DNA from: Patescibacteria group bacterium
GTDB lineage: Bacteria; Patescibacteriota; Microgenomatia; Levybacterales; UBA12049
Direction of reading: 5' to 3'
DNA length: 60,298 nt
NCBI GenBank assembly: GCA_038063415.1
Contig: JBBTVD010000009.1
Span: forward strand, 81,430 to 141,727
The notes under the pieces were generated by a model. The model was not told the origin of the DNA. It did not search any database and saw only the letters and a list, made by a program, of their open reading frames with translations. Made by a program: the position numbers and the translations under genes. Below, piece by piece: positions 1 through 60,298 of this stretch (within the stretch, counting starts at the first letter, position 1; the number at the start of each line of letters is the position of its first letter).

Positions 1-37
1 GAAGAAGTCCTGCGAGTAGCAGAGGATTAGACGTTTT

Positions 38-96
38 GTCATTCCTAGCTTGATCAGGAATCCAGAGCTAGATTCCGGCTCGGAGGCCGGAATGAC
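38..96. repeat. hairpin-pair palindromic repeat, copy A (GTCAT...ATGAC family)
   Basis: GTC + attcct/aggaat hairpin + spacer + attccggc/gccggaat hairpin + GAC, just upstream of pilT. Confidence 0.7.
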
Positions 97-105
97 AGTA
101 TAAAT

Positions 106-1176
106 ATGACAATTCAAGATTTATTATCATTAACCATCAAAAATAAAGCATCAGATTTGCATCTACTAGTGAACATGCAACCGACACTTCGTATAGACGG
201 TATATTACGATATCTCACCAACTATCCCGCACTAACAGGAGAGATGATCGAAACAATGGTGTTTTCACTCCTTACTCCAGAACAGAAGGAGTTGCTCCTC
301 ACCAACAAAGAGCTTGATTTTTCCTTTGGCTATGGAGCAACGAGCACAACGGCCGAAACAGGAAGATTCCGTGTGAATGCTTATTTTCAAAGAGGTTATT
401 TGTCGGCGGCATTTCGTTTCCTTGCGCCACGGGTACTCAGTATTGAAGAGCTTGGTCTTCCCAGGATTTGTCACGACTTTGCCAATATGCGTCAGGGATT
501 TGTCCTGGTAACAGGTCCAACAGGTCATGGGAAATCAAGTACGTTGGCAGCAATTCTTAATGAAATTAACACCACGCGTTCTTCGCATATTTTGACCATT
601 GAAGATCCGATCGAATTTGTGTACCCCAGAGCAAATAGTATAGTCTCCCAGCGGGAAATGGGATCTGATACGCATTCTTGGACGATGGCCTTGCGTTCGG
701 CGCTTCGTGAAGATCCAAATGTCGTCCTGATTGGAGAAATGCGTGATCCTGAGACAATGCAGGCTGCTATTACGCTTGCTGAAACAGGTCATTTGGTTTT
801 CTCTACGCTTCACACAAATTCTGCTGCACAGAGCATCGATCGTATTGTTGATTCTTTTCCTTCAGACCAGCGGCCACAGGTACGAATCCAACTCGCTGCA
901 ACCTTAAAAGGCATCATCTCTCAAAGATTGCTTCCCAAGATTGGTGGCGGTCGAGTTGTTGCAGCTGAAATCCTCTTGGGAACACCTGCTATTGCCAGTA
1001 ACATTCGGGAAGGAAAGTCACATCTAATTGATTCTGTTATCCAAACGTCCAAAGACATCGGTATGATTACCATTGATGAAGCTCTTTCATCACTCGTCAA
1101 AAATGGTATTATCGCTCTTGATGATGCCAAGAGTTTTGCCTTGCGGGAAGGAGAGCTTGATCGGCTGGTTGGATAA
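106..1176 (+). CDS. pilT: type IV pilus retraction ATPase PilT
   Basis: 356-aa ORF with Walker A GPTGHGKSST and PilT-like N-terminus (KASDLHL). A pilC-like gene follows after 2 nt. Confidence 0.85.
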   Translation: MTIQDLLSLTIKNKASDLHLLVNMQPTLRIDGILRYLTNYPALTGEMIETMVFSLLTPEQKELLLTNKELDFSFGYGATSTTAETGRFRVNAYFQRGYLSAAFRFLAPRVLSIEELGLPRICHDFANMRQGFVLVTGPTGHGKSSTLAAILNEINTTRSSHILTIEDPIEFVYPRANSIVSQREMGSDTHSWTMALRSALREDPNVVLIGEMRDPETMQAAITLAETGHLVFSTLHTNSAAQSIDRIVDSFPSDQRPQVRIQLAATLKGIISQRLLPKIGGGRVVAAEILLGTPAIASNIREGKSHLIDSVIQTSKDIGMITIDEALSSLVKNGIIALDDAKSFALREGELDRLVG

Positions 1177-1178
1177 CT

Positions 1179-2387
1179 ATGAAAATTTACTATCGTGCTG
1201 TTACTCAGGACGGGAAGACGATCCGTGGGCTTATTGATGCCAAAAACGAAAAAGAAGCAGCAGAATACCTTCGAAATCATCAATTTCTTCCGATTAAAAT
1301 AGTGAGAGAAAAACCTGGTGGTATGTTGCGTTATTTCCCTTTTTTGCAGCGTTCTTCTCTCTCTGATGTTGTCTTTTTCACCCGACAGCTAGCATCGATT
1401 ATGGGTTCGGGATTGACACTTATGCAATCGTTGCAAATTTTGCATAATCAACTACAAAATAAAAATGCAGCACTACAAGGCATCGTCCAAAACCTTATTA
1501 ATGATGTGCAAGATGGAAAACGATTTTCAGACGCTCTTGAAAGGTATCCAAAAATGTTCTCTCCTATTTATATTGCTCTTATTCGGACGGCAGAGACATC
1601 GGGGTTACTCGATAAATCACTCCTTCGTCTTGCCGAAAATCTTGAAAAACAGCAAGAACTTCGTCGTACTATCCAGGGAGCACTGCTCTATCCGTTGATC
1701 GTTATTCTTATGATGATTGTTGTCATTATCATTATGATGATTTTTGTTATCCCGCAATTAAGTTCTTTGTATACAGAAATGGCCGTTGATTTGCCTGCAT
1801 CGACAGCAGTTGTTATTGGTCTTTCTAATTTTGCCGTTACCTTTTGGCCCTTTATTCTTGGTGGAGGGCTCTTTTTGACCTATGTTACCCGTGAATGGTA
1901 CAAAAAGCCTGTGGGGAGAAAACTTATTGATACCTATCTTTTAAAGATGCCAATCTTTGGCAAACTGATGAGTGAGACAATGATGGCTGAATTTACTCGT
2001 ACCTTTAGTGTCCTGATTAGTTCTGGTTCACTCGTTGTTGATTCGCTCAATAAAAGTTCGGCGGTTGTTGGTAATGTTCTTTATCAAGAAGCAATTGTAA
2101 CGGTTGGGATGCGGGTCGAGAAAGGGATTAGCATTGGTGATGCTATGGAAGCCAGTCCCCTCTTCCCGCCAATGGTAGTTGAAATGGTCAAAATTGGCGA
2201 GCAAACAGGAAAGCTTGACGAATCGCTCATGCGCGCATCTGATTATTATGAAAGAGAAGTTTCACAGACAGTAAAAACACTTACGACACTGCTTGAGCCT
2301 GCTATCATGATTCTACTCGCTTTGGGTGTTGGCTTCTTGATCTTTGCAGTAATTACACCAATTTATAGCCTGATCTCCTCTTTTTAA
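1179..2387 (+). CDS. pilC: type IV pilus platform protein PilC (T2SS-F family)
   Basis: 402-aa ORF with duplicated T2SS-F-like halves and TM segments, adjacent to pilT. Confidence 0.85.
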   Translation: MKIYYRAVTQDGKTIRGLIDAKNEKEAAEYLRNHQFLPIKIVREKPGGMLRYFPFLQRSSLSDVVFFTRQLASIMGSGLTLMQSLQILHNQLQNKNAALQGIVQNLINDVQDGKRFSDALERYPKMFSPIYIALIRTAETSGLLDKSLLRLAENLEKQQELRRTIQGALLYPLIVILMMIVVIIIMMIFVIPQLSSLYTEMAVDLPASTAVVIGLSNFAVTFWPFILGGGLFLTYVTREWYKKPVGRKLIDTYLLKMPIFGKLMSETMMAEFTRTFSVLISSGSLVVDSLNKSSAVVGNVLYQEAIVTVGMRVEKGISIGDAMEASPLFPPMVVEMVKIGEQTGKLDESLMRASDYYEREVSQTVKTLTTLLEPAIMILLALGVGFLIFAVITPIYSLISSF

Positions 2388-2395
2388 GAAGAAAT

Positions 2396-3106
2396 TTACT
2401 CAATTACTGTACCCAAAAATTTCTTTCCGGTAAAGTAATTTTTGATATTACCAAAATCACTGCCATCCATAACGACGACTTTAATACCCAAATCCTCAGC
2501 CTTTTTGGCAGCTATTGGATCAAAAGGAGCATTCATCCCTGGTATCCATGTATCTCCAACTATTTTTCGGAAGTTTTTCCAGTCTATTTTATCAATTGGT
2601 TTTGCATCTGGGTATTGATTGGGGTCTTTGTCGTATACTTGTTTGATATTACTGAGGTTGATAACGGTGTCGATGTGGTAATCTTCTGAGAGGAGCATCG
2701 CGCAGTAGTCGGTCGACCATCCTGGTTTCCATCCAGCGGCTACGACGACAGGCTCTTTCACTTTACGGATGATTTCATAGTTTCTAATGATATGATCACT
2801 AGCAATATCTCGGAAGACAGTTCTGATAAGATGCGCATTAAGTCTGGTCGCATGAACGCCTATCCAGTCCAGATCATCATTGGTAAGTTCATGGCCAATA
2901 ACATCTTTTCCAGCATCGCGGTATTTTCGTGCAGTGACTCCCCCACCAGCTACCAAAAAAAACTGACGTTCATAATCTTGCGCCAGTTGGTTGCGAATAA
3001 AGAAATTGAGGTTATTGAGGAAAGGGATATTGAGGCCAGCTTTGGGAACAATAAGGGAGCCACCAACAGAAATGACGACTCTCTTGTGCTTGTTCTTAGT
3101 ACTCAT
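2396..3106 (-). CDS. pyrH: UMP kinase, archaeal-type (amino-acid kinase fold)
   Basis: 236 aa with ISVGGSLIVP N-terminus, VAGGGVTARKY, GWKPGWSTDYCA and YDKDP..DAKP, as in archaeal/CPR-type PyrH. Confidence 0.65.
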   Translation of the reverse strand: MSTKNKHKRVVISVGGSLIVPKAGLNIPFLNNLNFFIRNQLAQDYERQFFLVAGGGVTARKYRDAGKDVIGHELTNDDLDWIGVHATRLNAHLIRTVFRDIASDHIIRNYEIIRKVKEPVVVAAGWKPGWSTDYCAMLLSEDYHIDTVINLSNIKQVYDKDPNQYPDAKPIDKIDWKNFRKIVGDTWIPGMNAPFDPIAAKKAEDLGIKVVVMDGSDFGNIKNYFTGKKFLGTVIE

Positions 3107-3278
3107 ACAAAATAATATTACGTTGATATAAGTTCGTACGTTGCATAGTTAATCCTTTCGACACTATAGTATAGTTGTTGTATTTCGTCAACTATAAAAA
3201 AACACTTGCTTACCAAAAGACAAACGCTTAGTTACTATCTTTCTTTATAAGTGTATCTGTACCACTCTTTTAAATCAA

Positions 3279-3292
3279 TGACAAATTTGTCA
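3279..3292. promoter_or_regulatory. perfect palindrome TGACAAATTTGTCA (TTGACA/TGTCAA half-site family)
   Basis: Read directly. Same half-sites recur at 3755, 4568, 6952 and 7022. Confidence 0.4.
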
Positions 3293-3337
3293 ATAATTTT
3301 GTCAGTATCTATTTAAGTATAGACTATCTCTCTATCT

Positions 3338-3706
3338 CTACATTTTCTTTAGTGATAACTGTGATTTTTGGATGAGTTTTCGAAATAGGCAAACTAGTTC
3401 TTCTAACAGTGTGACCATTGAATAAGTGATACTCATATCATAGAGTGGTTTGCCCTTCAAAAGTTGTAATTCCGTAATTTGTATTACAATCCGTCTCGTT
3501 TCTTGAGAAAAATGTTTGGAAGCTGTGATAATCAGAATATTGCAGATCACGAGAAACTCCGTTACCTGTATCTTTTTTTCCAAGTGGAAAACCATTGCTT
3601 CTGCAAGTAGTGCTATCCTCTCAATTTCTGATAGATCATGTTTCTTAACTTCTTCAATGCTTTTCTCAAACCAACGAAGGCTCTTATCTTTTTGTCTGTT
3701 CTTCAT
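3338..3706 (-). CDS. hypothetical protein (start placed at internal MKNRQKDK)
   Basis: ORF only, no recognisable motif. A competing plus-strand ORF (3516..3872) overlaps it. Confidence 0.25.
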   Translation of the reverse strand: MKNRQKDKSLRWFEKSIEEVKKHDLSEIERIALLAEAMVFHLEKKIQVTEFLVICNILIITASKHFSQETRRIVIQITELQLLKGKPLYDMSITYSMVTLLEELVCLFRKLIQKSQLSLKKM

Positions 3707-3754
3707 CTGTACTCTAATCGTAAGAAATATTGGAGTAAATGAACACGACAAATG

Positions 3755-3771
3755 TGTCAAGAATTTTGACA
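3755..3771. promoter_or_regulatory. inverted repeat TGTCAA-N5-TTGACA
   Basis: tgtcaagaattttgaca, lying upstream of the minus-strand hypothetical ORF. Confidence 0.4.
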
Positions 3772-3932
3772 AAGAGCATGGTATTGTTTTTCTAAAGGAA
3801 GATCCTTCCGTAAATCAAATCAATGACGCTCTATCAAGATTACGTGAAAAAGGGAGTATTAAAAGAGCTTGAAAAGAAATAGTTATATTAAAGATAAGAT
3901 TATTAAGAAAAAAATCTAAGTTATATTTGCTA

Positions 3933-4280
3933 CTATAATGACAAAAGTAACTTTACTGCTTTGATTACTTCTTCTAGTTTATCTCTCTCAAGAGATCCAA
4001 CTTTTTTCATAAGCCGCTTTTGATCAATACTGCGGATAAAAATGGGCAATAATACAGATTGTTTTTCCAGGCCTTCTTTTTCTCCAATAGTCACCATTTC
4101 CGGGCCAATTGTATGGGGAACTTGAGAACTTATTGGGATAACAATCACTGAAAAACTTTTTTGATTGATGACATTCTCAGAGAAAACAAGTGCAGGTCTT
4201 TTTTTGTGAAGTTCACGATGTGTGCCAGGTTCAAGGTCAACAATCCAGATATCACCTCGCTCTGCTATTTCGTCGGCCAT
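3933..4280 (-). CDS. PemK/MazF-family endoribonuclease toxin
   Basis: 115 aa with GDIWIVDLEPGTHRELHKKRPALVFS, typical of MazF/PemK. Overlaps the upstream antitoxin ORF by 16 nt. Confidence 0.75.
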   Translation of the reverse strand: MADEIAERGDIWIVDLEPGTHRELHKKRPALVFSENVINQKSFSVIVIPISSQVPHTIGPEMVTIGEKEGLEKQSVLLPIFIRSIDQKRLMKKVGSLERDKLEEVIKAVKLLLSL

Positions 4281-4501
4281 TGGTTTATTTCAGTCTCCTT
4301 CCACTCTTTTGCAATAGTTTTATAAAAGTGCTCGTTTTCCTTCAGACTTTTTTTGAGTTGTTTTTTTATATCTCCTGCATTCTCTAACTTCTCAGATATT
4401 GCATTAACAATAAATTGATTCCTTTTTTTGGAAGGGATGGTCAATTTAAGCTGTTCAAAAATTTCTTGAGGTAGTTGTATATTGGTTTGTTGAACGTTCA
4501 T
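4265..4501 (-). CDS. ribbon-helix-helix (CopG/MazE-like) antitoxin
   Basis: 78 aa from MNVQQTNIQLPQEIFEQLK...KKRNQFIVNAISEKL, an RHH-like pattern. Start chosen because the TTGACA-16-TATAAT promoter ends 6 nt upstream. Confidence 0.5.
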   Translation of the reverse strand: MNVQQTNIQLPQEIFEQLKLTIPSKKRNQFIVNAISEKLENAGDIKKQLKKSLKENEHFYKTIAKEWKETEINQWPTK

Positions 4502-4507
4502 AAACTT

Positions 4508-4535
4508 ATTATAGCTTACTTGCAATGCTTGTCAA
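4508..4535 (-). promoter_or_regulatory. sigma70-like promoter, TTGACA-16 nt-TATAAT (minus strand)
   Basis: -35 at 4530-4535 and -10 at 4508-4513, with ATG at 4501, so a leaderless geometry. Confidence 0.45.
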
Positions 4536-4567
4536 TATTAGATTGAGTGATTTTTCATAACGCAATT

Positions 4568-4586
4568 TTGTCAATAATCTTGACAA
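4568..4586. promoter_or_regulatory. inverted repeat TTGTCAA-N5-TTGACAA upstream of the STAND gene
   Basis: ttgtcaataatcttgacaa. An extended -10 (TGtTACAAT, 4593-4601) follows, and the GTG start is at 4611. Confidence 0.45.
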
Positions 4587-4610
4587 CTGATCTGTTACAA
4601 TACCGACAAT

Positions 4611-6908
4611 GTGAAAAAGTTTGGAGAGTTGTTCAAAAAATATCGTTTGCGTGCTGAGTTTGAGACGTTCCCCTCATTTGGCGAAGCTCTTTATGAGAAG
4701 GGATATCATCTGGAAAGTAGCATTTTTTCTCGGTGGCAAAATAATTCCCGTCTCCCCACTAGTCGTCAACTTATCCTTACTATCATTGGCATTTTTGTAG
4801 AAAAACGTGCTATTACTACGATTCACCAAGCAAATGAATTTCTTGCTGCGGCAGGACATGGATACATGACCGAAGAAGAAAAAGCTACTTTTTCCTTCCC
4901 GCAAGATCCCATTGTTCCCTTCCAAGTCCCACATGAAATTGCCAACTTTATTGGCAGAGAAAAGTTGATTACTGAGATAAAAAAAGACATTACTTCAGGC
5001 AAGATCATTATCCTTCACGGTCCGCCTGGTATAGGTAAAACAGCTCTCGCGATTAGACTAGGGCACCTCTTGCGAAGCGCGTACCCTGATGGCGTGCTCT
5101 GGTACAAAGTTGACTCTTCAAATGTGATAGATATTTTGCTTTCTCTTGCGCGACTCTTTGGTGAAGATATCCGCGCGATTAAAGATTTGGCCGTTCGCGC
5201 CTCTGTGGTGCGGACACTTCTCGAACATAAGAAACTTTTGCTTATTTTTGATAATGTTAGTAGTAAAGACAAAGCTCAGATATACGCATTGTTACCGAAC
5301 ACCCGCACTTGCGGGGTTATTTTTTCTTCACGAGAACAAAAGCTTGCGATTGCCTCCCCTACCGGCTTTTTTGCTGTGAAGCCTTTTGATGCCCTGGATG
5401 TGCTTTCTCTTTTTCAGCAGATTTTGGGAAGGTATTACGTGGTAAAGCACAAAAAGGAGATAGTAACCATTGGAGAAAAACTGGGGAATTTGCCATTAGC
5501 GGTTCACCTGGTGGCGACCAATGTTAGGCAGCACAAGCTTCGTTTGCAAGAGTATATAGATCAACTGAATACGGATTCTTTTGATCTTACGTCTCTCAAT
5601 TATGAGGATCGCAATTTGGCACGTGCGATAACAATGAGTTATGATGGTCTAACACATGAAGCAAAAGAGATATTTGTTTCATTAGGAGTCTTTGAAGGTA
5701 AAGATTTTTCTCTTGAAGCGGTTGCTTTTGTGAACAAGTTGTCACTTCGTAAAATTGAGTTGTTATTGCAAGAACTATCCAATCTTTCCCTTATTGAACA
5801 GTCACAATCTCATCGTTATCGAATACATCCCCTCCTTCGATCTTTTGCCCGTGAACAAATGAAAACTTCTTCTCCTTATTTACAAGCAGCTTTTTATTAT
5901 GAACAATTGCTCAATGAAGCTGATCAGAAAAACTCGTATAACCCTCTGACACATGAAGTTGATAATATTATTTACATCTTTAAAAAGTGTTACGATCTGG
6001 GTTACTGGGATCAAGTAATCACGCTCTGGAATCCTATTGAGAAGTTTCTTTCAGATATTAATGAGACGAAGAAACTTAAAAGTTTAACTCAGACAATTGA
6101 TACTGCACCAAGTGTAAATAATCTTCAAAAGATAATGACCGTTTATATGCTATTTTTGTTTTTATATTGGATTTTATTATCTCTTAGTGGTTTAAAGACA
6201 GGCTTTTGGAACTATTCTTCTTCTTTATTGAATAGTTTTATTCCCTTAATAGGAGGACTTGTTGGAATTTTTGGTTCAAGACATTGGGGGATGTTTAATA
6301 CAAATATTGGCAAAGCAATATTATTTATATCTATTGGTTTATCCTGTTGGGGTAGTGGTAATATCGTTTGGGGATATTATAATTTTTTTGCAAAAATTGA
6401 TATTCCTTATCCATCTTTTTCTGATATTGGATATCTCTCAGCAAGCATATTTTGGATATTTGGCAGTATATATCTTTCACGAGCAACAGGGGCAAAATTC
6501 TCTTTGAAAGCAAAGAAAAATAAACTTTTTCTTCTTCTGATTCCTTTTCTTATTATTTCTTTTTCCTGTTACATTTTGTTTTTTGTTATCAAACAAGGAA
6601 TCATTTTAGAACCTCCCTTAAAAATGTTTTTTGACCTTGCCTATCCAGTAGGAGATGTAATTATCTTGACTCTCGCTGTAATAATCTTTGGTCTTTCTGT
6701 TAATTTCTTTAGAAGAAAATATAGATTATCGTTGTTTATGATTCTTACTGGTTTTGTAGGAATGTATATATCTGATTTTATGTTCTCTTATACAACCTCA
6801 ATTGGGATTTACTATAATGGTAGCTTTACTGAGTTCATGTTCTGTATATCACTATTTTTTATTACTTGGGGCACACTTAGTTTCTATCTCACCCCAAAGA
6901 AGAAATGA
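4611..6908 (+). CDS. STAND NTPase: N-terminal XRE-like HTH + NB-ARC + short helical-repeat region + C-terminal polytopic membrane domain
   Basis: 765 aa with a GTG start. HTH-like residues 1-60, FIGRE, Walker A GPPGIGKTALA, Walker B LLLIFDNV, FSSREQ and GNLPLAV (GLPL-like). About 250 C-terminal residues form multiple hydrophobic helices. Confidence 0.75.
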   Translation: MKKFGELFKKYRLRAEFETFPSFGEALYEKGYHLESSIFSRWQNNSRLPTSRQLILTIIGIFVEKRAITTIHQANEFLAAAGHGYMTEEEKATFSFPQDPIVPFQVPHEIANFIGREKLITEIKKDITSGKIIILHGPPGIGKTALAIRLGHLLRSAYPDGVLWYKVDSSNVIDILLSLARLFGEDIRAIKDLAVRASVVRTLLEHKKLLLIFDNVSSKDKAQIYALLPNTRTCGVIFSSREQKLAIASPTGFFAVKPFDALDVLSLFQQILGRYYVVKHKKEIVTIGEKLGNLPLAVHLVATNVRQHKLRLQEYIDQLNTDSFDLTSLNYEDRNLARAITMSYDGLTHEAKEIFVSLGVFEGKDFSLEAVAFVNKLSLRKIELLLQELSNLSLIEQSQSHRYRIHPLLRSFAREQMKTSSPYLQAAFYYEQLLNEADQKNSYNPLTHEVDNIIYIFKKCYDLGYWDQVITLWNPIEKFLSDINETKKLKSLTQTIDTAPSVNNLQKIMTVYMLFLFLYWILLSLSGLKTGFWNYSSSLLNSFIPLIGGLVGIFGSRHWGMFNTNIGKAILFISIGLSCWGSGNIVWGYYNFFAKIDIPYPSFSDIGYLSASIFWIFGSIYLSRATGAKFSLKAKKNKLFLLLIPFLIISFSCYILFFVIKQGIILEPPLKMFFDLAYPVGDVIILTLAVIIFGLSVNFFRRKYRLSLFMILTGFVGMYISDFMFSYTTSIGIYYNGSFTEFMFCISLFFITWGTLSFYLTPKKK

Positions 6909-6951
6909 GAATTTAACTTTCAATAAAAAACCCATAGGATCATCTTTAATG

Positions 6952-6969
6952 ATTGACAATCTTGTCAAT
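6952..6969. promoter_or_regulatory. inverted repeat ATTGACAA-TC-TTGTCAAT
   Basis: Read directly, 44 nt after the STAND stop codon. Confidence 0.4.
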
Positions 6970-7021
6970 TAAGTGATACAAGTTAAGCATAGATCTGTTT
7001 GGCACAGGTTTTTCTTAGCTT

Positions 7022-7040
7022 CTGTCAAGAATCTTGACAG
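7022..7040. promoter_or_regulatory. perfect inverted repeat CTGTCAAG-AAT-CTTGACAG (TGTCAA-N5-TTGACA)
   Basis: Its right half is the -35 hexamer of the 7034-7062 promoter. Confidence 0.45.
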
Positions 7041-7062
7041 AATACTACAGGACATGTATAAT
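7034..7062 (+). promoter_or_regulatory. consensus sigma70-like promoter, TTGACA-17 nt-TATAAT
   Basis: Both hexamers match consensus perfectly. The first ATG downstream is at 7072, 9 nt after the -10. Confidence 0.55.
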
Positions 7063-7071
7063 TCAGTTAAT

Positions 7072-7608
7072 ATGTTGAATAAGCTTAGGATAAAGTTTTT
7101 ATCTGGCTTTAGACGTTCTGCTTCTGGGCAGAAGCATATTGATTCTGTTGAGAATACACCGACAAATCTTCCTCATCAGCAAACAACCACAAAAAGCACG
7201 TTAACGAAAGAAGAATATGAAAACCTTCCCTTTGGTATGCATCTCATGTTTGATGCGTATAACTGTGATCCTACTGTACTTGATGATTCAAATGTTCTTT
7301 ATACTCTGCTCGAAGGTCTTCCTGGCAAGCTTGGTATGAGACCGATGATTAAGCCATATATCGTCAGGACTCTCGGTAATGATAAACGAGATCCCGGAGG
7401 TTGGTCTGGGTTTGTCTTGATTGAAGAATCCCACATTAGTTTTCATACCTTTGTGAAGAGAAAATTTGTGACGGTTGATATTTATACATGCACCTTTTTT
7501 GATGCCGATAAAGCGACAAGGGAATTGAAGAAATTCTTTAAGACAGAAGATACGGAGACAATTGTAGAAACAAGGGGAAAAAGATATCCCAATGCAAATT
7601 TAATATAA
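7072..7608 (+). CDS. speH: pyruvoyl-dependent S-adenosylmethionine decarboxylase-like proenzyme (class 1, SpeH-like) with an N-terminal extension
   Basis: GMHLMFDAYNCD, GWSGFVLIEESHISFHTF (ES self-cleavage motif) and DIYTC match the SpeH pattern. Start moved to 7072 because the promoter lies inside the longer GTG-started ORF (6973). Confidence 0.6.
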   Translation: MLNKLRIKFLSGFRRSASGQKHIDSVENTPTNLPHQQTTTKSTLTKEEYENLPFGMHLMFDAYNCDPTVLDDSNVLYTLLEGLPGKLGMRPMIKPYIVRTLGNDKRDPGGWSGFVLIEESHISFHTFVKRKFVTVDIYTCTFFDADKATRELKKFFKTEDTETIVETRGKRYPNANLI

Positions 7609-7610
7609 AT

Positions 7611-8507
7611 ATGTTTAATGAGTGGTTCATTTTTGCTCTTTTAAGTCCCGCAATATTCGCAGTTGTAAATCTTCTTGATGATAATCTGTTAAAGCATTTG
7701 TACAGAACTCCATTCTTTGGTGCCATTATTTCTGGTTTTTTGGGTTTATTACCGCTTTTAGGATTATTCTTTTTTCCTTTTCAAATGCCACCTTTGTTTA
7801 TCATCTTTCTAGCACTGGGGAGTGGCTTCCTGACAATCATATATTATTTTTATTACTTTAAAGCGCTTGAAGTTGAAGTACCGTCAATTGTTGTTGCTCT
7901 GTTTGCATGGACTTCAGCGATAACACCATTTTTAGCCCACTTTCTCTTAGGTGAAAAACTTTCTGTAAATGAGATTGTAGGATTCATTATCGTTCTATCT
8001 GCTTCTATTGCATTATCTGTAACAGATATCAAGAGATTTCGTTTTTCAAAAGCTTTTTATTTAATCTTTTTTGCCTCCACAATTTATGCTATTGTTGCAA
8101 TTTTGCAAAAAACTGTCTATGAACAGGTTGATTTTTTTAGTGGGTATGTTTTTTTTGCGACAGGTTTGAGCCTAGGATCTCTTTTCCTTTCGATTGTGTT
8201 TAAAGAAGGAAGGAAGTTCTATGGAAATTTAAAAAAAATCTTTAAAAAGTGGTTTGGAGTTTTATTATTAGTAGAGATAGTTGGAATTGCTGCAGAATTA
8301 ACAAACAATTTAGCTATTAGTAAAGGTTCAGTCTCTTTAGTAAAGGTAGTTGAAGGCATTCAACCTATGATTGTCCTACTTTTTGCGCTCTTGTTATATC
8401 CTTTTTTGCCAAAGTATTTTCGAGAAGCAGCTGAAGGTGAAAAAATAAAAAAATTTATTCTCATGGGGATAATCGTTGTGGGACTTTATTTTATTCAAAT
8501 GGGATAG
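7611..8507 (+). CDS. DMT-superfamily (EamA-like) transporter
   Basis: 298 aa with about 10 hydrophobic helices in two halves. Starts 2 nt after the speH-like stop. Confidence 0.55.
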   Translation: MFNEWFIFALLSPAIFAVVNLLDDNLLKHLYRTPFFGAIISGFLGLLPLLGLFFFPFQMPPLFIIFLALGSGFLTIIYYFYYFKALEVEVPSIVVALFAWTSAITPFLAHFLLGEKLSVNEIVGFIIVLSASIALSVTDIKRFRFSKAFYLIFFASTIYAIVAILQKTVYEQVDFFSGYVFFATGLSLGSLFLSIVFKEGRKFYGNLKKIFKKWFGVLLLVEIVGIAAELTNNLAISKGSVSLVKVVEGIQPMIVLLFALLLYPFLPKYFREAAEGEKIKKFILMGIIVVGLYFIQMG

Positions 8508-8522
8508 GTTGCATTAGAAAAT

Positions 8523-9443
8523 ATGGATAAAATTCCAAAATTTCCAAAATTTAAAAATCTTAAGCTGTCAGACAAAGAAAAAATAGAATCTTTAGTAGCA
8601 GCCTTTTTGCCTTTTTCCGATTACAACTTCCTTAGTCTTTGGAGTTGGAATATTAGCGAGCAAACCCAAATTTCGATATTGAATAAAAACCTCGTTATAA
8701 AGTTTAATGATTACCTTACCAATGATACTTTTTATTCCTTATTTGGAGAGGACAAAATAGATAGTTCTATTGGTGCACTTTTTAAATATATAAAAAAAAA
8801 TCAAAAAACAAATATTCTCTTACGACTTGTCCCTGAATCGACAATTAAACATATAGTTAATAAAAAAAATTATCATTTTAATGAAGATAGAGATAATTTT
8901 GATTATATTTTTTCTGTCAATAAGATGTGTGATCTTAGAGGCGGTAGATATCGTGGGAAGAAAAATTTTATTAACAGATTTAAGAGAACATATGGTGAAA
9001 GAGCAGTAGTTAAAGAGTTAGATATTCAGAATAACAGTGTTCAGAATGATATAATTAAACTATTTGCTGATTGGAAAAAATCTAGAGGAAAAACAAGTAA
9101 AGAAATAAGGAACGAATTTTTTGCTGTCAAAAGATTATTAAAATATTGCAAGAGCTTCAATCTTGTCGTGGTAGGTATATTTATCGATTCAAAACTTAAA
9201 GCTGTATCAATTAATGAAGTTGTACAAAAAAATTATGGGATAGTTCATTTCCAGAAAGCTGATGCATCTTACACAGGTATTTTTCAATTTCTTACCCAAC
9301 AATCAGCAATAGCTTTTAAAAAATTGGGATGCAGACTTATTAATTACGAGCAGGATCTTGGCATAGAAGGGTTGAGAAATGCAAAATTAATGTGGCATCC
9401 AGTTAAATTTTTTAAAAAATATATAATATTAGAACAAATATAG
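8523..9443 (+). CDS. DUF2156 / MprF C-terminal (aminoacyl-phosphatidylglycerol synthase-like) domain protein
   Basis: 306 aa. PFSDYNFLSLWSW and RGGRYRGKKNFINRFKR resemble the stand-alone DUF2156 family as I recall it. Confidence 0.45.
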   Translation: MDKIPKFPKFKNLKLSDKEKIESLVAAFLPFSDYNFLSLWSWNISEQTQISILNKNLVIKFNDYLTNDTFYSLFGEDKIDSSIGALFKYIKKNQKTNILLRLVPESTIKHIVNKKNYHFNEDRDNFDYIFSVNKMCDLRGGRYRGKKNFINRFKRTYGERAVVKELDIQNNSVQNDIIKLFADWKKSRGKTSKEIRNEFFAVKRLLKYCKSFNLVVVGIFIDSKLKAVSINEVVQKNYGIVHFQKADASYTGIFQFLTQQSAIAFKKLGCRLINYEQDLGIEGLRNAKLMWHPVKFFKKYIILEQI

Positions 9444-9573
9444 ATTTATTACTAATCCTAAAGTTGTCTATGATATTAATGAATCCATCATCACATATGA
9501 AGTGAAAAAGTAACTTTTTGACTTTTAACAGAAGAGTATATAATCTTAAAATATAAGCTTAATTTTTTAATCT

Positions 9574-10389
9574 ATGTTAAACAATTTAAAAAAGAATTTT
9601 ACTTATCAGGCAGTCTTTGCATTATTCGTTTTTCTGACAATTTGGTGGCTTCTTCTTTATTTTTCTGAATCGAAAACGGGTTATCCCAATTATTTATTTG
9701 GAGTTGTCTATGGAACATTTATGGCTGGTGTTGGGACAATTATTGGATTTAAGACTGTAAAATATTGGGGTGGAATTCATAGTGTTATGGGAAGAGTTGT
9801 TCTTGCTCTTTCTCTTGGGCTTTTTGCGGAGTTTTTTGGTCAAGTAGTTTTTAGTTTTTACAATATTTTTCTTGGAATCGAAATTCCATATCCATCGTTA
9901 GCAGATATTGGTTTCTTTGGAAATATTCCATTTTATTTTATTGGTGCCCTTTTTCTTTTAAGAGCTTCAGGCGGTCATTTAAATCTTTCGTCTATTAAGT
10001 CACAAGCTCAGATTGTGCTTATCCCAGCTTGTGTATTATTCTTTTCTTATTATCTTTTTTTACAGAATTACACATTTGATTTGTCAAATTCTTTGTTGAT
10101 TTTTCTTGATTTTGGATATCCACTAGGACAAGCATTATATGTTTCTGTTGCAATTCTTACTTATGGATTGTCAAAAAATTCTTTAGGAGGAATAATGAGG
10201 AAAAAAATATTTTTAGTTTTACTTGCATTTGTTGCACAGTATTTTGCAGATTTTAATTTTCTATTTCAGAATAGTAGGGGTTCGTGGTACAACGGTGGAT
10301 ATGGTGACTATCTATACCTTGTTGCTTATTTTATTATGACTTTAGCCTTACTTCAACTAAATGTTAAATCATTAAAAAAAGAATCTTGA
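9574..10389 (+). CDS. polytopic membrane protein, paralog of the STAND C-terminal domain
   Basis: 271 aa. Shares KTGYPNY, IPYPSLADIGF, LRASGG, LDFGYPLGQ, FADFNF and WYNGG with residues ~515-765 of the 4611..6908 product. Confidence 0.6.
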   Translation: MLNNLKKNFTYQAVFALFVFLTIWWLLLYFSESKTGYPNYLFGVVYGTFMAGVGTIIGFKTVKYWGGIHSVMGRVVLALSLGLFAEFFGQVVFSFYNIFLGIEIPYPSLADIGFFGNIPFYFIGALFLLRASGGHLNLSSIKSQAQIVLIPACVLFFSYYLFLQNYTFDLSNSLLIFLDFGYPLGQALYVSVAILTYGLSKNSLGGIMRKKIFLVLLAFVAQYFADFNFLFQNSRGSWYNGGYGDYLYLVAYFIMTLALLQLNVKSLKKES

Positions 10390-10426
10390 TGGTAAAATAA
10401 AGTTAGAAAATTTTTATACCAATGGT

Positions 10427-10708
10427 ATGGACATATACACCCAACTAGCAAATAAGATAATAAAAGAACAAGAAACAATTATTGGTCCTATTGCCTGGGA
10501 ACAGGCTGCAAAAGTATCTGGCCTTTCAGTAGATGTCAAAAATCATCAATTCTCAATCGTCGGTACAAACAAAAAAGAAATCATTGAAAAACTGGTAGAA
10601 CAATATAAACTCCTCTTTGGCCAGACCTCGGTTGAGGTCTCCAAGGATGCTGTCAAAGATCTTATCTTGAGTACCTCACGAGACCAACTCCCTCAAATCC
10701 TCCTGTAA
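10427..10708 (+). CDS. hypothetical protein
   Basis: 93-aa ORF, no recognisable motif. Confidence 0.35.
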   Translation: MDIYTQLANKIIKEQETIIGPIAWEQAAKVSGLSVDVKNHQFSIVGTNKKEIIEKLVEQYKLLFGQTSVEVSKDAVKDLILSTSRDQLPQILL

Positions 10709-10750
10709 AAAACAATTGCTTTTTTAAAGAAAGCATAGTAGGATACAGAT

Positions 10751-10987
10751 ATGAACTCCATAAAAAAAGAATTGAAACATATTATTTATAAAGATAAAGA
10801 GATCTTAGGAGGAACGCCTTGTTTTGTTGGTACTCGGGTTCCTGTTGCTACAATTCTAGAGTATCTTTCTTTAGGATGGTCTATCAATGAGTTAAAGGAA
10901 TCTTACCCAACTGTTAAGACGGAGCATATTGCTCAATTATTATCAACGCTTTCGAGTGAATTCCAGGCACATGCAAAAGTCGCATAA
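10751..10987 (+). CDS. DUF433 domain protein (antitoxin-like)
   Basis: 78 aa with GGTPCFVGTRVPVATILEYL, characteristic of DUF433. Confidence 0.7.
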   Translation: MNSIKKELKHIIYKDKEILGGTPCFVGTRVPVATILEYLSLGWSINELKESYPTVKTEHIAQLLSTLSSEFQAHAKVA

Positions 10988-11312
10988 GGGCACAATTGTT
11001 ATAGACGAAGGAGCAAAAAGAGAATATGTTAAAATTGCTCAAGAAGAAGGCTCGAAAATTATCCTCATTCCTCCCTCCCAGAGAAATATTGGACTATCAG
11101 ATCGTGCTGTCGTTCAAAGATATACTAAAAATATTCATCCAATTTTTACCAATGATAAAACTTCATATAAAGAATCAGGTTTACTTACCTTAGGAAGAAA
11201 CGGTTATGTGGTCCATGAATTTGTAAGACGTGAAGAAGAAGATGCGTATCGAGAAAAAATTAAACTTTTTTTCAAGATGTATACTGAAAAACATACGCAT
11301 GGAGTAGTATAG
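10971..11312 (+). CDS. hypothetical protein, possible DUF5615/PIN-like partner of DUF433
   Basis: Overlaps the DUF433 stop. IVIDEG...ILIP...PIFTNDK loosely fits the PIN-like acidic pattern. Start uncertain (10929 or 10971). Confidence 0.3.
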   Translation: MQKSHKGTIVIDEGAKREYVKIAQEEGSKIILIPPSQRNIGLSDRAVVQRYTKNIHPIFTNDKTSYKESGLLTLGRNGYVVHEFVRREEEDAYREKIKLFFKMYTEKHTHGVV

Positions 11313-11399
11313 ACAATTAAAAAAATCGGAAAACCTGGAAAAAAGAAGCTTATGTTCTCACTGTAAAATTCTCTCAGAATTTGCTACAGTTAAATCAGT

Positions 11400-12878
11400 A
11401 TGAATATCTTAAAGGCGTTAGGTTTTGTCGAAGAAAAAGAACCAAAGAGTGACGTTGGGAATTCGCCAAATAATTCAGGAGAAGTTTCTCATATTAACCA
11501 GGAAGTGTACAAAAAAAGTGTCGAACTTTCTGTCCGCAATAAAACACTCTTACTTCTGCGTAAGATTGACGACATTATCTTAAATTCAGTTACCAACCAG
11601 CATGATATTGCCCAACAAGTAGCCTCACTTCTGGTACAGGATAGTGAGGTTCTCCTCGTTACTATCTTTATTACCAATCAAGAACAACGGATACTCGATG
11701 TTATCGCTTTTGCAGAGTCCTCAAATCAACAAGTACAAAAAATAGAATCGCTTCCTTTTACTCCTCGTGTCTCTTTTGATGATGTAAATAATATACTGAT
11801 TCAAGCAAGTACCCAGAGGACAGTAAAGTCTTCCAATACTATTAAGACTGTTCTCACTCCAATAGATACACAAACGTCGGCTCCATATGAAGAAATTAAA
11901 ACTGTCTTTGTCTTCCCATTACTTGCAAGGAACGAAGTGATTGGCACGATGGTTGTTGGCATGCGAGATGAAGAAGCACAAATATCTCCCGATGAACGTG
12001 ATTTGTTGCAACGACTTGTGGGCAGTGTTGGAATCGCTCTGTATAATGGCTTTTTGTACGACGAGCTCAAAAGAACCAACGATCGCCTCATTCAAGTCGA
12101 TAAACTAAAAGATGAATTTGTCTCACTCGCCTCTCATGAACTCAAGACTCCAATGTCTGCTATCAAGTCCTATCTTTGGATGGTTATGGATCCCCGTGAA
12201 GGAGCGCTCAATGAAAAGCAACTCACCTTTATTAAACGATCCTATATCTCTGTTGAACGTTTGATCAAAATGGTTGATGAGATGCTCAATATTTCCCGTA
12301 TCGAATCTGGCAGGATCAATATGAATCCTACCTCAATAGATATGATTAACCTTGTTGATGAAGTAAGAGACGAAGTGCTCCCTCGGGCAAATGAACTTGG
12401 TATAAACATTTTTATCCAGCCAAACGAGACTCTGCCTCCTGTTCTTGCTGATGCGAATAAGATTAAAGAAGTCCTTATTAATTTGATTGGGAATGCGCTT
12501 AAATTTACTCCGCGAGATGGTGCTATTACCATCTCCTTTAGTAAAGCCGGAGAAATGATTGAAACACATGTGCAAGATACGGGGGTTGGGATTGATCCTG
12601 CTGATTTATCTAAGCTCTTTCAAAAATTTAGTATGATTCCTACCTCCTACGAAGGGAACGAAGAATCCACAGGAACAGGGCTTGGGCTTTATATCTCCCG
12701 TTCTATTATTCAACTACATGGTGGGCAAATACGAGCCACTTCACAAGGAAAAGGAACAGGAACTACGTTTACCTTCTCACTGCAACCTTTTTCGGATGCT
12801 GCACTCACACAGTTTAAAGAACGATATAAAAATAGCCCTGATAAATCCGTTGAACTTATCCGCTCTAAAGTTGTTTGA
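11400..12878 (+). CDS. GAF-domain sensor histidine kinase (no adjacent response regulator)
   Basis: 492 aa with H-box SHELKTPMSAIKSY, N-box GNALKFTP, G1 DTGVGI and G2 GTGLGLYISRSI. Confidence 0.8.
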   Translation: MNILKALGFVEEKEPKSDVGNSPNNSGEVSHINQEVYKKSVELSVRNKTLLLLRKIDDIILNSVTNQHDIAQQVASLLVQDSEVLLVTIFITNQEQRILDVIAFAESSNQQVQKIESLPFTPRVSFDDVNNILIQASTQRTVKSSNTIKTVLTPIDTQTSAPYEEIKTVFVFPLLARNEVIGTMVVGMRDEEAQISPDERDLLQRLVGSVGIALYNGFLYDELKRTNDRLIQVDKLKDEFVSLASHELKTPMSAIKSYLWMVMDPREGALNEKQLTFIKRSYISVERLIKMVDEMLNISRIESGRINMNPTSIDMINLVDEVRDEVLPRANELGINIFIQPNETLPPVLADANKIKEVLINLIGNALKFTPRDGAITISFSKAGEMIETHVQDTGVGIDPADLSKLFQKFSMIPTSYEGNEESTGTGLGLYISRSIIQLHGGQIRATSQGKGTGTTFTFSLQPFSDAALTQFKERYKNSPDKSVELIRSKVV

Positions 12879-12917
12879 TAACTAGCTTTTCTTTTTGTTC
12901 TTCTGCATAATAATAGT

Positions 12918-13760
12918 ATGGAAATCTTTTTCTTCCTCTGCATTTTTATTTTCGGAACGTTTGTCGGGAGTTTTTTGGGAGTTCTGGTTGATCGGCTCCC
13001 TCGTGGTGAATCGGTGGTCTTTGGACGATCGTATTGTGAGAATTGCCAAAAAAAACTTACTGGTTGGGATCTCATTCCCCTCTTCTCATATCTTCTTTTG
13101 GGTGGTAAATGTCGACAGTGTCACAAAAAAATAAGTGCTTTTTACCCACTTATTGAATTTGTTACGGGGAGTATCTTTGTCTTGGTAACCTATGCTTTTG
13201 TTGGCAACGATCTTGCGCAATTGATCGAAACGTCACGGTATTCGGTTACGTATGTCTACTTTTTATCACTTTTTGCTACGCTTATTGGTATCTTTTTTAC
13301 GGACTTAAAATATGGCATTATCCCCTTCCCTATTGTTTTCTTCTCGTTATTAACAACGTTTCTGTGGTATTTCCTTTTTCCTGTCTTTTCTTTTACCCCA
13401 GCCGATCAGGTATTTTTCCCAACTGATGAGGCTTTTCTTTCAGGGGCTCTCTGGTCTGCACTTGGGACATTTCTTGCGTTTTTGCTCCTTTTTCTTGGAA
13501 CAAAAGGTAAGGGTATTGGTTTTGGTGATGTCGTGTATGTCTTCTTGATGGGACTTGTTCTTGGGTTTCCACGGATTATCTTGGGACTCTATATTGCTTT
13601 TCTTTCAGGTGCAATTATTTCTGTATTACTCGTTGCTACGGGTAAGAAAAAAATGCGGGGTGAGACAATTCCTTTTGGACCTTTTCTGGTAACTGGGACA
13701 GTGATAAGCTTACTGTGGGGAGAGAAAATTATTCAGTTTGTTGTAGGATATTTATTTTGA
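12918..13760 (+). CDS. pilD: prepilin peptidase (A24 family)
   Basis: 280 aa with CENCQKKL..GGKCRQCHKKIS zinc motif and multiple TM helices. Stop overlaps the next pilin ATG (ATGA). Confidence 0.85.
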   Translation: MEIFFFLCIFIFGTFVGSFLGVLVDRLPRGESVVFGRSYCENCQKKLTGWDLIPLFSYLLLGGKCRQCHKKISAFYPLIEFVTGSIFVLVTYAFVGNDLAQLIETSRYSVTYVYFLSLFATLIGIFFTDLKYGIIPFPIVFFSLLTTFLWYFLFPVFSFTPADQVFFPTDEAFLSGALWSALGTFLAFLLLFLGTKGKGIGFGDVVYVFLMGLVLGFPRIILGLYIAFLSGAIISVLLVATGKKKMRGETIPFGPFLVTGTVISLLWGEKIIQFVVGYLF

Positions 13761-14266
13761 TGAAAAAAGGATTTACGCTTATTGAAATATTGGTCATTAT
13801 TGCTGTGCTTGGAGTACTGGCAAGTGCGGTACTTTTTGTGCTCAATCCTATGGATCAGATACGTAAATCCAATGATGCCAAAAGAAAAGCCAGTCTGGGT
13901 CAAGTACAAAGTGCCTTAGAACTGTATTATCAGGATACAGGACGATATCCAGCTTCTTCTTCGAATTTTCAACTCTATATAAATAACGTAACGATCTCTT
14001 GGGGGAATAGCTGGATGCCTTATATGAGTAAACTACCAACAGATCCGACTTTTGGTAAGACATTTGTCTATTATTCTCCTGCAAGTTCAAATGGACAAAC
14101 GTACTATCTCTATGCCAATTTGGAACGTGGAGCAAAGGATGCACAGGTGTGTAACGCTGGCAATGCTTGTACGAGTATTACCAGTGGTGGTGCAGGTGCC
14201 CCTTCCGCTACAGCGTGTGGTGGGACGTGTAATTATGGTGTTTCCAGTCCAAATACTGTACCATAA
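13760..14266 (+). CDS. type IV pilin-like protein
   Basis: Prepilin leader MKKG|FTLIEILVIIAVLGVLA. Start reset from 13715 to the ATG that overlaps the pilD stop. Confidence 0.75.
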   Translation: MKKGFTLIEILVIIAVLGVLASAVLFVLNPMDQIRKSNDAKRKASLGQVQSALELYYQDTGRYPASSSNFQLYINNVTISWGNSWMPYMSKLPTDPTFGKTFVYYSPASSNGQTYYLYANLERGAKDAQVCNAGNACTSITSGGAGAPSATACGGTCNYGVSSPNTVP

Positions 14267-14275
14267 TACCTAGCT

Positions 14276-14716
14276 ATGAAAAAGAAAAGAAAAGGTTTTT
14301 TGAGAGGATTTACGCTGATTGAGTTACTCGTTGTGATCTCAATCATTGGTGTGTTATCGACCTTTCTGACGGTTAATTTCCTTGGAACGAGAGCTCGTAC
14401 TCGTGATGCTCAGCGAAAAGCAGATATGCAACAAATTCGTTCAGCGATTGAAATTTACCGATCTGATCAAGGAAGTTATCCAACCACACTTCCTGCTTGT
14501 AATAGTGCATTGCGTGTAGGAACGACAACCTATATGCAAAAAGTTCCTTGTGATCCAACAAATACCACACCACTTACCTATCGGTTTACCTCGACCGGAA
14601 CAACGTATACCTTAGCAGCTTGTCTTGAAAATATAAATGATGCACAAAAAGATGTGACGAATGTTACTCCTTGCAACGGAACTTCTAGTTGGTCTTATAC
14701 CCTTACGAATCCATGA
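14276..14716 (+). CDS. GspG/PulG-like pseudopilin
   Basis: Leader ...LRG|FTLIELLVVISIIGVLS, then RARTRDAQRKADMQQIRSAIEIY. Confidence 0.75.
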   Translation: MKKKRKGFLRGFTLIELLVVISIIGVLSTFLTVNFLGTRARTRDAQRKADMQQIRSAIEIYRSDQGSYPTTLPACNSALRVGTTTYMQKVPCDPTNTTPLTYRFTSTGTTYTLAACLENINDAQKDVTNVTPCNGTSSWSYTLTNP

Positions 14717-15174
14717 AGACACTGACGGGATTTACGCTGATTGAATTACTTATCGTTATTGCCACACTCGCTCTTGTGACGACGTTTAGTATTGCTTCAT
14801 ACTCTGACTATCAAAATGCACAAAAAGTTGAAACTTCTGCTTCAGAAGTAGTAACGCTTTTTCAAACTGCAAAATCTCGTGCTCTTTCACAAGTGAAGCC
14901 AACCGTATGCAATGGAAGAGTGCTTGAATCTTATCGGGTAACAATTACACCAGGGGCGCAGAATTATGTATTATCAGTTATTTGTAGTGGTGTTGTTACG
15001 CAGCTTGAAACAAAAAAACTGTCTCAAGATGTTCTCTTTACTACTGGATCAACGACAACTATTACTTTTTCTCTTTTGACAGGTGCCGCGACTTCGGGGA
15101 CAATAAACATAACTGGTTATGGTAAAACAAAAACAATTACTGTTAATACTGTTGGGAATATAGGAGTAAACTAA
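14713..15174 (+). CDS. prepilin-type N-terminal cleavage/methylation domain protein (minor pilin)
   Basis: MKTLTG|FTLIELLIVIATL. ATGA overlap with the upstream stop. Confidence 0.65.
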   Translation: MKTLTGFTLIELLIVIATLALVTTFSIASYSDYQNAQKVETSASEVVTLFQTAKSRALSQVKPTVCNGRVLESYRVTITPGAQNYVLSVICSGVVTQLETKKLSQDVLFTTGSTTTITFSLLTGAATSGTINITGYGKTKTITVNTVGNIGVN

Positions 15175-15189
15175 AAAACTAATATAAGT

Positions 15190-15672
15190 ATGAAAACAAA
15201 CAATCCAAAAATTATTAATCAATCTGGACAAACACTTATTGAGGTACTCGTATCTCTCAGTATTTTGGTTATGATTATGGGTGCTACTGCTATTGCCTTG
15301 ACTAATGCACTTGATAATGCACAATACGTCAAAAACCAGGCAACTGCTACGAAATATGCTCAAGAAGGTATTGAGATAGCTAGGGGTATACGAGATGCCA
15401 ATTACACACAATTCCGCAACTATAGCGGGACGTATTGTCTTGCCAAAGATCAAACTACTTTGGGTGCTCCATCAGCTTCCTGCACAACTGCCAATGTCGA
15501 TCAATTTGTGCGATCGGTAGTCGTTGAACAAACACCAGGATGTGCTACCGATGTAGCAAGAGCAACAATAACGGTAGCTTGGAGAGATGGCAAATGTTCT
15601 GGTGCTACCTACTGCCATACATCACAGCATGTTTCATGTCTTTCGACAGTTAATCCAATATCGGCACCATGA
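15190..15672 (+). CDS. prepilin-type minor pilin (non-canonical +1 Gln)
   Basis: ...NQSG|QTLIEVLVSLSILVMI. Confidence 0.55.
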   Translation: MKTNNPKIINQSGQTLIEVLVSLSILVMIMGATAIALTNALDNAQYVKNQATATKYAQEGIEIARGIRDANYTQFRNYSGTYCLAKDQTTLGAPSASCTTANVDQFVRSVVVEQTPGCATDVARATITVAWRDGKCSGATYCHTSQHVSCLSTVNPISAP

Positions 15673-16193
15673 AAGAAAATAAAATATCATCTGGTTTCAC
15701 CTTGGTTGAGGTGCTGGTTGCGATTAGTATCATCGCAATTATTGGCGTGTTAATTATTTCTGTTTTGACACTTAGTCTACGAGGAAGTAACAAAGCTGAA
15801 GTCTCTTCTGTAGTAAAACAACAAGGGAACACGGTGCTTACGCAAATTGCCAGAAAACTTCGTTACGCAAAGACCTTGGATAATCCTGCCAGCTGTGTGC
15901 CGTCAACTACGGTAGCTTCACTTACCATTACTGATGTCTCAAATACCCAAACGACCTACGCTTGTACGTCGGGAAGTATTACGGTATTATCTGCAAATGG
16001 CGTCCCATTGATTGATACGAATGCAGTTGCTATGAGTAACTGTTCTTTTGTTTGTAGTCAACAAACGCTTCTTGATCCTCCAACGGTACGGATACAATTC
16101 CTACTGACGGCAAAATCTACTAGTCAACTTGCCGAAACACAATCATCACTTCCTTTTCAGACAAGTATTACGCTACGAAACTATAATCGGTAA
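15669..16193 (+). CDS. prepilin-type minor pilin
   Basis: MKENKISSG|FTLVEVLVAISIIAIIG. 4-nt overlap with the upstream gene. Confidence 0.65.
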   Translation: MKENKISSGFTLVEVLVAISIIAIIGVLIISVLTLSLRGSNKAEVSSVVKQQGNTVLTQIARKLRYAKTLDNPASCVPSTTVASLTITDVSNTQTTYACTSGSITVLSANGVPLIDTNAVAMSNCSFVCSQQTLLDPPTVRIQFLLTAKSTSQLAETQSSLPFQTSITLRNYNR

Positions 16194-16272
16194 AGTGATT
16201 TTGTATACATAAGATGCCTTTTGAGACATTGACAGCGATATTCAGAATATGATGTACTAAGAAAGAATAGAT

Positions 16273-16821
16273 ATGAAAAAATTTCTTAGAGTTTCTGCAC
16301 AAAAAGGTTTTACCCTTATTGAACTATTAATTGTTATTGCTATCCTTGGCATTATGTCTGCGGCCTTAATTGCGAGTATTGATCCCCTTGAACAAATTAA
16401 AAAATCTCAAGATGCAGACCTTAAAGAGAAAGCTGTGGAGTTCTTTAATGCAAATGCTCGTTATTACACAAGTAAAGGTGCGATGCCTTGGGCTACTATC
16501 GCGACAGGTGGAGCAAACTGTTATAGTTCAGGCAATACATTAAGTGGTGTTGCAATCAGTGCTTTAACAGGTTGTCTTACTACACTATCGAGTGAAGGCG
16601 AACTCAAAACTTCTTTTTCAAGCGCAACTAACTTAAACCAGGTTTTTGTCAGTAATCCAAGTGCACAGACCGGTTCAACCTCAGATAACGTTGTTTGTTT
16701 CCAGCCAAAGTCTAAATCACAACAAAAAGATGCAAGCACCAAATATAGTATAACAGGAGCTACGCTTACTACCTGTAAATCTGGTGGAGGTTCTGTTGAC
16801 TGCTATTGGTGTGCCTTCTAA
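16273..16821 (+). CDS. type IV pilin (candidate major pilin)
   Basis: ...AQKG|FTLIELLIVIAILGIMSAA, with C-terminal Cys residues. Has its own intergenic region upstream. Confidence 0.7.
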   Translation: MKKFLRVSAQKGFTLIELLIVIAILGIMSAALIASIDPLEQIKKSQDADLKEKAVEFFNANARYYTSKGAMPWATIATGGANCYSSGNTLSGVAISALTGCLTTLSSEGELKTSFSSATNLNQVFVSNPSAQTGSTSDNVVCFQPKSKSQQKDASTKYSITGATLTTCKSGGGSVDCYWCAF

Positions 16822-16886
16822 CGGGAAAAAGTATATCCTCAGTACCTAGTTTATTATTCCTTACAGAGATGATCGCTACCTTTATG

Positions 16887-16915
16887 TTGACACGACTCAT
16901 AGAGGTTGTTACGAT
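16887..16915 (+). promoter_or_regulatory. sigma70-like promoter, TTGACA-17 nt-TACGAT
   Basis: Read directly, upstream of the PilX-like/pilMNO genes. Confidence 0.4.
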
Positions 16916-16938
16916 ACATACAGAAGCAAATTACGACT

Positions 16939-17775
16939 ATGCATGCATCTTTTGATAGACCAATGAATCCACAATTACAAAGTGGGCAAGTTCTTCTGAT
17001 TGTTATCCTCGTGATGGTTGTTGCGCTTACTGTCGGACTTTCAGTTGCCGCAAGAAGTATCACCAATGTACGAATTGCCAATGAGGAAGAGAGTTCTGAG
17101 CGAGCTTTTGCAGCCGCTGAAGCGGGGCTTGAGCGAGCTTTGGTAAGTAATGCAGCTACCACAGGGTCTCTATCAAATAGTGCGCTTTTTGAAACAACGC
17201 TCTCAACACTCTCTGGGCAAGAGTTTCTTTTGCAAGGAGGTACACCTATTCCTCAGGATGATGGTGTTGATCTTTGGCTTTCTACGTATCCTTCGTATAG
17301 TAATCCGTGGAGTGGAAATATAACTATTTATTGGGGTGTTTCAGGAGACGTCTGTAATGCCTCGGCAACCACAAATACTATGCCTGCACTTATGGTTTCG
17401 TTAATAACGGGTACTTCTGCTTTTCCCCGCATAACCTATTATGCTTTTGAGCCGTGTAACGCTCGGGCTGGAAACAATTTTGAAGTGATACCTACCAATG
17501 GAGGGACTATCACGGGCAAAACATTTTTGTATAGACGGACAATTGCCGTAAGCTCGGGTATTGTTGCCCGAATTGTTCCTTTATATGCACCCGCTGTTAT
17601 TGGTGTGCGGGGGTGTGATGGTGCAAATAATAATTGTAATGCACTTCCTACTCAAGGTACATTGATTCAATCGGTTGGTACGTCTGATACAACCAAAAGA
17701 AAAATTGTGAGTTTTCGAGGGTACCCAAAAGTCCCAAGCGAACTCTTTCCATATAATCTTTTTTCACCAAAATGA
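16939..17775 (+). CDS. PilX-like pilus assembly protein (hypothetical)
   Basis: N-terminal QSGQVLLIVILVMVVALTVGLSVAA hydrophobic segment and position before pilM. Start is 16939 or 16963. Confidence 0.4.
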   Translation: MHASFDRPMNPQLQSGQVLLIVILVMVVALTVGLSVAARSITNVRIANEEESSERAFAAAEAGLERALVSNAATTGSLSNSALFETTLSTLSGQEFLLQGGTPIPQDDGVDLWLSTYPSYSNPWSGNITIYWGVSGDVCNASATTNTMPALMVSLITGTSAFPRITYYAFEPCNARAGNNFEVIPTNGGTITGKTFLYRRTIAVSSGIVARIVPLYAPAVIGVRGCDGANNNCNALPTQGTLIQSVGTSDTTKRKIVSFRGYPKVPSELFPYNLFSPK

Positions 17776-18809
17776 AAAGTAATGCATTTGGTCTTGACAT
17801 TGGTACAGCGGGTATAAAACTCGTGTGGTTAGATAATGAAAAAAATGGCTTTGTCTATAACACGTCTTTACTTGGCGTAGCTCCTCGGCAAGGTATGCAA
17901 TCTGAGTCCCCTTTTGATCAGCAAGAAATGGCGCAACTCATTAATAAATTTGTTATAGATGCTAAGATTGGAACCAATAATGTCAATGTCTCACTACCGG
18001 AAAATCAGGTTTTTACAAAAGTCATTGATATGCCAGCCCTTTCGGATAAAGAAGTCTCCGATGCTATTTATTGGGAAGCAGAGCAATACATCCCAGCACC
18101 GTTAGATACGGTTACACTTGATTGGAGTGTCTTACGACGTCCTAAAACTTCAGGTCTTGATGCAAGGATGCAAGTGCTGCTTGTTGCTGCTCCAATTGCT
18201 TTGGTAAAGCGATATCAGTCAATTCTTGAGCTTGCAGGACTTACCGTTATGAGTGTTGAGCCAGAGATTTTGTCAACAATCCGTGGCATCTGGGGGAAGG
18301 GGCAATCACCAACCTGTCTGCTTATAAATATAGGTTCTATGAATACTTCTTTTGCCATTGTTCAAAATGGTGTTATTATTTTTAATTATATTATCGCATT
18401 GGGTGGTGTTGCCTTTACTCGTGCCATTACCGCTGATTTTGGATTTACCTTCCCTCAGGCTGAAGAATATAAGCGGACGTATGGTCTTTCAGACAAAAAC
18501 TTTGGTGGCAAGATTGCCCGAGCAATTGAGCCAATTTTGACTTCAATTGCTACTGAAATAAAAAAAGCGATTGCCTTTTATGCCACAAAATACAAAGGAG
18601 AATCTGCCATTTCACAAATAGTGCTTACTGGAGGGAGTGCTCTGCTTCCCGGAATTGAACTCTATTTTGCTGACCAGATTGGAATTGAGACAGTGATTGG
18701 TAATCCGTGGAGTATGCTTTCGATTGCCAATGTCCCCAAAGAAGTTCTTGCTCGCGGACCTGAATATACTGTTTCTGTAGGACTCGCCTTAAAAGAATAT
18801 GAGCAATAA
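17772..18809 (+). CDS. pilM: type IV pilus assembly ATPase-fold protein PilM
   Basis: 345 aa with actin-like GLDIGTAGIKLV N-terminus and LTGGSALLPG. Confidence 0.8.
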   Translation: MKSNAFGLDIGTAGIKLVWLDNEKNGFVYNTSLLGVAPRQGMQSESPFDQQEMAQLINKFVIDAKIGTNNVNVSLPENQVFTKVIDMPALSDKEVSDAIYWEAEQYIPAPLDTVTLDWSVLRRPKTSGLDARMQVLLVAAPIALVKRYQSILELAGLTVMSVEPEILSTIRGIWGKGQSPTCLLINIGSMNTSFAIVQNGVIIFNYIIALGGVAFTRAITADFGFTFPQAEEYKRTYGLSDKNFGGKIARAIEPILTSIATEIKKAIAFYATKYKGESAISQIVLTGGSALLPGIELYFADQIGIETVIGNPWSMLSIANVPKEVLARGPEYTVSVGLALKEYEQ

Positions 18810-19350
18810 TATCAATCTTATCGGGGATAAGAACCAGAAAATACGTTCTCCCTTGCTTAAACGTTTAAACGTGTTACGTTTTTTTGCGATGCTGTTTCTT
18901 TTTGCTGTTTCTATTACCTCAACGATTTTCTTTCTTCTTATCGCATTCTCTCCTCTTCCTGCCTTGCAACAACAAGAACAGCGACAACTGCAAGTCTTGT
19001 CTCAATTCCAGACAGATATGGGAAGAATTGAGCTTATTAATAATCGTGTAGAGAATATTGATCAGCTTCTTCAATCGCGAAGGTCTCTCGATCAATTACT
19101 GACACTGCTCCTGAGTAAAATCCCTTCCAACGTTTCACTTGAAGCCTATCAACTTATGCCTCCTATCGTTTCTCTCACGGTAAGAAGTGATTCTCTTTCC
19201 TCAATTCAAGAGCTAAGTAATCAAATCGTTGCAGAGGAAGGGAAATCTTTTTCACAAGTAACGCTTTCAAGTTTGGCAATCGATCCGGAATCGCAAGAAT
19301 TTTCGATGACTATTACTGCAAGTTTGATTAATACGCAAGGAGAAAAATAG
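18799..19350 (+). CDS. PilN-like bitopic pilus assembly protein
   Basis: 183 aa with a single N-terminal TM. Overlaps the pilM stop. Confidence 0.5.
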   Translation: MSNNINLIGDKNQKIRSPLLKRLNVLRFFAMLFLFAVSITSTIFFLLIAFSPLPALQQQEQRQLQVLSQFQTDMGRIELINNRVENIDQLLQSRRSLDQLLTLLLSKIPSNVSLEAYQLMPPIVSLTVRSDSLSSIQELSNQIVAEEGKSFSQVTLSSLAIDPESQEFSMTITASLINTQGEK

Positions 19351-20094
19351 ATGGAATATAAACGAGTTTTTTGGGGACAAAAAAGTTTGCGCTTTTGGTA
19401 TCTCCGCTACAAAGATTCACCTTTGTATGCAGGAGCAGTTTTTGGTGTTATTAGTACGGTTTCGCTCATTTTGCTTATCTTTCTTGTTATTCCACAGATC
19501 CAGAGTTGGTTTTCGCTTCGGGAACAAGTTGTCCAAATGGAACAAAAGATTGCGGTATTGAGGAACAATACAACCTATTTACAATCAGTAGATCGAGCAC
19601 AAGTACAGAAGCAATTGGATATTTCTCTTGCAGCATTACCTTGGGATAAACAAGTAGATAGCATTTTACAAGCAATTAATAATGCCTCGATTACTTCAGG
19701 AGTCGGTTTAGGTGATTTTGCTTTCCAAATTGGCAATGTAAGTACTCTCGCGGCCAGTGTCACTTCCGATCCTGAAACACGAGGACTTAACACGACACGG
19801 GTTAATATCAGTGTAACCGGGAGTCTTGCAAGAGTACAAAAATTCCTTGAGACACTACAAAAAAGCTTACCACTTTCAGAAGTAATTAGCGCGGAAGGAA
19901 CGAGTCAATCAACAAATATTCTTATGCAGTTTTATCAAAAGCCACTTCCCTCGCTCTCTTTTAAGCCAGATAAGCCGATCGTTCCTGTCTCAGCGCAAGA
20001 TACCGCGTTGCTTAATCAATTATCAGAATGGAAAGTGCCAATAGTACCAGATCAAGTTATCGAGTCTTCAAACGCAGCTATTCCGCTTTTTTGA
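19351..20094 (+). CDS. PilO-like bitopic pilus assembly protein
   Basis: 247 aa with a single TM, directly abutting the PilN-like gene. Confidence 0.4.
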   Translation: MEYKRVFWGQKSLRFWYLRYKDSPLYAGAVFGVISTVSLILLIFLVIPQIQSWFSLREQVVQMEQKIAVLRNNTTYLQSVDRAQVQKQLDISLAALPWDKQVDSILQAINNASITSGVGLGDFAFQIGNVSTLAASVTSDPETRGLNTTRVNISVTGSLARVQKFLETLQKSLPLSEVISAEGTSQSTNILMQFYQKPLPSLSFKPDKPIVPVSAQDTALLNQLSEWKVPIVPDQVIESSNAAIPLF

Positions 20095-20836
20095 GGAGGT
20101 CTGGACGGACTGTTTTCGTTATAAGACGTGATTGTTCTTTTTTCCAAGCGGCAATTTCTTTATGGTTGCCTCCGCGTAAAACTTCAGGTACTTCCATTCC
20201 GTTATACGCTGCAGGTTTGGTATAGTGAGGATATTCTAAATACGTTTCAGTTTCTTTTTCTCCGGACAGAGAGAAAGATTCATTATCCGTTGCTCCCTGC
20301 GGAAGTACTCCTGGGATAAGCCGAGTTACGGCATCAGTTATCAGCATGGTTGGGATTTCTCCACCAGTTAAGACAAAGTCTCCTATCGAAACCTCTTCAT
20401 CAATATATGCCCCAATTCGTGCATCAATGCCTTCATAATGCCCACAAATAAGAATCAAATGGTCTAAGCTCGCATATGCTTTTGCTGTTGGTTGTTCAAA
20501 AGGTGTTCCAGTTGCACTCATGAGGACTACCCTCGTCATTCTGGCTTGTCCAGAATCAGTGTTACTTAAGATTCTGGATGCGCTCGGTTCTCGCTTACCA
20601 GAATGACGCTGCTTTGCATACTCAATTGCCTGATGTACGACATCAACCTTAAGTACCATCCCAACTCCCCCGCCGTAGGGTGTATCATCGACCATTTTGT
20701 GTGAGCCTACACCGAAATCTCTTATATTTATCAATTCGATTTCTATTGCTCCTTTTTCTTGTGCGCGTTTCACGATCGAATGATCAAATGGTCCGACAAA
20801 CATTTCAGGAAAAAGTGTTAAGATACTTATTTTCAT
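20078..20836 (-). CDS. trmD: tRNA (guanine37-N1)-methyltransferase, carrying an internal repeat-derived segment
   Basis: LTLFPEMF, DDTPYGGG and CGHYEGIDARI. Residues HSGKREPSASRILSNTDSGQARMT are encoded by repeat copy B. Confidence 0.9.
   Translation of the reverse strand: MKISILTLFPEMFVGPFDHSIVKRAQEKGAIEIELINIRDFGVGSHKMVDDTPYGGGVGMVLKVDVVHQAIEYAKQRHSGKREPSASRILSNTDSGQARMTRVVLMSATGTPFEQPTAKAYASLDHLILICGHYEGIDARIGAYIDEEVSIGDFVLTGGEIPTMLITDAVTRLIPGVLPQGATDNESFSLSGEKETETYLEYPHYTKPAAYNGMEVPEVLRGGNHKEIAAWKKEQSRLITKTVRPDLLKKAE
20535..20607. repeat. hairpin-pair palindromic repeat, copy B (inside trmD)
   Basis: gtc-attctggCTTGTccagaat...attctggATGCGCTCGGTTCTCGCTTAccagaat-gac. Confidence 0.8.
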
Positions 20837-20877
20837 AGCTTTATTTTAACAGAAACGAGTAGGATATCGTTGCGGTA

Positions 20878-21114
20878 TTATTGCTGTTCAGCGAGGACGA
20901 CATTAATTCGTTGGTCGTGTTTCATTGCTTTAATCTTCATGATATTGCGGATACTTCGGATAACTTTGCCTTCTTTACCAATAACCTTACCCATATCATC
21001 TTTTGCTACGATCATAGTAAGGACAATCATTCCTTCTTCTTCGTGTTCATCAATAATAACTGCATCGGGTTCGTCGACAATAGCGGAAACAATAAAGTGT
21101 AACGTGTCTTTCAT
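20878..21114 (-). CDS. KH-domain RNA-binding protein (YlqC-like)
   Basis: 78 aa with GKVIGKEGKVIRSIRNIM, in the conserved position after rpsP. Confidence 0.75.
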   Translation of the reverse strand: MKDTLHFIVSAIVDEPDAVIIDEHEEEGMIVLTMIVAKDDMGKVIGKEGKVIRSIRNIMKIKAMKHDQRINVVLAEQQ

Positions 21115-21115
21115 G

Positions 21116-21343
21116 TTATTTTACAATACTCTGAACGGTTGCACTTGGCTGTGCACCCATCTTAATCCAATGTTCGTAGCGTTCCATATTAATCTTTTTG
21201 CTCTTGCCATCCTTAGATTTTTCGTACCAACCAAGCATGTCAGTAAAACCACCATCTCGGCGGCTTCTTTTTTCTTTGACAACAATGCGGAATTTCCGCT
21301 CACCCTTTTTACCTGTTTTTGCTAATCGTATAACTAGTGACAT
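21116..21343 (-). CDS. rpsP: 30S ribosomal protein S16
   Basis: MSLVIRLAKTGKKGERKFRIVV. Confidence 0.9.
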   Translation of the reverse strand: MSLVIRLAKTGKKGERKFRIVVKEKRSRRDGGFTDMLGWYEKSKDGKSKKINMERYEHWIKMGAQPSATVQSIVK

Positions 21344-21358
21344 ATATTCGCTATTCTA

Positions 21359-22024
21359 TCATGATTTGCCTATCTTCTCAAGTGCCTGTTGCGCTGCTTG
21401 TTCTTCAGCTTCTTGTTTGGATTTACCACGACCCTCACCTGTTTGGATATCTTCAATAAAGACGCCAATAGTAAATCGTTTTGCATGTGCAGGACCTTCT
21501 TCATGGAGTACTTTATAGACAGGAGAATTTTGCCTTTTGCTCTGTACATACTCTTGGAGTAAACTCTTAGGATCTTTAAAGACTCTTTTTTGCACAAATT
21601 CTTCAATTCGAGGGATAATAGTGTCACTTAAGAAGACTTTGACGGCATCAATACCTTGATCCAGGAATATTGCCCCAATCACTGCTTCAAAGGTATTTGC
21701 AAGGAGTGATTCATTTTCGCGTCCTCGAGAGTCTTCCTCTCCCTTTGAAAGCATCAGTCGTGAACCAAAATCAAGCGCGCGCGCTGCTTTGGCAAGGCTT
21801 TTGGTATTGACCACGAGTGAACGAAGGTTTGTCAGAATACCTTCATCAAACTGTGGATAGGTCTTAAAAAGATGCTCAGAAACGACAAATGACAAGATGC
21901 TATCTCCAAGGAACTCGAGTCTTTCGTTAGATTCGAGCTTCTTTTTGCTTTCGTTAAGATACGAGCGATGAATAAAGGCTTGTGCGAGGAGTTCTTTGTT
22001 GTTAAATGCTGAAATAGGATTCAT
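21359..22024 (-). CDS. rnc: ribonuclease III
   Basis: NERLEFLGDSIL signature plus a C-terminal dsRBD. Confidence 0.9.
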   Translation of the reverse strand: MNPISAFNNKELLAQAFIHRSYLNESKKKLESNERLEFLGDSILSFVVSEHLFKTYPQFDEGILTNLRSLVVNTKSLAKAARALDFGSRLMLSKGEEDSRGRENESLLANTFEAVIGAIFLDQGIDAVKVFLSDTIIPRIEEFVQKRVFKDPKSLLQEYVQSKRQNSPVYKVLHEEGPAHAKRFTIGVFIEDIQTGEGRGKSKQEAEEQAAQQALEKIGKS

Positions 22025-22368
22025 ATTTTTTGTAAATGTCCAAGAACTCCATTAATGAATCCTGGACTCGTCGCATTTGAAAATTCTTTTGCTAACTCAA
22101 CAGCTTCATCAATCACCACATTTGGTGGCTCTTTTTTGTCTATAAGTAGTTCATATATTGCAACTCGTAAGATTGCTAGATCTACACGGTTTATCTTTTT
22201 GACAGGGAAATCAGGTGCAACTTTCTGGATCTCTTTATCCAAAAACTCTCTTTGTTCCCATATGGCCAATGCGTCTTTGCTTAGTGTCTGTTGATGGAAC
22301 TCTATGCTAAATAACTCTTGAACTAATCGTTGCCTTTTTTTATGTCGTGGATCCTGAGAAGTCTTCAT
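22021..22368 (-). CDS. nusB: transcription antitermination factor NusB (short form)
   Basis: 115 aa with DLAILRVAIYELL...VVIDEAVELAKEF. Confidence 0.7.
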   Translation of the reverse strand: MKTSQDPRHKKRQRLVQELFSIEFHQQTLSKDALAIWEQREFLDKEIQKVAPDFPVKKINRVDLAILRVAIYELLIDKKEPPNVVIDEAVELAKEFSNATSPGFINGVLGHLQKI

Positions 22369-22437
22369 ACGATTAGTTGGATTCGTATCTTATCCTTAAT
22401 GATCCGCAAACTGGTGTCTGTCTCGTGAAGAATATCT

Positions 22438-22644
22438 TTACGCAGACGTTTGTACTGTCTTGGAACCATTCTTTTGTACAACTTGTTGTCCTTTGTAAAA
22501 ACCACAATTTTGGCAAATTGCGTGTGATGGGTGAAGCCCTCCACAGTTCTTGCAAATAACAGAATGAACTACCGTTAAACTGATACTTGCGCGTCGTTTT
22601 CCTTGACGTGCTCGTGAATGTCGTTTCTTTGGTTCGTGTGCCAT
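22438..22644 (-). CDS. rpmF: 50S ribosomal protein L32
   Basis: MAHEPKKRHSRARQGKRRA...CKNCGG..HAICQNCGFYKG. Start reset from 22764. Confidence 0.8.
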   Translation of the reverse strand: MAHEPKKRHSRARQGKRRASISLTVVHSVICKNCGGLHPSHAICQNCGFYKGQQVVQKNGSKTVQTSA

Positions 22645-22710
22645 ATATGCGTATTTTACTGTATTTGGCTTGAAGTTGCAAGAAGGAGTCGAATTTGCTA
22701 CTATGCAGCT

Positions 22711-22992
22711 ATGGATAATAAAACAATTACCATTCAAGAATATGAACTTCCGATTACGATTCAAGCAGAAGAGGAAGGTGGTTTTTTAGCTCATTGTCCT
22801 CTTTGGAAAGATTGCTACGCTCAGGGAGAAACTATTGAAGAAGCCATTACCGAAATAACATATGTAGCGTCTTCTCTTATTGAGATCTATAAAGAAGAAG
22901 ATATAAAGATTCCTTTAAAAGCCAAACATGCAGAGAAAAAAGCAAAGAAGGGATTTACGATTACTTTTCCTTTAATTGTTACTGCTTCATAG
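22711..22992 (+). CDS. hicB: HicB-family antitoxin
   Basis: ITIQAEEEGGFLAHCPLWKDCYAQGETIEEAITEI. Start reset to the ATG at 22711. Confidence 0.7.
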   Translation: MDNKTITIQEYELPITIQAEEEGGFLAHCPLWKDCYAQGETIEEAITEITYVASSLIEIYKEEDIKIPLKAKHAEKKAKKGFTITFPLIVTAS

Positions 22993-22995
22993 ATT

Positions 22996-23217
22996 ATGCC
23001 ACATATACCACCGATGTCATATCACAAAGTGATAAAGAAACTTCGTAAATTAGGCTTTGTATTTCGTCGGGCTACTGGAGGCTCTCATGAGGTATGGTGG
23101 AATGAACGAACGAGGAAAACTAGTATCGTTCCGTATCATAAAGAGGTTAAATCAGGGACGCTAAGGAGTATTATCGAGCAATGTGATATAAGTGAAAGGG
23201 AATTTTTGGAGGCGTAA
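22996..23217 (+). CDS. hicA: HicA-family mRNA interferase toxin
   Basis: 73 aa with YHKVIKKLRKLGFVFRRATGGSHEVWWN. Confidence 0.8.
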   Translation: MPHIPPMSYHKVIKKLRKLGFVFRRATGGSHEVWWNERTRKTSIVPYHKEVKSGTLRSIIEQCDISEREFLEA

Positions 23218-23221
23218 ACGT

Positions 23222-23914
23222 ATGCAGACAGCAAAAGTGAATTGGCCAGAGATTATTCATCTTCTGGCGGATATGGTCGTTTTTCATCATTATGAATTTG
23301 ATGATTTTTTAAAGAAGTTAGTTTCCGTTACCCTTTCAGTTGTTCCTGTTGACTCCTGTCTTATCTATTATTACGATACAGACAAAAAGACACTTAGCCT
23401 AATCGGCTCTAAACGATCTCATGAGGATCTTATTGGTAATATCATTATCAAAAAAGGAGAAGGAATTACCGGTTGGGTACTTGAAAATAAGCAGACGGTT
23501 GCCCTGACAAAAGAAGCATACAAAGATCCTCGTTTTAAGTTTTTTAAAGAACTTCCCGAAGATAATTATGAGGGATTTCTTTCCGTTCCAATTCTCAATG
23601 CTTCTGGAGCTATGGGTGTTATTAATTTACAGAGCAAGCTTCCCTATACCTTTACTAAAGAACAAATTGAATCGATCGAAGCCATCGTGCAGATTATTGC
23701 TGCTTGTTTTGAACAAATGATACTCAATCGTCAGTTAGATCGACTCGAAACCAAACTCAAAGAGCGACGGATTATTGAGGAAGCAAAGGGAATACTCATG
23801 AAGGTGAAAAAACTTGATGAAAGTGAAGCTCATCATTTCCTCCGTCGCGAGGCTATGTCCAAAAGAAAAACGATGGCAGAAATTGCAGAGGCAGTATTGT
23901 TAGTCTGGAAATAA
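23222..23914 (+). CDS. GAF + ANTAR RNA-binding antitermination regulator
   Basis: GAF-like N-terminal part and ANTAR-like IIEEAKGILMKVKKLDESEAHHFLRREAMSKRKTMAEIAEAVL. GGAGG lies 9 nt before the ATG at 23222. Confidence 0.75.
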   Translation: MQTAKVNWPEIIHLLADMVVFHHYEFDDFLKKLVSVTLSVVPVDSCLIYYYDTDKKTLSLIGSKRSHEDLIGNIIIKKGEGITGWVLENKQTVALTKEAYKDPRFKFFKELPEDNYEGFLSVPILNASGAMGVINLQSKLPYTFTKEQIESIEAIVQIIAACFEQMILNRQLDRLETKLKERRIIEEAKGILMKVKKLDESEAHHFLRREAMSKRKTMAEIAEAVLLVWK

Positions 23915-23932
23915 CCTTTTTACTATGAGTTA

Positions 23933-23961
23933 TTGACAGTGAAAATAGGATATTGTATAAA
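23933..23961 (+). promoter_or_regulatory. sigma70-like promoter, TTGACA-17 nt-TATAAA (glnA leader)
   Basis: Read directly. Implies a leader of roughly 155 nt before glnA. Confidence 0.45.
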
Positions 23962-24037
23962 CTCTATAACTCTTCAATGATGAAGACCCCGAAGACACAG
24001 ACGTCCTCAAAAGTTTAGATTTAGTTTTATTTTTATT

Positions 24038-24127
24038 GTCATGCTGAACTCGTTTCAGCATCCCAAAAAAGATTCTGGACAAGCCAGAATGACGGCTTAC
24101 AAGATCCTGAAACAAGTTCAGGATGAC
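24038..24127. repeat. hairpin repeat, copy C (one full unit plus an extra hairpin) in the glnA leader
   Basis: gtc-atgctgaaCTCGtttcagcat...attctggACAAGccagaat-gac, then atcctgaAACAAGttcaggat-gac. The last ATG is the annotated glnA start. Confidence 0.75.
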
Positions 24128-25535
24128 AGAAAATATGATAGAAGAACAAAAAGCACTACAACTTATTACATCAGGCGAGATCCTCTTTGTTGATCTTCGA
24201 TTTACTGACATCCGCGGCGCATGGCAGCATATGACTATGACCGCACATGAATTCACTCCCGAAAATATCAAAAAAGGTTTTGGTTTTGATGGCTCAAGTA
24301 TTAAAGGTTTTAACTCTATCTTTGAGAGTGACATGTTACTTATGCCTGATATGGAGACCCCTTTCCTGGATCCATTTTACGAAAAAACATTAATTGTTAT
24401 CTGTGATGTCTATGATCCTATTACACGTGAGCCTTTTGAAAGAGATCCTCGTTATACAGCCAAAAAAGCAGAAGCGTACCTCAAGAAGACAGGGGTGGGT
24501 ACTATTTCTTACTGGGGTCCTGAAATTGAATTTTTTGTCTTTGATAAGTTGGCTATTGGTCTTCATCCACATAACTCGTTTATAAATATTGAGAGTAGTG
24601 AGATCCCCGACTTTCCTCAGGAGGGACATGATGGCTACAAGATTATGACCAAGAGTGGGTACTTCCCTACCCCTCCTTTTGATAAATTACAAGCATTTCG
24701 TTCGGAAATGGTAACGATTCTTGAATCAATTGGGATAACCGTTGAAGTCCATCATCATGAAGTCGCAACAGGAGGACAGGTAGAAATAGATATGCGCTAT
24801 GGCACACTGGTTGCAACGGCTGATAACGTGATGAAGTATAAATACGTTGCCCGAAATGTTGCCAAGAAGTACGGTATGACGGCTACCTTTCTTCCAAAGC
24901 CAATTGCTGGAGATAATGGTTCAGGGATGCATACGCATCAGAGTATTTTTAAAGCGGGCAAAAATGTCTTCTTTGACCCCAAAGGCTATGCTGAGCTTTC
25001 AAAACCAGCTCTCTCTTATGCTGCTGGCCTTCTCTCTCATCTTCGGGCATTACTTGGTATTACCAATAGTACACTCAGCTCCTATCGTAGACTCGTCCCT
25101 CACTACGAAGCACCAACAGCTATTGCTTTCTCTAAGCGCAACCGAAGCGCTGCGGTACGAGTGCCAATGTATTTTATGAATGATGAAAAGTCGAAACGAT
25201 TGGAGCTTCGTTGCCCTGATCCAACTACTAATCCTTATCTATCATTCTCTGCACAGTTGGTATTTGGACTTGATGGCATTGCCAAAAAACTTGATCCAAC
25301 AAAAGAAGGATTTGGACCTTTTGAGGAGAATATTTGGGAAAAATCCCGAGTCAAACAGACTCCTCAATCTCTTGTCGAAACGCTTGGATTCCTCAGGAAA
25401 GATAAAACACTTGTCGAAAGTGGTGTCTTCGCACAAAGTTTGCTGACAAACTATCTCGATATCAAAACAACTGAAATGCGTGAATCCCTTCTCTATCCTA
25501 CTCCAGCAGATTTCTGGTTCAATGGAGACCTCTAG
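24123..25535 (+). CDS. glnA: glutamine synthetase, type I
   Basis: 470 aa with GSGMHTHQS and overall GSI layout. An alternative start is the ATG at 24135. Confidence 0.9.
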   Translation: MTENMIEEQKALQLITSGEILFVDLRFTDIRGAWQHMTMTAHEFTPENIKKGFGFDGSSIKGFNSIFESDMLLMPDMETPFLDPFYEKTLIVICDVYDPITREPFERDPRYTAKKAEAYLKKTGVGTISYWGPEIEFFVFDKLAIGLHPHNSFINIESSEIPDFPQEGHDGYKIMTKSGYFPTPPFDKLQAFRSEMVTILESIGITVEVHHHEVATGGQVEIDMRYGTLVATADNVMKYKYVARNVAKKYGMTATFLPKPIAGDNGSGMHTHQSIFKAGKNVFFDPKGYAELSKPALSYAAGLLSHLRALLGITNSTLSSYRRLVPHYEAPTAIAFSKRNRSAAVRVPMYFMNDEKSKRLELRCPDPTTNPYLSFSAQLVFGLDGIAKKLDPTKEGFGPFEENIWEKSRVKQTPQSLVETLGFLRKDKTLVESGVFAQSLLTNYLDIKTTEMRESLLYPTPADFWFNGDL

Positions 25536-25538
25536 CTT

Positions 25539-25620
25539 GTCATCCTGGAGAGGCAACGACCTCGATAGGATCTCATCCTATAAAGATTCTATCGCACAAC
25601 AAGTTACGTTCCAGAATGAC
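25539..25620. repeat. degenerate hairpin repeat, copy D
   Basis: gtcatcctgg...ataggatCTCatcctat...ccagaatgac, starting 4 nt after the glnA stop. Confidence 0.55.
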
Positions 25621-25635
25621 AAAAGGTTTAGGGAC

Positions 25636-25665
25636 TTGACAGAGCGAGTAAAAATTGTCTAATCT
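25636..25665 (+). promoter_or_regulatory. sigma70-like promoter, TTGACA-18 nt-TAATCT
   Basis: The -10 ends 6 nt before the ATG at 25672, a leaderless geometry. Confidence 0.4.
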
Positions 25666-25671
25666 AAAGAC

Positions 25672-26301
25672 ATGGATCAAAAGTCACCATCTGAGGTCGA
25701 TAAACAGCAAAACTCTTCACAAGGAGTACCTGGCTTTGGATCGACAACACCTCCGACAACTGGAACTCCTGCAGCTGAATCTACGACTACATCGGTAGCT
25801 CCTTCATCAGCATCACCCGCAGCAACAACTCCTCTGCCGTCTTTTGGCAGCATTGGGAACACTACCCCTTCAGAATCTGTCAGTTCTGCTTCTCCAACTG
25901 CTTCAGCTGGAAATGTATCGCCAACAGCAACACCACCTGCTTCTGGTTCACCGACTTCACCTTCACTTGATCATGCTCCTAAGCATGGCCCTAATGTTAT
26001 ATTGTTAGCGGGGATTGTTATCCTGGTAATTGCTGTGCTGGGAGGAGCTTTCTTCCTTGCTATGATGCAAAGCACTCCTACGCCTGCTCCTGTAGAAGTT
26101 CCACCAACGGTAACAGCTGCTCCTTCTCCTACATCGACAGAACCTTCTCCCACATCAGCCGTAAGTAGCACAACGGGTAATAGTAATGAACAGTTACAGA
26201 AAGATACTCAAACAATTGAAGCAAGTATTACCGGTGTAGCAAATGACGAATCCGCGATAGATGAAGGTCTTAATGATCAACAGGCTGAACTTACTCAATA
26301 A
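25672..26301 (+). CDS. hypothetical Pro/Thr/Ser-rich membrane-anchored protein
   Basis: 209 aa, low-complexity PTS-rich, with one central TM (VILLAGIVILVIAVLGGAFFLAMM). Confidence 0.5.
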   Translation: MDQKSPSEVDKQQNSSQGVPGFGSTTPPTTGTPAAESTTTSVAPSSASPAATTPLPSFGSIGNTTPSESVSSASPTASAGNVSPTATPPASGSPTSPSLDHAPKHGPNVILLAGIVILVIAVLGGAFFLAMMQSTPTPAPVEVPPTVTAAPSPTSTEPSPTSAVSSTTGNSNEQLQKDTQTIEASITGVANDESAIDEGLNDQQAELTQ

Positions 26302-26304
26302 TAT

Positions 26305-27132
26305 ATGCAAAGATTATTACAAAGTCTCGGTATAGCTTCAATTGCCTCCTTATGCGTTGTGGGGAGTGCTTTTGCTCAGTCACCTTCTGTTTCACAAGGA
26401 GAAAGCTCTGGTGCTATGATACGAGCTCGTGAACAAGCAAAGCAAATGAAACAAGATGCTTCAGCAAAAATTGCGGGAACTCTCCAGGAAAGAGCTGGTT
26501 ATGAAATTACCCGTCGAATTACTTCGCTGGAGACGCTGATTGAACGCATTAATGGATTTCGATTGCTTACTGCTGCACAAAAAAGTGAACTGATAGCACA
26601 AATACAAACTGAAATTGATGCATTAAAAGCTTTACAAAGCAAAATTGAAGCAAATGCTGACACAGCAACCCTTCGTGAAGATGTTAAATCAATAGTTACC
26701 TCTTATCGTATCTATGCCCTCTTTATGCCAAAGATTGCAATAATTGGTGCAGGGGAACGCATAATGACCTTGACTGATGAAATGAGCGTGTTAGCAGATA
26801 AGCTTGAAGCCCGTATTGCTGAGGCTGAAGCCGCAGGGCAAGATGTAACTGTTTGGGAAACACATCTGGATACGATGAATGCAAATATTACTGATGCAGA
26901 GACCAAAGCACAAGCAGCTATAGATGCTGTTCTTCCATTAAATCCAGAAGGGTATCCAGATAATAAAAAAACCCTACAAGAAGCAAGATTATTAATTCAG
27001 CAAGCTCATCAGAGCTTGGTAACAGCTGCTGCTTCAGCAAAAACAATTACGCAGGCACTGGAGAAGACTCCTCAAGCAGCTGGTGCAACAACATCACTCA
27101 CTTCCTCCCCAACTGTTGAAGTTCAACAGTGA
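26305..27132 (+). CDS. hypothetical secreted helical protein
   Basis: 275 aa with signal-peptide-like N-terminus (...VVGSAFAQS) and an Ala/Gln/Glu-rich helical body. Confidence 0.5.
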   Translation: MQRLLQSLGIASIASLCVVGSAFAQSPSVSQGESSGAMIRAREQAKQMKQDASAKIAGTLQERAGYEITRRITSLETLIERINGFRLLTAAQKSELIAQIQTEIDALKALQSKIEANADTATLREDVKSIVTSYRIYALFMPKIAIIGAGERIMTLTDEMSVLADKLEARIAEAEAAGQDVTVWETHLDTMNANITDAETKAQAAIDAVLPLNPEGYPDNKKTLQEARLLIQQAHQSLVTAAASAKTITQALEKTPQAAGATTSLTSSPTVEVQQ

Positions 27133-27160
27133 TCTTATAGCCTTTGTTAGGCAAGGCTCC

Positions 27161-27223
27161 GTCTCCTGTCCAGAATCCGCCATATGATCCTGGGTGTGCT
27201 CGTACCTCGCTTACCAGGATGAC
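27161..27223. repeat. hairpin repeat, copy E (left arm degraded)
   Basis: ...tgtccagaat...atcctggGTGTGCTCGTACCTCGCTTAccaggat-gac, between convergent genes. Confidence 0.55.
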
Positions 27224-27257
27224 GTTTGCGTAACGTGAATTGTTTATAAAGTCCGGC

Positions 27258-29315
27258 TTAGTCTTGTGAAACAGTATCAGTTGTTTTTTCAGTAAGTTTT
27301 TCAGTAAGCTTTTTGTACTGAGAAAGCTTTTGATACATACTATCTGCTGAGATTTTAGCCCGTTGAATCATGTCAGTATCTCCAAAAGAAGCAATTCTGA
27401 GCTTTTTCATCCCATGTTGACTTGTTCCATAGATGTCTCCTCCACCACGAAGCTTGAGATCCATTTCCGCAAGTTCTGCTCCAGAGTGAGTTGTTTCCAT
27501 TGATTTCAGGCGTTGTAGTGTCATTTCGTTAGTGCTTTCAGCAAAGAGCAAACAATAGGATTGTTTGTCCCCTCTCCCCACTCGTCCTCGCAACTGATGT
27601 AATTGTGCAAGTCCAAATCGTTCTGCAGCTTCAATCATAATAATGGTTGCATTGGGGATATCGATACCAACTTCAACGACTGGGGTTGCGACTAAAATAT
27701 CAAACTCACGGTTACGGAATTGCGCGAGAGTTGCGTCTTTTTCTTTTGCCTTTTGTTTGCCATGTAATAAGCCAAGCTTGAGACCTTGCCTGCCTGCCGG
27801 CAGGTCAGGAGCAAAGACTTCTTTTTGAAGCCGTTCGTACTCAACTGCTGCTGCTTTAACGGTTTGCATATTTTCGGAAGTTTCAATAAAAGGACAAATA
27901 ATAAATGCCTGTGAATCTGTCTCTTGCACTTGCTTGCGAATCCAGTCATACGCACCTTCTCGCTTCTCTGGTGGCACAAGCCAGGTTTTTATCTTTTTTC
28001 TTCCATGTGGCATTTCACGTAAGTACGAAACATCCAAATTGCCATACATAGTGAGCATAACCGTACGAGGAATTGGCGTTGCGGTCATCGTGAGTAAATG
28101 TGGATTAGTGCCTTTGTTTCGAATACTTCCCCTTTGTGCCACGCCAAATCGTTGTTGTTCATCAATGGCGATAAATCCAAGTTTATCAAACTGAATTTTG
28201 TCTGAAAGGACTGCATGGGTACCAACCAAAATAGAAAAGTCCGAAGCCTCTTTGGTTAGCTTTTTACTTCCCGTTACGAGTCTCACCTTTACTCCCAATG
28301 GCTCAAGGAGTCCTGTAAGTCCTGCATAATGTTGCTCGGCGAGAATCTCAGTTGGAGCCATAAGCACTGATTGGTAGCCATTGAGATGTGTTGCATACAT
28401 AGCTATAGCCGCGACAATAGTCTTACCACTACCAACATCTCCCTGGAGTAATCGATTCATCGCTTTGTCCTTTTCCAGATCTTTAAGAATATCATCAACT
28501 GCTGCTTGTTGTGCCTGTGTCAGCGTAAAGGGTAATTGTCCAATAAAGTGTTTAATTTTTGCTGCTGCTTGTTTATTGGTGAATGGGATGCTTTTTTGTT
28601 GCTGTTTCCAGCTTTCACGTCGTCTGCGCGCTGCTAGCTGTAGGAGAAAAAGCTCGTCAAAAGCAAGTCGTTCTCGAGCTTTGGCAGCTGTTTCATGAGA
28701 CACAGGAAAATGAATTTCCTTGATGGCTTCTGTTAATGATAGAAAACTATTTCGGGTAATAAGTTCCTCAGGTAAGTAGTCTTCTATGTTCTCCAGTTCT
28801 TGTAATAAGGTATAAATTTGTCTGCGAAGCCATTTGGAAGTAACCCCCTGTGTCTCAGGATACACAGGAATTAACCTTCCTGTATGGATAGCCTTTGTTT
28901 GTCCGTTAAAGAGGATTTCATAGGTTGGTGCCGTCATTTTGAGTGTTCTTCCTGATACTTCAACCTTTCCAGAAGCAGAAATAGTGGCATTTGCTTGAAT
29001 GGCTCTGGTGAGATATGTTTGATTAAACCAAGCTAGTTGGATAGTCCCCGTCTCATCCATAACCGTTGCCTTTTGGATTGATTTGATCCTTCTGCCGCGA
29101 AGATAGGTACTTTTCATTTCAATGACATTGCCTTGGATAGTTACCGTTTCTCCCGGTTGTATCTCTGCTATCTTGGAAGCTTGAGAAAAATCTTCATAAC
29201 GAGATGGAATATGAAAAAGAAAGTCTTCAAAAGTAGTAATGCCAAGTTTCTCAAGTCTGCTGGCATACATTTTGTAGGAACGGCTACCCTTGGTAATGTT
29301 ATCAGAAAGATTCAT
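27258..29315 (-). CDS. recG: ATP-dependent DNA helicase RecG
   Basis: 685 aa with GDVGSGKT, DEQQRFG, wedge domain and helicase C-terminal motifs. Confidence 0.9.
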   Translation of the reverse strand: MNLSDNITKGSRSYKMYASRLEKLGITTFEDFLFHIPSRYEDFSQASKIAEIQPGETVTIQGNVIEMKSTYLRGRRIKSIQKATVMDETGTIQLAWFNQTYLTRAIQANATISASGKVEVSGRTLKMTAPTYEILFNGQTKAIHTGRLIPVYPETQGVTSKWLRRQIYTLLQELENIEDYLPEELITRNSFLSLTEAIKEIHFPVSHETAAKARERLAFDELFLLQLAARRRRESWKQQQKSIPFTNKQAAAKIKHFIGQLPFTLTQAQQAAVDDILKDLEKDKAMNRLLQGDVGSGKTIVAAIAMYATHLNGYQSVLMAPTEILAEQHYAGLTGLLEPLGVKVRLVTGSKKLTKEASDFSILVGTHAVLSDKIQFDKLGFIAIDEQQRFGVAQRGSIRNKGTNPHLLTMTATPIPRTVMLTMYGNLDVSYLREMPHGRKKIKTWLVPPEKREGAYDWIRKQVQETDSQAFIICPFIETSENMQTVKAAAVEYERLQKEVFAPDLPAGRQGLKLGLLHGKQKAKEKDATLAQFRNREFDILVATPVVEVGIDIPNATIIMIEAAERFGLAQLHQLRGRVGRGDKQSYCLLFAESTNEMTLQRLKSMETTHSGAELAEMDLKLRGGGDIYGTSQHGMKKLRIASFGDTDMIQRAKISADSMYQKLSQYKKLTEKLTEKTTDTVSQD

Positions 29316-29340
29316 GAATTAATTATATACTATCCCCTTT

Positions 29341-30018
29341 TTATCTACTCCAGTCTTTCTCAGGAGGAAATGTCCCAACTCCATGAGTTGTCTTTACTCC
29401 CGCTCTTAAAAGTGCATTTATTGTATAGCCTACACATCCTTGAAAAGAGTTCCTTTCATAAATTCCTGGCATACCTGGCGTAAAGGAAAAATGATCTATC
29501 TTTGGACCATTAACCCAAAGATAGCTTCCAGATACGACTGCTCTTGCTAATCCAATATTCTGAAGATTTCTTGCAAGAGCTGTTAAATTTCCTTGAATCG
29601 GTTCAGGGGTAGAATCATGAGTTGGCACAACAAAAACATCTCCGCTATCCACTCCAATTCGGGACAGGTTAGTAGGTAGTTTATTTAGAACAATATCTTC
29701 TTCAAGAATAATCAATGGCAGTCCATTTTCTCTATGTCTTCGAGTTGATCTAGCCAATAAATCTATATAGTTTTCATAAGATGCTTTATATATTCTATCT
29801 GCAAATCTTGAAGGATTCCAATCAGGAAAGAATGGATGCACAACAATTGCGGCAGTTCCATTAGTCTGTGCTATCCTGCTCCCAAAAGTCTCTAATCCAG
29901 CTGGTGTCTGTAATTCAATCATCGTTACAGGTGGTTTTTCTTTGGGTGGCGGTACATCCTTTGAGCGTAATCCAGAAATTTTGTTGCGAAAAAACTCTCT
30001 CATTGGAGGAGTATACAA
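29341..30018 (-). CDS. hypothetical protein
   Basis: 225-aa ORF, no motif recognised. Confidence 0.4.
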   Translation of the reverse strand: MYTPPMREFFRNKISGLRSKDVPPPKEKPPVTMIELQTPAGLETFGSRIAQTNGTAAIVVHPFFPDWNPSRFADRIYKASYENYIDLLARSTRRHRENGLPLIILEEDIVLNKLPTNLSRIGVDSGDVFVVPTHDSTPEPIQGNLTALARNLQNIGLARAVVSGSYLWVNGPKIDHFSFTPGMPGIYERNSFQGCVGYTINALLRAGVKTTHGVGTFPPEKDWSR

Positions 30019-30212
30019 TAGATATCTCTCTAAGTCAAACTATAGGACTTGAATTGAACTACATCAAGAAGAAGTATGGGAGGAATGATGTCGCGATCAG
30101 TGAAATAGCTGCAATAATCATGACGATTTTCCAAAAAAGTTTATGTTTGTCAAAAATGTTCATAGATCTATTATAAGAAAAGCTTGCCGTAAGAATCAAG
30201 ATATGTTTTTCG

Positions 30213-30270
30213 GTCATCCCGGACTTTATCCGGGATCTACTTCTTGGATTCCTGCCTTCGCAGGAATGAC
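30213..30270. repeat. hairpin-pair repeat, copy F
   Basis: gtc-atcccggACTTTATccgggat...attcctgCCTTCGcaggaat-gac, ending 4 nt from the tyrS stop. Confidence 0.8.
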
Positions 30271-30273
30271 AAG

Positions 30274-31470
30274 CTATTTTTCTATCTCTATTTTAACAAT
30301 TCGTCTCTTCCCTACTTGTATAACTGTTCCTGAATCGCTAACAAATGCTTCAAATGGAGCATAGGGATCGGTTACTTGTTGATTATCAACGACTGTTCCT
30401 CCTTGAGTAATAACTCTTTTTGCTTCAGATTTGCTTTCGACAAGACCAGAATGTACAAGAGCATCACTCAGTGTGTTTGGTTCTTCAGTTAATCTGATAC
30501 TTGGGATATCCGCTGGAAGTTCTTTCTTCTGTACTCTGTGCAGAAATGCTTCAGCGGCTTTTTCTGCTTCTTTTTTGTCATAAAGCTCAGAAACGATCGC
30601 AAAAGCGAGTCTTTTTTTCAGCTGCATTGGGTGTTCTCCACTCTTGAGTGCTTCTTCAATAGTATCGATTTCTTCAAGTGGGAGATTGGTTCCAAGAGTG
30701 AAGTACTGTACGATAAGTTCATCTTTGATTGCCAGCACCTTGGCATACATATCTTCAGGAGTATCAGAAAGCCAGATGGCATTCCCCCACGATTTACTCA
30801 TTTTACGACCATCAGTACCATCCAGGAACGGATTGGTCATGACAAATGATTCTTTATTTCGTAGTACACGTTGGAGGGTGCGACCTGCTTGTAAATTAAA
30901 TGTCTGATCTGTCCCTCCCAGTTGTACGTCCGTATCAAGGTGATAACTGTCATAGCCTTGCATGATTGGGTACAGTACTTCGTCAAGTCTGATATGCTTG
31001 CCTGCTTTAAGGCGTTTGGCGATAAGCTCACGGGTAATAAAGTCATTAACTGAGAAATGTTGGGTAAGTTTGATGATGTCTTTAAAGGTAAGCTTTGATA
31101 ACCAGTCACCATTGTGTACTACTTTTATTTTCGAGAAATCAAGGATCTTGCTTGCTTGTTCTTTGTATGTCTGGAAATTCTGTTCGATTTCTTCCTCAGT
31201 CAGTATTGGTCGTTCTGACTCTTTATCTGAAGTATCCCCGATAAGTGTCGTGAAGTTTCCGATGAGAAGTGTTACGTTGTGTCCAAGTCCTGCCAGGAGT
31301 TGGAGCTTTCTGAGTGGTACCGCGTGTCCCAAGTGAATTCTTGGAGCTGTTGGATCGATACCAAGATAAATATTGAGTTTTTTTCCTGAACGAAGGGCTT
31401 TTGCTAATTCGTCTTTACCTGGGATGACGTTGGCTACGCCACGGGTGAGTACTTCATCGATCTTATCCAT
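30274..31470 (-). CDS. tyrS: tyrosyl-tRNA synthetase
   Basis: 398 aa with an HLGH (HIGH-type) motif, KMSKS and a C-terminal S4-like domain. Confidence 0.9.
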   Translation of the reverse strand: MDKIDEVLTRGVANVIPGKDELAKALRSGKKLNIYLGIDPTAPRIHLGHAVPLRKLQLLAGLGHNVTLLIGNFTTLIGDTSDKESERPILTEEEIEQNFQTYKEQASKILDFSKIKVVHNGDWLSKLTFKDIIKLTQHFSVNDFITRELIAKRLKAGKHIRLDEVLYPIMQGYDSYHLDTDVQLGGTDQTFNLQAGRTLQRVLRNKESFVMTNPFLDGTDGRKMSKSWGNAIWLSDTPEDMYAKVLAIKDELIVQYFTLGTNLPLEEIDTIEEALKSGEHPMQLKKRLAFAIVSELYDKKEAEKAAEAFLHRVQKKELPADIPSIRLTEEPNTLSDALVHSGLVESKSEAKRVITQGGTVVDNQQVTDPYAPFEAFVSDSGTVIQVGKRRIVKIEIEK

Positions 31471-31550
31471 AGGCTGAGTATAGCATAATTGCTTTGAGAC
31501 GTCAGGATCCTGCAGCGTTCACAGAGAGGTGTTGAATATGTAGAGTAAGT

Positions 31551-32030
31551 TCAGCGCTCAGCACCTTTTTGAGGACCACGTTCCCTTCCTTGGGCTGAAT
31601 GCCTAGCGTATGGAACGGTGTCTTTATTTCTATCAAATACGCTATCTTTCTGATGGGAGGAATCTGTTCCTCTCACATTACTTACAAGAGCATTTCTTTC
31701 TGCTGCATGCATACTAGCTGTTGCAACATTTTCATCTTGTTTATGTCCTGACGATGCAGCTACTTGATCTGTTCTGTCCGCTTCACCATTTCCCATCAAA
31801 GCCGCTGCAACTCCGATTCCAAAAGCAACTACAGCAGTTGTTCTCGATAAACTAGTCGGCGGTGATTGTTTTGTTGATGTCGGAGGAAGTGTATCTAAAT
31901 TTACTAAAATACTAGCTGAATCGGTTGGTCTTGGTCTACGAAGAATGGAGGGTTTATTCGTTGGATCAACAACTTTTAACCCATTTAAACGACGGGGAAT
32001 TATTTCAGTTCTTCCAGTTAATTCACTCAT
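31551..32030 (-). CDS. hypothetical, largely disordered protein with one TM
   Basis: 159-aa ORF with a consensus-like promoter directly upstream. Confidence 0.4.
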   Translation of the reverse strand: MSELTGRTEIIPRRLNGLKVVDPTNKPSILRRPRPTDSASILVNLDTLPPTSTKQSPPTSLSRTTAVVAFGIGVAAALMGNGEADRTDQVAASSGHKQDENVATASMHAAERNALVSNVRGTDSSHQKDSVFDRNKDTVPYARHSAQGRERGPQKGAER

Positions 32031-32039
32031 ATACTGTAT

Positions 32040-32068
32040 ATAGTAACTAGTATTTGGCTTATTGTCAA
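32040..32068 (-). promoter_or_regulatory. sigma70-like promoter, TTGACA-17 nt-TACTAT (minus strand)
   Basis: The -10 ends 9 nt before the ATG at 32030. Confidence 0.45.
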
Positions 32069-32117
32069 TTTTTTTTGCTCATGGATACCTCCTCGTGGTA
32101 TAATACAAGGTAATCCT

Positions 32118-34376
32118 ATGGACTACTCTGCTAGCAAAAGAAGGCGAAGGCGTGGAGGATTTAGACTCAACGCGTCAAAGATGTTTACCTTCAGCAAACT
32201 GCTTAAAATCGGATTTTTTGTGCTTCTTGCTCTTCTTATCTCTGTACCCTTAGTGTTTTTTTGGTTTAGTCGAGATTTACCAGCTCCAGGTACGCTTGTT
32301 ACGCTTAAGCAAGATGAAGCAACCCGTATTTATGACCGAAATAATACGCTGCTTTACTCTGTTTTTCAGGATGAAAATAGAACCTATGTAAAACTTTCAG
32401 AGATTCCCAAGCAACTTCAACGGGCAACCATTGCTATTGAGGATAAAGATTTTTATACCAACCAGGGCTTTTCACCTATGGCGTATTTGCGTGTCGCTCG
32501 TGATGCTCTGACGGGACAAGGAATAACTGGTGGATCGACTATTAGTCAACAGCTCGTTAAGAATGTGTTGCTGCAGGATAGTAGTCGTAGTCTTCCACGT
32601 AAAATTAAGGAGCTGATCCTGGCTATTCAGGTAAATCAAAAATACAGTAAAGATCAAATTCTTGAAATGTATCTCAATAATATCCCCTATGGTGGAACTG
32701 CTGTTGGAGTCGAATCTGCATCACAAATGTACTTTGGAAAAGAAGCAAAAGAACTGACCCTTGCTCAGTCAGCCTTCCTTGCAGGTCTTCCGCAGAGTCC
32801 AAGTCTCTACTCACCTTTTAGTGGTGAGAAATATTATCTCGATCGTGCCAAGTCCGTTCTCCGTCAGATGGTGGAAAATGATTATATTACCCAATCTGAA
32901 GCTGATAAAGCGTACAAGCAAGTCGAGAAGTTCAAATTTGTCCAGAAAGAAGATCATGCAATTAAAGCTCCACATTTTGTGATGTATGTCAAAGATAAAT
33001 TGACCGAGCAGTTTGGTCAGCAAAGGGTAACAACAGGTGGATTGCAAGTAACCACCACGCTTGATTATGACCTCCAGAAAGATGCAGAAAAGATCGTCAA
33101 AGATGAAATCGAGAGTCTAGAAAAATACGATGTGACCAACGGTGCAGCTATTATTGCTGACCCAAAGACTGGAGAAATTCTTTCGATGGTTGGAAGTAAA
33201 GATTACTTTGATGAAGCAAACGATGGCAATTTTAACGTCGCTATTTCCAATACCCGTCAGCCTGGTTCCTCCATGAAACCAATTGTCTATGCGACTGCTC
33301 TTGAAAAAGGATACACAGCTGCCACGATGCTTATGGATGTGAAGACTGAATTCCCAACAGATGATCCAACAGAACCTCTATACAATCCGGTAAACTATGA
33401 TGGCAAGTTCAGGGGGCCAGTACAAATGCGGTACTCATTGGCTAATTCATATAACATCCCGGCTGTAAAGATGCTGGCCAAAGTCGGTATTGAACCGGTG
33501 ATGAAGCAAGCCTATGATATGGGAATTAATAATTGGGAGCCTACCGCTGCCAATCGGGCAAGTGTCGGGCTTTCGTTGGTGCTTGGAGGACGCGAGACGT
33601 CACTTATGGATGAAGTAACCGCGTATAGTGTTTTTGCCAACGGCGGGATAAAGCATAATCCTATCACTATCTTAAAAATTACTGATAGCAAAGGGAAAGT
33701 ACTCTTTGAACGAGATGAACCAGATAAGAAACGAGTACTTTCAGAAGAAGTATCCTTTATTATTTCACATATGCTGCTTGATAACGCTGCCCGTACGGAA
33801 GCCTTTGGAGCAAGCTCTGCACTTGTTATTCCTGGTCATGAAGTCTCAGTAAAGACAGGTACAACTGATCAAAAGCGTGACAACTGGACAGTTGGCTATA
33901 CTCCTTCCTATGTCGTTGGTGTATGGGTAGGAAACAATGACAACTCACCTATGAATCCGGCCATTGCTTCGGGTGTTACTGGAGCTTCTCCTATATGGCA
34001 TGACCTAATGGTACTTTCTCTCAAAGGAAAACCAAGTGAAGAGATCAAAAAGCCTGAAAAAGTAGTTGCTCTTCAAATTGACGCTCTCGCTGGCGGACTT
34101 CCCCACGGTGGACAAGGACAACGTTCAGAGTATTTTGTCAAAGGTACAGAGCCCACAGCTGAAGCTTCTATTTACAAAAACAAAGATGGGCAAGATTATC
34201 TGATCTTCAAAGAAGATGACCCAGTCTCAAAAGATGGACAGAACCGTTGGCAAAAAGGCATCGAAGAGTGGATTGAGCAGGCGCATAAAGATGACAAGAT
34301 GTATCATCCACCAGATGAATTGAAGAATGAAGGTGGGAATCCTGAGCAGTCGCCTACTCCTACACTACAACCATAG
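32118..34376 (+). CDS. class A penicillin-binding protein (transglycosylase/transpeptidase, PBP1A-like)
   Basis: EDKDFYTNQG and STISQQLVKN (GT51). SSMKP (SxxK) and KTGTT (transpeptidase). Confidence 0.85.
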   Translation: MDYSASKRRRRRGGFRLNASKMFTFSKLLKIGFFVLLALLISVPLVFFWFSRDLPAPGTLVTLKQDEATRIYDRNNTLLYSVFQDENRTYVKLSEIPKQLQRATIAIEDKDFYTNQGFSPMAYLRVARDALTGQGITGGSTISQQLVKNVLLQDSSRSLPRKIKELILAIQVNQKYSKDQILEMYLNNIPYGGTAVGVESASQMYFGKEAKELTLAQSAFLAGLPQSPSLYSPFSGEKYYLDRAKSVLRQMVENDYITQSEADKAYKQVEKFKFVQKEDHAIKAPHFVMYVKDKLTEQFGQQRVTTGGLQVTTTLDYDLQKDAEKIVKDEIESLEKYDVTNGAAIIADPKTGEILSMVGSKDYFDEANDGNFNVAISNTRQPGSSMKPIVYATALEKGYTAATMLMDVKTEFPTDDPTEPLYNPVNYDGKFRGPVQMRYSLANSYNIPAVKMLAKVGIEPVMKQAYDMGINNWEPTAANRASVGLSLVLGGRETSLMDEVTAYSVFANGGIKHNPITILKITDSKGKVLFERDEPDKKRVLSEEVSFIISHMLLDNAARTEAFGASSALVIPGHEVSVKTGTTDQKRDNWTVGYTPSYVVGVWVGNNDNSPMNPAIASGVTGASPIWHDLMVLSLKGKPSEEIKKPEKVVALQIDALAGGLPHGGQGQRSEYFVKGTEPTAEASIYKNKDGQDYLIFKEDDPVSKDGQNRWQKGIEEWIEQAHKDDKMYHPPDELKNEGGNPEQSPTPTLQP

Positions 34377-34377
34377 C

Positions 34378-34452
34378 GTCATCCTGGTAAGCGAACCCCG
34401 ATTAGCGCATCCAGGATCTGATTCTGGGAAAGTCGGTGCTTTCCAGAATGAC
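34378..34452. repeat. hairpin-pair repeat, copy G (inverted orientation)
   Basis: gtc-atcctggTAAGCGAACCCCGATTAGCGCATccaggat...attctggGAAAGTCGGTGCTTTccagaat-gac, starting 2 nt after the PBP stop. Confidence 0.8.
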
Positions 34453-34458
34453 GGTACT

Positions 34459-34908
34459 TTACTGAATAAGTTCGAGTTTCTTATTAATAGCTTTTGCGTT
34501 AAGTGCAAGAATTTCTTCCTCAAACGGGTTACCCTTTTCGATTTGATTCCACAAGTAGATTTGTTTCTTTAGGTAATAGGCAATGGTTATTTCCATCAGT
34601 ACATTGCCTCCAATATAGCCTTTGATCCCCTTTTTTTCATTGTTAATGACCAGGATCGCGTCTCCTGTTGCAATTTTTTTGAAATGGTTATTGATAAGTC
34701 TACGTTTAATCTTATAATCCTCGGGGTTAGTAAACCAAGTCTTGTGATAGTCAGGATCAAAATTACCTGTTCGTTGCATGATTCGAAGGCTGTCTGGAAG
34801 TAATACTCGAAAACCTTTTTGACGAAGCTCTTTGGCAACTTCAGGAATTTCTTTGTAAAAGGAGACACTTGCGCAGATGGCTATGGTTTTTTTCACTTTT
34901 TTATCCAT
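34459..34908 (-). CDS. nucleoside 2-deoxyribosyltransferase-like protein (tentative)
   Basis: 149 aa. KTIAICASVSFYKE and GGNVLMEITIAYYLKKQIYLWN fit that fold family only loosely. Confidence 0.35.
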   Translation of the reverse strand: MDKKVKKTIAICASVSFYKEIPEVAKELRQKGFRVLLPDSLRIMQRTGNFDPDYHKTWFTNPEDYKIKRRLINNHFKKIATGDAILVINNEKKGIKGYIGGNVLMEITIAYYLKKQIYLWNQIEKGNPFEEEILALNAKAINKKLELIQ

Positions 34909-35170
34909 GATAGAGGTATTTCTGCCACAGATTCTTCAAAAAAGGAAGCGTCAAAGTAGATAGAAAAAACCCTAATGTAGGAATAATAGCATTAATCCAT
35001 GGATCAGGATTACCAAGACTCATAAAAGTAATTCCCATCAGAATATAGGTGACAAGAATAATAATAATCTTTCTCGAGAGGCTTGTTTCCCAGGCTTTAT
35101 TGGTTTCAACTCGTTTGTTACGCTCTTTAAGTTTCTCGATTTCTTGTTGAAGGCTCAGAATATCAGACAT
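34901..35170 (-). CDS. small membrane protein, hypothetical
   Basis: 89 aa with an N-terminal coiled-coil-like segment and two hydrophobic helices. Confidence 0.4.
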   Translation of the reverse strand: MSDILSLQQEIEKLKERNKRVETNKAWETSLSRKIIIILVTYILMGITFMSLGNPDPWINAIIPTLGFFLSTLTLPFLKNLWQKYLYHG

Positions 35171-35171
35171 A

Positions 35172-37298
35172 TTATTCCTTCAATCGTGCATTGTATTTTT
35201 CATGCAGTATTTTAAGCATGTTTTTTCGTATCTCCCCTACTTCCTCATCTGTCAGATTCTTTTCATAGCTTTGATAAATAATATGAAAGGTTCGGGTATC
35301 CTGATATTTGTCCAAAAGCGTAACAGACGCAATCAGTGGATTTTGCTTTGTAATTGTTTCAATAATAGTTCCTGTCAGTACGTCAGATGGAGCAATTAGT
35401 GCAAGATCTTCCACAATCGGTGGGAATTTACTGGTCGGTTTATAGATTTTTTTCAATGTGGCATGCTCAAGTAATCGACGAAAGTCTAGTTCAAAGCTAA
35501 TAAGATTCGAGTTTTCGATAGTGATCGTTCCAACAGACGTCATTCTGGCAAGTGAAGCGCGTCCAGAATCGATTCTGGAGTCCTCACGTTGTTTGTCCCC
35601 AGAATGACGAAGAGAAATTTCCGCACCATCGTTAGTTGCTGTATAGACTGCTTCATTGATACCAAGCTCGCGGAAAAGCTGCTCTATAATTCCTTTTACT
35701 TCATAAAAAGAGACCTTATCTTTTTTGACCACGCCGGCAAGCGTAAGTTTTTCTTCCGGCAGCGCATGTGCTTTTTTGACGTAGACATTTGCGATTTCAA
35801 AAATATGGACGGTATCATATTTTTTATTTTCTTTTATTACTTTGAGCAAGCTTGGGGTAAGGGTTCTTCGCATCACGACAAATTCTTCAGAAAGTGGGTT
35901 TTCAATCGTAACCGCATCTTCAATCTTGCCGTCATACAGTTCTTTGGGAACCATTGGGTAGGTATAGACTTCGGTGAAGCCCCAGTATTTGAGCATATCT
36001 TTGACCCTATCTTCCCAGAAGAATTCATTCTTTCCATAGGCTGTTGGTGCTGCTTGTTCTACTGCTGGAAGCTTATCCGGGATGTTTTGATAGCCATAAA
36101 TACGGGCTATTTCTTCAATAACGTCTTCTGGAATGGTAATATCTTTTGCCCGAAAAGATGGAGGAGTAACGGTCAAAATGTTTTTTGTCATGCTGGCTTG
36201 TCCAGCATCTTTTTTAGATTCTGGACGCGTTCTTTTATCGCTTGCCAGAATGACGTGAGATGAAATTTTTGTCGCAAATCCCAGACTTTGCATAATATGT
36301 GCAGATTCATTCACCGTAACCGGTACTCCCATAACGGATGCAATTTGTTCCTCCGTTACTGAGACGGTTTGGATCTGAGGCTTGTTTGAATATGTATCAA
36401 TAATCTCTGAAATGATCTTTCCGTCAGCTACTTCTTCAAAAAGTTTGACACCATAGGCAAATGCATCGGTTGCAAGTTCTGGATCAACTCCCTTTTCGTT
36501 AAGTACTGCGGCTTCTGAACGAATTCCCAGACCCATAGAAGTCTTTCTAATTTGCTGTGCATCATTATTGTCAATAAAGAAAAGAATCCGTTTGGTTTCG
36601 TTGGTTACCACACTGTTTTCAAGTCCCATGATAGCAAGTAAATCAATGATTCTTCCCGAATCATCTACTGCGATAATATCTCCATCTCGGAGGGTATGTA
36701 TTTTCTTATCGAGGGTTTCTATTTTTTCTCCTTTTTTGGCTCCTCGTATCGTCAGGCTTTTGGTTGCAAGCCGATCGTAGTCAAAGACGTGTGTTGGATG
36801 ACCGATCACCCGCATGACATAATTGGTAACATCGATAAGGTTGCTGAGACTTCTGATATCCGTTGCTTCCAAACGGTTTTTAATTAGCTCAGGAGAAGGC
36901 TTCACCGTTACTTCCATTACCACTGCCATAACTCGGTTAGTTAGTTTTTCGTTGGTATGAATCGTTAGCTTCACGTTGTCATCCCCGACTCCGATCGGGG
37001 ATCCAGTTCTCTTCTGGATTCCTGCCTTCGCAGGAATGACAGATAATGCTGGTGGAGTAAAGGTTGCCGAGATACCATTTTGGTTGAGTACTGCGGCTGT
37101 CTCCCGTGCCAGACCAAGGATGGACATCAGATCAGGTCTATTGGTCGTAATTTCAATATCATAGACATAGTCTTCGTTATACTTCTCAAGGCGTTCGACC
37201 GAGACACTTGCGAGTGACAAAAGCTCCGCAATTTTTTGCGGTTTTGCGGTTGTTTTGACGTATTCTTTGAGCCAAGAGTCTAAAATTTTGATATTCAT
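35172..37298 (-). CDS. pheT: phenylalanyl-tRNA synthetase beta subunit, carrying three internal repeat-derived segments
   Basis: 708 aa with SWLKEYV N-terminus, TNRPDLMSILGLARE (B3/4) and a C-terminal anticodon-binding-like domain. Repeat copies H, I and J lie in frame. Confidence 0.9.
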   Translation of the reverse strand: MNIKILDSWLKEYVKTTAKPQKIAELLSLASVSVERLEKYNEDYVYDIEITTNRPDLMSILGLARETAAVLNQNGISATFTPPALSVIPAKAGIQKRTGSPIGVGDDNVKLTIHTNEKLTNRVMAVVMEVTVKPSPELIKNRLEATDIRSLSNLIDVTNYVMRVIGHPTHVFDYDRLATKSLTIRGAKKGEKIETLDKKIHTLRDGDIIAVDDSGRIIDLLAIMGLENSVVTNETKRILFFIDNNDAQQIRKTSMGLGIRSEAAVLNEKGVDPELATDAFAYGVKLFEEVADGKIISEIIDTYSNKPQIQTVSVTEEQIASVMGVPVTVNESAHIMQSLGFATKISSHVILASDKRTRPESKKDAGQASMTKNILTVTPPSFRAKDITIPEDVIEEIARIYGYQNIPDKLPAVEQAAPTAYGKNEFFWEDRVKDMLKYWGFTEVYTYPMVPKELYDGKIEDAVTIENPLSEEFVVMRRTLTPSLLKVIKENKKYDTVHIFEIANVYVKKAHALPEEKLTLAGVVKKDKVSFYEVKGIIEQLFRELGINEAVYTATNDGAEISLRHSGDKQREDSRIDSGRASLARMTSVGTITIENSNLISFELDFRRLLEHATLKKIYKPTSKFPPIVEDLALIAPSDVLTGTIIETITKQNPLIASVTLLDKYQDTRTFHIIYQSYEKNLTDEEVGEIRKNMLKILHEKYNARLKE
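35539..35607. repeat. hairpin-pair repeat, copy H (inside pheT)
   Basis: gtc-attctggCAAGTGAAGCGCGTccagaat-cg-attctgg...ccagaat-gac. Encodes RHSGDKQREDSRIDSGRASLARMT. Confidence 0.8.
36187..36254. repeat. hairpin-pair repeat, copy I (inside pheT)
   Basis: gtc-atgctggCTTGTccagcat...attctggACGCGTTCTTTTATCGCTTGccagaat-gac. Encodes VILASDKRTRPESKKDAGQASMT. Confidence 0.8.
36978..37040. repeat. hairpin-pair repeat, copy J (inside pheT)
   Basis: gtc-atccccgACTCCGATcggggat...attcctgCCTTCGcaggaat-gac. Encodes SVIPAKAGIQKRTGSPIGVGDD. Confidence 0.8.
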
Positions 37299-37302
37299 AG
37301 TA

Positions 37303-37725
37303 TTATCTTAATAATCGTAAATTACCTGTTAGGCTGGTCACTAGTTTTGTTGGTCCTGCAAAAGCAATTCCTAAGAATGTTAACTCATCCAGCGTTTTGT
37401 CTTTGAGCTTTTCTTTATAATCAGCATACTCTTTTGATTTTTGAGCAACATCAGTAACGTCCACTGTGAATAAATCATCTTTATATTGCAAACTTTTCTT
37501 TTTTAATTCTCTGAGTCCATCCGTATTTTTTTTCAAGATGGGTACAGGTTGGCCAGTAAGTCCTGCGTGAACAATACCCTCTTTGTCTGTCAGGTCTTCA
37601 CCAATAAAATCTTTGACCTCTTTTCCCAAGCTTAACGCAAGCACGGCCGCTGTATTTGCTATCAGACCAAGCGGAAGTGCTTCATCAATAACCATAACGA
37701 TTTTAAAATCTTTTGTTGTTTGCAT
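37303..37725 (-). CDS. DUF2000 domain protein (PTH2-like fold family)
   Basis: 140 aa. KIVMVIDEALPLGLIANTAAVLALSLG matches my recollection of DUF2000. Sits between pheS and pheT. Confidence 0.55.
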   Translation of the reverse strand: MQTTKDFKIVMVIDEALPLGLIANTAAVLALSLGKEVKDFIGEDLTDKEGIVHAGLTGQPVPILKKNTDGLRELKKKSLQYKDDLFTVDVTDVAQKSKEYADYKEKLKDKTLDELTFLGIAFAGPTKLVTSLTGNLRLLR

Positions 37726-37733
37726 AATAATTA

Positions 37734-38786
37734 TTAGAACTGTTTGAGAAAATCTAAATCATTCCCATACAGTGTTCGTAAATCGTCAATTTGAATACCC
37801 TCTTTCATCATGAGTACCCGTTCTACTCCCCAACCGGAGGCAAAACCTGAGTATTTTGTGGGATCAATGCCTCCTGCACGAAGGACATTTGGATGGATCA
37901 TTCCCGCTCCTCCAAGCTCAAGCCATCCTTCTTTACACAAACGGCACTTTTCGTTGTTTGTAAGCCATCCTGTGCCATTACAGACCGCACATGAGACGTC
38001 TGTCTCAAAGGATGGTTCAGTAAATCGGAAATCGTACGGACGGATACGTGATTTTCTGTTGGGGCCAAAGTACGACTTTACAAAGTATTCAAGCGTTCCT
38101 TTGAGATGGGCAATGGAGATATTCTTATCAATAACCATCGTTTCGAACTGGTGAAAGACTGGGGTGTGTGAGACATCCATCTGACGGCGGTAAACTTTGG
38201 CAATATTGAGCATTCTAATTGGAAGTTCAGATTGCTCCATATGCTGGACTTGACCGGTTGAGGTATGGACATTGAGCATCATGCGGCCCTTTGCTTTGTT
38301 TGGTGTGGCGTCGATATAAAACGTTTCCAGATCATCGCGTGCTGGATGGTTCTCTGGGAAGTTAAGCGCAGTGAAGTTATACCAATCCCAGCTGATCTCT
38401 GGATAGCGTACTCTCTGTAGGCCAATCCGACTAAAAATCTCAGTAATTTCCCTGATTGCTTGCGTAGTCAGATGGAGACTGCCGAGTGGAGGTTTGAGAC
38501 CAGGTTCAGTAACATCAATTTTTTGACGATTTTGTTTGCTTTTCGAGTTTAATTCTTTTTTCCTCTGTGCAACAGTATCTTCGATGATCATCTTTACTTC
38601 ATTTGCCAGTCTTCCGACAGATGGCTTTTCTTCCTTACTCAGTGTGGGAAGCTGTCTCAGGAGTGTCGTGAGTGACCCACTTCTTCCCATAAGCTGCAAG
38701 GATAATTCTTCCAGTTCCTTAAGAGAACCAGCCTGTGAGATGAGATAGATAGCGTTATTTTTGAGTGAAAGAAGTTCTTCTTGCAT
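37734..38786 (-). CDS. pheS: phenylalanyl-tRNA synthetase alpha subunit
   Basis: 350 aa with FRFTEPSFE and GWLELGGAGMIHPNVL class II motifs. Confidence 0.9.
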   Translation of the reverse strand: MQEELLSLKNNAIYLISQAGSLKELEELSLQLMGRSGSLTTLLRQLPTLSKEEKPSVGRLANEVKMIIEDTVAQRKKELNSKSKQNRQKIDVTEPGLKPPLGSLHLTTQAIREITEIFSRIGLQRVRYPEISWDWYNFTALNFPENHPARDDLETFYIDATPNKAKGRMMLNVHTSTGQVQHMEQSELPIRMLNIAKVYRRQMDVSHTPVFHQFETMVIDKNISIAHLKGTLEYFVKSYFGPNRKSRIRPYDFRFTEPSFETDVSCAVCNGTGWLTNNEKCRLCKEGWLELGGAGMIHPNVLRAGGIDPTKYSGFASGWGVERVLMMKEGIQIDDLRTLYGNDLDFLKQF

Positions 38787-38812
38787 ATTACATTATATTT
38801 GCGCATTCCTGC

Positions 38813-38876
38813 GTCATTCTGGCTTGTCCAGAATCAGATGATTAGATCCTGGATGCGTTTCACTTACCAGGATGAC
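38813..38876. repeat. hairpin-pair repeat, copy K (best-preserved unit)
   Basis: gtc-attctggCTTGTccagaat...atcctggATGCGTTTCACTTAccaggat-gac, between the aminotransferase stop and the pheS start. Confidence 0.85.
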
Positions 38877-38889
38877 GTTAATAAGTACA

Positions 38890-40047
38890 TTATAATACAA
38901 ATCGTTTGATTCTTGTTACTGCTTCACGTAAATCTGCCTCTGATGCAGCAAAGCTCATACGTACATATCCCGGAGCAAGAAATGCTTCACCAGGTACGAC
39001 AGCTACTTTTTCTTGTTCAAGGAGGGCTTCACACCATGCAATAGAGGTGGGATACTTTTTGTTTAAGACTTTTTCGATAGAAATGAAGGCGTAGAACGCT
39101 CCCTCTGCTGGTGTCACACCCAGTCCTGGGATTGCCTGTAACAGTGGGAACAACATATTTCTTCTTTTGGTAAATTCCTCAACATATCTCTGTGGCTCAT
39201 CTTGGTTGCCGTTGAGTGCTTCAATGCCTGCCATTTGTGCAATAGACGAGGTGCAGCTTACCATTTGGCTTTGTAAGGCTTTCATGCCATTCATTATTTC
39301 TTGTGGCCCTGCCGCATAGCCAATCCTCCATCCTGTCATCGAGTACGTTTTCGAAAATCCGTTGGATGTAATCGTCCGTGCTTTGATATCCCCCCCCAGT
39401 GAAGCTATTGATGTATGTGGAGCAGTATGAACAATCTTTTCATAAATTTCATCGCTCAGTATCCAAAAGTCATGCTTTACGGCTAATTCTGCAATTTTTT
39501 CTAGCTCATCTCTGTCAATCATTGCACCAGTTGGATTAGATGGGGTATTGAGAAGGAGAGCTTTTGTTCTTTTGGTTATTGCTTGTGCCACGTCAGCTGC
39601 CGTGAGTTTAAATGGAGGACGCAAGGAAATAAAGACTGGTATTCCTCCAGCGAGTTTTACCTGTTCAGAAAACGTTGTCCAGGTAGGCGTTGCGATAAGT
39701 ACTTCGTCACCTGGGTTAATCAACACTTGAAAGGCATTATACAGTACTTCTTTACTACTTGGTCCGACAACAATTTGTGAAGGTGTATAGTCAATATGAT
39801 TATCTGTAGCAAGCTTCTTGGCAATTACTTCTCGAAGTGGAAGAATTCCTTCAGGAGCAGTATAGTAGGTGAAATTATCGTTAATTGCTTTAATTGCTGC
39901 ATCTTTGATATTTTGTGGTGTTGGAAAATCCGGTTCTCCGACTCCTGCATTAATGATTGGGATGCCCTTTTGCTTTAATGCCTTTGCTCTGACATCAACT
40001 GCTACGGTCGCAGAAGGTTCTAATTGTAGTATTCGTTTTGCTAGCAT
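38890..40047 (-). CDS. class I pyridoxal-phosphate aminotransferase (aspartate/aromatic)
   Basis: 385 aa with SKTYSMTGWRIGY (PLP lysine motif). Confidence 0.85.
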   Translation of the reverse strand: MLAKRILQLEPSATVAVDVRAKALKQKGIPIINAGVGEPDFPTPQNIKDAAIKAINDNFTYYTAPEGILPLREVIAKKLATDNHIDYTPSQIVVGPSSKEVLYNAFQVLINPGDEVLIATPTWTTFSEQVKLAGGIPVFISLRPPFKLTAADVAQAITKRTKALLLNTPSNPTGAMIDRDELEKIAELAVKHDFWILSDEIYEKIVHTAPHTSIASLGGDIKARTITSNGFSKTYSMTGWRIGYAAGPQEIMNGMKALQSQMVSCTSSIAQMAGIEALNGNQDEPQRYVEEFTKRRNMLFPLLQAIPGLGVTPAEGAFYAFISIEKVLNKKYPTSIAWCEALLEQEKVAVVPGEAFLAPGYVRMSFAASEADLREAVTRIKRFVL

Positions 40048-40056
40048 ATTTTGTGA

Positions 40057-41427
40057 TTATATCCTCTTTACCAGGAGAAAACTAGTATAATTCTCCGTGA
40101 GATCTTGCAAGTTTTCTTCAATTTTTTGTAAATCATAGATATCCGCAAGAATTTTACTCCCCAACGTTGCGATATGTTTGGGTAACTTCCCTTCGGCAAT
40201 ATGTTTGGCGACAAGGGCTGTATCAATAAGCTCTCCTTCCCCTGACGTTAATTCTAAATGAGGATATTTTTTCGCAAGGGTTTCTTTGCATTGTGCTAGT
40301 ACCTGTGGATGGCACATGATCGTTGTAACTTCCTCAAAAGGGATATCTTTTCGAGTCATTAACGTATGGGAGATAATGATCGCAAATTCCTCGATAATTG
40401 CAAATTTATGCCTGGCCATTGCCTCAACACTTTCCATAACGATGCCTCCTGTAGCATTGTGCATTGCAAATACTCCTTGGTCGATATTCCCTTCATGAAG
40501 TTCCCGTAGGACATTTTCTGTTGTGTAAAGATAGGTAATTTCTGCATTGACGATGTTATGTTGCTTAAGATAGTCTTCGATAGCTTCTTCATTAAAACTT
40601 CCTATGCCACCTTGGATACCTATGGTGAGTTTAGCTTTGTCGATACGTTCTGGAATCAGTTTATTAAAGAGTCCATCATAAATCTCTCCAAACTTTACCC
40701 GCATTTGCTTGGTGTAGGGATTATAATGCTGCATATCGGTAAAGAGTTCCCAGGTGTCATTGCATACCTGTTCTTTGACTTGCAGTAATCGTTTGGTACC
40801 CAGTGAGTCAATTGGTGTTTCTTTTAGCTTATACTCTCCGAGCATTCTTCCAATAAAGTGTGTCAGCCCAAGTGAATTTGCGGAAAGATGATCATGTTCT
40901 TCTGCTGACATTTCGATTACTTGGAGCTGTTTTGCCACAAAGTATTCTTTCCAAAAAGCATAGGTTCTCTCATTTGTACGGAATTGCTCGATGATGATCG
41001 GAAGCTCCTCAAATCCATCTTTGCTACTATCTGGACCAAACATTGGATGGGTGAGGAGTGCCTGTGTTTTTTTATTTTTTAGTATGTGAGTAAACACTTT
41101 TTTGGGATGGCACTTTACCGTAAGGACATCAATCAGTACATGATGATCAGTAATGTATGTCTCATGTTCTTTGAGGACTTCTTCGAAAGCAGACATAGGG
41201 ACAGCATAAAAGATAGTATCATTTTGATAGGCAGCGGTGAGACTATCGGTGAAGTTTATTTTAGATATGTCATGCTGAACTTGTTTCAGCATCTTTTCTT
41301 TTGATGCTTGAGTTCCCGAAACAAGTTCGGGATGACGAGTATAAATGGTAATCTCAAAATCATCTTGCAACAGACGAACCAACGTCTGTCCAAATCTTCC
41401 ATAACCGATGATTGTTATCTTTTTCAT
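40057..41427 (-). CDS. fused prephenate dehydrogenase (TyrA-like N-terminus) / prephenate dehydratase (PheA-like C-terminus), with an internal repeat-derived segment
   Basis: Rossmann KITIIGYGRFGQT. C-terminal half LTIGIQGGIGSFNEEA ... ENYTSFLLV (TRF-like). Repeat copy L encodes RHPELVSGTQASKEKMLKQVQHD. Confidence 0.7.
   Translation of the reverse strand: MKKITIIGYGRFGQTLVRLLQDDFEITIYTRHPELVSGTQASKEKMLKQVQHDISKINFTDSLTAAYQNDTIFYAVPMSAFEEVLKEHETYITDHHVLIDVLTVKCHPKKVFTHILKNKKTQALLTHPMFGPDSSKDGFEELPIIIEQFRTNERTYAFWKEYFVAKQLQVIEMSAEEHDHLSANSLGLTHFIGRMLGEYKLKETPIDSLGTKRLLQVKEQVCNDTWELFTDMQHYNPYTKQMRVKFGEIYDGLFNKLIPERIDKAKLTIGIQGGIGSFNEEAIEDYLKQHNIVNAEITYLYTTENVLRELHEGNIDQGVFAMHNATGGIVMESVEAMARHKFAIIEEFAIIISHTLMTRKDIPFEEVTTIMCHPQVLAQCKETLAKKYPHLELTSGEGELIDTALVAKHIAEGKLPKHIATLGSKILADIYDLQKIEENLQDLTENYTSFLLVKRI
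41269..41336. repeat. hairpin-pair repeat, copy L (inside the tyrA-pheA fusion)
   Basis: gtc-atgctgaACTTGTttcagcat...tcccgaaACAAGttcggga-tgac. Confidence 0.8.
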
Positions 41428-41711
41428 ACTTTTTCTTCGTGAAGGAGTGCATGGTGGTGAATTGTTTCATAAATATCACGAATCATGTCTTCTGAAAGCT
41501 TATGTTTCTTTGCCATTGCCAAACGCTTTTCCATAACTTGTTTCCAGCGTTTGGGATCGAGTGGTTGGATGTTTCGTTCCTTTTTGTATTTACCGATGTG
41601 TGCAATGGAGACCATACGCGCAGCAAGCAGATCAATGATTTGATCATCAATCTTGTCAAGTTGCTTTCGCCAGCCATCAATGTCTTCTGATTTTACTTTT
41701 TTAGTATTCAT
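41424..41711 (-). CDS. chorismate mutase (AroQ type)
   Basis: 95 aa from MNTKKVKSEDIDGWRKQLDKIDDQIIDLLAARM. The upstream 48 codons of the longer ORF are repeat copy M, so the start was reset to 41711. Confidence 0.7.
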   Translation of the reverse strand: MNTKKVKSEDIDGWRKQLDKIDDQIIDLLAARMVSIAHIGKYKKERNIQPLDPKRWKQVMEKRLAMAKKHKLSEDMIRDIYETIHHHALLHEEKV

Positions 41712-41723
41712 AATAATAAATGC

Positions 41724-41807
41724 GTCATTCTGGCTTGTCCACTCCGATTTAATCGGAGTCCAGAATCTATAATAAGATCCTGGATGCGCTTCGCTTACCA
41801 GGATGAC
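41724..41807. repeat. hairpin-pair repeat, copy M, with a nested extra hairpin
   Basis: As copy K, but the loop of hairpin 1 contains actccgaTTTAAtcggagt. Confidence 0.8.
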
Positions 41808-41814
41808 GTATACG

Positions 41815-42780
41815 TTAGGCCGCTTCTTTTGGTTTCCGTAACGTTCTGAAACCACTTAGTTCCTTAACGAGATGCTTTAACTCAGCAATACTGAGATGTT
41901 CACCAAAGTCTACTGGTGAGGAACTTCCTGCTTCCATCATGATGCCGTCGTACAGGAACTCATCCCCCACCTTCATTTTGGCAGACGCAATAACTTCATT
42001 AACAATCGTATGTCGCATGACTGGTCCGATACAATGTGTAGCATCAAAGAAGAGTTTTGCGTTTTTTGGAAGCTTCCGTTTTAAACGTCGCATAATTTCA
42101 TGCACCAACGCATTGCGATAGTCTCCTCTTCCCGGGACATCAACCCCACGATGAATAACGACAAGCTCGCCAGGTATCTCCTGGACATACGTTGTGAGCC
42201 CGAGGAGTACTTTCTCCAGTGACGTTTCTCCCTTATAGTCAGGATGGTTTGCCACTTCGAGTGGATCTTTGCCGAGGAATTTGCCATGCTTAATGCCTAC
42301 GTCCCAGCCATTTTTTCGTGCAAACTCAGCAAGCTCCAAGACATTCCATCCCAACTGCTCTACAGCAGGATTCCAAATCATGACATTGCCAGCAAGAGCC
42401 TTTTTCTTTTCCCAATACGGAAGTTGTAGATGTGGAATCATAATTTCTGTTGAGATAAGAAGCCCGGTAGCTTTTGCAATCTTTTCAGCAAGTTCGACAC
42501 TTGGCATCTTTACATTCATCCTGTCAGATGCAGGGAGATTCATCGCTTGTTGCATAGCTTGGGAATCCAACCCCATGCCATCTCCCGTGAAATCAAGCGC
42601 TGTTCGTGATTTGAGTCCGACAACCCGTGTGCCATAAATAGCTCGTTTGCCATCAGGTGTGGTAATGTTTGCCGTTTCGTTTATTACTTCCTGCGCATTC
42701 TCGGGTGTAATCGAACATGGTCCAGCAATGATTGTTAGGTCGTATTTTTTGTGTTGTTTATTATTCATAAGCTTGTTCAA
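41815..42780 (-). CDS. DAHP synthase / KDO8P synthase family (class I-beta) enzyme, probably DAHP synthase
   Basis: 321 aa with LTIIAGPCS and FDATHC. Context of chorismate mutase and tyrA/pheA favours DAHP synthase. Confidence 0.55.
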   Translation of the reverse strand: MNKLMNNKQHKKYDLTIIAGPCSITPENAQEVINETANITTPDGKRAIYGTRVVGLKSRTALDFTGDGMGLDSQAMQQAMNLPASDRMNVKMPSVELAEKIAKATGLLISTEIMIPHLQLPYWEKKKALAGNVMIWNPAVEQLGWNVLELAEFARKNGWDVGIKHGKFLGKDPLEVANHPDYKGETSLEKVLLGLTTYVQEIPGELVVIHRGVDVPGRGDYRNALVHEIMRRLKRKLPKNAKLFFDATHCIGPVMRHTIVNEVIASAKMKVGDEFLYDGIMMEAGSSSPVDFGEHLSIAELKHLVKELSGFRTLRKPKEAA

Positions 42781-43660
42781 GATATTCAGTTATCTTCTCC
42801 ATTTTTTGATCACGCAGCTGTTTTTGATATGCCATAATTGATTCTTTTGTCGGTAATGCTGATGCATTTCCAAGCTTCGTACAATGCAGTCCTGCGACCA
42901 TATTGGCAAAGGCTACTGCTTTTGGTATGTTCCATTGGTGTACGATACCATAAGCAAAGGCTCCTCGATAGACATCTCCTGCTCCTTGTACGTCGATCGC
43001 TTGTACTGGGATTGCTGGAATAACTTCAGGTACACCCTTTTCTAGAATGATACTGCCGAGTGCTCCAGCTGTAATGATGATTGGCTTACTAGTATATGTT
43101 TGCAGTTGCCTCAATGCTTGTACCAGATCTTTTTGCTTACTTAATTTGAGTACTGATTCGATTGGAATAATCGGATAGTCTGCATATTTTATCATATCCA
43201 GTGTGAAAGCAGAGATCTCGGTTGACGGATCAATAAGGATCTTGGCTGTTGGATTCTTCTTCTTAAGCACTTCATAGAATGCCTCATGTTCGTGTCTATC
43301 GATAATAATAAGATCAAATGTCTGTATGAAGGATTCTTCAAGATTACTGATTGGGGCATGTTTTATATTGCCACGAACTTTCTTTCGTGATCCATTCTGA
43401 GGATTAATATGGTAGGTGTTTACCTTTGTCTTTTTTGCAGGTGAAACGATAATGCGTACCCCTTCTTTGATAAGTGTTTGTTTGATCTGTTGACCTTCAG
43501 GATCGTTGCCTAGGGTTGTCATCATTGTTGTCTCTATTCCGAGTCTTGCCAAAAGCATCAATGCTATTGGGGAAGGTCCTCCAACATGGTTGGTTACCTT
43601 ATCGCTTGTGGCAATGTATGCTGTGTCTATGACTGATTCCCCGATTCCTAAGATTTTCAT
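42761..43660 (-). CDS. PfkB-family carbohydrate/nucleoside kinase
   Basis: 299 aa with VQGAGDVYRGAFAYG (PfkB signature 2). Confidence 0.7.
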   Translation of the reverse strand: MKILGIGESVIDTAYIATSDKVTNHVGGPSPIALMLLARLGIETTMMTTLGNDPEGQQIKQTLIKEGVRIIVSPAKKTKVNTYHINPQNGSRKKVRGNIKHAPISNLEESFIQTFDLIIIDRHEHEAFYEVLKKKNPTAKILIDPSTEISAFTLDMIKYADYPIIPIESVLKLSKQKDLVQALRQLQTYTSKPIIITAGALGSIILEKGVPEVIPAIPVQAIDVQGAGDVYRGAFAYGIVHQWNIPKAVAFANMVAGLHCTKLGNASALPTKESIMAYQKQLRDQKMEKITEYLEQAYE

Positions 43661-43671
43661 AATATATTGCT

Positions 43672-43847
43672 GTCATCCTGACCGAAGTGGAAGGATCTCT
43701 TTTCTGTCATTCCCGCGAAGGCGGGAATCTAATTATATTGATCCCCGGGTCAAGCCCGAGGATGACAGTTCTGTTTATGAGATTCTTCGACTACACGTTC
43801 TCCCGATTAAATCGAGATTCCTTCCGCTCAGAATGACATGGAACTTT
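43672..43847. repeat. composite cluster of about three hairpin-repeat units, copy N
   Basis: gtcatcctgaccgaagtggaaggat; gtc-attcccgcGAAGgcgggaat...atccccgggTCAAGcccgaggat-gac; ...ctcccgattaaatcgag...cagaatgac. Confidence 0.75.
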
Positions 43848-43853
43848 TTCCAT

Positions 43854-43877
43854 AAAAAAACCTCCCTTGTTGGGAGG
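43854..43877 (-). terminator. intrinsic terminator of the thrS-infC-rpmI-rplT operon
   Basis: Minus strand CCUCCCAACAAGGGAGG followed by 7 U. Confidence 0.6.
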
Positions 43878-43995
43878 CGTCGTGTGGTTTTACCCGTGCT
43901 GGTGAGTTCTTAGCTCAACAACGACTCCTCCCCGGAGGGAGTAAAGTAAAACCAGAAATAGTTGTTTGCCAATTGCTTCATGTATAAATATCTTA

Positions 43996-44346
43996 CTAGC
44001 TTTTTTTAACGGTGTCAACGATATGTTTGAACGCTGCTGGATCTTCAACAATCAATTTACTCATAATCTTTCGGTCAATAGTGATATTTGCTTTTTTGAG
44101 GAGATCGATAAATTTACTGTAAGAAATACCTTCCTTTTTGACTGCTTCACCAATTCTAGTAATCCAAAGTGTTCGGAAATCTCCTTTACGAAGCTTTCGG
44201 CCGTGGTATGCGTATTGTCCAGCATGAAGTGCTGCTTCTTTTGCAACCTTGACCAATTTACTTTTGGTACCTCGGTATCCCTTTGTCAGAGATAAGAGTT
44301 TATTGTGTTTTCGTCGTGATACGGTTCCCCGTGTTACTCTTGCCAT
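43996..44346 (-). CDS. rplT: 50S ribosomal protein L20
   Basis: MARVTRGTVSRRKHNKLLSLTKGYRG. Confidence 0.9.
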   Translation of the reverse strand: MARVTRGTVSRRKHNKLLSLTKGYRGTKSKLVKVAKEAALHAGQYAYHGRKLRKGDFRTLWITRIGEAVKKEGISYSKFIDLLKKANITIDRKIMSKLIVEDPAAFKHIVDTVKKS

Positions 44347-44347
44347 A

Positions 44348-44551
44348 TTATTTTACTCCCAACAATCTTTTAATCTTTTTTGCGAATCCGCCTTTTAGTT
44401 GTCCTGGTTCATTAAGACGTCGGATTCTTCGCTTTGATTTCTTAAGCATCAAATGCCCACCGTATTGGTGTTCAAACATTACTTTACCAGTTTTAGTAAC
44501 TTTAAATCGTCTTGAGACTGATTTTCTAATTTTCTGTTTTACTTTCTTCAT
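44348..44551 (-). CDS. rpmI: 50S ribosomal protein L35
   Basis: MKKVKQKIRKSVSRRFKVTKTGKV. Start reset from 44602. Confidence 0.85.
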   Translation of the reverse strand: MKKVKQKIRKSVSRRFKVTKTGKVMFEHQYGGHLMLKKSKRRIRRLNEPGQLKGGFAKKIKRLLGVK

Positions 44552-45113
44552 GTTTTTTACCTTTCTCAACCGATAGGAGAGAAACCATTTGTTTTCCTTC
44601 AAGTCGTGGTTCTCGATCTACCTTTGAGATATCACTCAAACTTTCAATAACCTTTTGAATTACTTGCTTTCCAAATTCCGAGCGAGTAATTTGTCTGCCT
44701 CGAAACTTGACTACCAAACGTAATTTATCTCCGTCTTCAAGAAATTCCCGTCCTCGTCTGATCATTACCTGAAGGTCATTATCAGACATAAAGGGCCCCA
44801 GACGTACTTCTTTTGTTTCGGAAACTTTTGCCTTTCGTTTCTCTTCTCGCTTCTTCTTCTGCTGTTGATAGAGAAACTTCTTAAAATCAATAATTTTGGC
44901 TACAGGAGGTTTGGCCAGTGGAGCAATTTCCACCAAATCAAGACCTTGTTCTTCAGCTAGCTTTAGGGCTTCACTCCGCGTGAGCACTCCTACTTGCTTA
45001 CCTTCATTATCAAGTATTCGCAGTTCCCCCGCAAAAATGCGTTGATTAATGCGATATCTTTTGTCCTGTTGATCTCGATTGAATCGAGACTTTTTGTTAC
45101 CTTTTCTTATCAA
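44526..45113 (-). CDS. infC: translation initiation factor IF-3
   Basis: INQRIFAGELRILDNEGKQVGVL. Non-ATG start (TTG at 45113, followed by ATA), as is usual for infC. Confidence 0.85.
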   Translation of the reverse strand: MIRKGNKKSRFNRDQQDKRYRINQRIFAGELRILDNEGKQVGVLTRSEALKLAEEQGLDLVEIAPLAKPPVAKIIDFKKFLYQQQKKKREEKRKAKVSETKEVRLGPFMSDNDLQVMIRRGREFLEDGDKLRLVVKFRGRQITRSEFGKQVIQKVIESLSDISKVDREPRLEGKQMVSLLSVEKGKKHEESKTEN

Positions 45114-46902
45114 TGTCGTTTCGTAATTGCGTGAGAAACGTAGTGGCAGCGAGTCTTCCTAGATCCTCTCCATTTCTCTTACGCACAGAAATAACCTCAT
45201 CGGCAATTTCTTTGTCCCCTATTATACCCATAAAAGGTACTTTTTGTAAAGTAGCGTCTCGTATCTTTGCCTGAAGACGTTCTGAACGGACATCTGCTTC
45301 TGCTCTGATACCTACGGCTTGCAGCTCTTTGGCTATTTTTTCTGCATACTCGTTGTGTCGATCGGCAATAGGAAGGAGGCTTACTTGTACTGGTGCAAGC
45401 CACAGAGGGAAGGCTCCTGCTGTGTGTTCGATGTACACAGAAAGAAATCGTTCTATCGATCCCATGAGTGCAAAGTGAATCATAACAGGTGTTTGTTCTT
45501 TGCCGTCTTGATCAATATAGGTAAGTCCAAAACGTTTTGGCTGGACAAAATCAAGCTGTGGTGTTGCCACTTGCCATTCGCGCCCCAATGCATCAATTGC
45601 CATAAAGTCTATTTTGGGTCCATAGAAAGCAGCCTCACCTTCTGCAGTGTAATAATCGAGCTTATTTTTCTTTGCGACCTTAAGGATAATTTCCTGCGCC
45701 TTTTCCCATAGTGCATCATCGCCAATATATTTTTCTGGAGTTTGTGGGTCTCGGAATGAAAGCCTTGCCCTTAGTTTCATCCCAATGGTTTTATAGAAGG
45801 TTTGCACAACTTCAATAAGTTCATCATAAATAGCATCAATTTGCTCAGGAGTACAAAAAGCATGACTATCATCTTGTGTAAGCGATCTTACTCGTGCAAG
45901 ACCCAAAAGCTCGCCTGCTTTTTCATCACGGTAATCAGTTGTTGTTTCCATATACTTGATAGGGAGATCACGATAGCTTCGTATGCGTGAGGCATAAATT
46001 TGCTGGTGATGTGGGCAGTTCATTGGCTTCATCACCATTTCATCAGTTGTCTCCTGGCTTTTTACCAGGAAAAGTTCTTTGCCAAACTTATCCCAATGTC
46101 CAGAAACCTTATACAAGTCATTTTTGGTAATATGGGGTGTCCATACTTTAGAAAAGCCCTTTTCTTCTCGTAGCCCTTGCGAGTAATCATTTAAAAGTTC
46201 CCGTAAGAGTGTCCCTTTGGGAGTAAAAAGTGGCAAACCCTTCCCAACAAGATCTGAAAGCACAAACAAATCAAGGTCTTTGCCCAATTTTCGGTGATCT
46301 CGCTTCTTGGCTTCTTCAAGCATTACTAGATGCTCTTCCAGTTCTTTTTTGCTTGCAAATGCTGTGCCATAGACACGAGTGAGCATCTTATTCTTTTCGT
46401 CACCTCTCCAGTAGGCTCCGGCAATAGAGAGTAGTTTAAATGCTCCAATGTCTTTCTTTGGTTCTTCACTATGTCCTCCACGACAAAGATCTTCAAAGTC
46501 CCCTACTTTATACAAAGTAATTTTTTCACCTTTCTTGATGATTCCTTCGATAAGTTCGAGTTTATACGGATTATCTTTATAGATGTCCTTTGCTTCTTTT
46601 TCGGTTACTTCCCGATGAGAAAATGCCCCCCATGTTTTGAGCAGTTCTGCCATTTTTTGTTCTATTCTTGCAAAAGCATTAGCATTTAACGTATCTATTT
46701 TTTCACTAACAGGTCGATTATCGTTATTTTTTTGTTTAAAAACTTTTTGAACTTCTTCTTTATTAAATTCAAAGTCATAATAAAAGCCATGTTCGATTGC
46801 TGGACCAATCGTAAGTTTTGTGTTAGGAAGTAATTCCAATATTGCTGCCGCAAGTAAATGGGCAGTAGAGTGTCTCATTGCTTGTAGGTGTTGGTCATTC
46901 AT
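45097..46902 (-). CDS. thrS: threonyl-tRNA synthetase (no N-terminal TGS domain)
   Basis: 601 aa. Begins at the editing-domain motif RHSTAHLLAAA. Class II core YRDEKAGELLGLARVRSLTQDDSH. Confidence 0.9.
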   Translation of the reverse strand: MNDQHLQAMRHSTAHLLAAAILELLPNTKLTIGPAIEHGFYYDFEFNKEEVQKVFKQKNNDNRPVSEKIDTLNANAFARIEQKMAELLKTWGAFSHREVTEKEAKDIYKDNPYKLELIEGIIKKGEKITLYKVGDFEDLCRGGHSEEPKKDIGAFKLLSIAGAYWRGDEKNKMLTRVYGTAFASKKELEEHLVMLEEAKKRDHRKLGKDLDLFVLSDLVGKGLPLFTPKGTLLRELLNDYSQGLREEKGFSKVWTPHITKNDLYKVSGHWDKFGKELFLVKSQETTDEMVMKPMNCPHHQQIYASRIRSYRDLPIKYMETTTDYRDEKAGELLGLARVRSLTQDDSHAFCTPEQIDAIYDELIEVVQTFYKTIGMKLRARLSFRDPQTPEKYIGDDALWEKAQEIILKVAKKNKLDYYTAEGEAAFYGPKIDFMAIDALGREWQVATPQLDFVQPKRFGLTYIDQDGKEQTPVMIHFALMGSIERFLSVYIEHTAGAFPLWLAPVQVSLLPIADRHNEYAEKIAKELQAVGIRAEADVRSERLQAKIRDATLQKVPFMGIIGDKEIADEVISVRKRNGEDLGRLAATTFLTQLRNDIDKKR

Positions 46903-46922
46903 GGGCTTTTACTCATTATAAC

Positions 46923-46947
46923 AAAAAACCCCGACTTAATCGGGGTT
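46923..46947 (-). terminator. intrinsic terminator-like hairpin 20 nt upstream of the thrS ATG (attenuator candidate)
   Basis: Minus strand AACCCCGA-UUAAG-UCGGGGUU followed by UUUUG. Confidence 0.5.
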
Positions 46948-47023
46948 GGTTTTCAGCACAACGAACCCCTCGTTAGAGGATGGTGGTAGTTGTGATGGTA
47001 ATTCCTTGCGACATATTGAGACA

Positions 47024-47052
47024 ATATTACTCTGTTGTGGGAGGGGTGTCAA
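47024..47052 (-). promoter_or_regulatory. sigma70-like promoter, TTGACA-17 nt-TAATAT (minus strand)
   Basis: Read directly. Would start a transcript of roughly 95 nt ending at the 46923-46947 hairpin. Confidence 0.5.
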
Positions 47053-47070
47053 GTAGTAAGCAGACACCTG

Positions 47071-47355
47071 TTATTTTCGAAGATCTTGATTATTGTTGAG
47101 GACAAACGTGGTAATATCAGAGACAAATGATCCAATAATCGGTACAAGATTTGCTTGATCTGCAATGATGCCTAGAATGGTAAAAAGGACAGAAATACCA
47201 ACGGTTGCTCCAAACCCCCAGGCAATACCACCAATAAAATTGTTAAAAAGGATCTCTTTTATGCTGATGCGGGTAATAGTCCGCTCAAAAGGTTGTTCTG
47301 GCACCACTTTTATATCCATTGGAGTCAGTATAACAAACGCAGATTTTTTTGTCAT
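47071..47355 (-). CDS. small membrane protein, hypothetical (DUF5665-like)
   Basis: 94 aa with two hydrophobic helices (GGIAWGFGATVGISVLFTILGII). Confidence 0.45.
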   Translation of the reverse strand: MTKKSAFVILTPMDIKVVPEQPFERTITRISIKEILFNNFIGGIAWGFGATVGISVLFTILGIIADQANLVPIIGSFVSDITTFVLNNNQDLRK

Positions 47356-47400
47356 TCGTAGAAGAAAGGTATAGAGATCCTGAAATAAATTCAGGATGAC
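47351..47400. repeat. partial hairpin repeat, copy O
   Basis: gtcattcg...atcctgaAATAAAttcaggat-gac. Its left GTCAT contains the start codon of the 47071..47355 ORF. Confidence 0.55.
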
Positions 47401-47407
47401 AATTTCT

Positions 47408-47989
47408 TTATAAACCTAAATCTTCATGAATGTCCTGCATAGCGGTGAGCGTGATCTTAATGAATTCAGGAAGTAGTATAGCTAGTTTTTCTTCGCATTT
47501 TTTGATCATTTCACGATCTGCTCCTGCAGCAAATGCTTTTTGGTTGAATTTCTTCATGACTGACTCTGGAGTGACTGATGCAAGCTTCTGATCAGGCCTT
47601 ACAAGGGCACAGGCTGTCACGAGACCCGTCAATTGGTCACAGGTCGTGATTGCCCAGTCCATAGGACTCTCAGGCATGATATGCGAGTACTCAAAGGCGT
47701 GTGCTTGAATACCATGCAGGATATCTGCTGGGATACTTTCTTTTTCTGGGACAAAATTTAATGTGCCGTGTTGCAGTACATCTCCTTTGTCCTGGCAAAC
47801 TTCATAATCAACATCATGAAGAAGTCCTGTGATTCCCCATGTTTCTTTCCCCCCCCCTGTTTGTTCGGCTTGTGGTGTAAGTCGTTTGTAGAGAGCCTTC
47901 ATACTCGCCTCAGTAGCAAGGGAATGCTTCATAAGGTTTTTGTTCGTAAGATATTTTGTCAGCAGTTGATATGCTTGTTCTCTATTCAT
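47408..47989 (-). CDS. HD-domain phosphohydrolase
   Basis: 193 aa with MKHSLATEA and GLLHDVDYE. Confidence 0.7.
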   Translation of the reverse strand: MNREQAYQLLTKYLTNKNLMKHSLATEASMKALYKRLTPQAEQTGGGKETWGITGLLHDVDYEVCQDKGDVLQHGTLNFVPEKESIPADILHGIQAHAFEYSHIMPESPMDWAITTCDQLTGLVTACALVRPDQKLASVTPESVMKKFNQKAFAAGADREMIKKCEEKLAILLPEFIKITLTAMQDIHEDLGL

Positions 47990-47991
47990 AG

Positions 47992-48065
47992 TGGGCCCAA
48001 GAAGAGTCGAACTTCTGACCTTTGCAATGTCAATGCAACGCTCTAACCAACTGAGCTATGAGCCC
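47992..48065 (-). tRNA. tRNA-Val (anticodon GAC), no encoded CCA
   Basis: Hand-folded cloverleaf: acceptor GGGCUCA/UGGGCCC, D arm GCUC-AGUUGGUUA-GAGC, anticodon arm UUGCA-UUGACAU-UGCAA, variable loop AGGUC, T arm AGAAG-UUCGACU-CUUCU, discriminator A. Confidence 0.85.
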
Positions 48066-48116
48066 CAATATCATCACATTGTAGCAAAATCCGTGCTTGA
48101 AAACAATCTAAGAAGC

Positions 48117-49223
48117 CTACTTATCTACGGAAAGTAAGAACTTTTTAAGAATAGCATAATAGGTGTCGAGACTTTTAATATTGACGTACTCTCCGTCTGT
48201 ATGTTGATTTGCTCCTATTGGTCCAAACTCTATTCCATCGACACCAATGCCACTATAGTGTCGTGCATCAGAGGTGGCATGTTGTTTAACCAGTGGAAGT
48301 TTTTCTTTATACACTTTGGTTACAATTTTATGAAGGGCTTGCACATGTTGATTATGCTCGTCTGTTTGGTGGGGTGCTGAGTTATGCAGAATCTCCATCG
48401 AAACTCCATCGATAAGAAGCGATTTAATTTGCGCCACAATGGTTTCTTTTTCGGTGGGGATGTATCGTACATCAATAATTGCTTCACAATAGTCTGGGGT
48501 ACGATTATAGGCGGTATCTCGCTTCTCTTTCCCTTGTGTTTCAATATGTGTTACGTTCACTGTCGTTTGATACAGAGCTTCGTCTGGTATTGGATATTTT
48601 TGCAAAATGTTATGAATAGCTTGTTGTAGTTTCCAGATGGCATTATCTCCTAGCCAAGGGTAAGCACTATGAGAGGTTTTTCCTGTTGCTATAAGCTTCA
48701 CGACAAGACGAGCTTTTGCTTCATGAATGATACGGAAATTGCTTCCACATTCTGTTGCGATGACAAAGTCTCCTCGGACACCATTCTCTATTTGATATTT
48801 TGTGCCATCTTCTCCTCCTACTTCTTCATCCGTTGTGATTTGCAGCGCAAGTGGGAAAGGTATCTTTGGAGCAAGCTCTTTAAATAGGAGCATCATTGTT
48901 GCGGCACCTGCTTTTGTATCATATGCGCCTCTTCCGTATAATTTGCCGTTTTTTACTTGTGGAGTAAATTGACTCGTGGTTCCAGGAACAACATCCAAAT
49001 GAGCATTTAGGATGAATTTAAAATTTCGAGTATCTTTATCCTTATTACTGTAGAGTAAACTGGGGAAACTGTTTGAAACAAACGGAGTAACCGTATGTCC
49101 TTCCATATATCTTTCAGTAAATTTGAGAATAGCAACAGCTTTTTCTATATCTCCGGTAACAGATGGGACAGAAATCAGTTTTTTTGCAAGTGGTATGATT
49201 TTATCTTGCATAGATATATGCAT
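48117..49223 (-). CDS. M20-family metallopeptidase (ArgE/DapE-like deacylase)
   Basis: 368 aa with NAHLDVVPG, GRGAYDTKAG and TTDEEVGG. Confidence 0.8.
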   Translation of the reverse strand: MHISMQDKIIPLAKKLISVPSVTGDIEKAVAILKFTERYMEGHTVTPFVSNSFPSLLYSNKDKDTRNFKFILNAHLDVVPGTTSQFTPQVKNGKLYGRGAYDTKAGAATMMLLFKELAPKIPFPLALQITTDEEVGGEDGTKYQIENGVRGDFVIATECGSNFRIIHEAKARLVVKLIATGKTSHSAYPWLGDNAIWKLQQAIHNILQKYPIPDEALYQTTVNVTHIETQGKEKRDTAYNRTPDYCEAIIDVRYIPTEKETIVAQIKSLLIDGVSMEILHNSAPHQTDEHNQHVQALHKIVTKVYKEKLPLVKQHATSDARHYSGIGVDGIEFGPIGANQHTDGEYVNIKSLDTYYAILKKFLLSVDK

Positions 49224-49229
49224 TATAGC

Positions 49230-49547
49230 TTATGCTGTGTATTGTTGGATACTCACCTGCGGATCTTTTGTAAGATTATTCGTTAGTAGTTTTTTGGATG
49301 CATAAAGTGCTTCATCCCAGTTCCCATAAAGCAGCGCGTTTTCTTTTTGACCGTCAGGCATAAGTATCACATAGATATATTGTTCGTACAGAACCGCTTT
49401 CTTATCTTTCCCCTTTGTGTCAGCTGCATTAAGAACTATACCGCAAGGAGTTTCATTTCCAGCTGCTTGTAGTTCTCCTTTTATCTTTTTTAGAAATTGT
49501 TTTGATTCTTTATAAAAATTTTCTATATTTTGTATTTGTTGTTTCAT
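49230..49547 (-). CDS. hypothetical protein
   Basis: 105-aa ORF with AAAGGAGAA 5 nt upstream of the ATG. Confidence 0.45.
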   Translation of the reverse strand: MKQQIQNIENFYKESKQFLKKIKGELQAAGNETPCGIVLNAADTKGKDKKAVLYEQYIYVILMPDGQKENALLYGNWDEALYASKKLLTNNLTKDPQVSIQQYTA

Positions 49548-49567
49548 ACTATTCTCCTTTTAAAAAC

Positions 49568-49593
49568 AAAAAAACCCGCTTACATTGGCGGGT
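49568..49593 (-). terminator. intrinsic terminator-like hairpin in the leader of the 49230..49547 ORF
   Basis: Minus strand ACCCGC-CAAUGUAA-GCGGGU followed by 7 U. Confidence 0.5.
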
Positions 49594-49690
49594 GTCATTC
49601 TGTTTTCCTATTCAACACAAGAACACACCCACTGTTACGGGGTAATGCATGAAATAATCTTGTGAAGGTTTCGCATGTATAACATAGTAC

Positions 49691-49720
49691 ATATTAAAGC
49701 ACTTTTTAAATAAGTTGTAA
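49691..49720 (-). promoter_or_regulatory. possible promoter, TTACAA-18 nt-TAATAT (minus strand)
   Basis: Read directly, weaker than the other promoters listed. Confidence 0.3.
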
Positions 49721-49741
49721 AGAGGTCATTCATAGACAAAC

Positions 49742-50191
49742 TTAATCAAGAGTAACTGTTTGCATAAGCTTTGTAATATAATCCGCAGGCAAGAGATCTT
49801 TAGATTCGGTTATTAATGCAATATATTCTTTGGTTGGTAAGAGATTTTCTTGTAGAGTAAATGGGGTGGCAACATATGTTGTAGCTTCTACTTTATCTCC
49901 CGAAGATAGTGTCACAAATACTTCTTCTCTCGTATATCCTATTGGATAATCTTCCGTTTTGTCAATAATCTTGACATCTTCGTCAGTAAGTTCGTAGAGA
50001 ATTCCATGAATGCCTGTCTTATTGTTGTCAGAAATAATTGTCGCAAAACCTTTTTGTGGATGTGACGCTGCCTGTTTAGTAAAAACAAGTGAGTATTTAG
50101 GCAAAAAAGCAGCTTGTCTTGTTGAAGGATCAACGCCGATATGCTTCATCCATGTCTGGCTCATGAGGGCTCCGTATGCGAAGAGTTTCAT
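49742..50191 (-). CDS. gamma-glutamylcyclotransferase (AIG2/GGACT-like)
   Basis: 149 aa with MKLFAYGALMS N-terminus and size typical of the family. Confidence 0.65.
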   Translation of the reverse strand: MKLFAYGALMSQTWMKHIGVDPSTRQAAFLPKYSLVFTKQAASHPQKGFATIISDNNKTGIHGILYELTDEDVKIIDKTEDYPIGYTREEVFVTLSSGDKVEATTYVATPFTLQENLLPTKEYIALITESKDLLPADYITKLMQTVTLD

Positions 50192-50207
50192 AGGAGTATT
50201 GTATCAT

Positions 50208-50885
50208 TTACCCTACTTGGGTGGCGACAGCACGTTCGTTAGAGAGAGTAACTTTTGCTCCTTGTTTTTGGAATTGCTTATTTTGGCGTTTACGGTTCTT
50301 ACTTCCTGTTGCTTGTACCCATGCACCAGCATCTTCAGCATTTTTTCGTGCCGTTTGAACAAGATCAAATAAGAGCTCAAAAAAGTTAAGATGGTACGTC
50401 CCGACATTTACCGGAGCATCTTCAACACCAATTTCTGCAAATTGCATCTGTAGTACTCGAGAGGTAGCAATCAGTTTTTTCAGCTCATCAAGAATTTGTT
50501 TAACTTTGTATGCAATTTCACGATTTTCTTGCGTGGCACCTTTCCTCGTGTTAAGAATTTCACTTGTATAATCATAGGCTGCTTTTTGTTCTGATTTTCT
50601 TCCTGTTTCAGCTGTCTGAGTAAACTTTTCTTGGCTCTTGGCAATTTTTTCAGCAATCCCTCCGTTATGCTTTTTGGCACTAAAGATAACCCCTGGTTCA
50701 TCGTCGGTAATTAGTTCAGGAATACCAGCTTTTTCGCTGTATCCTCCACTATCAAGGCCAAGTAGTTGGCTAAAAAAGTCACTTCCAAAGCCACTTACCT
50801 GGTCTTTTGCAGAAGCGATACTTGCCCGGAGGTGATCTTCGGATTCATGTGCAGCCGTATGTTGTGATGTTTTGGATTTCGCCAT
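50208..50885 (-). CDS. hypothetical protein
   Basis: 225-aa ORF, no motif recognised. Confidence 0.45.
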   Translation of the reverse strand: MAKSKTSQHTAAHESEDHLRASIASAKDQVSGFGSDFFSQLLGLDSGGYSEKAGIPELITDDEPGVIFSAKKHNGGIAEKIAKSQEKFTQTAETGRKSEQKAAYDYTSEILNTRKGATQENREIAYKVKQILDELKKLIATSRVLQMQFAEIGVEDAPVNVGTYHLNFFELLFDLVQTARKNAEDAGAWVQATGSKNRKRQNKQFQKQGAKVTLSNERAVATQVG

Positions 50886-50901
50886 AGTGTGGCGGACTCT
50901 A

Positions 50902-51741
50902 TCACAAATTCATCAAAAAATCAAGTGTTTTTTGTTGTCTCAAGATGCCCGCGATGACATATCTGTTGGATTCAAGGTTCTGTTTTTCCGCTGGACTTTG
51001 TGCTTTTTGGATAGCTTCTTCAATTTCCTTTTCTTCAACAGAGATCTTTTCAAGGTCAGCAATTTTTTGAAGGACAAATTCTACTTTGATATCTTCTTCT
51101 GCTCGTTTTGCGTATTCCGCACGAAGATCTTCTGAAGTTCTTTTCGTTGAAGCCAGATATTGGTCAAGACTAAGTCCAAGCCGTTTGATGTCATCAAGTA
51201 ATTGTGCAAGTAGCCTATCTGCTTCTTGCTCAACCAATACTGCTGGAATAGTAGCCTTGGTATCTTCAAGTACTGCTTTGATAATTTGTTCCATCGTTGG
51301 CTTCTCAGCCTTTTTTTCTTCTTTGCCAGGAACGATAATGGTTGCTTTCTTTGTTACTTTTTGGACATTGGTTTTGTATTTCCCTGGTGTTATTTCTGGC
51401 ATTTCGCAAGTCATTGCACTAAAGACCCAATCTTCTCCTTCATCAATCTTTTCGACACTAATCTTTGGGTTCATAATTGGACGAATAGCATTCTCTTGTA
51501 CGGCTTTCATATACGCTTCTGGAAGGAGTTTCTTGAGTACATCTTCTCGAATATGATCAGGATTCAATCGTCCAGCAGCCATATCTTTTGGTGCTTTACC
51601 CTTTCGGAAGCCTGGAACATTTACCTCTTTTACATGTTCCGTAAGTACTTCATCGCGAATCTTGGATACTTGTGCAAATGGAAGGCTAACAGTGAGCTTA
51701 ATCGTACCGTCGGGGAGTTTTTCGAGAGATGCTTTTGTCAT
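50902..51741 (-). CDS. tig: trigger factor, short form (apparently without a PPIase domain)
   Basis: 279 aa with the ribosome-binding motif GFRKGKAP in the N-terminal domain. Too short for the canonical three-domain protein. Confidence 0.7.
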   Translation of the reverse strand: MTKASLEKLPDGTIKLTVSLPFAQVSKIRDEVLTEHVKEVNVPGFRKGKAPKDMAAGRLNPDHIREDVLKKLLPEAYMKAVQENAIRPIMNPKISVEKIDEGEDWVFSAMTCEMPEITPGKYKTNVQKVTKKATIIVPGKEEKKAEKPTMEQIIKAVLEDTKATIPAVLVEQEADRLLAQLLDDIKRLGLSLDQYLASTKRTSEDLRAEYAKRAEEDIKVEFVLQKIADLEKISVEEKEIEEAIQKAQSPAEKQNLESNRYVIAGILRQQKTLDFLMNL

Positions 51742-51949
51742 AGATTAGCCACATTCTACCAAAATTATTATATGTAATCAATGGGTAATTATAAGAATGT
51801 TAAGCAAATCTTCTTTTCCAATGATAGCATATGTACTACAAAAGATTAGTTGAAAAAATCATATAAATATGTTATTTTATGGTTATGGAAAGGAACGAAT
51901 TTAGTAGAGATCTTTATAAAGATGGTGCTCCTCCATATCGGATATAATC

Positions 51950-52561
51950 CTATTTTTCTCCAGTAATCTTTTTACTCTTTAAGTCCTCATTCATCTTTTC
52001 CCACTCCTTATAAAAAGTTGAACTATTAGCATCTGCTCTTAATTTATCTATACAATCTTTCCCCTCATCATGAGCTGTTAATGCTATTGATTTGAAAAAA
52101 GATCGTATTAACTCTTTATTAAGAAGGTTCCTATTATAGAAAATTGCAAGATCCTCAAAAAAGTTAAAATAAAGTGTTACTATTGGTCTAATTTTTTTAT
52201 ATTGAGGATTTTTCATATTTGATATAATATCTAGTCTTGCATTTTTTGTTTTTCCTCCGTCTCGGAGAAAGACTAATGCTTCAGCTGTAGTCTCCTTAAA
52301 TGATTCATTATTATAACGAGCAAAGTATTCATAGCTTCTCTTTGCTTTCTCTTGCTCCACTGCCACTCGTATTTGTTCTGCTAGATAAACAACAGATATA
52401 GAGGCTAAGGCTCCTGTGATCAATATTACGCTATCAAAAAGTGACTTTTGTCCTGTAAAAAGCAAATAAAATCCGCTTACAATGAGAAATATACCAACAA
52501 AATAGATTATAATTACGCTATAGAGAAGTATTTTTGTCCAAATATTCTTAATTTTTTCCAC
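51950..52561 (-). CDS. hypothetical two-TM protein (possibly DUF4760-like)
   Basis: 203 aa with two N-terminal TM helices. NFFEDLAIFYNRNLLNKELIRSFF vaguely recalls DUF4760. AT-rich gene. Confidence 0.35.
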   Translation of the reverse strand: MEKIKNIWTKILLYSVIIIYFVGIFLIVSGFYLLFTGQKSLFDSVILITGALASISVVYLAEQIRVAVEQEKAKRSYEYFARYNNESFKETTAEALVFLRDGGKTKNARLDIISNMKNPQYKKIRPIVTLYFNFFEDLAIFYNRNLLNKELIRSFFKSIALTAHDEGKDCIDKLRADANSSTFYKEWEKMNEDLKSKKITGEK

Positions 52562-52629
52562 ATTTTTGATTTTACGCTCTCTCTATAAGTCTGTCAATCG
52601 ATAGAGAAACCTAATCAGTAGCAAGATGA

Positions 52630-53511
52630 TTATTGGGACTGTAACTGGCTATAGACAGTTGTCAGTGTCGGATACCAATAGGCAGCCATTTTGATATAGC
52701 CTGTTGTATTGGGATGTATCCCATCATACAAATCAGCTTCAGTTAGCCCCTGAGACATATCAACATACGATATCCTTCTTCCTTGCCCACGATAAATAGA
52801 GACAAGTCCCGGAATAGCCCCGTTATAATTTGCCCAGGCATTTTTGTCTCCTCTACTTGTTACAATGGTCGATACAATGACGAAAGTGTCCGGTTTTGCA
52901 GCAAAGATATTTGCTAGGAGCGTTGATAGGCTTCCGGTAATGGTTTCTCCTGGTGATCCATGGTCTAGATCATTCGTACCAATATGGAGCAGAATAATAT
53001 CTGGTTGAGCTGCTACGACGAGTGAGCTGCTGGCACCAGCAAGTGTTCCCGTATCCCAGCCAATATGTCCTTCATGATTCCAATCTCCCAGATCTGAACT
53101 GCCATTAGCAAGTGACCCTACAAAGTCAACGTTATAGCCGTTTTGTTGAAGCATACTCCAGAGATAGGTACGGTAACCCCCTGGGAAGAAGACGCCGTCC
53201 GTAATAGAGTCGCCCATAGGCATTATTTTTACTGTTGTTTTTGCTATGGCGATGGTGGGTGATGGTGTAGGGCTGGTTGAAATTGGGGTTGTTGTGGGAG
53301 TAATTTTTTTTGTGGGAACTACTGAGCCTGCGAGCGAAGGTGCGATGGTTGTTGTTGCCAGAGCTTTTGAATACAATCGTTCTGTCGGTTGGATAGCGTT
53401 TGTTTCTTTTACCCTTTTTTGTACTGGTGCAGGCATTCGTGCAAGTATAATTGCTGCGAGAAAGAAGAACGACGTAAGACACGCCAAGAGAATGATCAGG
53501 GGCCTGTTCAT
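52630..53511 (-). CDS. secreted SGNH/GDSL hydrolase
   Basis: 293 aa with a signal peptide, MGDSITDG (block I), GTNDL and DGIHPN (block V). Confidence 0.75.
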   Translation of the reverse strand: MNRPLIILLACLTSFFFLAAIILARMPAPVQKRVKETNAIQPTERLYSKALATTTIAPSLAGSVVPTKKITPTTTPISTSPTPSPTIAIAKTTVKIMPMGDSITDGVFFPGGYRTYLWSMLQQNGYNVDFVGSLANGSSDLGDWNHEGHIGWDTGTLAGASSSLVVAAQPDIILLHIGTNDLDHGSPGETITGSLSTLLANIFAAKPDTFVIVSTIVTSRGDKNAWANYNGAIPGLVSIYRGQGRRISYVDMSQGLTEADLYDGIHPNTTGYIKMAAYWYPTLTTVYSQLQSQ

Positions 53512-53561
53512 GATATTAATAGTAGCGAGAAGAAATCCACATCGTCAAGAGAGAAAATAGA

Positions 53562-53590
53562 TTGACAAAGAGTTCTGCCTCGAGTAATCT
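53562..53590 (+). promoter_or_regulatory. sigma70-like promoter, TTGACA-17 nt-TAATCT
   Basis: Read directly, about 21 nt upstream of the ATG at 53612. Confidence 0.45.
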
Positions 53591-53611
53591 AGCTATGGCT
53601 AGGATAAGCAT

Positions 53612-54745
53612 ATGGATACCAAAGAACAGAAATTTTTACTTAAAGATTATCTTTTTAACGAATCACGGGTAACGAAATTGGCTGAACAGATTGCCGTGGT
53701 CTATCCTGCTTTTGAAAAGAAAAAATTTATCAGAACAGTCGTCGATCGATTCCCCGAGCTTGAATTAACTCCACGAATTCGTTGGATGAGTGAACAGCTA
53801 AAAGTTTTTTTGCCTCAGGATTATCGTGAAGCTGTTGGTATTCTGCTTGCTTCACTTCCCTCTCCCAATGATCCCACCAAAACAGATAACGATTTTGGAG
53901 AGTTTATTTATGCTCCATACACTGATTTTGTGGCCAAAAATGGTTGCAATAAGAAAGACTTAGCTTTTTCACTTGAAGCACTTCGGCAGATGACGATGCG
54001 GTTCTCGGCTGAAGAATCAATCAGATATTTCATCAATGCTTTCCCAGAAGAAACGATGAAAACAATACTTACCTGGAGCAAGGATGATCATTATCATGTC
54101 AGAAGACTCACCAGTGAAGGAACCCGTCCCAAGCTCCCCTGGGCACAGAAAATTGTGATTGATCCCAAGGAAGCAGTCCCCATTCTTGATAATCTTTTCT
54201 TTGACAAAACTCGGTATGTTACCAGATCAGTAGCCAATCATGTCAACGATCTTTCCAAAATTGATCCATCACTTGTCTTCTCGCTCCTCAAGAAATGGCA
54301 AACATCAGAGAAGCAAGATCCCAAAGAAATGGAGTATATTATTAATCATTCTCTTCGGACGCTTGTTAAACGTGGTGATAAAGATGCCATCTCATTTCTG
54401 AATTTTTCTACTGACCCGCAGGTTTCAGTTTCAAATTTTCAGATAAAAGACGATCAAGTGGTGATTGGGACAGCTCTCGAATTCTCTTTTACCATTACAG
54501 CGCAGAAGGATGAACGATTACTGATTGACTACCTCATTCATTTCTATAATAAGGCAAGAAATGGTCACAATCAGAAGGTTTTTAAGCTCAAGAAAGTCGC
54601 ATTAAAGAAAGGTGAAAGTATTATCGTTACGAAGAAACATCCGCTCAAACAAATGTCGACAAGAACACTCTATCCAGGGAAACACAAACTGGAGCTACAG
54701 ATTAATGGGAATAAGGTAGCGGAAAAAGAATTTCTATTGAAGTAG
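53612..54745 (+). CDS. HEAT-repeat DNA alkylation repair protein (AlkC/AlkD-like, tentative)
   Basis: 377 aa. YHVRRLTSEGTRPKLPWAQKI resembles the AlkC-type motif as I recall it. Confidence 0.45.
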   Translation: MDTKEQKFLLKDYLFNESRVTKLAEQIAVVYPAFEKKKFIRTVVDRFPELELTPRIRWMSEQLKVFLPQDYREAVGILLASLPSPNDPTKTDNDFGEFIYAPYTDFVAKNGCNKKDLAFSLEALRQMTMRFSAEESIRYFINAFPEETMKTILTWSKDDHYHVRRLTSEGTRPKLPWAQKIVIDPKEAVPILDNLFFDKTRYVTRSVANHVNDLSKIDPSLVFSLLKKWQTSEKQDPKEMEYIINHSLRTLVKRGDKDAISFLNFSTDPQVSVSNFQIKDDQVVIGTALEFSFTITAQKDERLLIDYLIHFYNKARNGHNQKVFKLKKVALKKGESIIVTKKHPLKQMSTRTLYPGKHKLELQINGNKVAEKEFLLK

Positions 54746-55492
54746 TCATGCCGCTTGTGGCAATGTAAGCCTTGCCAACGGCGCTCCCCACTCCGCCATA
54801 CTATCATATTGACTTAAATCAAAATGATCCAAAGGAAAGCGAGGTACAACAAGCCTATCGTACTTATACGAATCTAGCACCTTTTTAATTTTTCGATAAT
54901 CATCAGGGGGAATTTTGTTTTGTGCAAGGTAGGCTAAGGTAATATGACCCACAAAATCTTCTGGTTTTCTATTGGCGATTTCATTATCCCCTCCTAATCT
55001 ATGTAGTCCATTATAATAAGCACTTCCTATCGAATGTACAGCGTCCCAGCTTGCATCATCAGTTGGTTCGACAAAGAGTACAATTGAGGTGTTGCCAACA
55101 AGCTTCGGTTGGCCGTGAATTTCAAACTGAGGAGCTACCAAGGGAGGCTGTTGTTCCAGTAATCGTTGGTTGACGCTTCTAGTGATACCGCGGATGTCGT
55201 CTTGCGTATCTTGACTCATGTCATGGCCTGCTTCAGTAATCGTAGCATGATGGGTATTCTCGGGAAGTACCTCTCCCAAATACTGATCTACTCTAGCAAC
55301 GGCAAGGCGATGCATGAGTCCTCTTGCAAGGTCTCCTGTTACCGCTTGCACTTCTGGAGAAGGGAAAGCAATGATTGAGGATCCCCGATACTCTTTTGCT
55401 GCTCCTCTTGGAGTATCGTATTTTTTTAGCGCACCTGGATTGACCACAAAATTCCCTTCATGATCCCATTTTTTCTGTCCCAAGCCATTCAA
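54746..55492 (-). CDS. 2H phosphoesterase superfamily protein (tentative)
   Basis: 248 aa with two HxT motifs (HHATI and GHITL) at appropriate spacing. Confidence 0.45.
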   Translation of the reverse strand: MNGLGQKKWDHEGNFVVNPGALKKYDTPRGAAKEYRGSSIIAFPSPEVQAVTGDLARGLMHRLAVARVDQYLGEVLPENTHHATITEAGHDMSQDTQDDIRGITRSVNQRLLEQQPPLVAPQFEIHGQPKLVGNTSIVLFVEPTDDASWDAVHSIGSAYYNGLHRLGGDNEIANRKPEDFVGHITLAYLAQNKIPPDDYRKIKKVLDSYKYDRLVVPRFPLDHFDLSQYDSMAEWGAPLARLTLPQAA

Positions 55493-55617
55493 GCTGTCGT
55501 CTGCGCATATGTCTTCTCCAGTCAGAAATGTGTGGACCTATTTCCCTTCTGTTCTCTACGTTTGGCATAGGGTAATATTATATTGCATGTATATTAAAAT
55601 TTATCTATCATATTTTT

Positions 55618-55713
55618 ATGACTGAAAGAGTTATCGATCCACAAGCGGTTGAAGCTAGTGAATATGCTCGTAAGAATGGCAGAGTAGTTATGGCAGCTGG
55701 TGAGAAATATTAG
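55618..55713 (+). CDS. small ORF, 31 aa (MTERVIDPQAVEASEYARKNGRVVMAAGEKY)
   Basis: TTGCAT-17 nt-TATCAT promoter (55583-55611) ends exactly 6 nt before the ATG. Confidence 0.3.
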   Translation: MTERVIDPQAVEASEYARKNGRVVMAAGEKY

Positions 55714-55748
55714 TATATTTTATCTTTCTTTTTTCCTATAATTTAAGA

Positions 55749-55820
55749 ATGAAACTTGCAAACAAAGCTATCTCTGTGGGTGTTTGGTCAGATGACTACA
55801 AAACGCTTGCCAAGTGGTAA
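55749..55820 (+). CDS. small ORF, 23 aa (MKLANKAISVGVWSDDYKTLAKW)
   Basis: TATAAT (55737-55742) ends exactly 6 nt before the ATG. Confidence 0.3.
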   Translation: MKLANKAISVGVWSDDYKTLAKW

Positions 55821-55824
55821 GTAA

Positions 55825-56592
55825 CTATCTTTTGAGAAACTTCTCAACAGCCTCATAAAATTCATTTGGTCTTTCCAAATGGGCAAAATGTGTCGCTTCT
55901 GGTATTTCTAGTAGTTGCGAGTTTTTTATCAGCCTATGTAGTCGTTTCCCCATGCTTGGTTCTCCCAGGTGGTCTTTTCTTCCGGAGATAATAAGAGTAT
56001 CTGTAGTAATCTTTTTTATCTGATCCGTTAGATCTTGTGGACCTTGGATGTATATATCTAGCATGCGTTGAGATTTTTGTTTGGTAATCTGTAGCTCGTT
56101 ACGGTACTGCTTTGGCCGAAAAAGAACTGTATGAAGTTTATATAACTGGTTTGGAAAAAGATGCTTGCCAATCCTGCTAAGCTGCCTAAATACATGTCGT
56201 GAAAGTTTCTTCTGTAGAGATTGCGGTGGCAGTCCTCCATTGCTATAGAGGATCAGTTTATCTACTGGATATTTCGAGGCATAGAATGCGGCAATTCGTC
56301 CACCAAATGAATGGCCAATTATGATTGGGTTTTGTATATTCAATTTTATAGCAAATGCATGGACAAAGTTTGCATAGTCCTCTATTTTCCACATCTTTGG
56401 TGGTTCATAACTCTGTCCAAATCCTGGCAGATCAAGTGTATAGATGTGATACTCTTTTTCAAATCTGTTAATAACATCTTCCCAGAAGGCATGTGACTGT
56501 CCCCAACCATGGAGTAAGAGCATATACTTCTCTCCTGTACCATTCTCTTGATAGAAGACTTTGATCTGATCAATTATTATTGCCTTATCCAT
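55825..56592 (-). CDS. alpha/beta-fold hydrolase
   Basis: 255 aa with HGWGQS and nucleophile elbow GHSFGG. Confidence 0.8.
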   Translation of the reverse strand: MDKAIIIDQIKVFYQENGTGEKYMLLLHGWGQSHAFWEDVINRFEKEYHIYTLDLPGFGQSYEPPKMWKIEDYANFVHAFAIKLNIQNPIIIGHSFGGRIAAFYASKYPVDKLILYSNGGLPPQSLQKKLSRHVFRQLSRIGKHLFPNQLYKLHTVLFRPKQYRNELQITKQKSQRMLDIYIQGPQDLTDQIKKITTDTLIISGRKDHLGEPSMGKRLHRLIKNSQLLEIPEATHFAHLERPNEFYEAVEKFLKR

Positions 56593-56645
56593 GGGTATAG
56601 TATACTAATTAAGTTATCTGTATGTCAGAATGACAATTTTTGAAT

Positions 56646-56942
56646 ATGAATATATTTTGGAGATCGATTTTTATTGTCTTGTTAGCCTTTTTTGTCGTTC
56701 ATTTACTGCGGGATATCCTCCAAATTTTTGATGTCAATACTCCTCTTGCAACGCTTATGCGAACCAACCATAGCTGGTGTCGGCCATTTTGTGATTTTGC
56801 CACACTTCCGCATGAAATATTTGGTATTATTGGCTCAAGTATTGTTTTGAGACGGAACAAAATGGGTATTCTAGGATGGCTTGTCCTCCTCTCCCTCCCC
56901 CTCTGGACGATTGGATTTGTGATGGAGGAATTTGTACCGTGA
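56646..56942 (+). CDS. small membrane protein, hypothetical
   Basis: About 98 aa with three hydrophobic helices. Overlaps the antisense gene fragment. Confidence 0.3.
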   Translation: MNIFWRSIFIVLLAFFVVHLLRDILQIFDVNTPLATLMRTNHSWCRPFCDFATLPHEIFGIIGSSIVLRRNKMGILGWLVLLSLPLWTIGFVMEEFVP

Positions 56943-57111
56943 GTATATCATGAAGCCATTTTGCTTTGTCTCCTCCTGTTGGGACAGAATTTACCTCAGA
57001 AAGTATCAGTGGCTTATCACTAATGGTTGTTAAGTTTTCATAGTCTCTTCGGAAGACTCCTGCAAAGTCCGACCATCCGCTCCATTCATGAATCCCCCCA
57101 GTTACGTGCAA
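56827..57111 (-). pseudogene. C-terminal fragment of a glycoside-hydrolase-like gene (GH26/GH5-like)
   Basis: PLILSEVNSVPTGGDKAKWLHD resembles the catalytic-nucleophile region of (beta/alpha)8 glycanases. No ATG and no N-terminal part. Abuts the R-M genes. Confidence 0.3.
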
Positions 57112-57190
57112 CCGTATAAGTCGTAATCTCTTATTAGAAATTGAAATTGAAGTATGTTATCATTAATTCACTCAATTGTATTCCTCAATT

Positions 57191-58234
57191 ATGAAAAAGT
57201 CTAATCTAAATATAGAAAATAAAGATAATTATAAATTCACTTTTATCGATTTGTTTGCTGGAATAGGCGGAACGAGACTTGGCTTTAAAGAAGCAGGTGG
57301 GAAATGTGTTTTCACATCCGAATGGGATGAATCTTGTAAAAAGACCTACGAAGCAAACTTTGGCGAAAACCCTCATGGCGATATCACGAAAATCAAAGCA
57401 GAAGAGATTCCTGAATTCGATATTCTTGTAGCTGGTTTTCCCTGTCAACCTTTTAGTTCAATCGGGAAGCGCCAAGGGTTTATGCATGCAACTCAGGGTA
57501 CTCTCTTCTATGATATTCTGCGCATTCTAAGAGATAAAAAAAGTCATCTCGGTCCAAAAGCTTTTCTGTTAGAAAATGTTCAAGGCTTAACGACACATGA
57601 TAAAGGCAATACGCTTAATACTATCCGTAAATCGTTAGATGAATTAGGCTATAAAGTATTCTATCAAGTTTTAGATTCGGCAAATTTTGGAGTCCCTCAG
57701 CATAGAAAGCGTATTTATATTGTAGGTTTTAGAAAAGATCTATTTGGTGAAGATATCGAGTTTAGATACCCGCAAACTAATAACAGAGAGTCTTATATAA
57801 ACGAATTTCTCGAAGAGAATGTGGATGGGTATTCTATCTCAAAGCGTCTACAAGAAACGTATTTATTTAAGCTCGATGATGGGAGACCACATCTTGTTAA
57901 TAAGGAGTCTAGGATTCAGATAAAAACACTTGTTGCGAGTTATCATAAAATTCAACGGTTAACGGGAACATTTGTTGAAGATGGGCCGACAGGAATACGA
58001 TTATTTACTCAGAATGAATGTAAGGCCATTATGGGTTTTCCAAAAGGTTTCAAAATTCCAGTATCACGTACGCAAATGTATAGACAAATGGGAAATTCTG
58101 TCGCAGTTCCTGTTGTTGAGGCGGTAGCCAAAGAAATGGTAAAAATCTTAGAGAAACAATCTATTAAAAACCCAAGTAACATGGTAAAATCTAAACTGGC
58201 TCAAATGAGTTTAAATGAATTTACACAAATATGA
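57191..58234 (+). CDS. DNA (cytosine-5)-methyltransferase
   Basis: Motif I FIDLFAGIGG, IV GFPCQPFS, VI ENVQGL, VIII QHRKRIYIVG, X GNSVAVPV. ATG at 57191 preferred over TTG at 57176. Confidence 0.9.
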   Translation: MKKSNLNIENKDNYKFTFIDLFAGIGGTRLGFKEAGGKCVFTSEWDESCKKTYEANFGENPHGDITKIKAEEIPEFDILVAGFPCQPFSSIGKRQGFMHATQGTLFYDILRILRDKKSHLGPKAFLLENVQGLTTHDKGNTLNTIRKSLDELGYKVFYQVLDSANFGVPQHRKRIYIVGFRKDLFGEDIEFRYPQTNNRESYINEFLEENVDGYSISKRLQETYLFKLDDGRPHLVNKESRIQIKTLVASYHKIQRLTGTFVEDGPTGIRLFTQNECKAIMGFPKGFKIPVSRTQMYRQMGNSVAVPVVEAVAKEMVKILEKQSIKNPSNMVKSKLAQMSLNEFTQI

Positions 58235-58857
58235 CAGATATTATCGTACCAACTGATGAATTAACCCCAGAAGAGAAGCAAACGGCAAAGCAAGTTATAA
58301 AAAAATTATTACCCGACATTCGCTCAGATTCAAAATTAAAGCCTCACGAGTTTATCAAAAAATATTGGAAAAATTATCAATCAAATTTTCAAAGCAATCA
58401 AAATATTAATGGCAAAGTACTCGAAGAACTAATTGCTATTACTTTAATACGGAAAAATATTCTGCCTTTCTATATGCAAGCACAGGTAGCATTTATCTCA
58501 TATATTAATTATGATTTCATTATCTATTCAAATGATATTGGACCAATTTCTATTAGTTCAAAAACTAGCCTACGTGAAAGATGGAAGCAAGCAGATCTTG
58601 AAGCAGTAGCTTTAAAATATATTCATCGTAAATCTAAGTCTTTTGTAGTAACATTAGATACTGAAGCCGTCAGGAGAAGACGTATTGATCCCAGTGCATC
58701 TATGGGTATAGACGAATTTATTCTTGCTGATACTGAGGAGTATGATAAAATGCTAGAAACAATTAAGCAGCATGATTTAAGCTTATCTCCAACAGTGGAA
58801 GTGGTAACTTCAAATTTTGTTATAACAGCTGAAAACTACCAAAACCGCTACGAATAA
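58231..58857 (+). CDS. putative type II restriction endonuclease
   Basis: 208 aa with ATGA overlap to the methyltransferase. Possible PD-(D/E)xK-like YDFIIY...ISISSKTSLRERWKQ. Confidence 0.45.
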   Translation: MTDIIVPTDELTPEEKQTAKQVIKKLLPDIRSDSKLKPHEFIKKYWKNYQSNFQSNQNINGKVLEELIAITLIRKNILPFYMQAQVAFISYINYDFIIYSNDIGPISISSKTSLRERWKQADLEAVALKYIHRKSKSFVVTLDTEAVRRRRIDPSASMGIDEFILADTEEYDKMLETIKQHDLSLSPTVEVVTSNFVITAENYQNRYE

Positions 58858-58942
58858 CGGAAACAGATTTTTTGCTATACTCTACCCATGGCCAGGAAAT
58901 ATTCAAATTTTTATGCTTCTCATGATTTTTATTTCTATCAAA

Positions 58943-60298
58943 TTATCTTCTAAGTCCTGCAAAATCGACATTTTCATCTTTGACTACATAGTTCTGCCAA
59001 ACTTTTTCTATATAATTTTTATCAACGATTCCTGGTCTTTTAAAACGGCTAAAACGATTTGCCCATGCTAGTAATTTAGGTTGGTACCGAGGGTGAGCAA
59101 TTGCTGTAAGGAGGAGTGCCCGTTGCTCTAAATCCATACCTTCAAGATTTATTGCACCAAATTCTGTAACAACCCATTGTGCTAGATTTCTTGGTGTTAC
59201 TACTCCTGCACCGTTTTGTAATGTTGGAGCAATCTTTGATTTTCGTATAATGCCTTTATTGATTTCAGAAGGGAGTACAACAATAGCTTTCCCACGTTCG
59301 CTTAACGTTGCCCCCTGCATGAAATTATATTGTCCGCCTGCCGCACTATAAATATCTGTTCCAATTGAATCGGCACAAATTTGTCCAGTAAGATCTATTT
59401 CTAAAGCTGCATTTATAGCAGTCATTTTCTCATTTTGAGCAATTTTAAAAGGGTCATTCATTATTTCAGTTCCATAAAATTCTACAAGTTCTGGATGTTG
59501 TCCAATCCAATCAAAAAATTGTTGGCTTCCAATGGCAAAAGAGGTTTTTATGGGACCTTCAATGACTCCAGCAGCAACTAATGGAGGTATCCCGCTTGAA
59601 AACATTTCGGTAAAAACATGCAAGCCTCGTTTAGTTGTTAATTGAGAGAGAATAGCATTCGGAATTTGGCCTACTCCTATTTGTATAGTCGCGCCATTAT
59701 CTACTAATTTTGCCACATGTTTTCCGATAGCAGATTCAATTGGCGTAAGTGGTTTCTCAGGAGTTTCAGGGTTACCTATAGGGTAGTCAGCTTGTACGGC
59801 AGCATCAAAATATTTATTGTGAATCATTGTATCTCCTGAAGTTCGAGGAACATAGTTGTTTACTTCAGCAATTACTTTAATTCTCTTTTTTTCCCCTCGT
59901 TCTCTTTGCGCAATCGCTATATCTAAAACTTTGCGTGTAGAACCAGATCCAGGGCCAATGGTGCAGACGCCGTTCATATCTGGTGGGCTAACACTTACAA
60001 AAACACAGTCAATAGGGTTACGGCCATTTTTTATCAATCGAGGAAGACTACCTAAATCTGTAGGAACAAATTCTACCCCTCCTTTTTGAGCAGCGGGACG
60101 AGTAGCAGATCCTACAAAAACTGTTCGAGTGTCTACCAATCCTGTAGCAAAAGGATCAGCGAGAATAGCTCCTGTTGGAGGAAAGAGCCCGTTGATTCTA
60201 ATGCTTCTCGGGTTGCCTGTGCCCAAAAGATCCTCTCTCTGTACTTCATTATCAGGGTTTAATGTTCCAGATGCAGCAGCATGATGAACTGCTCCAAG
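58943..60298 (-). CDS. acetyl-CoA hydrolase/transferase family protein (4-hydroxybutyrate CoA-transferase-like), 5-prime end outside the window
   Basis: GGQYNFMQGA and overall family pattern. The frame stays open from 60226 to the window edge, so the TTG start in the ORF track is probably not real. Confidence 0.8.
   Translation of the reverse strand, partial: LGAVHHAAASGTLNPDNEVQREDLLGTGNPRSIRINGLFPPTGAILADPFATGLVDTRTVFVGSATRPAAQKGGVEFVPTDLGSLPRLIKNGRNPIDCVFVSVSPPDMNGVCTIGPGSGSTRKVLDIAIAQRERGEKKRIKVIAEVNNYVPRTSGDTMIHNKYFDAAVQADYPIGNPETPEKPLTPIESAIGKHVAKLVDNGATIQIGVGQIPNAILSQLTTKRGLHVFTEMFSSGIPPLVAAGVIEGPIKTSFAIGSQQFFDWIGQHPELVEFYGTEIMNDPFKIAQNEKMTAINAALEIDLTGQICADSIGTDIYSAAGGQYNFMQGATLSERGKAIVVLPSEINKGIIRKSKIAPTLQNGAGVVTPRNLAQWVVTEFGAINLEGMDLEQRALLLTAIAHPRYQPKLLAWANRFSRFKRPGIVDKNYIEKVWQNYVVKDENVDFAGLRR

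Follow-up and report, generated by a model that had tools for sequence, protein, structure and literature searches.

The window analysed here, a stretch of 60,298 nucleotides, carries an intact gene for the beta subunit of phenylalanyl-tRNA synthetase (pheT) in which we identified three hairpin-bearing repeats, H, I and J (Table 1). The host is a groundwater Levybacteria (CPR) genome, and pheT is an essential gene. Its product contains the B3_4, B5, CLM and FDX-ACB domains of PheRS beta (Pfam: B3_4, B5, tRNA_synthFbeta and FDX-ACB), and the gene arrangement pheS-DUF2000-pheT is conserved. An alignment with 120 orthologs revealed that the window protein keeps 60/60 invariant columns, and its AF2 model agrees with bacterial PheRS beta structures at TM 0.72-0.76. 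The protein exceeds the typical Levybacteria ortholog by ~58 aa, orthologs being mostly 647-660 aa (about 650), and each of the three repeats adds about 22 aa. The original prediction of three repeats in frame inside an unbroken pheT frame was confirmed, with exact ends at 35608, 36254 and 37040, and translation returned the three peptides that it had listed.

Table 1. Hairpin-pair elements inside genes of the window and the peptides read from them.
Feature	Position	Strand	Description
a+b pair in trmD (20078-20836, minus)	20535-20607		in frame, read as RHSGKREPSASRILSNTDSGQARMT; fold z -7.43
pheT, phenylalanyl-tRNA synthetase beta subunit	35172-37298	minus	intact ORF, 708 aa (ORF list and Pfam)
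Element H, 70 nt	35539-35608		b module (long loop) 35539-35570 abutting x module 35571-35608, inverted, tags outward
H peptide RHSGDKQREDSRIDSGRASLARMT	aa 564-587	minus-strand reading	site 3, beta-hairpin of catalytic-like module
Element I, 68 nt	36187-36254		a-module variant 36187-36209, 7-nt spacer, long-loop b module 36217-36254
I peptide (H)VILASDKRTRPESKKDAGQASMT	aa 348-371		site 2, B5 domain
Element J, 63 nt, exactly 21 codons	36978-37040		e module 36978-37003, 13-nt spacer, c module 37017-37040
J peptide SVIPAKAGIQKRTGSPIGVGDD, also written (S)VIPAKAGIQKRTGSPIGVGDD	aa 86-107		site 1, B1-B3 linker
d+d pair in prephenate dehydrogenase/dehydratase gene (40057-41427, minus)	41269-41336		in frame, read as RHPELVSGTQASKEKMLKQVQHD

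H, I and J each have the form GTCAT-hairpin-ATC...GAT-hairpin-ATGAC. Their stems are intact, with 0-1 mismatch, and the DNA of each element folds better than 200/200 shuffles (z of -4.96 for H, -7.39 for I and -5.55 for J). The a module of element I contains a stem change that is compensatory, and the a+b pairing of this element is also that of the copies at 20535, 38813 and 41724. Element J, whose c module reads tGTCATTCCTGCGAAGGCAGGAATCCAG, has complementary CCA/TGG tails in its spacer and shares its e+c pairing with an intergenic copy at 30213-30270. Copies in different orientations had been proposed; this holds for the long-loop hairpin type, which, in gene sense, is the 5' arm in I but the 3' arm in H. 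The three elements are nonetheless unlike pairings of hairpin types rather than one unit present three times. The differing reading frames that had also been proposed are evident from the codons at which the elements are entered (c|GT CAT TCT, R H S, in H; GTC ATT, V I, in I and J) and left (ATG ACx, M T, in H and I; GAT GAC, D D, in J). Insert-junction stretches of the predicted PheT include GSPIGVGDDNVK, DAGQASMTK and MTSVGTITIENSNLISFELDFR.

Hairpins of this kind are dense in the window. A strict definition, which demanded a stem starting AT, identified 25 modules, as compared with a mean of 0.2 and a maximum of 2 in 50 shuffles. These modules have stems of 7-10 bp with 0-1 mismatch, and loops of 4-6 nt in the a, c, d and e types and of 14-23 nt in the b and x types. 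GTC opens every module; in 13/14 complete elements it follows a C or T, which is mirrored by a purine after ...GAC, and the inverted termini GTCATYC.../...GRATGAC are present in the elements. All strict modules are followed by C; both J modules end ...ATCCAG, and the others continue with CAG, CTA or CGA. A scan of the whole window at Rfam gathering thresholds returned only a tRNA-Val, with no described RNA family over the elements. Coding sequence makes up 93% of the window, yet ORFs contain only 6 of its ~15 elements; in related metagenome contigs totalling 718 kb, 19/95 hairpin pairs lie within long open frames. The a+b copy in trmD, where the Pfam tRNA_m1G_MT match is broken into two stretches, indicates that the in-frame behaviour is not confined to pheT. 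The d+d insert at 41269-41336 lies in an aligned loop that is 19 aa longer than in the ortholog at locus L082.

These features point to a known group of repeats. According to Di Nocera et al. 2013 (PMC3733652), CGTC REPs have a CGTC or TGTC (also CCTC) tag, A-T and T-A first pairs, a stem of 8-9 bp, a short loop (4-5 nt, with exceptions in few species) and a CCA tail. They are often inverted dimers, include intragenic in-frame units, and comprise the families CGTC-1 to CGTC-4; RPE-4 and RPE-6 of R. conorii were equated with them. The supplement of that paper lists the encoded peptides VIPAKAGI, SFPRKRES and CHSRESGNP, depending on the frame, and VIPAKAGI is found in CGTC-1 units of R. conorii, M. 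aeruginosavorus and C. chlorochromatii. The window modules have the (C/T)GTC tag and the A-T/T-A stem start, the J modules end in a CCA-like tail (...ATCCAG), and J encodes SVIPAKAGIQ, which includes the identical VIPAKAGI peptide. Like CGTC REPs, the elements are mostly inverted dimers, often of unlike hairpins, and lie after genes or in frame inside them, tRNA synthetase genes included. They differ in that stems are often 7 bp, one below the published range, and in that only the a, c, d and e loops approach 4-5 nt, the b and x loops being far longer. They also differ in host, as CPR/Patescibacteria are absent from the phyla listed in 2013, and in that three insertions in one gene and the reuse of the same loops across species go beyond the behaviour reported there.

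Given this anatomy, we assign H, I and J to the CGTC-tagged REP superfamily, in which they represent a known behaviour in a new host group. The original statement that such behaviour is uncharacterised for this repeat family is therefore incorrect when the whole family is considered, as it was described for CGTC REPs (Di Nocera et al. 2013, PMC3733652). The likeness to Rickettsia palindromic elements that it drew is more than an analogy, as the defining anatomy is shared with the superfamily that holds RPE-4 and RPE-6. Our literature search returned no description of such in-frame repeats for CPR/Patescibacteria, and no relevant match for the encoded peptides, MITEs or palindromic elements.

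Comparison with the 120 closest PheT orthologs supports the prediction that the three segments are lineage-specific insertions. Specifically, 104-110/120 orthologs have a short loop at any given site (110/120 at the H site, site 3, and 110/120, with a 13-aa loop, at the I site, site 2), and, in an alignment with S. haemolyticus PheT (2rhs_B), I is cleanly inserted between residues 448 and 449. Carriers are scattered, with 15, 9 and 9 parsimony changes over the three sites for 16, 10 and 10 carriers, and insert-free relatives 88-91% identical to a carrier exist. In DNA, other hairpin types are seen at the same PheT sites (loci L006, L011, L013, L014 and L033), insert codon positions within one site shift by several residues between species, and the filled/empty pair L081 and L082, with a nucleotide identity of 86%, is distinguished by an insertion of 78 nt. 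Given this scatter and the use of other hairpin types, we infer that the inserts in Levybacteria PheT are repeated independent gains at permissive sites, in line with the independent insertions originally proposed. The filled/empty comparisons, including the L081 insertion, showed no clean junction and no target duplication; in L083 versus L084 the element took over part of the loop and its boundaries are ambiguous. Import of the segments by recombination was rejected, as local identity around the sites is not raised. There was no overlap with the window among the 120 metagenome contigs, and no close relative in the species-representative genome set (best 58% identity).

We propose, with a probability of roughly 0.8, that H, I and J arose by three separate insertions, each of a small non-coding hairpin pair of the CGTC REP superfamily, in permissive PheT loops. 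Each element would consist of two inverted hairpins with (C/T)GTC tags outward, of a kind also described as NTS/Ssn-related motifs, RPE-4 and RPE-6. The landing places would be the B1-B3 linker, a hairpin turn of B5 and a hairpin turn of the catalytic-like module, all poorly conserved and variable in length. An element would persist where the frame in which it landed contained no stop and a multiple of three bases was added, and insertions in other places or frames would be removed by selection. Such a filter is supported by the small share of elements that lie in ORFs in a mostly coding window, and by open frames that are no more frequent in the elements than in random window pieces. As H and I are not multiples of three in length, extra bases or later indels must be assumed for them. 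The enzyme would then carry three extra hydrophilic loops of 21-24 residues.

The AlphaFold model of PheT is consistent with this proposal. Its pLDDT falls below 50 only inside the inserts (residues 574-582 in H, 353-367 in I and 92-105 in J), values that are partly expected because few aligned sequences cover the inserts. Outside the inserts the model is confident, and it places them at hairpin turns or in a linker. Sites 1-3 are the least conserved and most length-variable parts of PheT, with 25-45% identity versus 53-57% overall. It is plausible that the inserts are tolerated as loops that would be exposed on the surface.

Alternatively, the sites may be reused because the insertion machinery chooses its target by the sequence or structure of pheT DNA, and not only because selection favours permissive loops. 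Insertions of at least 6 aa among the 120 orthologs concentrate at sites 1-3, with none at the variable, lower-confidence residues ~411-424, and nearly all element copies have a pyrimidine on the left flank and a purine on the right, both of which speak for such a choice. However, no flank motif beyond Y|...|R was seen among the window copies, insert codon positions vary within a site as noted above, and low conservation of the sites is what selection alone predicts. We view target choice as an unlikely contributor.

The three loops may instead be old, having been present in an ancestral Levybacteria pheT, lost precisely from most lineages, and altered in hairpin type by conversion. This would account for three sites common to many species, for degenerate insert remnants such as that of L069 at site 1, and for the resemblance at site 2 between the window and L014, whose inserts have the b+a' pairing in common, with its GCTGG/CCAGC stem variant, and agree in orientation and frame. 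The shared pairing leaves room for common ancestry at site 2 only. The predominance of short loops among the orthologs, the scattered carriers with closely related insert-free sequences, and the hairpin types and codon positions that differ at one site all argue against old loops, and the near-intact stems of H, I and J fit recent arrival. Overall, we regard an ancestral origin as improbable.

As regards translation, 6/6 in-ORF window copies keep the frame and contain no stop. The elements do not appear to be adapted to be open in many frames, as they have 2.2/6 open frames each, compared with 2.3/6 for random pieces of the window; this explanation was ruled out. The copies may nevertheless escape translation, being removed from the mRNA or skipped, or pheT may be a pseudogene with another PheRS beta serving. 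The elements form strong hairpins, and CPR bacteria have unusual insertions in their rRNA genes, both of which count for untranslated elements. Against this, stop-free, in-frame copies in six cases of six, when about two frames in six are open, are expected only if the elements are read through; the invariant columns are kept and a complete PheRS beta is modelled; and the conserved arrangement of the locus speaks against a pseudogene. In addition, R. conorii proteins carrying RPE-1 are expressed in vivo (cited by Di Nocera et al. 2013, PMC3733652). The inserts are probably translated, and we give very little weight to an untranslated or decayed pheT.

Artefacts of assembly, whether misjoins at repeats or chimeric reads at low metagenome coverage, can be practically dismissed: the source is a metagenome, misassembly is typical at repeats, and the independent assembly ENA ERZ1292660 (locus L205), built from Hainich H14 groundwater reads, has a coverage of about 4, a chimeric 3' end 115 nt before H, and spans J and I but not H, yet this assembly, from another replicate, is 100% identical over window positions 35724-39687 and reproduces J and I base for base, all three segments are in frame with both flanks aligning to orthologous PheT, and analogous inserts occur in many unrelated assemblies.

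The origin of the hairpin pairs may lie in a small mobile unit. At five related loci (L086, L098, L118, L181 and L206, the last being the locus of a named Levybacteria MAG), GIY-YIG genes (PF01541, 94-99 aa) are located between b or x and a modules, with tags outward. The family comprises >2,400 clusters, including Levybacteria and Woykebacteria entries. These CPR proteins match Pfam PF01541 only, with no NCBIfam match, and their nearest solved structures are of UPF0213 (E = 0.0014). A six-frame motif scan of the 60-kb window, together with Pfam on 28 of its ORFs, returned no gene for a GIY-YIG protein or for an HUH or other transposase. Small GIY-YIG genes without flanking hairpins lie near pheT at L028 and L031, and are uninformative either way.

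The arrangement of these loci is like NTS-ssnA-NTS in Neisseria, with a single-domain GIY-YIG gene between hairpins, and the Tyr17 and Glu64 positions of the CPR proteins correspond to SsnA residues that were mutated by Chenal et al. 2025 (PMC11893778). An Ssn-type protein is expected to belong to CDD family cd10448 and to cut the hairpin strand as single-stranded DNA, for both of which the CPR proteins are candidates. That study only noted an IS-like architecture, and Ssn-type nucleases are not known to transpose. Because the same hairpin types bracket GIY-YIG genes in related contigs, the pairs look like gene-less derivatives, and we tentatively suggest, at somewhat less than even odds, that they derive from active hairpin-GIY-YIG nuclease-hairpin mobile units in CPR bacteria. 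The likely source would be a gene for a ~95-aa Ssn-like nuclease between the same hairpin types, from which the pairs would have arisen as MITEs do from insertion sequences. By this analogy, the pairs may be mobilised by the predicted nuclease. In that case, the long-sought enzyme that mobilises CGTC REPs and the short Rickettsia palindromic elements would be a single-strand nuclease of the Ssn type, and the repeated independent PheT-loop insertions would provide a natural system to separate target choice from selection.

Two aspects go beyond the papers cited here: the same three PheT loops appear to have been entered independently many times across Levybacteria, and the hairpin types that form the pairs are those that bracket small GIY-YIG nuclease genes. 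The bracketed genes offer concrete support for the spread of such repeats by a nuclease, so far only hypothesised. The recurrent inserts may serve as a natural map of where PheT tolerates ~20 extra residues. In CPR metagenome assemblies, repeat peptides (VIPAKAGI..., RHSGE..., ...GQARMT) make proteins appear longer, give rise to spurious ORFs and fragment contigs, and we suggest that annotation pipelines should recognise them.

The c-type hairpins resemble the Neisseria NTS, the target of the SsnA nuclease, for which Chenal et al. 2025 (PMC11893778) give the consensus CGTCATTCCCGCGMAVGCGGGAATCYRG. By direct sequence comparison, the c module of J matches this consensus at 25/28 positions, two of the three mismatches forming a compensatory pair, and the module at 43706-43733 matches at 26/28; the match is limited to the c type. 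In-gene repeats of CPR bacteria thus include a hairpin almost identical to the NTS, whereas in N. meningitidis just 2% of NTS are intragenic (Chenal et al. 2025, PMC11893778). The published degenerate SRM pattern has one literal match, at 36977-37006, the e module of J (1/25 modules, versus 0.12 in simulated sequence). Most modules here, unlike NTS/SRMs, fall outside this pattern, which they miss on stem composition, loop length or tail. As the pattern fits one module only, we relied on anatomy and the NTS consensus instead.

Like REPINs (Bertels and Rainey 2011; Nunvar et al. 2010), the elements are small non-autonomous units of two inverted hairpins, and, as in the REPIN/RAYT system, a single-copy enzyme gene lies between hairpins of the same types, here in related contigs. 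REPINs, however, have a GTAG tag and an IS200/IS605-type tyrosine (HUH) transposase, and are essentially extragenic. We rejected REPIN/RAYT membership, as the tag is (C/T)GTC, the scanned window ORFs gave no Y1_Tnp match, and the hairpin-flanked genes are of the GIY-YIG type; Coxiella QMITE2 was ruled out because its REP is of the GTAG type. Bacterial MITEs (Correia, ERIC, Nezha and QMITE) are similarly short, with terminal inverted repeats, a non-coding origin and occasional in-frame fusion. They are defined by inverted repeats and target-site duplication, and membership was rejected, as no flanking direct repeat was seen at 15 window copies (0/15) or at the L081 insertion, and the termini here are structured hairpins rather than transposase-binding inverted repeats.

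The closest parallel to the behaviour in pheT is with the Rickettsia palindromic elements, which are likewise palindromic repeats in frame in housekeeping genes and read as extra peptide, missing from orthologs just like the pheT elements (Ogata et al. 2000, 2002; review PMC10969869). Classic RPE-1 measures 100-150 bp and encodes a conserved peptide, whereas the units described here are short-hairpin pairs of 63-70 nt that are read in several frames. Palindromic repeats read through in essential genes are thus not peculiar to Rickettsia, but appear to be dense in free-living or episymbiotic groundwater CPR bacteria.

The pheT ORF (35172-37298, minus strand) is complete and encodes a 708-aa PheRS beta with B3_4, B5, catalytic-like and FDX-ACB domains. 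We identified within it three elements, H, I and J, each consisting of two inverted hairpin modules in the order GTCAT-hairpin-ATC ... GAT-hairpin-ATGAC. As originally predicted, all three are open in the frame of the gene and leave the ORF intact, and their frames differ, as both entry and exit phases are unlike. In single-stranded DNA folding, every element outperforms all 200 of its own shuffles (z -5.0 to -7.4). An independent assembly from another Hainich groundwater replicate (L205, ENA ERZ1292660) is 100% identical across 35724-39687, and thus J and I are independently reproduced; it ends 115 nt short of H, in a chimeric end. There, the contig leaves the window sequence at position 35724 and continues as unrelated, GC-rich DNA (L205:3965-4153), which looks like a chimeric join.

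Coordinates of elements and genes (window numbering unless a comparison locus is named)
Feature	Position	Length	Description
H	35539-35608	70 nt	In-frame peptide RHSGDKQREDSRIDSGRASLARMT, aa 564-587
I	36187-36254	68 nt	In-frame peptide (H)VILASDKRTRPESKKDAGQASMT, aa 348-371
J	36978-37040	63 nt	In-frame peptide SVIPAKAGIQKRTGSPIGVGDD, aa 86-107
In-ORF pair	20535-20607		In frame in trmD
In-ORF pair	41269-41336		In frame in prephenate dehydrogenase/dehydratase gene
In-ORF pair	41724-41807		In frame in 5' part of chorismate mutase ORF, ahead of CM_2 domain
Nested hairpin	41724-41766		Second small hairpin in a-type loop, CTCCGATTTAATCGGAG
Nested hairpin	L014, about 1040-1100		PheT site 2, within a-type loop, TCGCCTCGCTGAAGCGAGAGCGA
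Intergenic copy	34378-34452		Begins 2 nt past PBP1A stop; convergent genes either side
Intergenic copy	27187-27223		Solo module after recG
Intergenic copy	38813-38876		Immediately upstream of pheS
Intergenic copy	24038-24127		Cluster of three modules overlapping glnA start
GIY-YIG gene	L086:3821-4163		Hairpin-bracketed
GIY-YIG gene	L098:852-1199		Hairpin-bracketed
GIY-YIG gene	L118:1785-2149		Hairpin-bracketed
GIY-YIG gene	L181:8433-8793		Hairpin-bracketed
GIY-YIG gene	L206:1449-1802		Hairpin-bracketed
Probable type II restriction-modification pair	57176-58857		C5 cytosine DNA methyltransferase gene, then overlapping ORF with weak BsaWI-type restriction endonuclease match
Type IV pilus genes	106-2387; 12918-18809		PilT-like ATPase, PilC, prepilin peptidase, several pseudopilins, PilM

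Levybacteria (CPR, Microgenomates group) supply the closest PheT proteins, which mostly measure 647-660 aa. Like these orthologs, the window's protein is without the B2 domain (tRNA-binding OB-fold), missing at residues ~40-45: residues 5-44 align with 3-42 of S. haemolyticus PheT, and those from 40 on with 158 on. This absence accounts for a PheT of ~650 aa, versus ~790 aa in model bacteria.

Loop lengths in an alignment of 120 of the closest orthologs support a reading of the three segments as lineage-specific insertions. At site 1 (the B1-B3 linker, holding J) the usual loop of 17-19 aa occurs in 100 of the 120 and an insert of at least 7 aa in 16; the usual loop is 13 aa at site 2 (B5, holding I; 110/120, 10 with inserts) and 22-24 aa at site 3 (between two strands of the catalytic-like module, holding H; 104/120, 10 with inserts). 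Insertions of at least 6 aa are nearly restricted to these sites, and only the window's protein has all three inserts together. Most of the longer loops bear peptides of the same kind (VILNSFQDL...RNDK, VIPAKAGI, RHSGEE...GQARMT, VILASDE...GQARMT), and the ortholog inserts with DNA (L006, L011, L013, L014, L033) are hairpin pairs or triplets of the same sort, often of other types. The same sites also hold other repeats (site 1 in P0028; site 3 in L007, P0064 and P0078), for example SSPFAREGQDE from a CCTCGCCTTTTGCGAGAG hairpin, and SPSPLAGEGRGEG; these loops are therefore not limited to a single repeat family.

Parsimony on a neighbour-joining tree, with the three insert regions left out, requires at least 15 state changes at site 1 (16 carriers), 9 at site 2 (10 carriers) and 9 at site 3 (10 carriers). 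Inserts are missing in relatives 88-91% identical to a carrier, and the L081 and L082 genes (86% DNA identity) differ by a 78-nt insertion comprising a 63-nt x+a pair and about 15 bases. Only in individual cases, for example between the window and L014 at site 2, is shared ancestry possible. Around the sites the window's protein shows no local rise in identity with other carriers; identity is lowest there (25-45%, versus 53-57% overall). The inserts were thus gained repeatedly and independently, at loops that are permissive and poorly conserved, and the predicted independence of H, I and J is supported by their three different pairings, the scattered carriers and the insert-free close relatives.

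We built an AlphaFold2 model from the 120-sequence alignment (mean pLDDT 88.5); superposed on PheRS beta structures of bacteria, it reaches TM 0.72-0.76. Values below 50 occur solely at residues 92-105, 353-367 and 574-582, one stretch inside each insert, although low pLDDT is partly expected wherever few aligned sequences have residues. In the sequence alignment to S. haemolyticus PheT (2rhs_B), query residues 348-372 are skipped between chain residues 448 and 449, and I is therefore a clean addition at a B5 hairpin turn. The model is confident outside the inserts, consistent with their being tolerated, and it suggests the surface position that the original prediction had assigned to them. 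Residues ~411-424 (window about 36027-36068) are also variable and modelled with lower confidence. Unlike the three hot spots, this stretch has no insertion in the 120 orthologs; the reason may be a structural constraint or a lack of targeting.

Strict modules (GTC, then a stem that is 7 bp or longer, starts with AT and has no fewer than 3 G/C, a 3-30 nt loop, then C) number 25 in the window; 50 shuffles yielded 0.2 on average and never more than 2. The window's 60 kb contain about 15 elements, built by combining a few hairpin types: a (GTCATTCTGGCTTGTCCAGAATC), b (the stem of a with a 14-23 nt loop, TAAGCGA...GCGCAT), c (GTCATTCCTGCGAAGGCAGGAATC), d (GTCATSCTGAACTYGTTTCAGSATC), e (GTCATCCCCGACTCCGATCGGGGATC) and x (GTCATTCTGGGGA...ACTCCAGAATC). 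In plus-strand order, I is a'+b (a' being a variant of a), also found at 20535, 38813 and 41724; J is e+c, also at 30213; and H is b+x, also at 34378. These are three unlike pairings rather than one copied unit, which argues for separate events. A pyrimidine precedes GTCAT and a purine follows ATGAC, and we saw no direct repeats in the flanks of the window copies.

Six elements lie within ORFs (three in pheT and one each in trmD, the prephenate dehydrogenase/dehydratase gene and the chorismate mutase ORF) and nine are intergenic, despite a coding share of 93%. In the chorismate mutase ORF, the true start codon may come after the copy. We rejected an element design adapted to coding, as elements are no more open than random window pieces (means of 2.2 and 2.3 of 6 frames); the copies now found in ORFs are therefore those that selection has spared. 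Hairpins also seem to insert into other hairpins. Several intergenic copies abut gene ends, where a terminator or mRNA-end role is possible. Many stems hold CCWGG or TCTGG-like sites and might conceivably be linked to the probable restriction-modification pair. Direct-repeat families D1 and D2 were discarded as mobile repeats, being shared prepilin leader/N-terminal helix coding segments.

The anatomy is that of the CGTC-tagged REPs defined by Di Nocera, De Gregorio and Rocco (2013; PMC3733652), which have a CGTC or TGTC tag, a stem nearly always opening A-T, T-A, short loops and a CCA tail, frequently form inverted dimers, often of unlike units, lie after or within genes, and are without a dedicated transposase (PMC3733652). 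Several species have them in tRNA synthetase genes, and those found within genes of R. conorii correspond to RPE-4 and RPE-6 (PMC3733652). The predicted likeness to Rickettsia palindromic elements is thus literal kinship, whereas the in-frame behaviour, thought uncharacterised for this family, had already been described. J encodes VIPAKAGI, one of the CGTC-1 peptides in the supplementary table, with SFPRKRES, CHSRESGNP and DSRFRGND (PMC3733652). We found no description of such in-frame behaviour in CPR bacteria in the literature. We conclude that the finding is genuine and was correctly interpreted; its kind, in-frame CGTC REP insertion, is ordinary, and the host group is new.

An exact a-module search matched at least 120 metagenome contigs; the matches listed contain at least 316 modules and at least 95 pairs in 718 kb, with 19 of the 95 pairs embedded in long open frames. 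In four listed contigs and in L206, a named Levybacteria MAG (GCA_001782685.1), a GIY-YIG gene (PF01541, 94-99 aa) lies between hairpins with tags outward, one of them an a module and the opposite one a b or x module; in L086, L098 and L206 the gene's stop is the TGA of the a module's ATGAC tag. These hairpin types are those of I, H and the x+a inserts of L013, L033 and L081, and because of this match the pairs may be gene-less derivatives of hairpin-GIY-YIG-hairpin units. This derivation is an inference: we found no GIY-YIG gene in the 60-kb window, and transposition by Ssn-type enzymes is so far hypothetical (PMC11893778). The recurrent PheT hot spots and the match of pair types with GIY-YIG gene termini are the parts worth pursuing.

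The bracketed genes resemble the NTS-ssnA-NTS units of Neisseria, in which SsnA, a 94-aa single-domain GIY-YIG nuclease, binds and cuts the NTS hairpin CGTCATTCCCGCGMAVGCGGGAATCYRG in single-stranded DNA only; in many phyla, ssnA-type genes typically have such motifs on both sides, in an IS-like layout (Chenal et al. 2025, PMC11893778). The protein family of these CPR GIY-YIG genes comprises >2,400 clusters, among them entries from Levybacteria and Woykebacteria, and by sequence comparison its Tyr17 and Glu64 coincide with positions mutated in SsnA. The module at 43706 equals NTS at 26 of 28 positions, and J's c module at 25 of 28, two of its three differences forming a compensatory pair.
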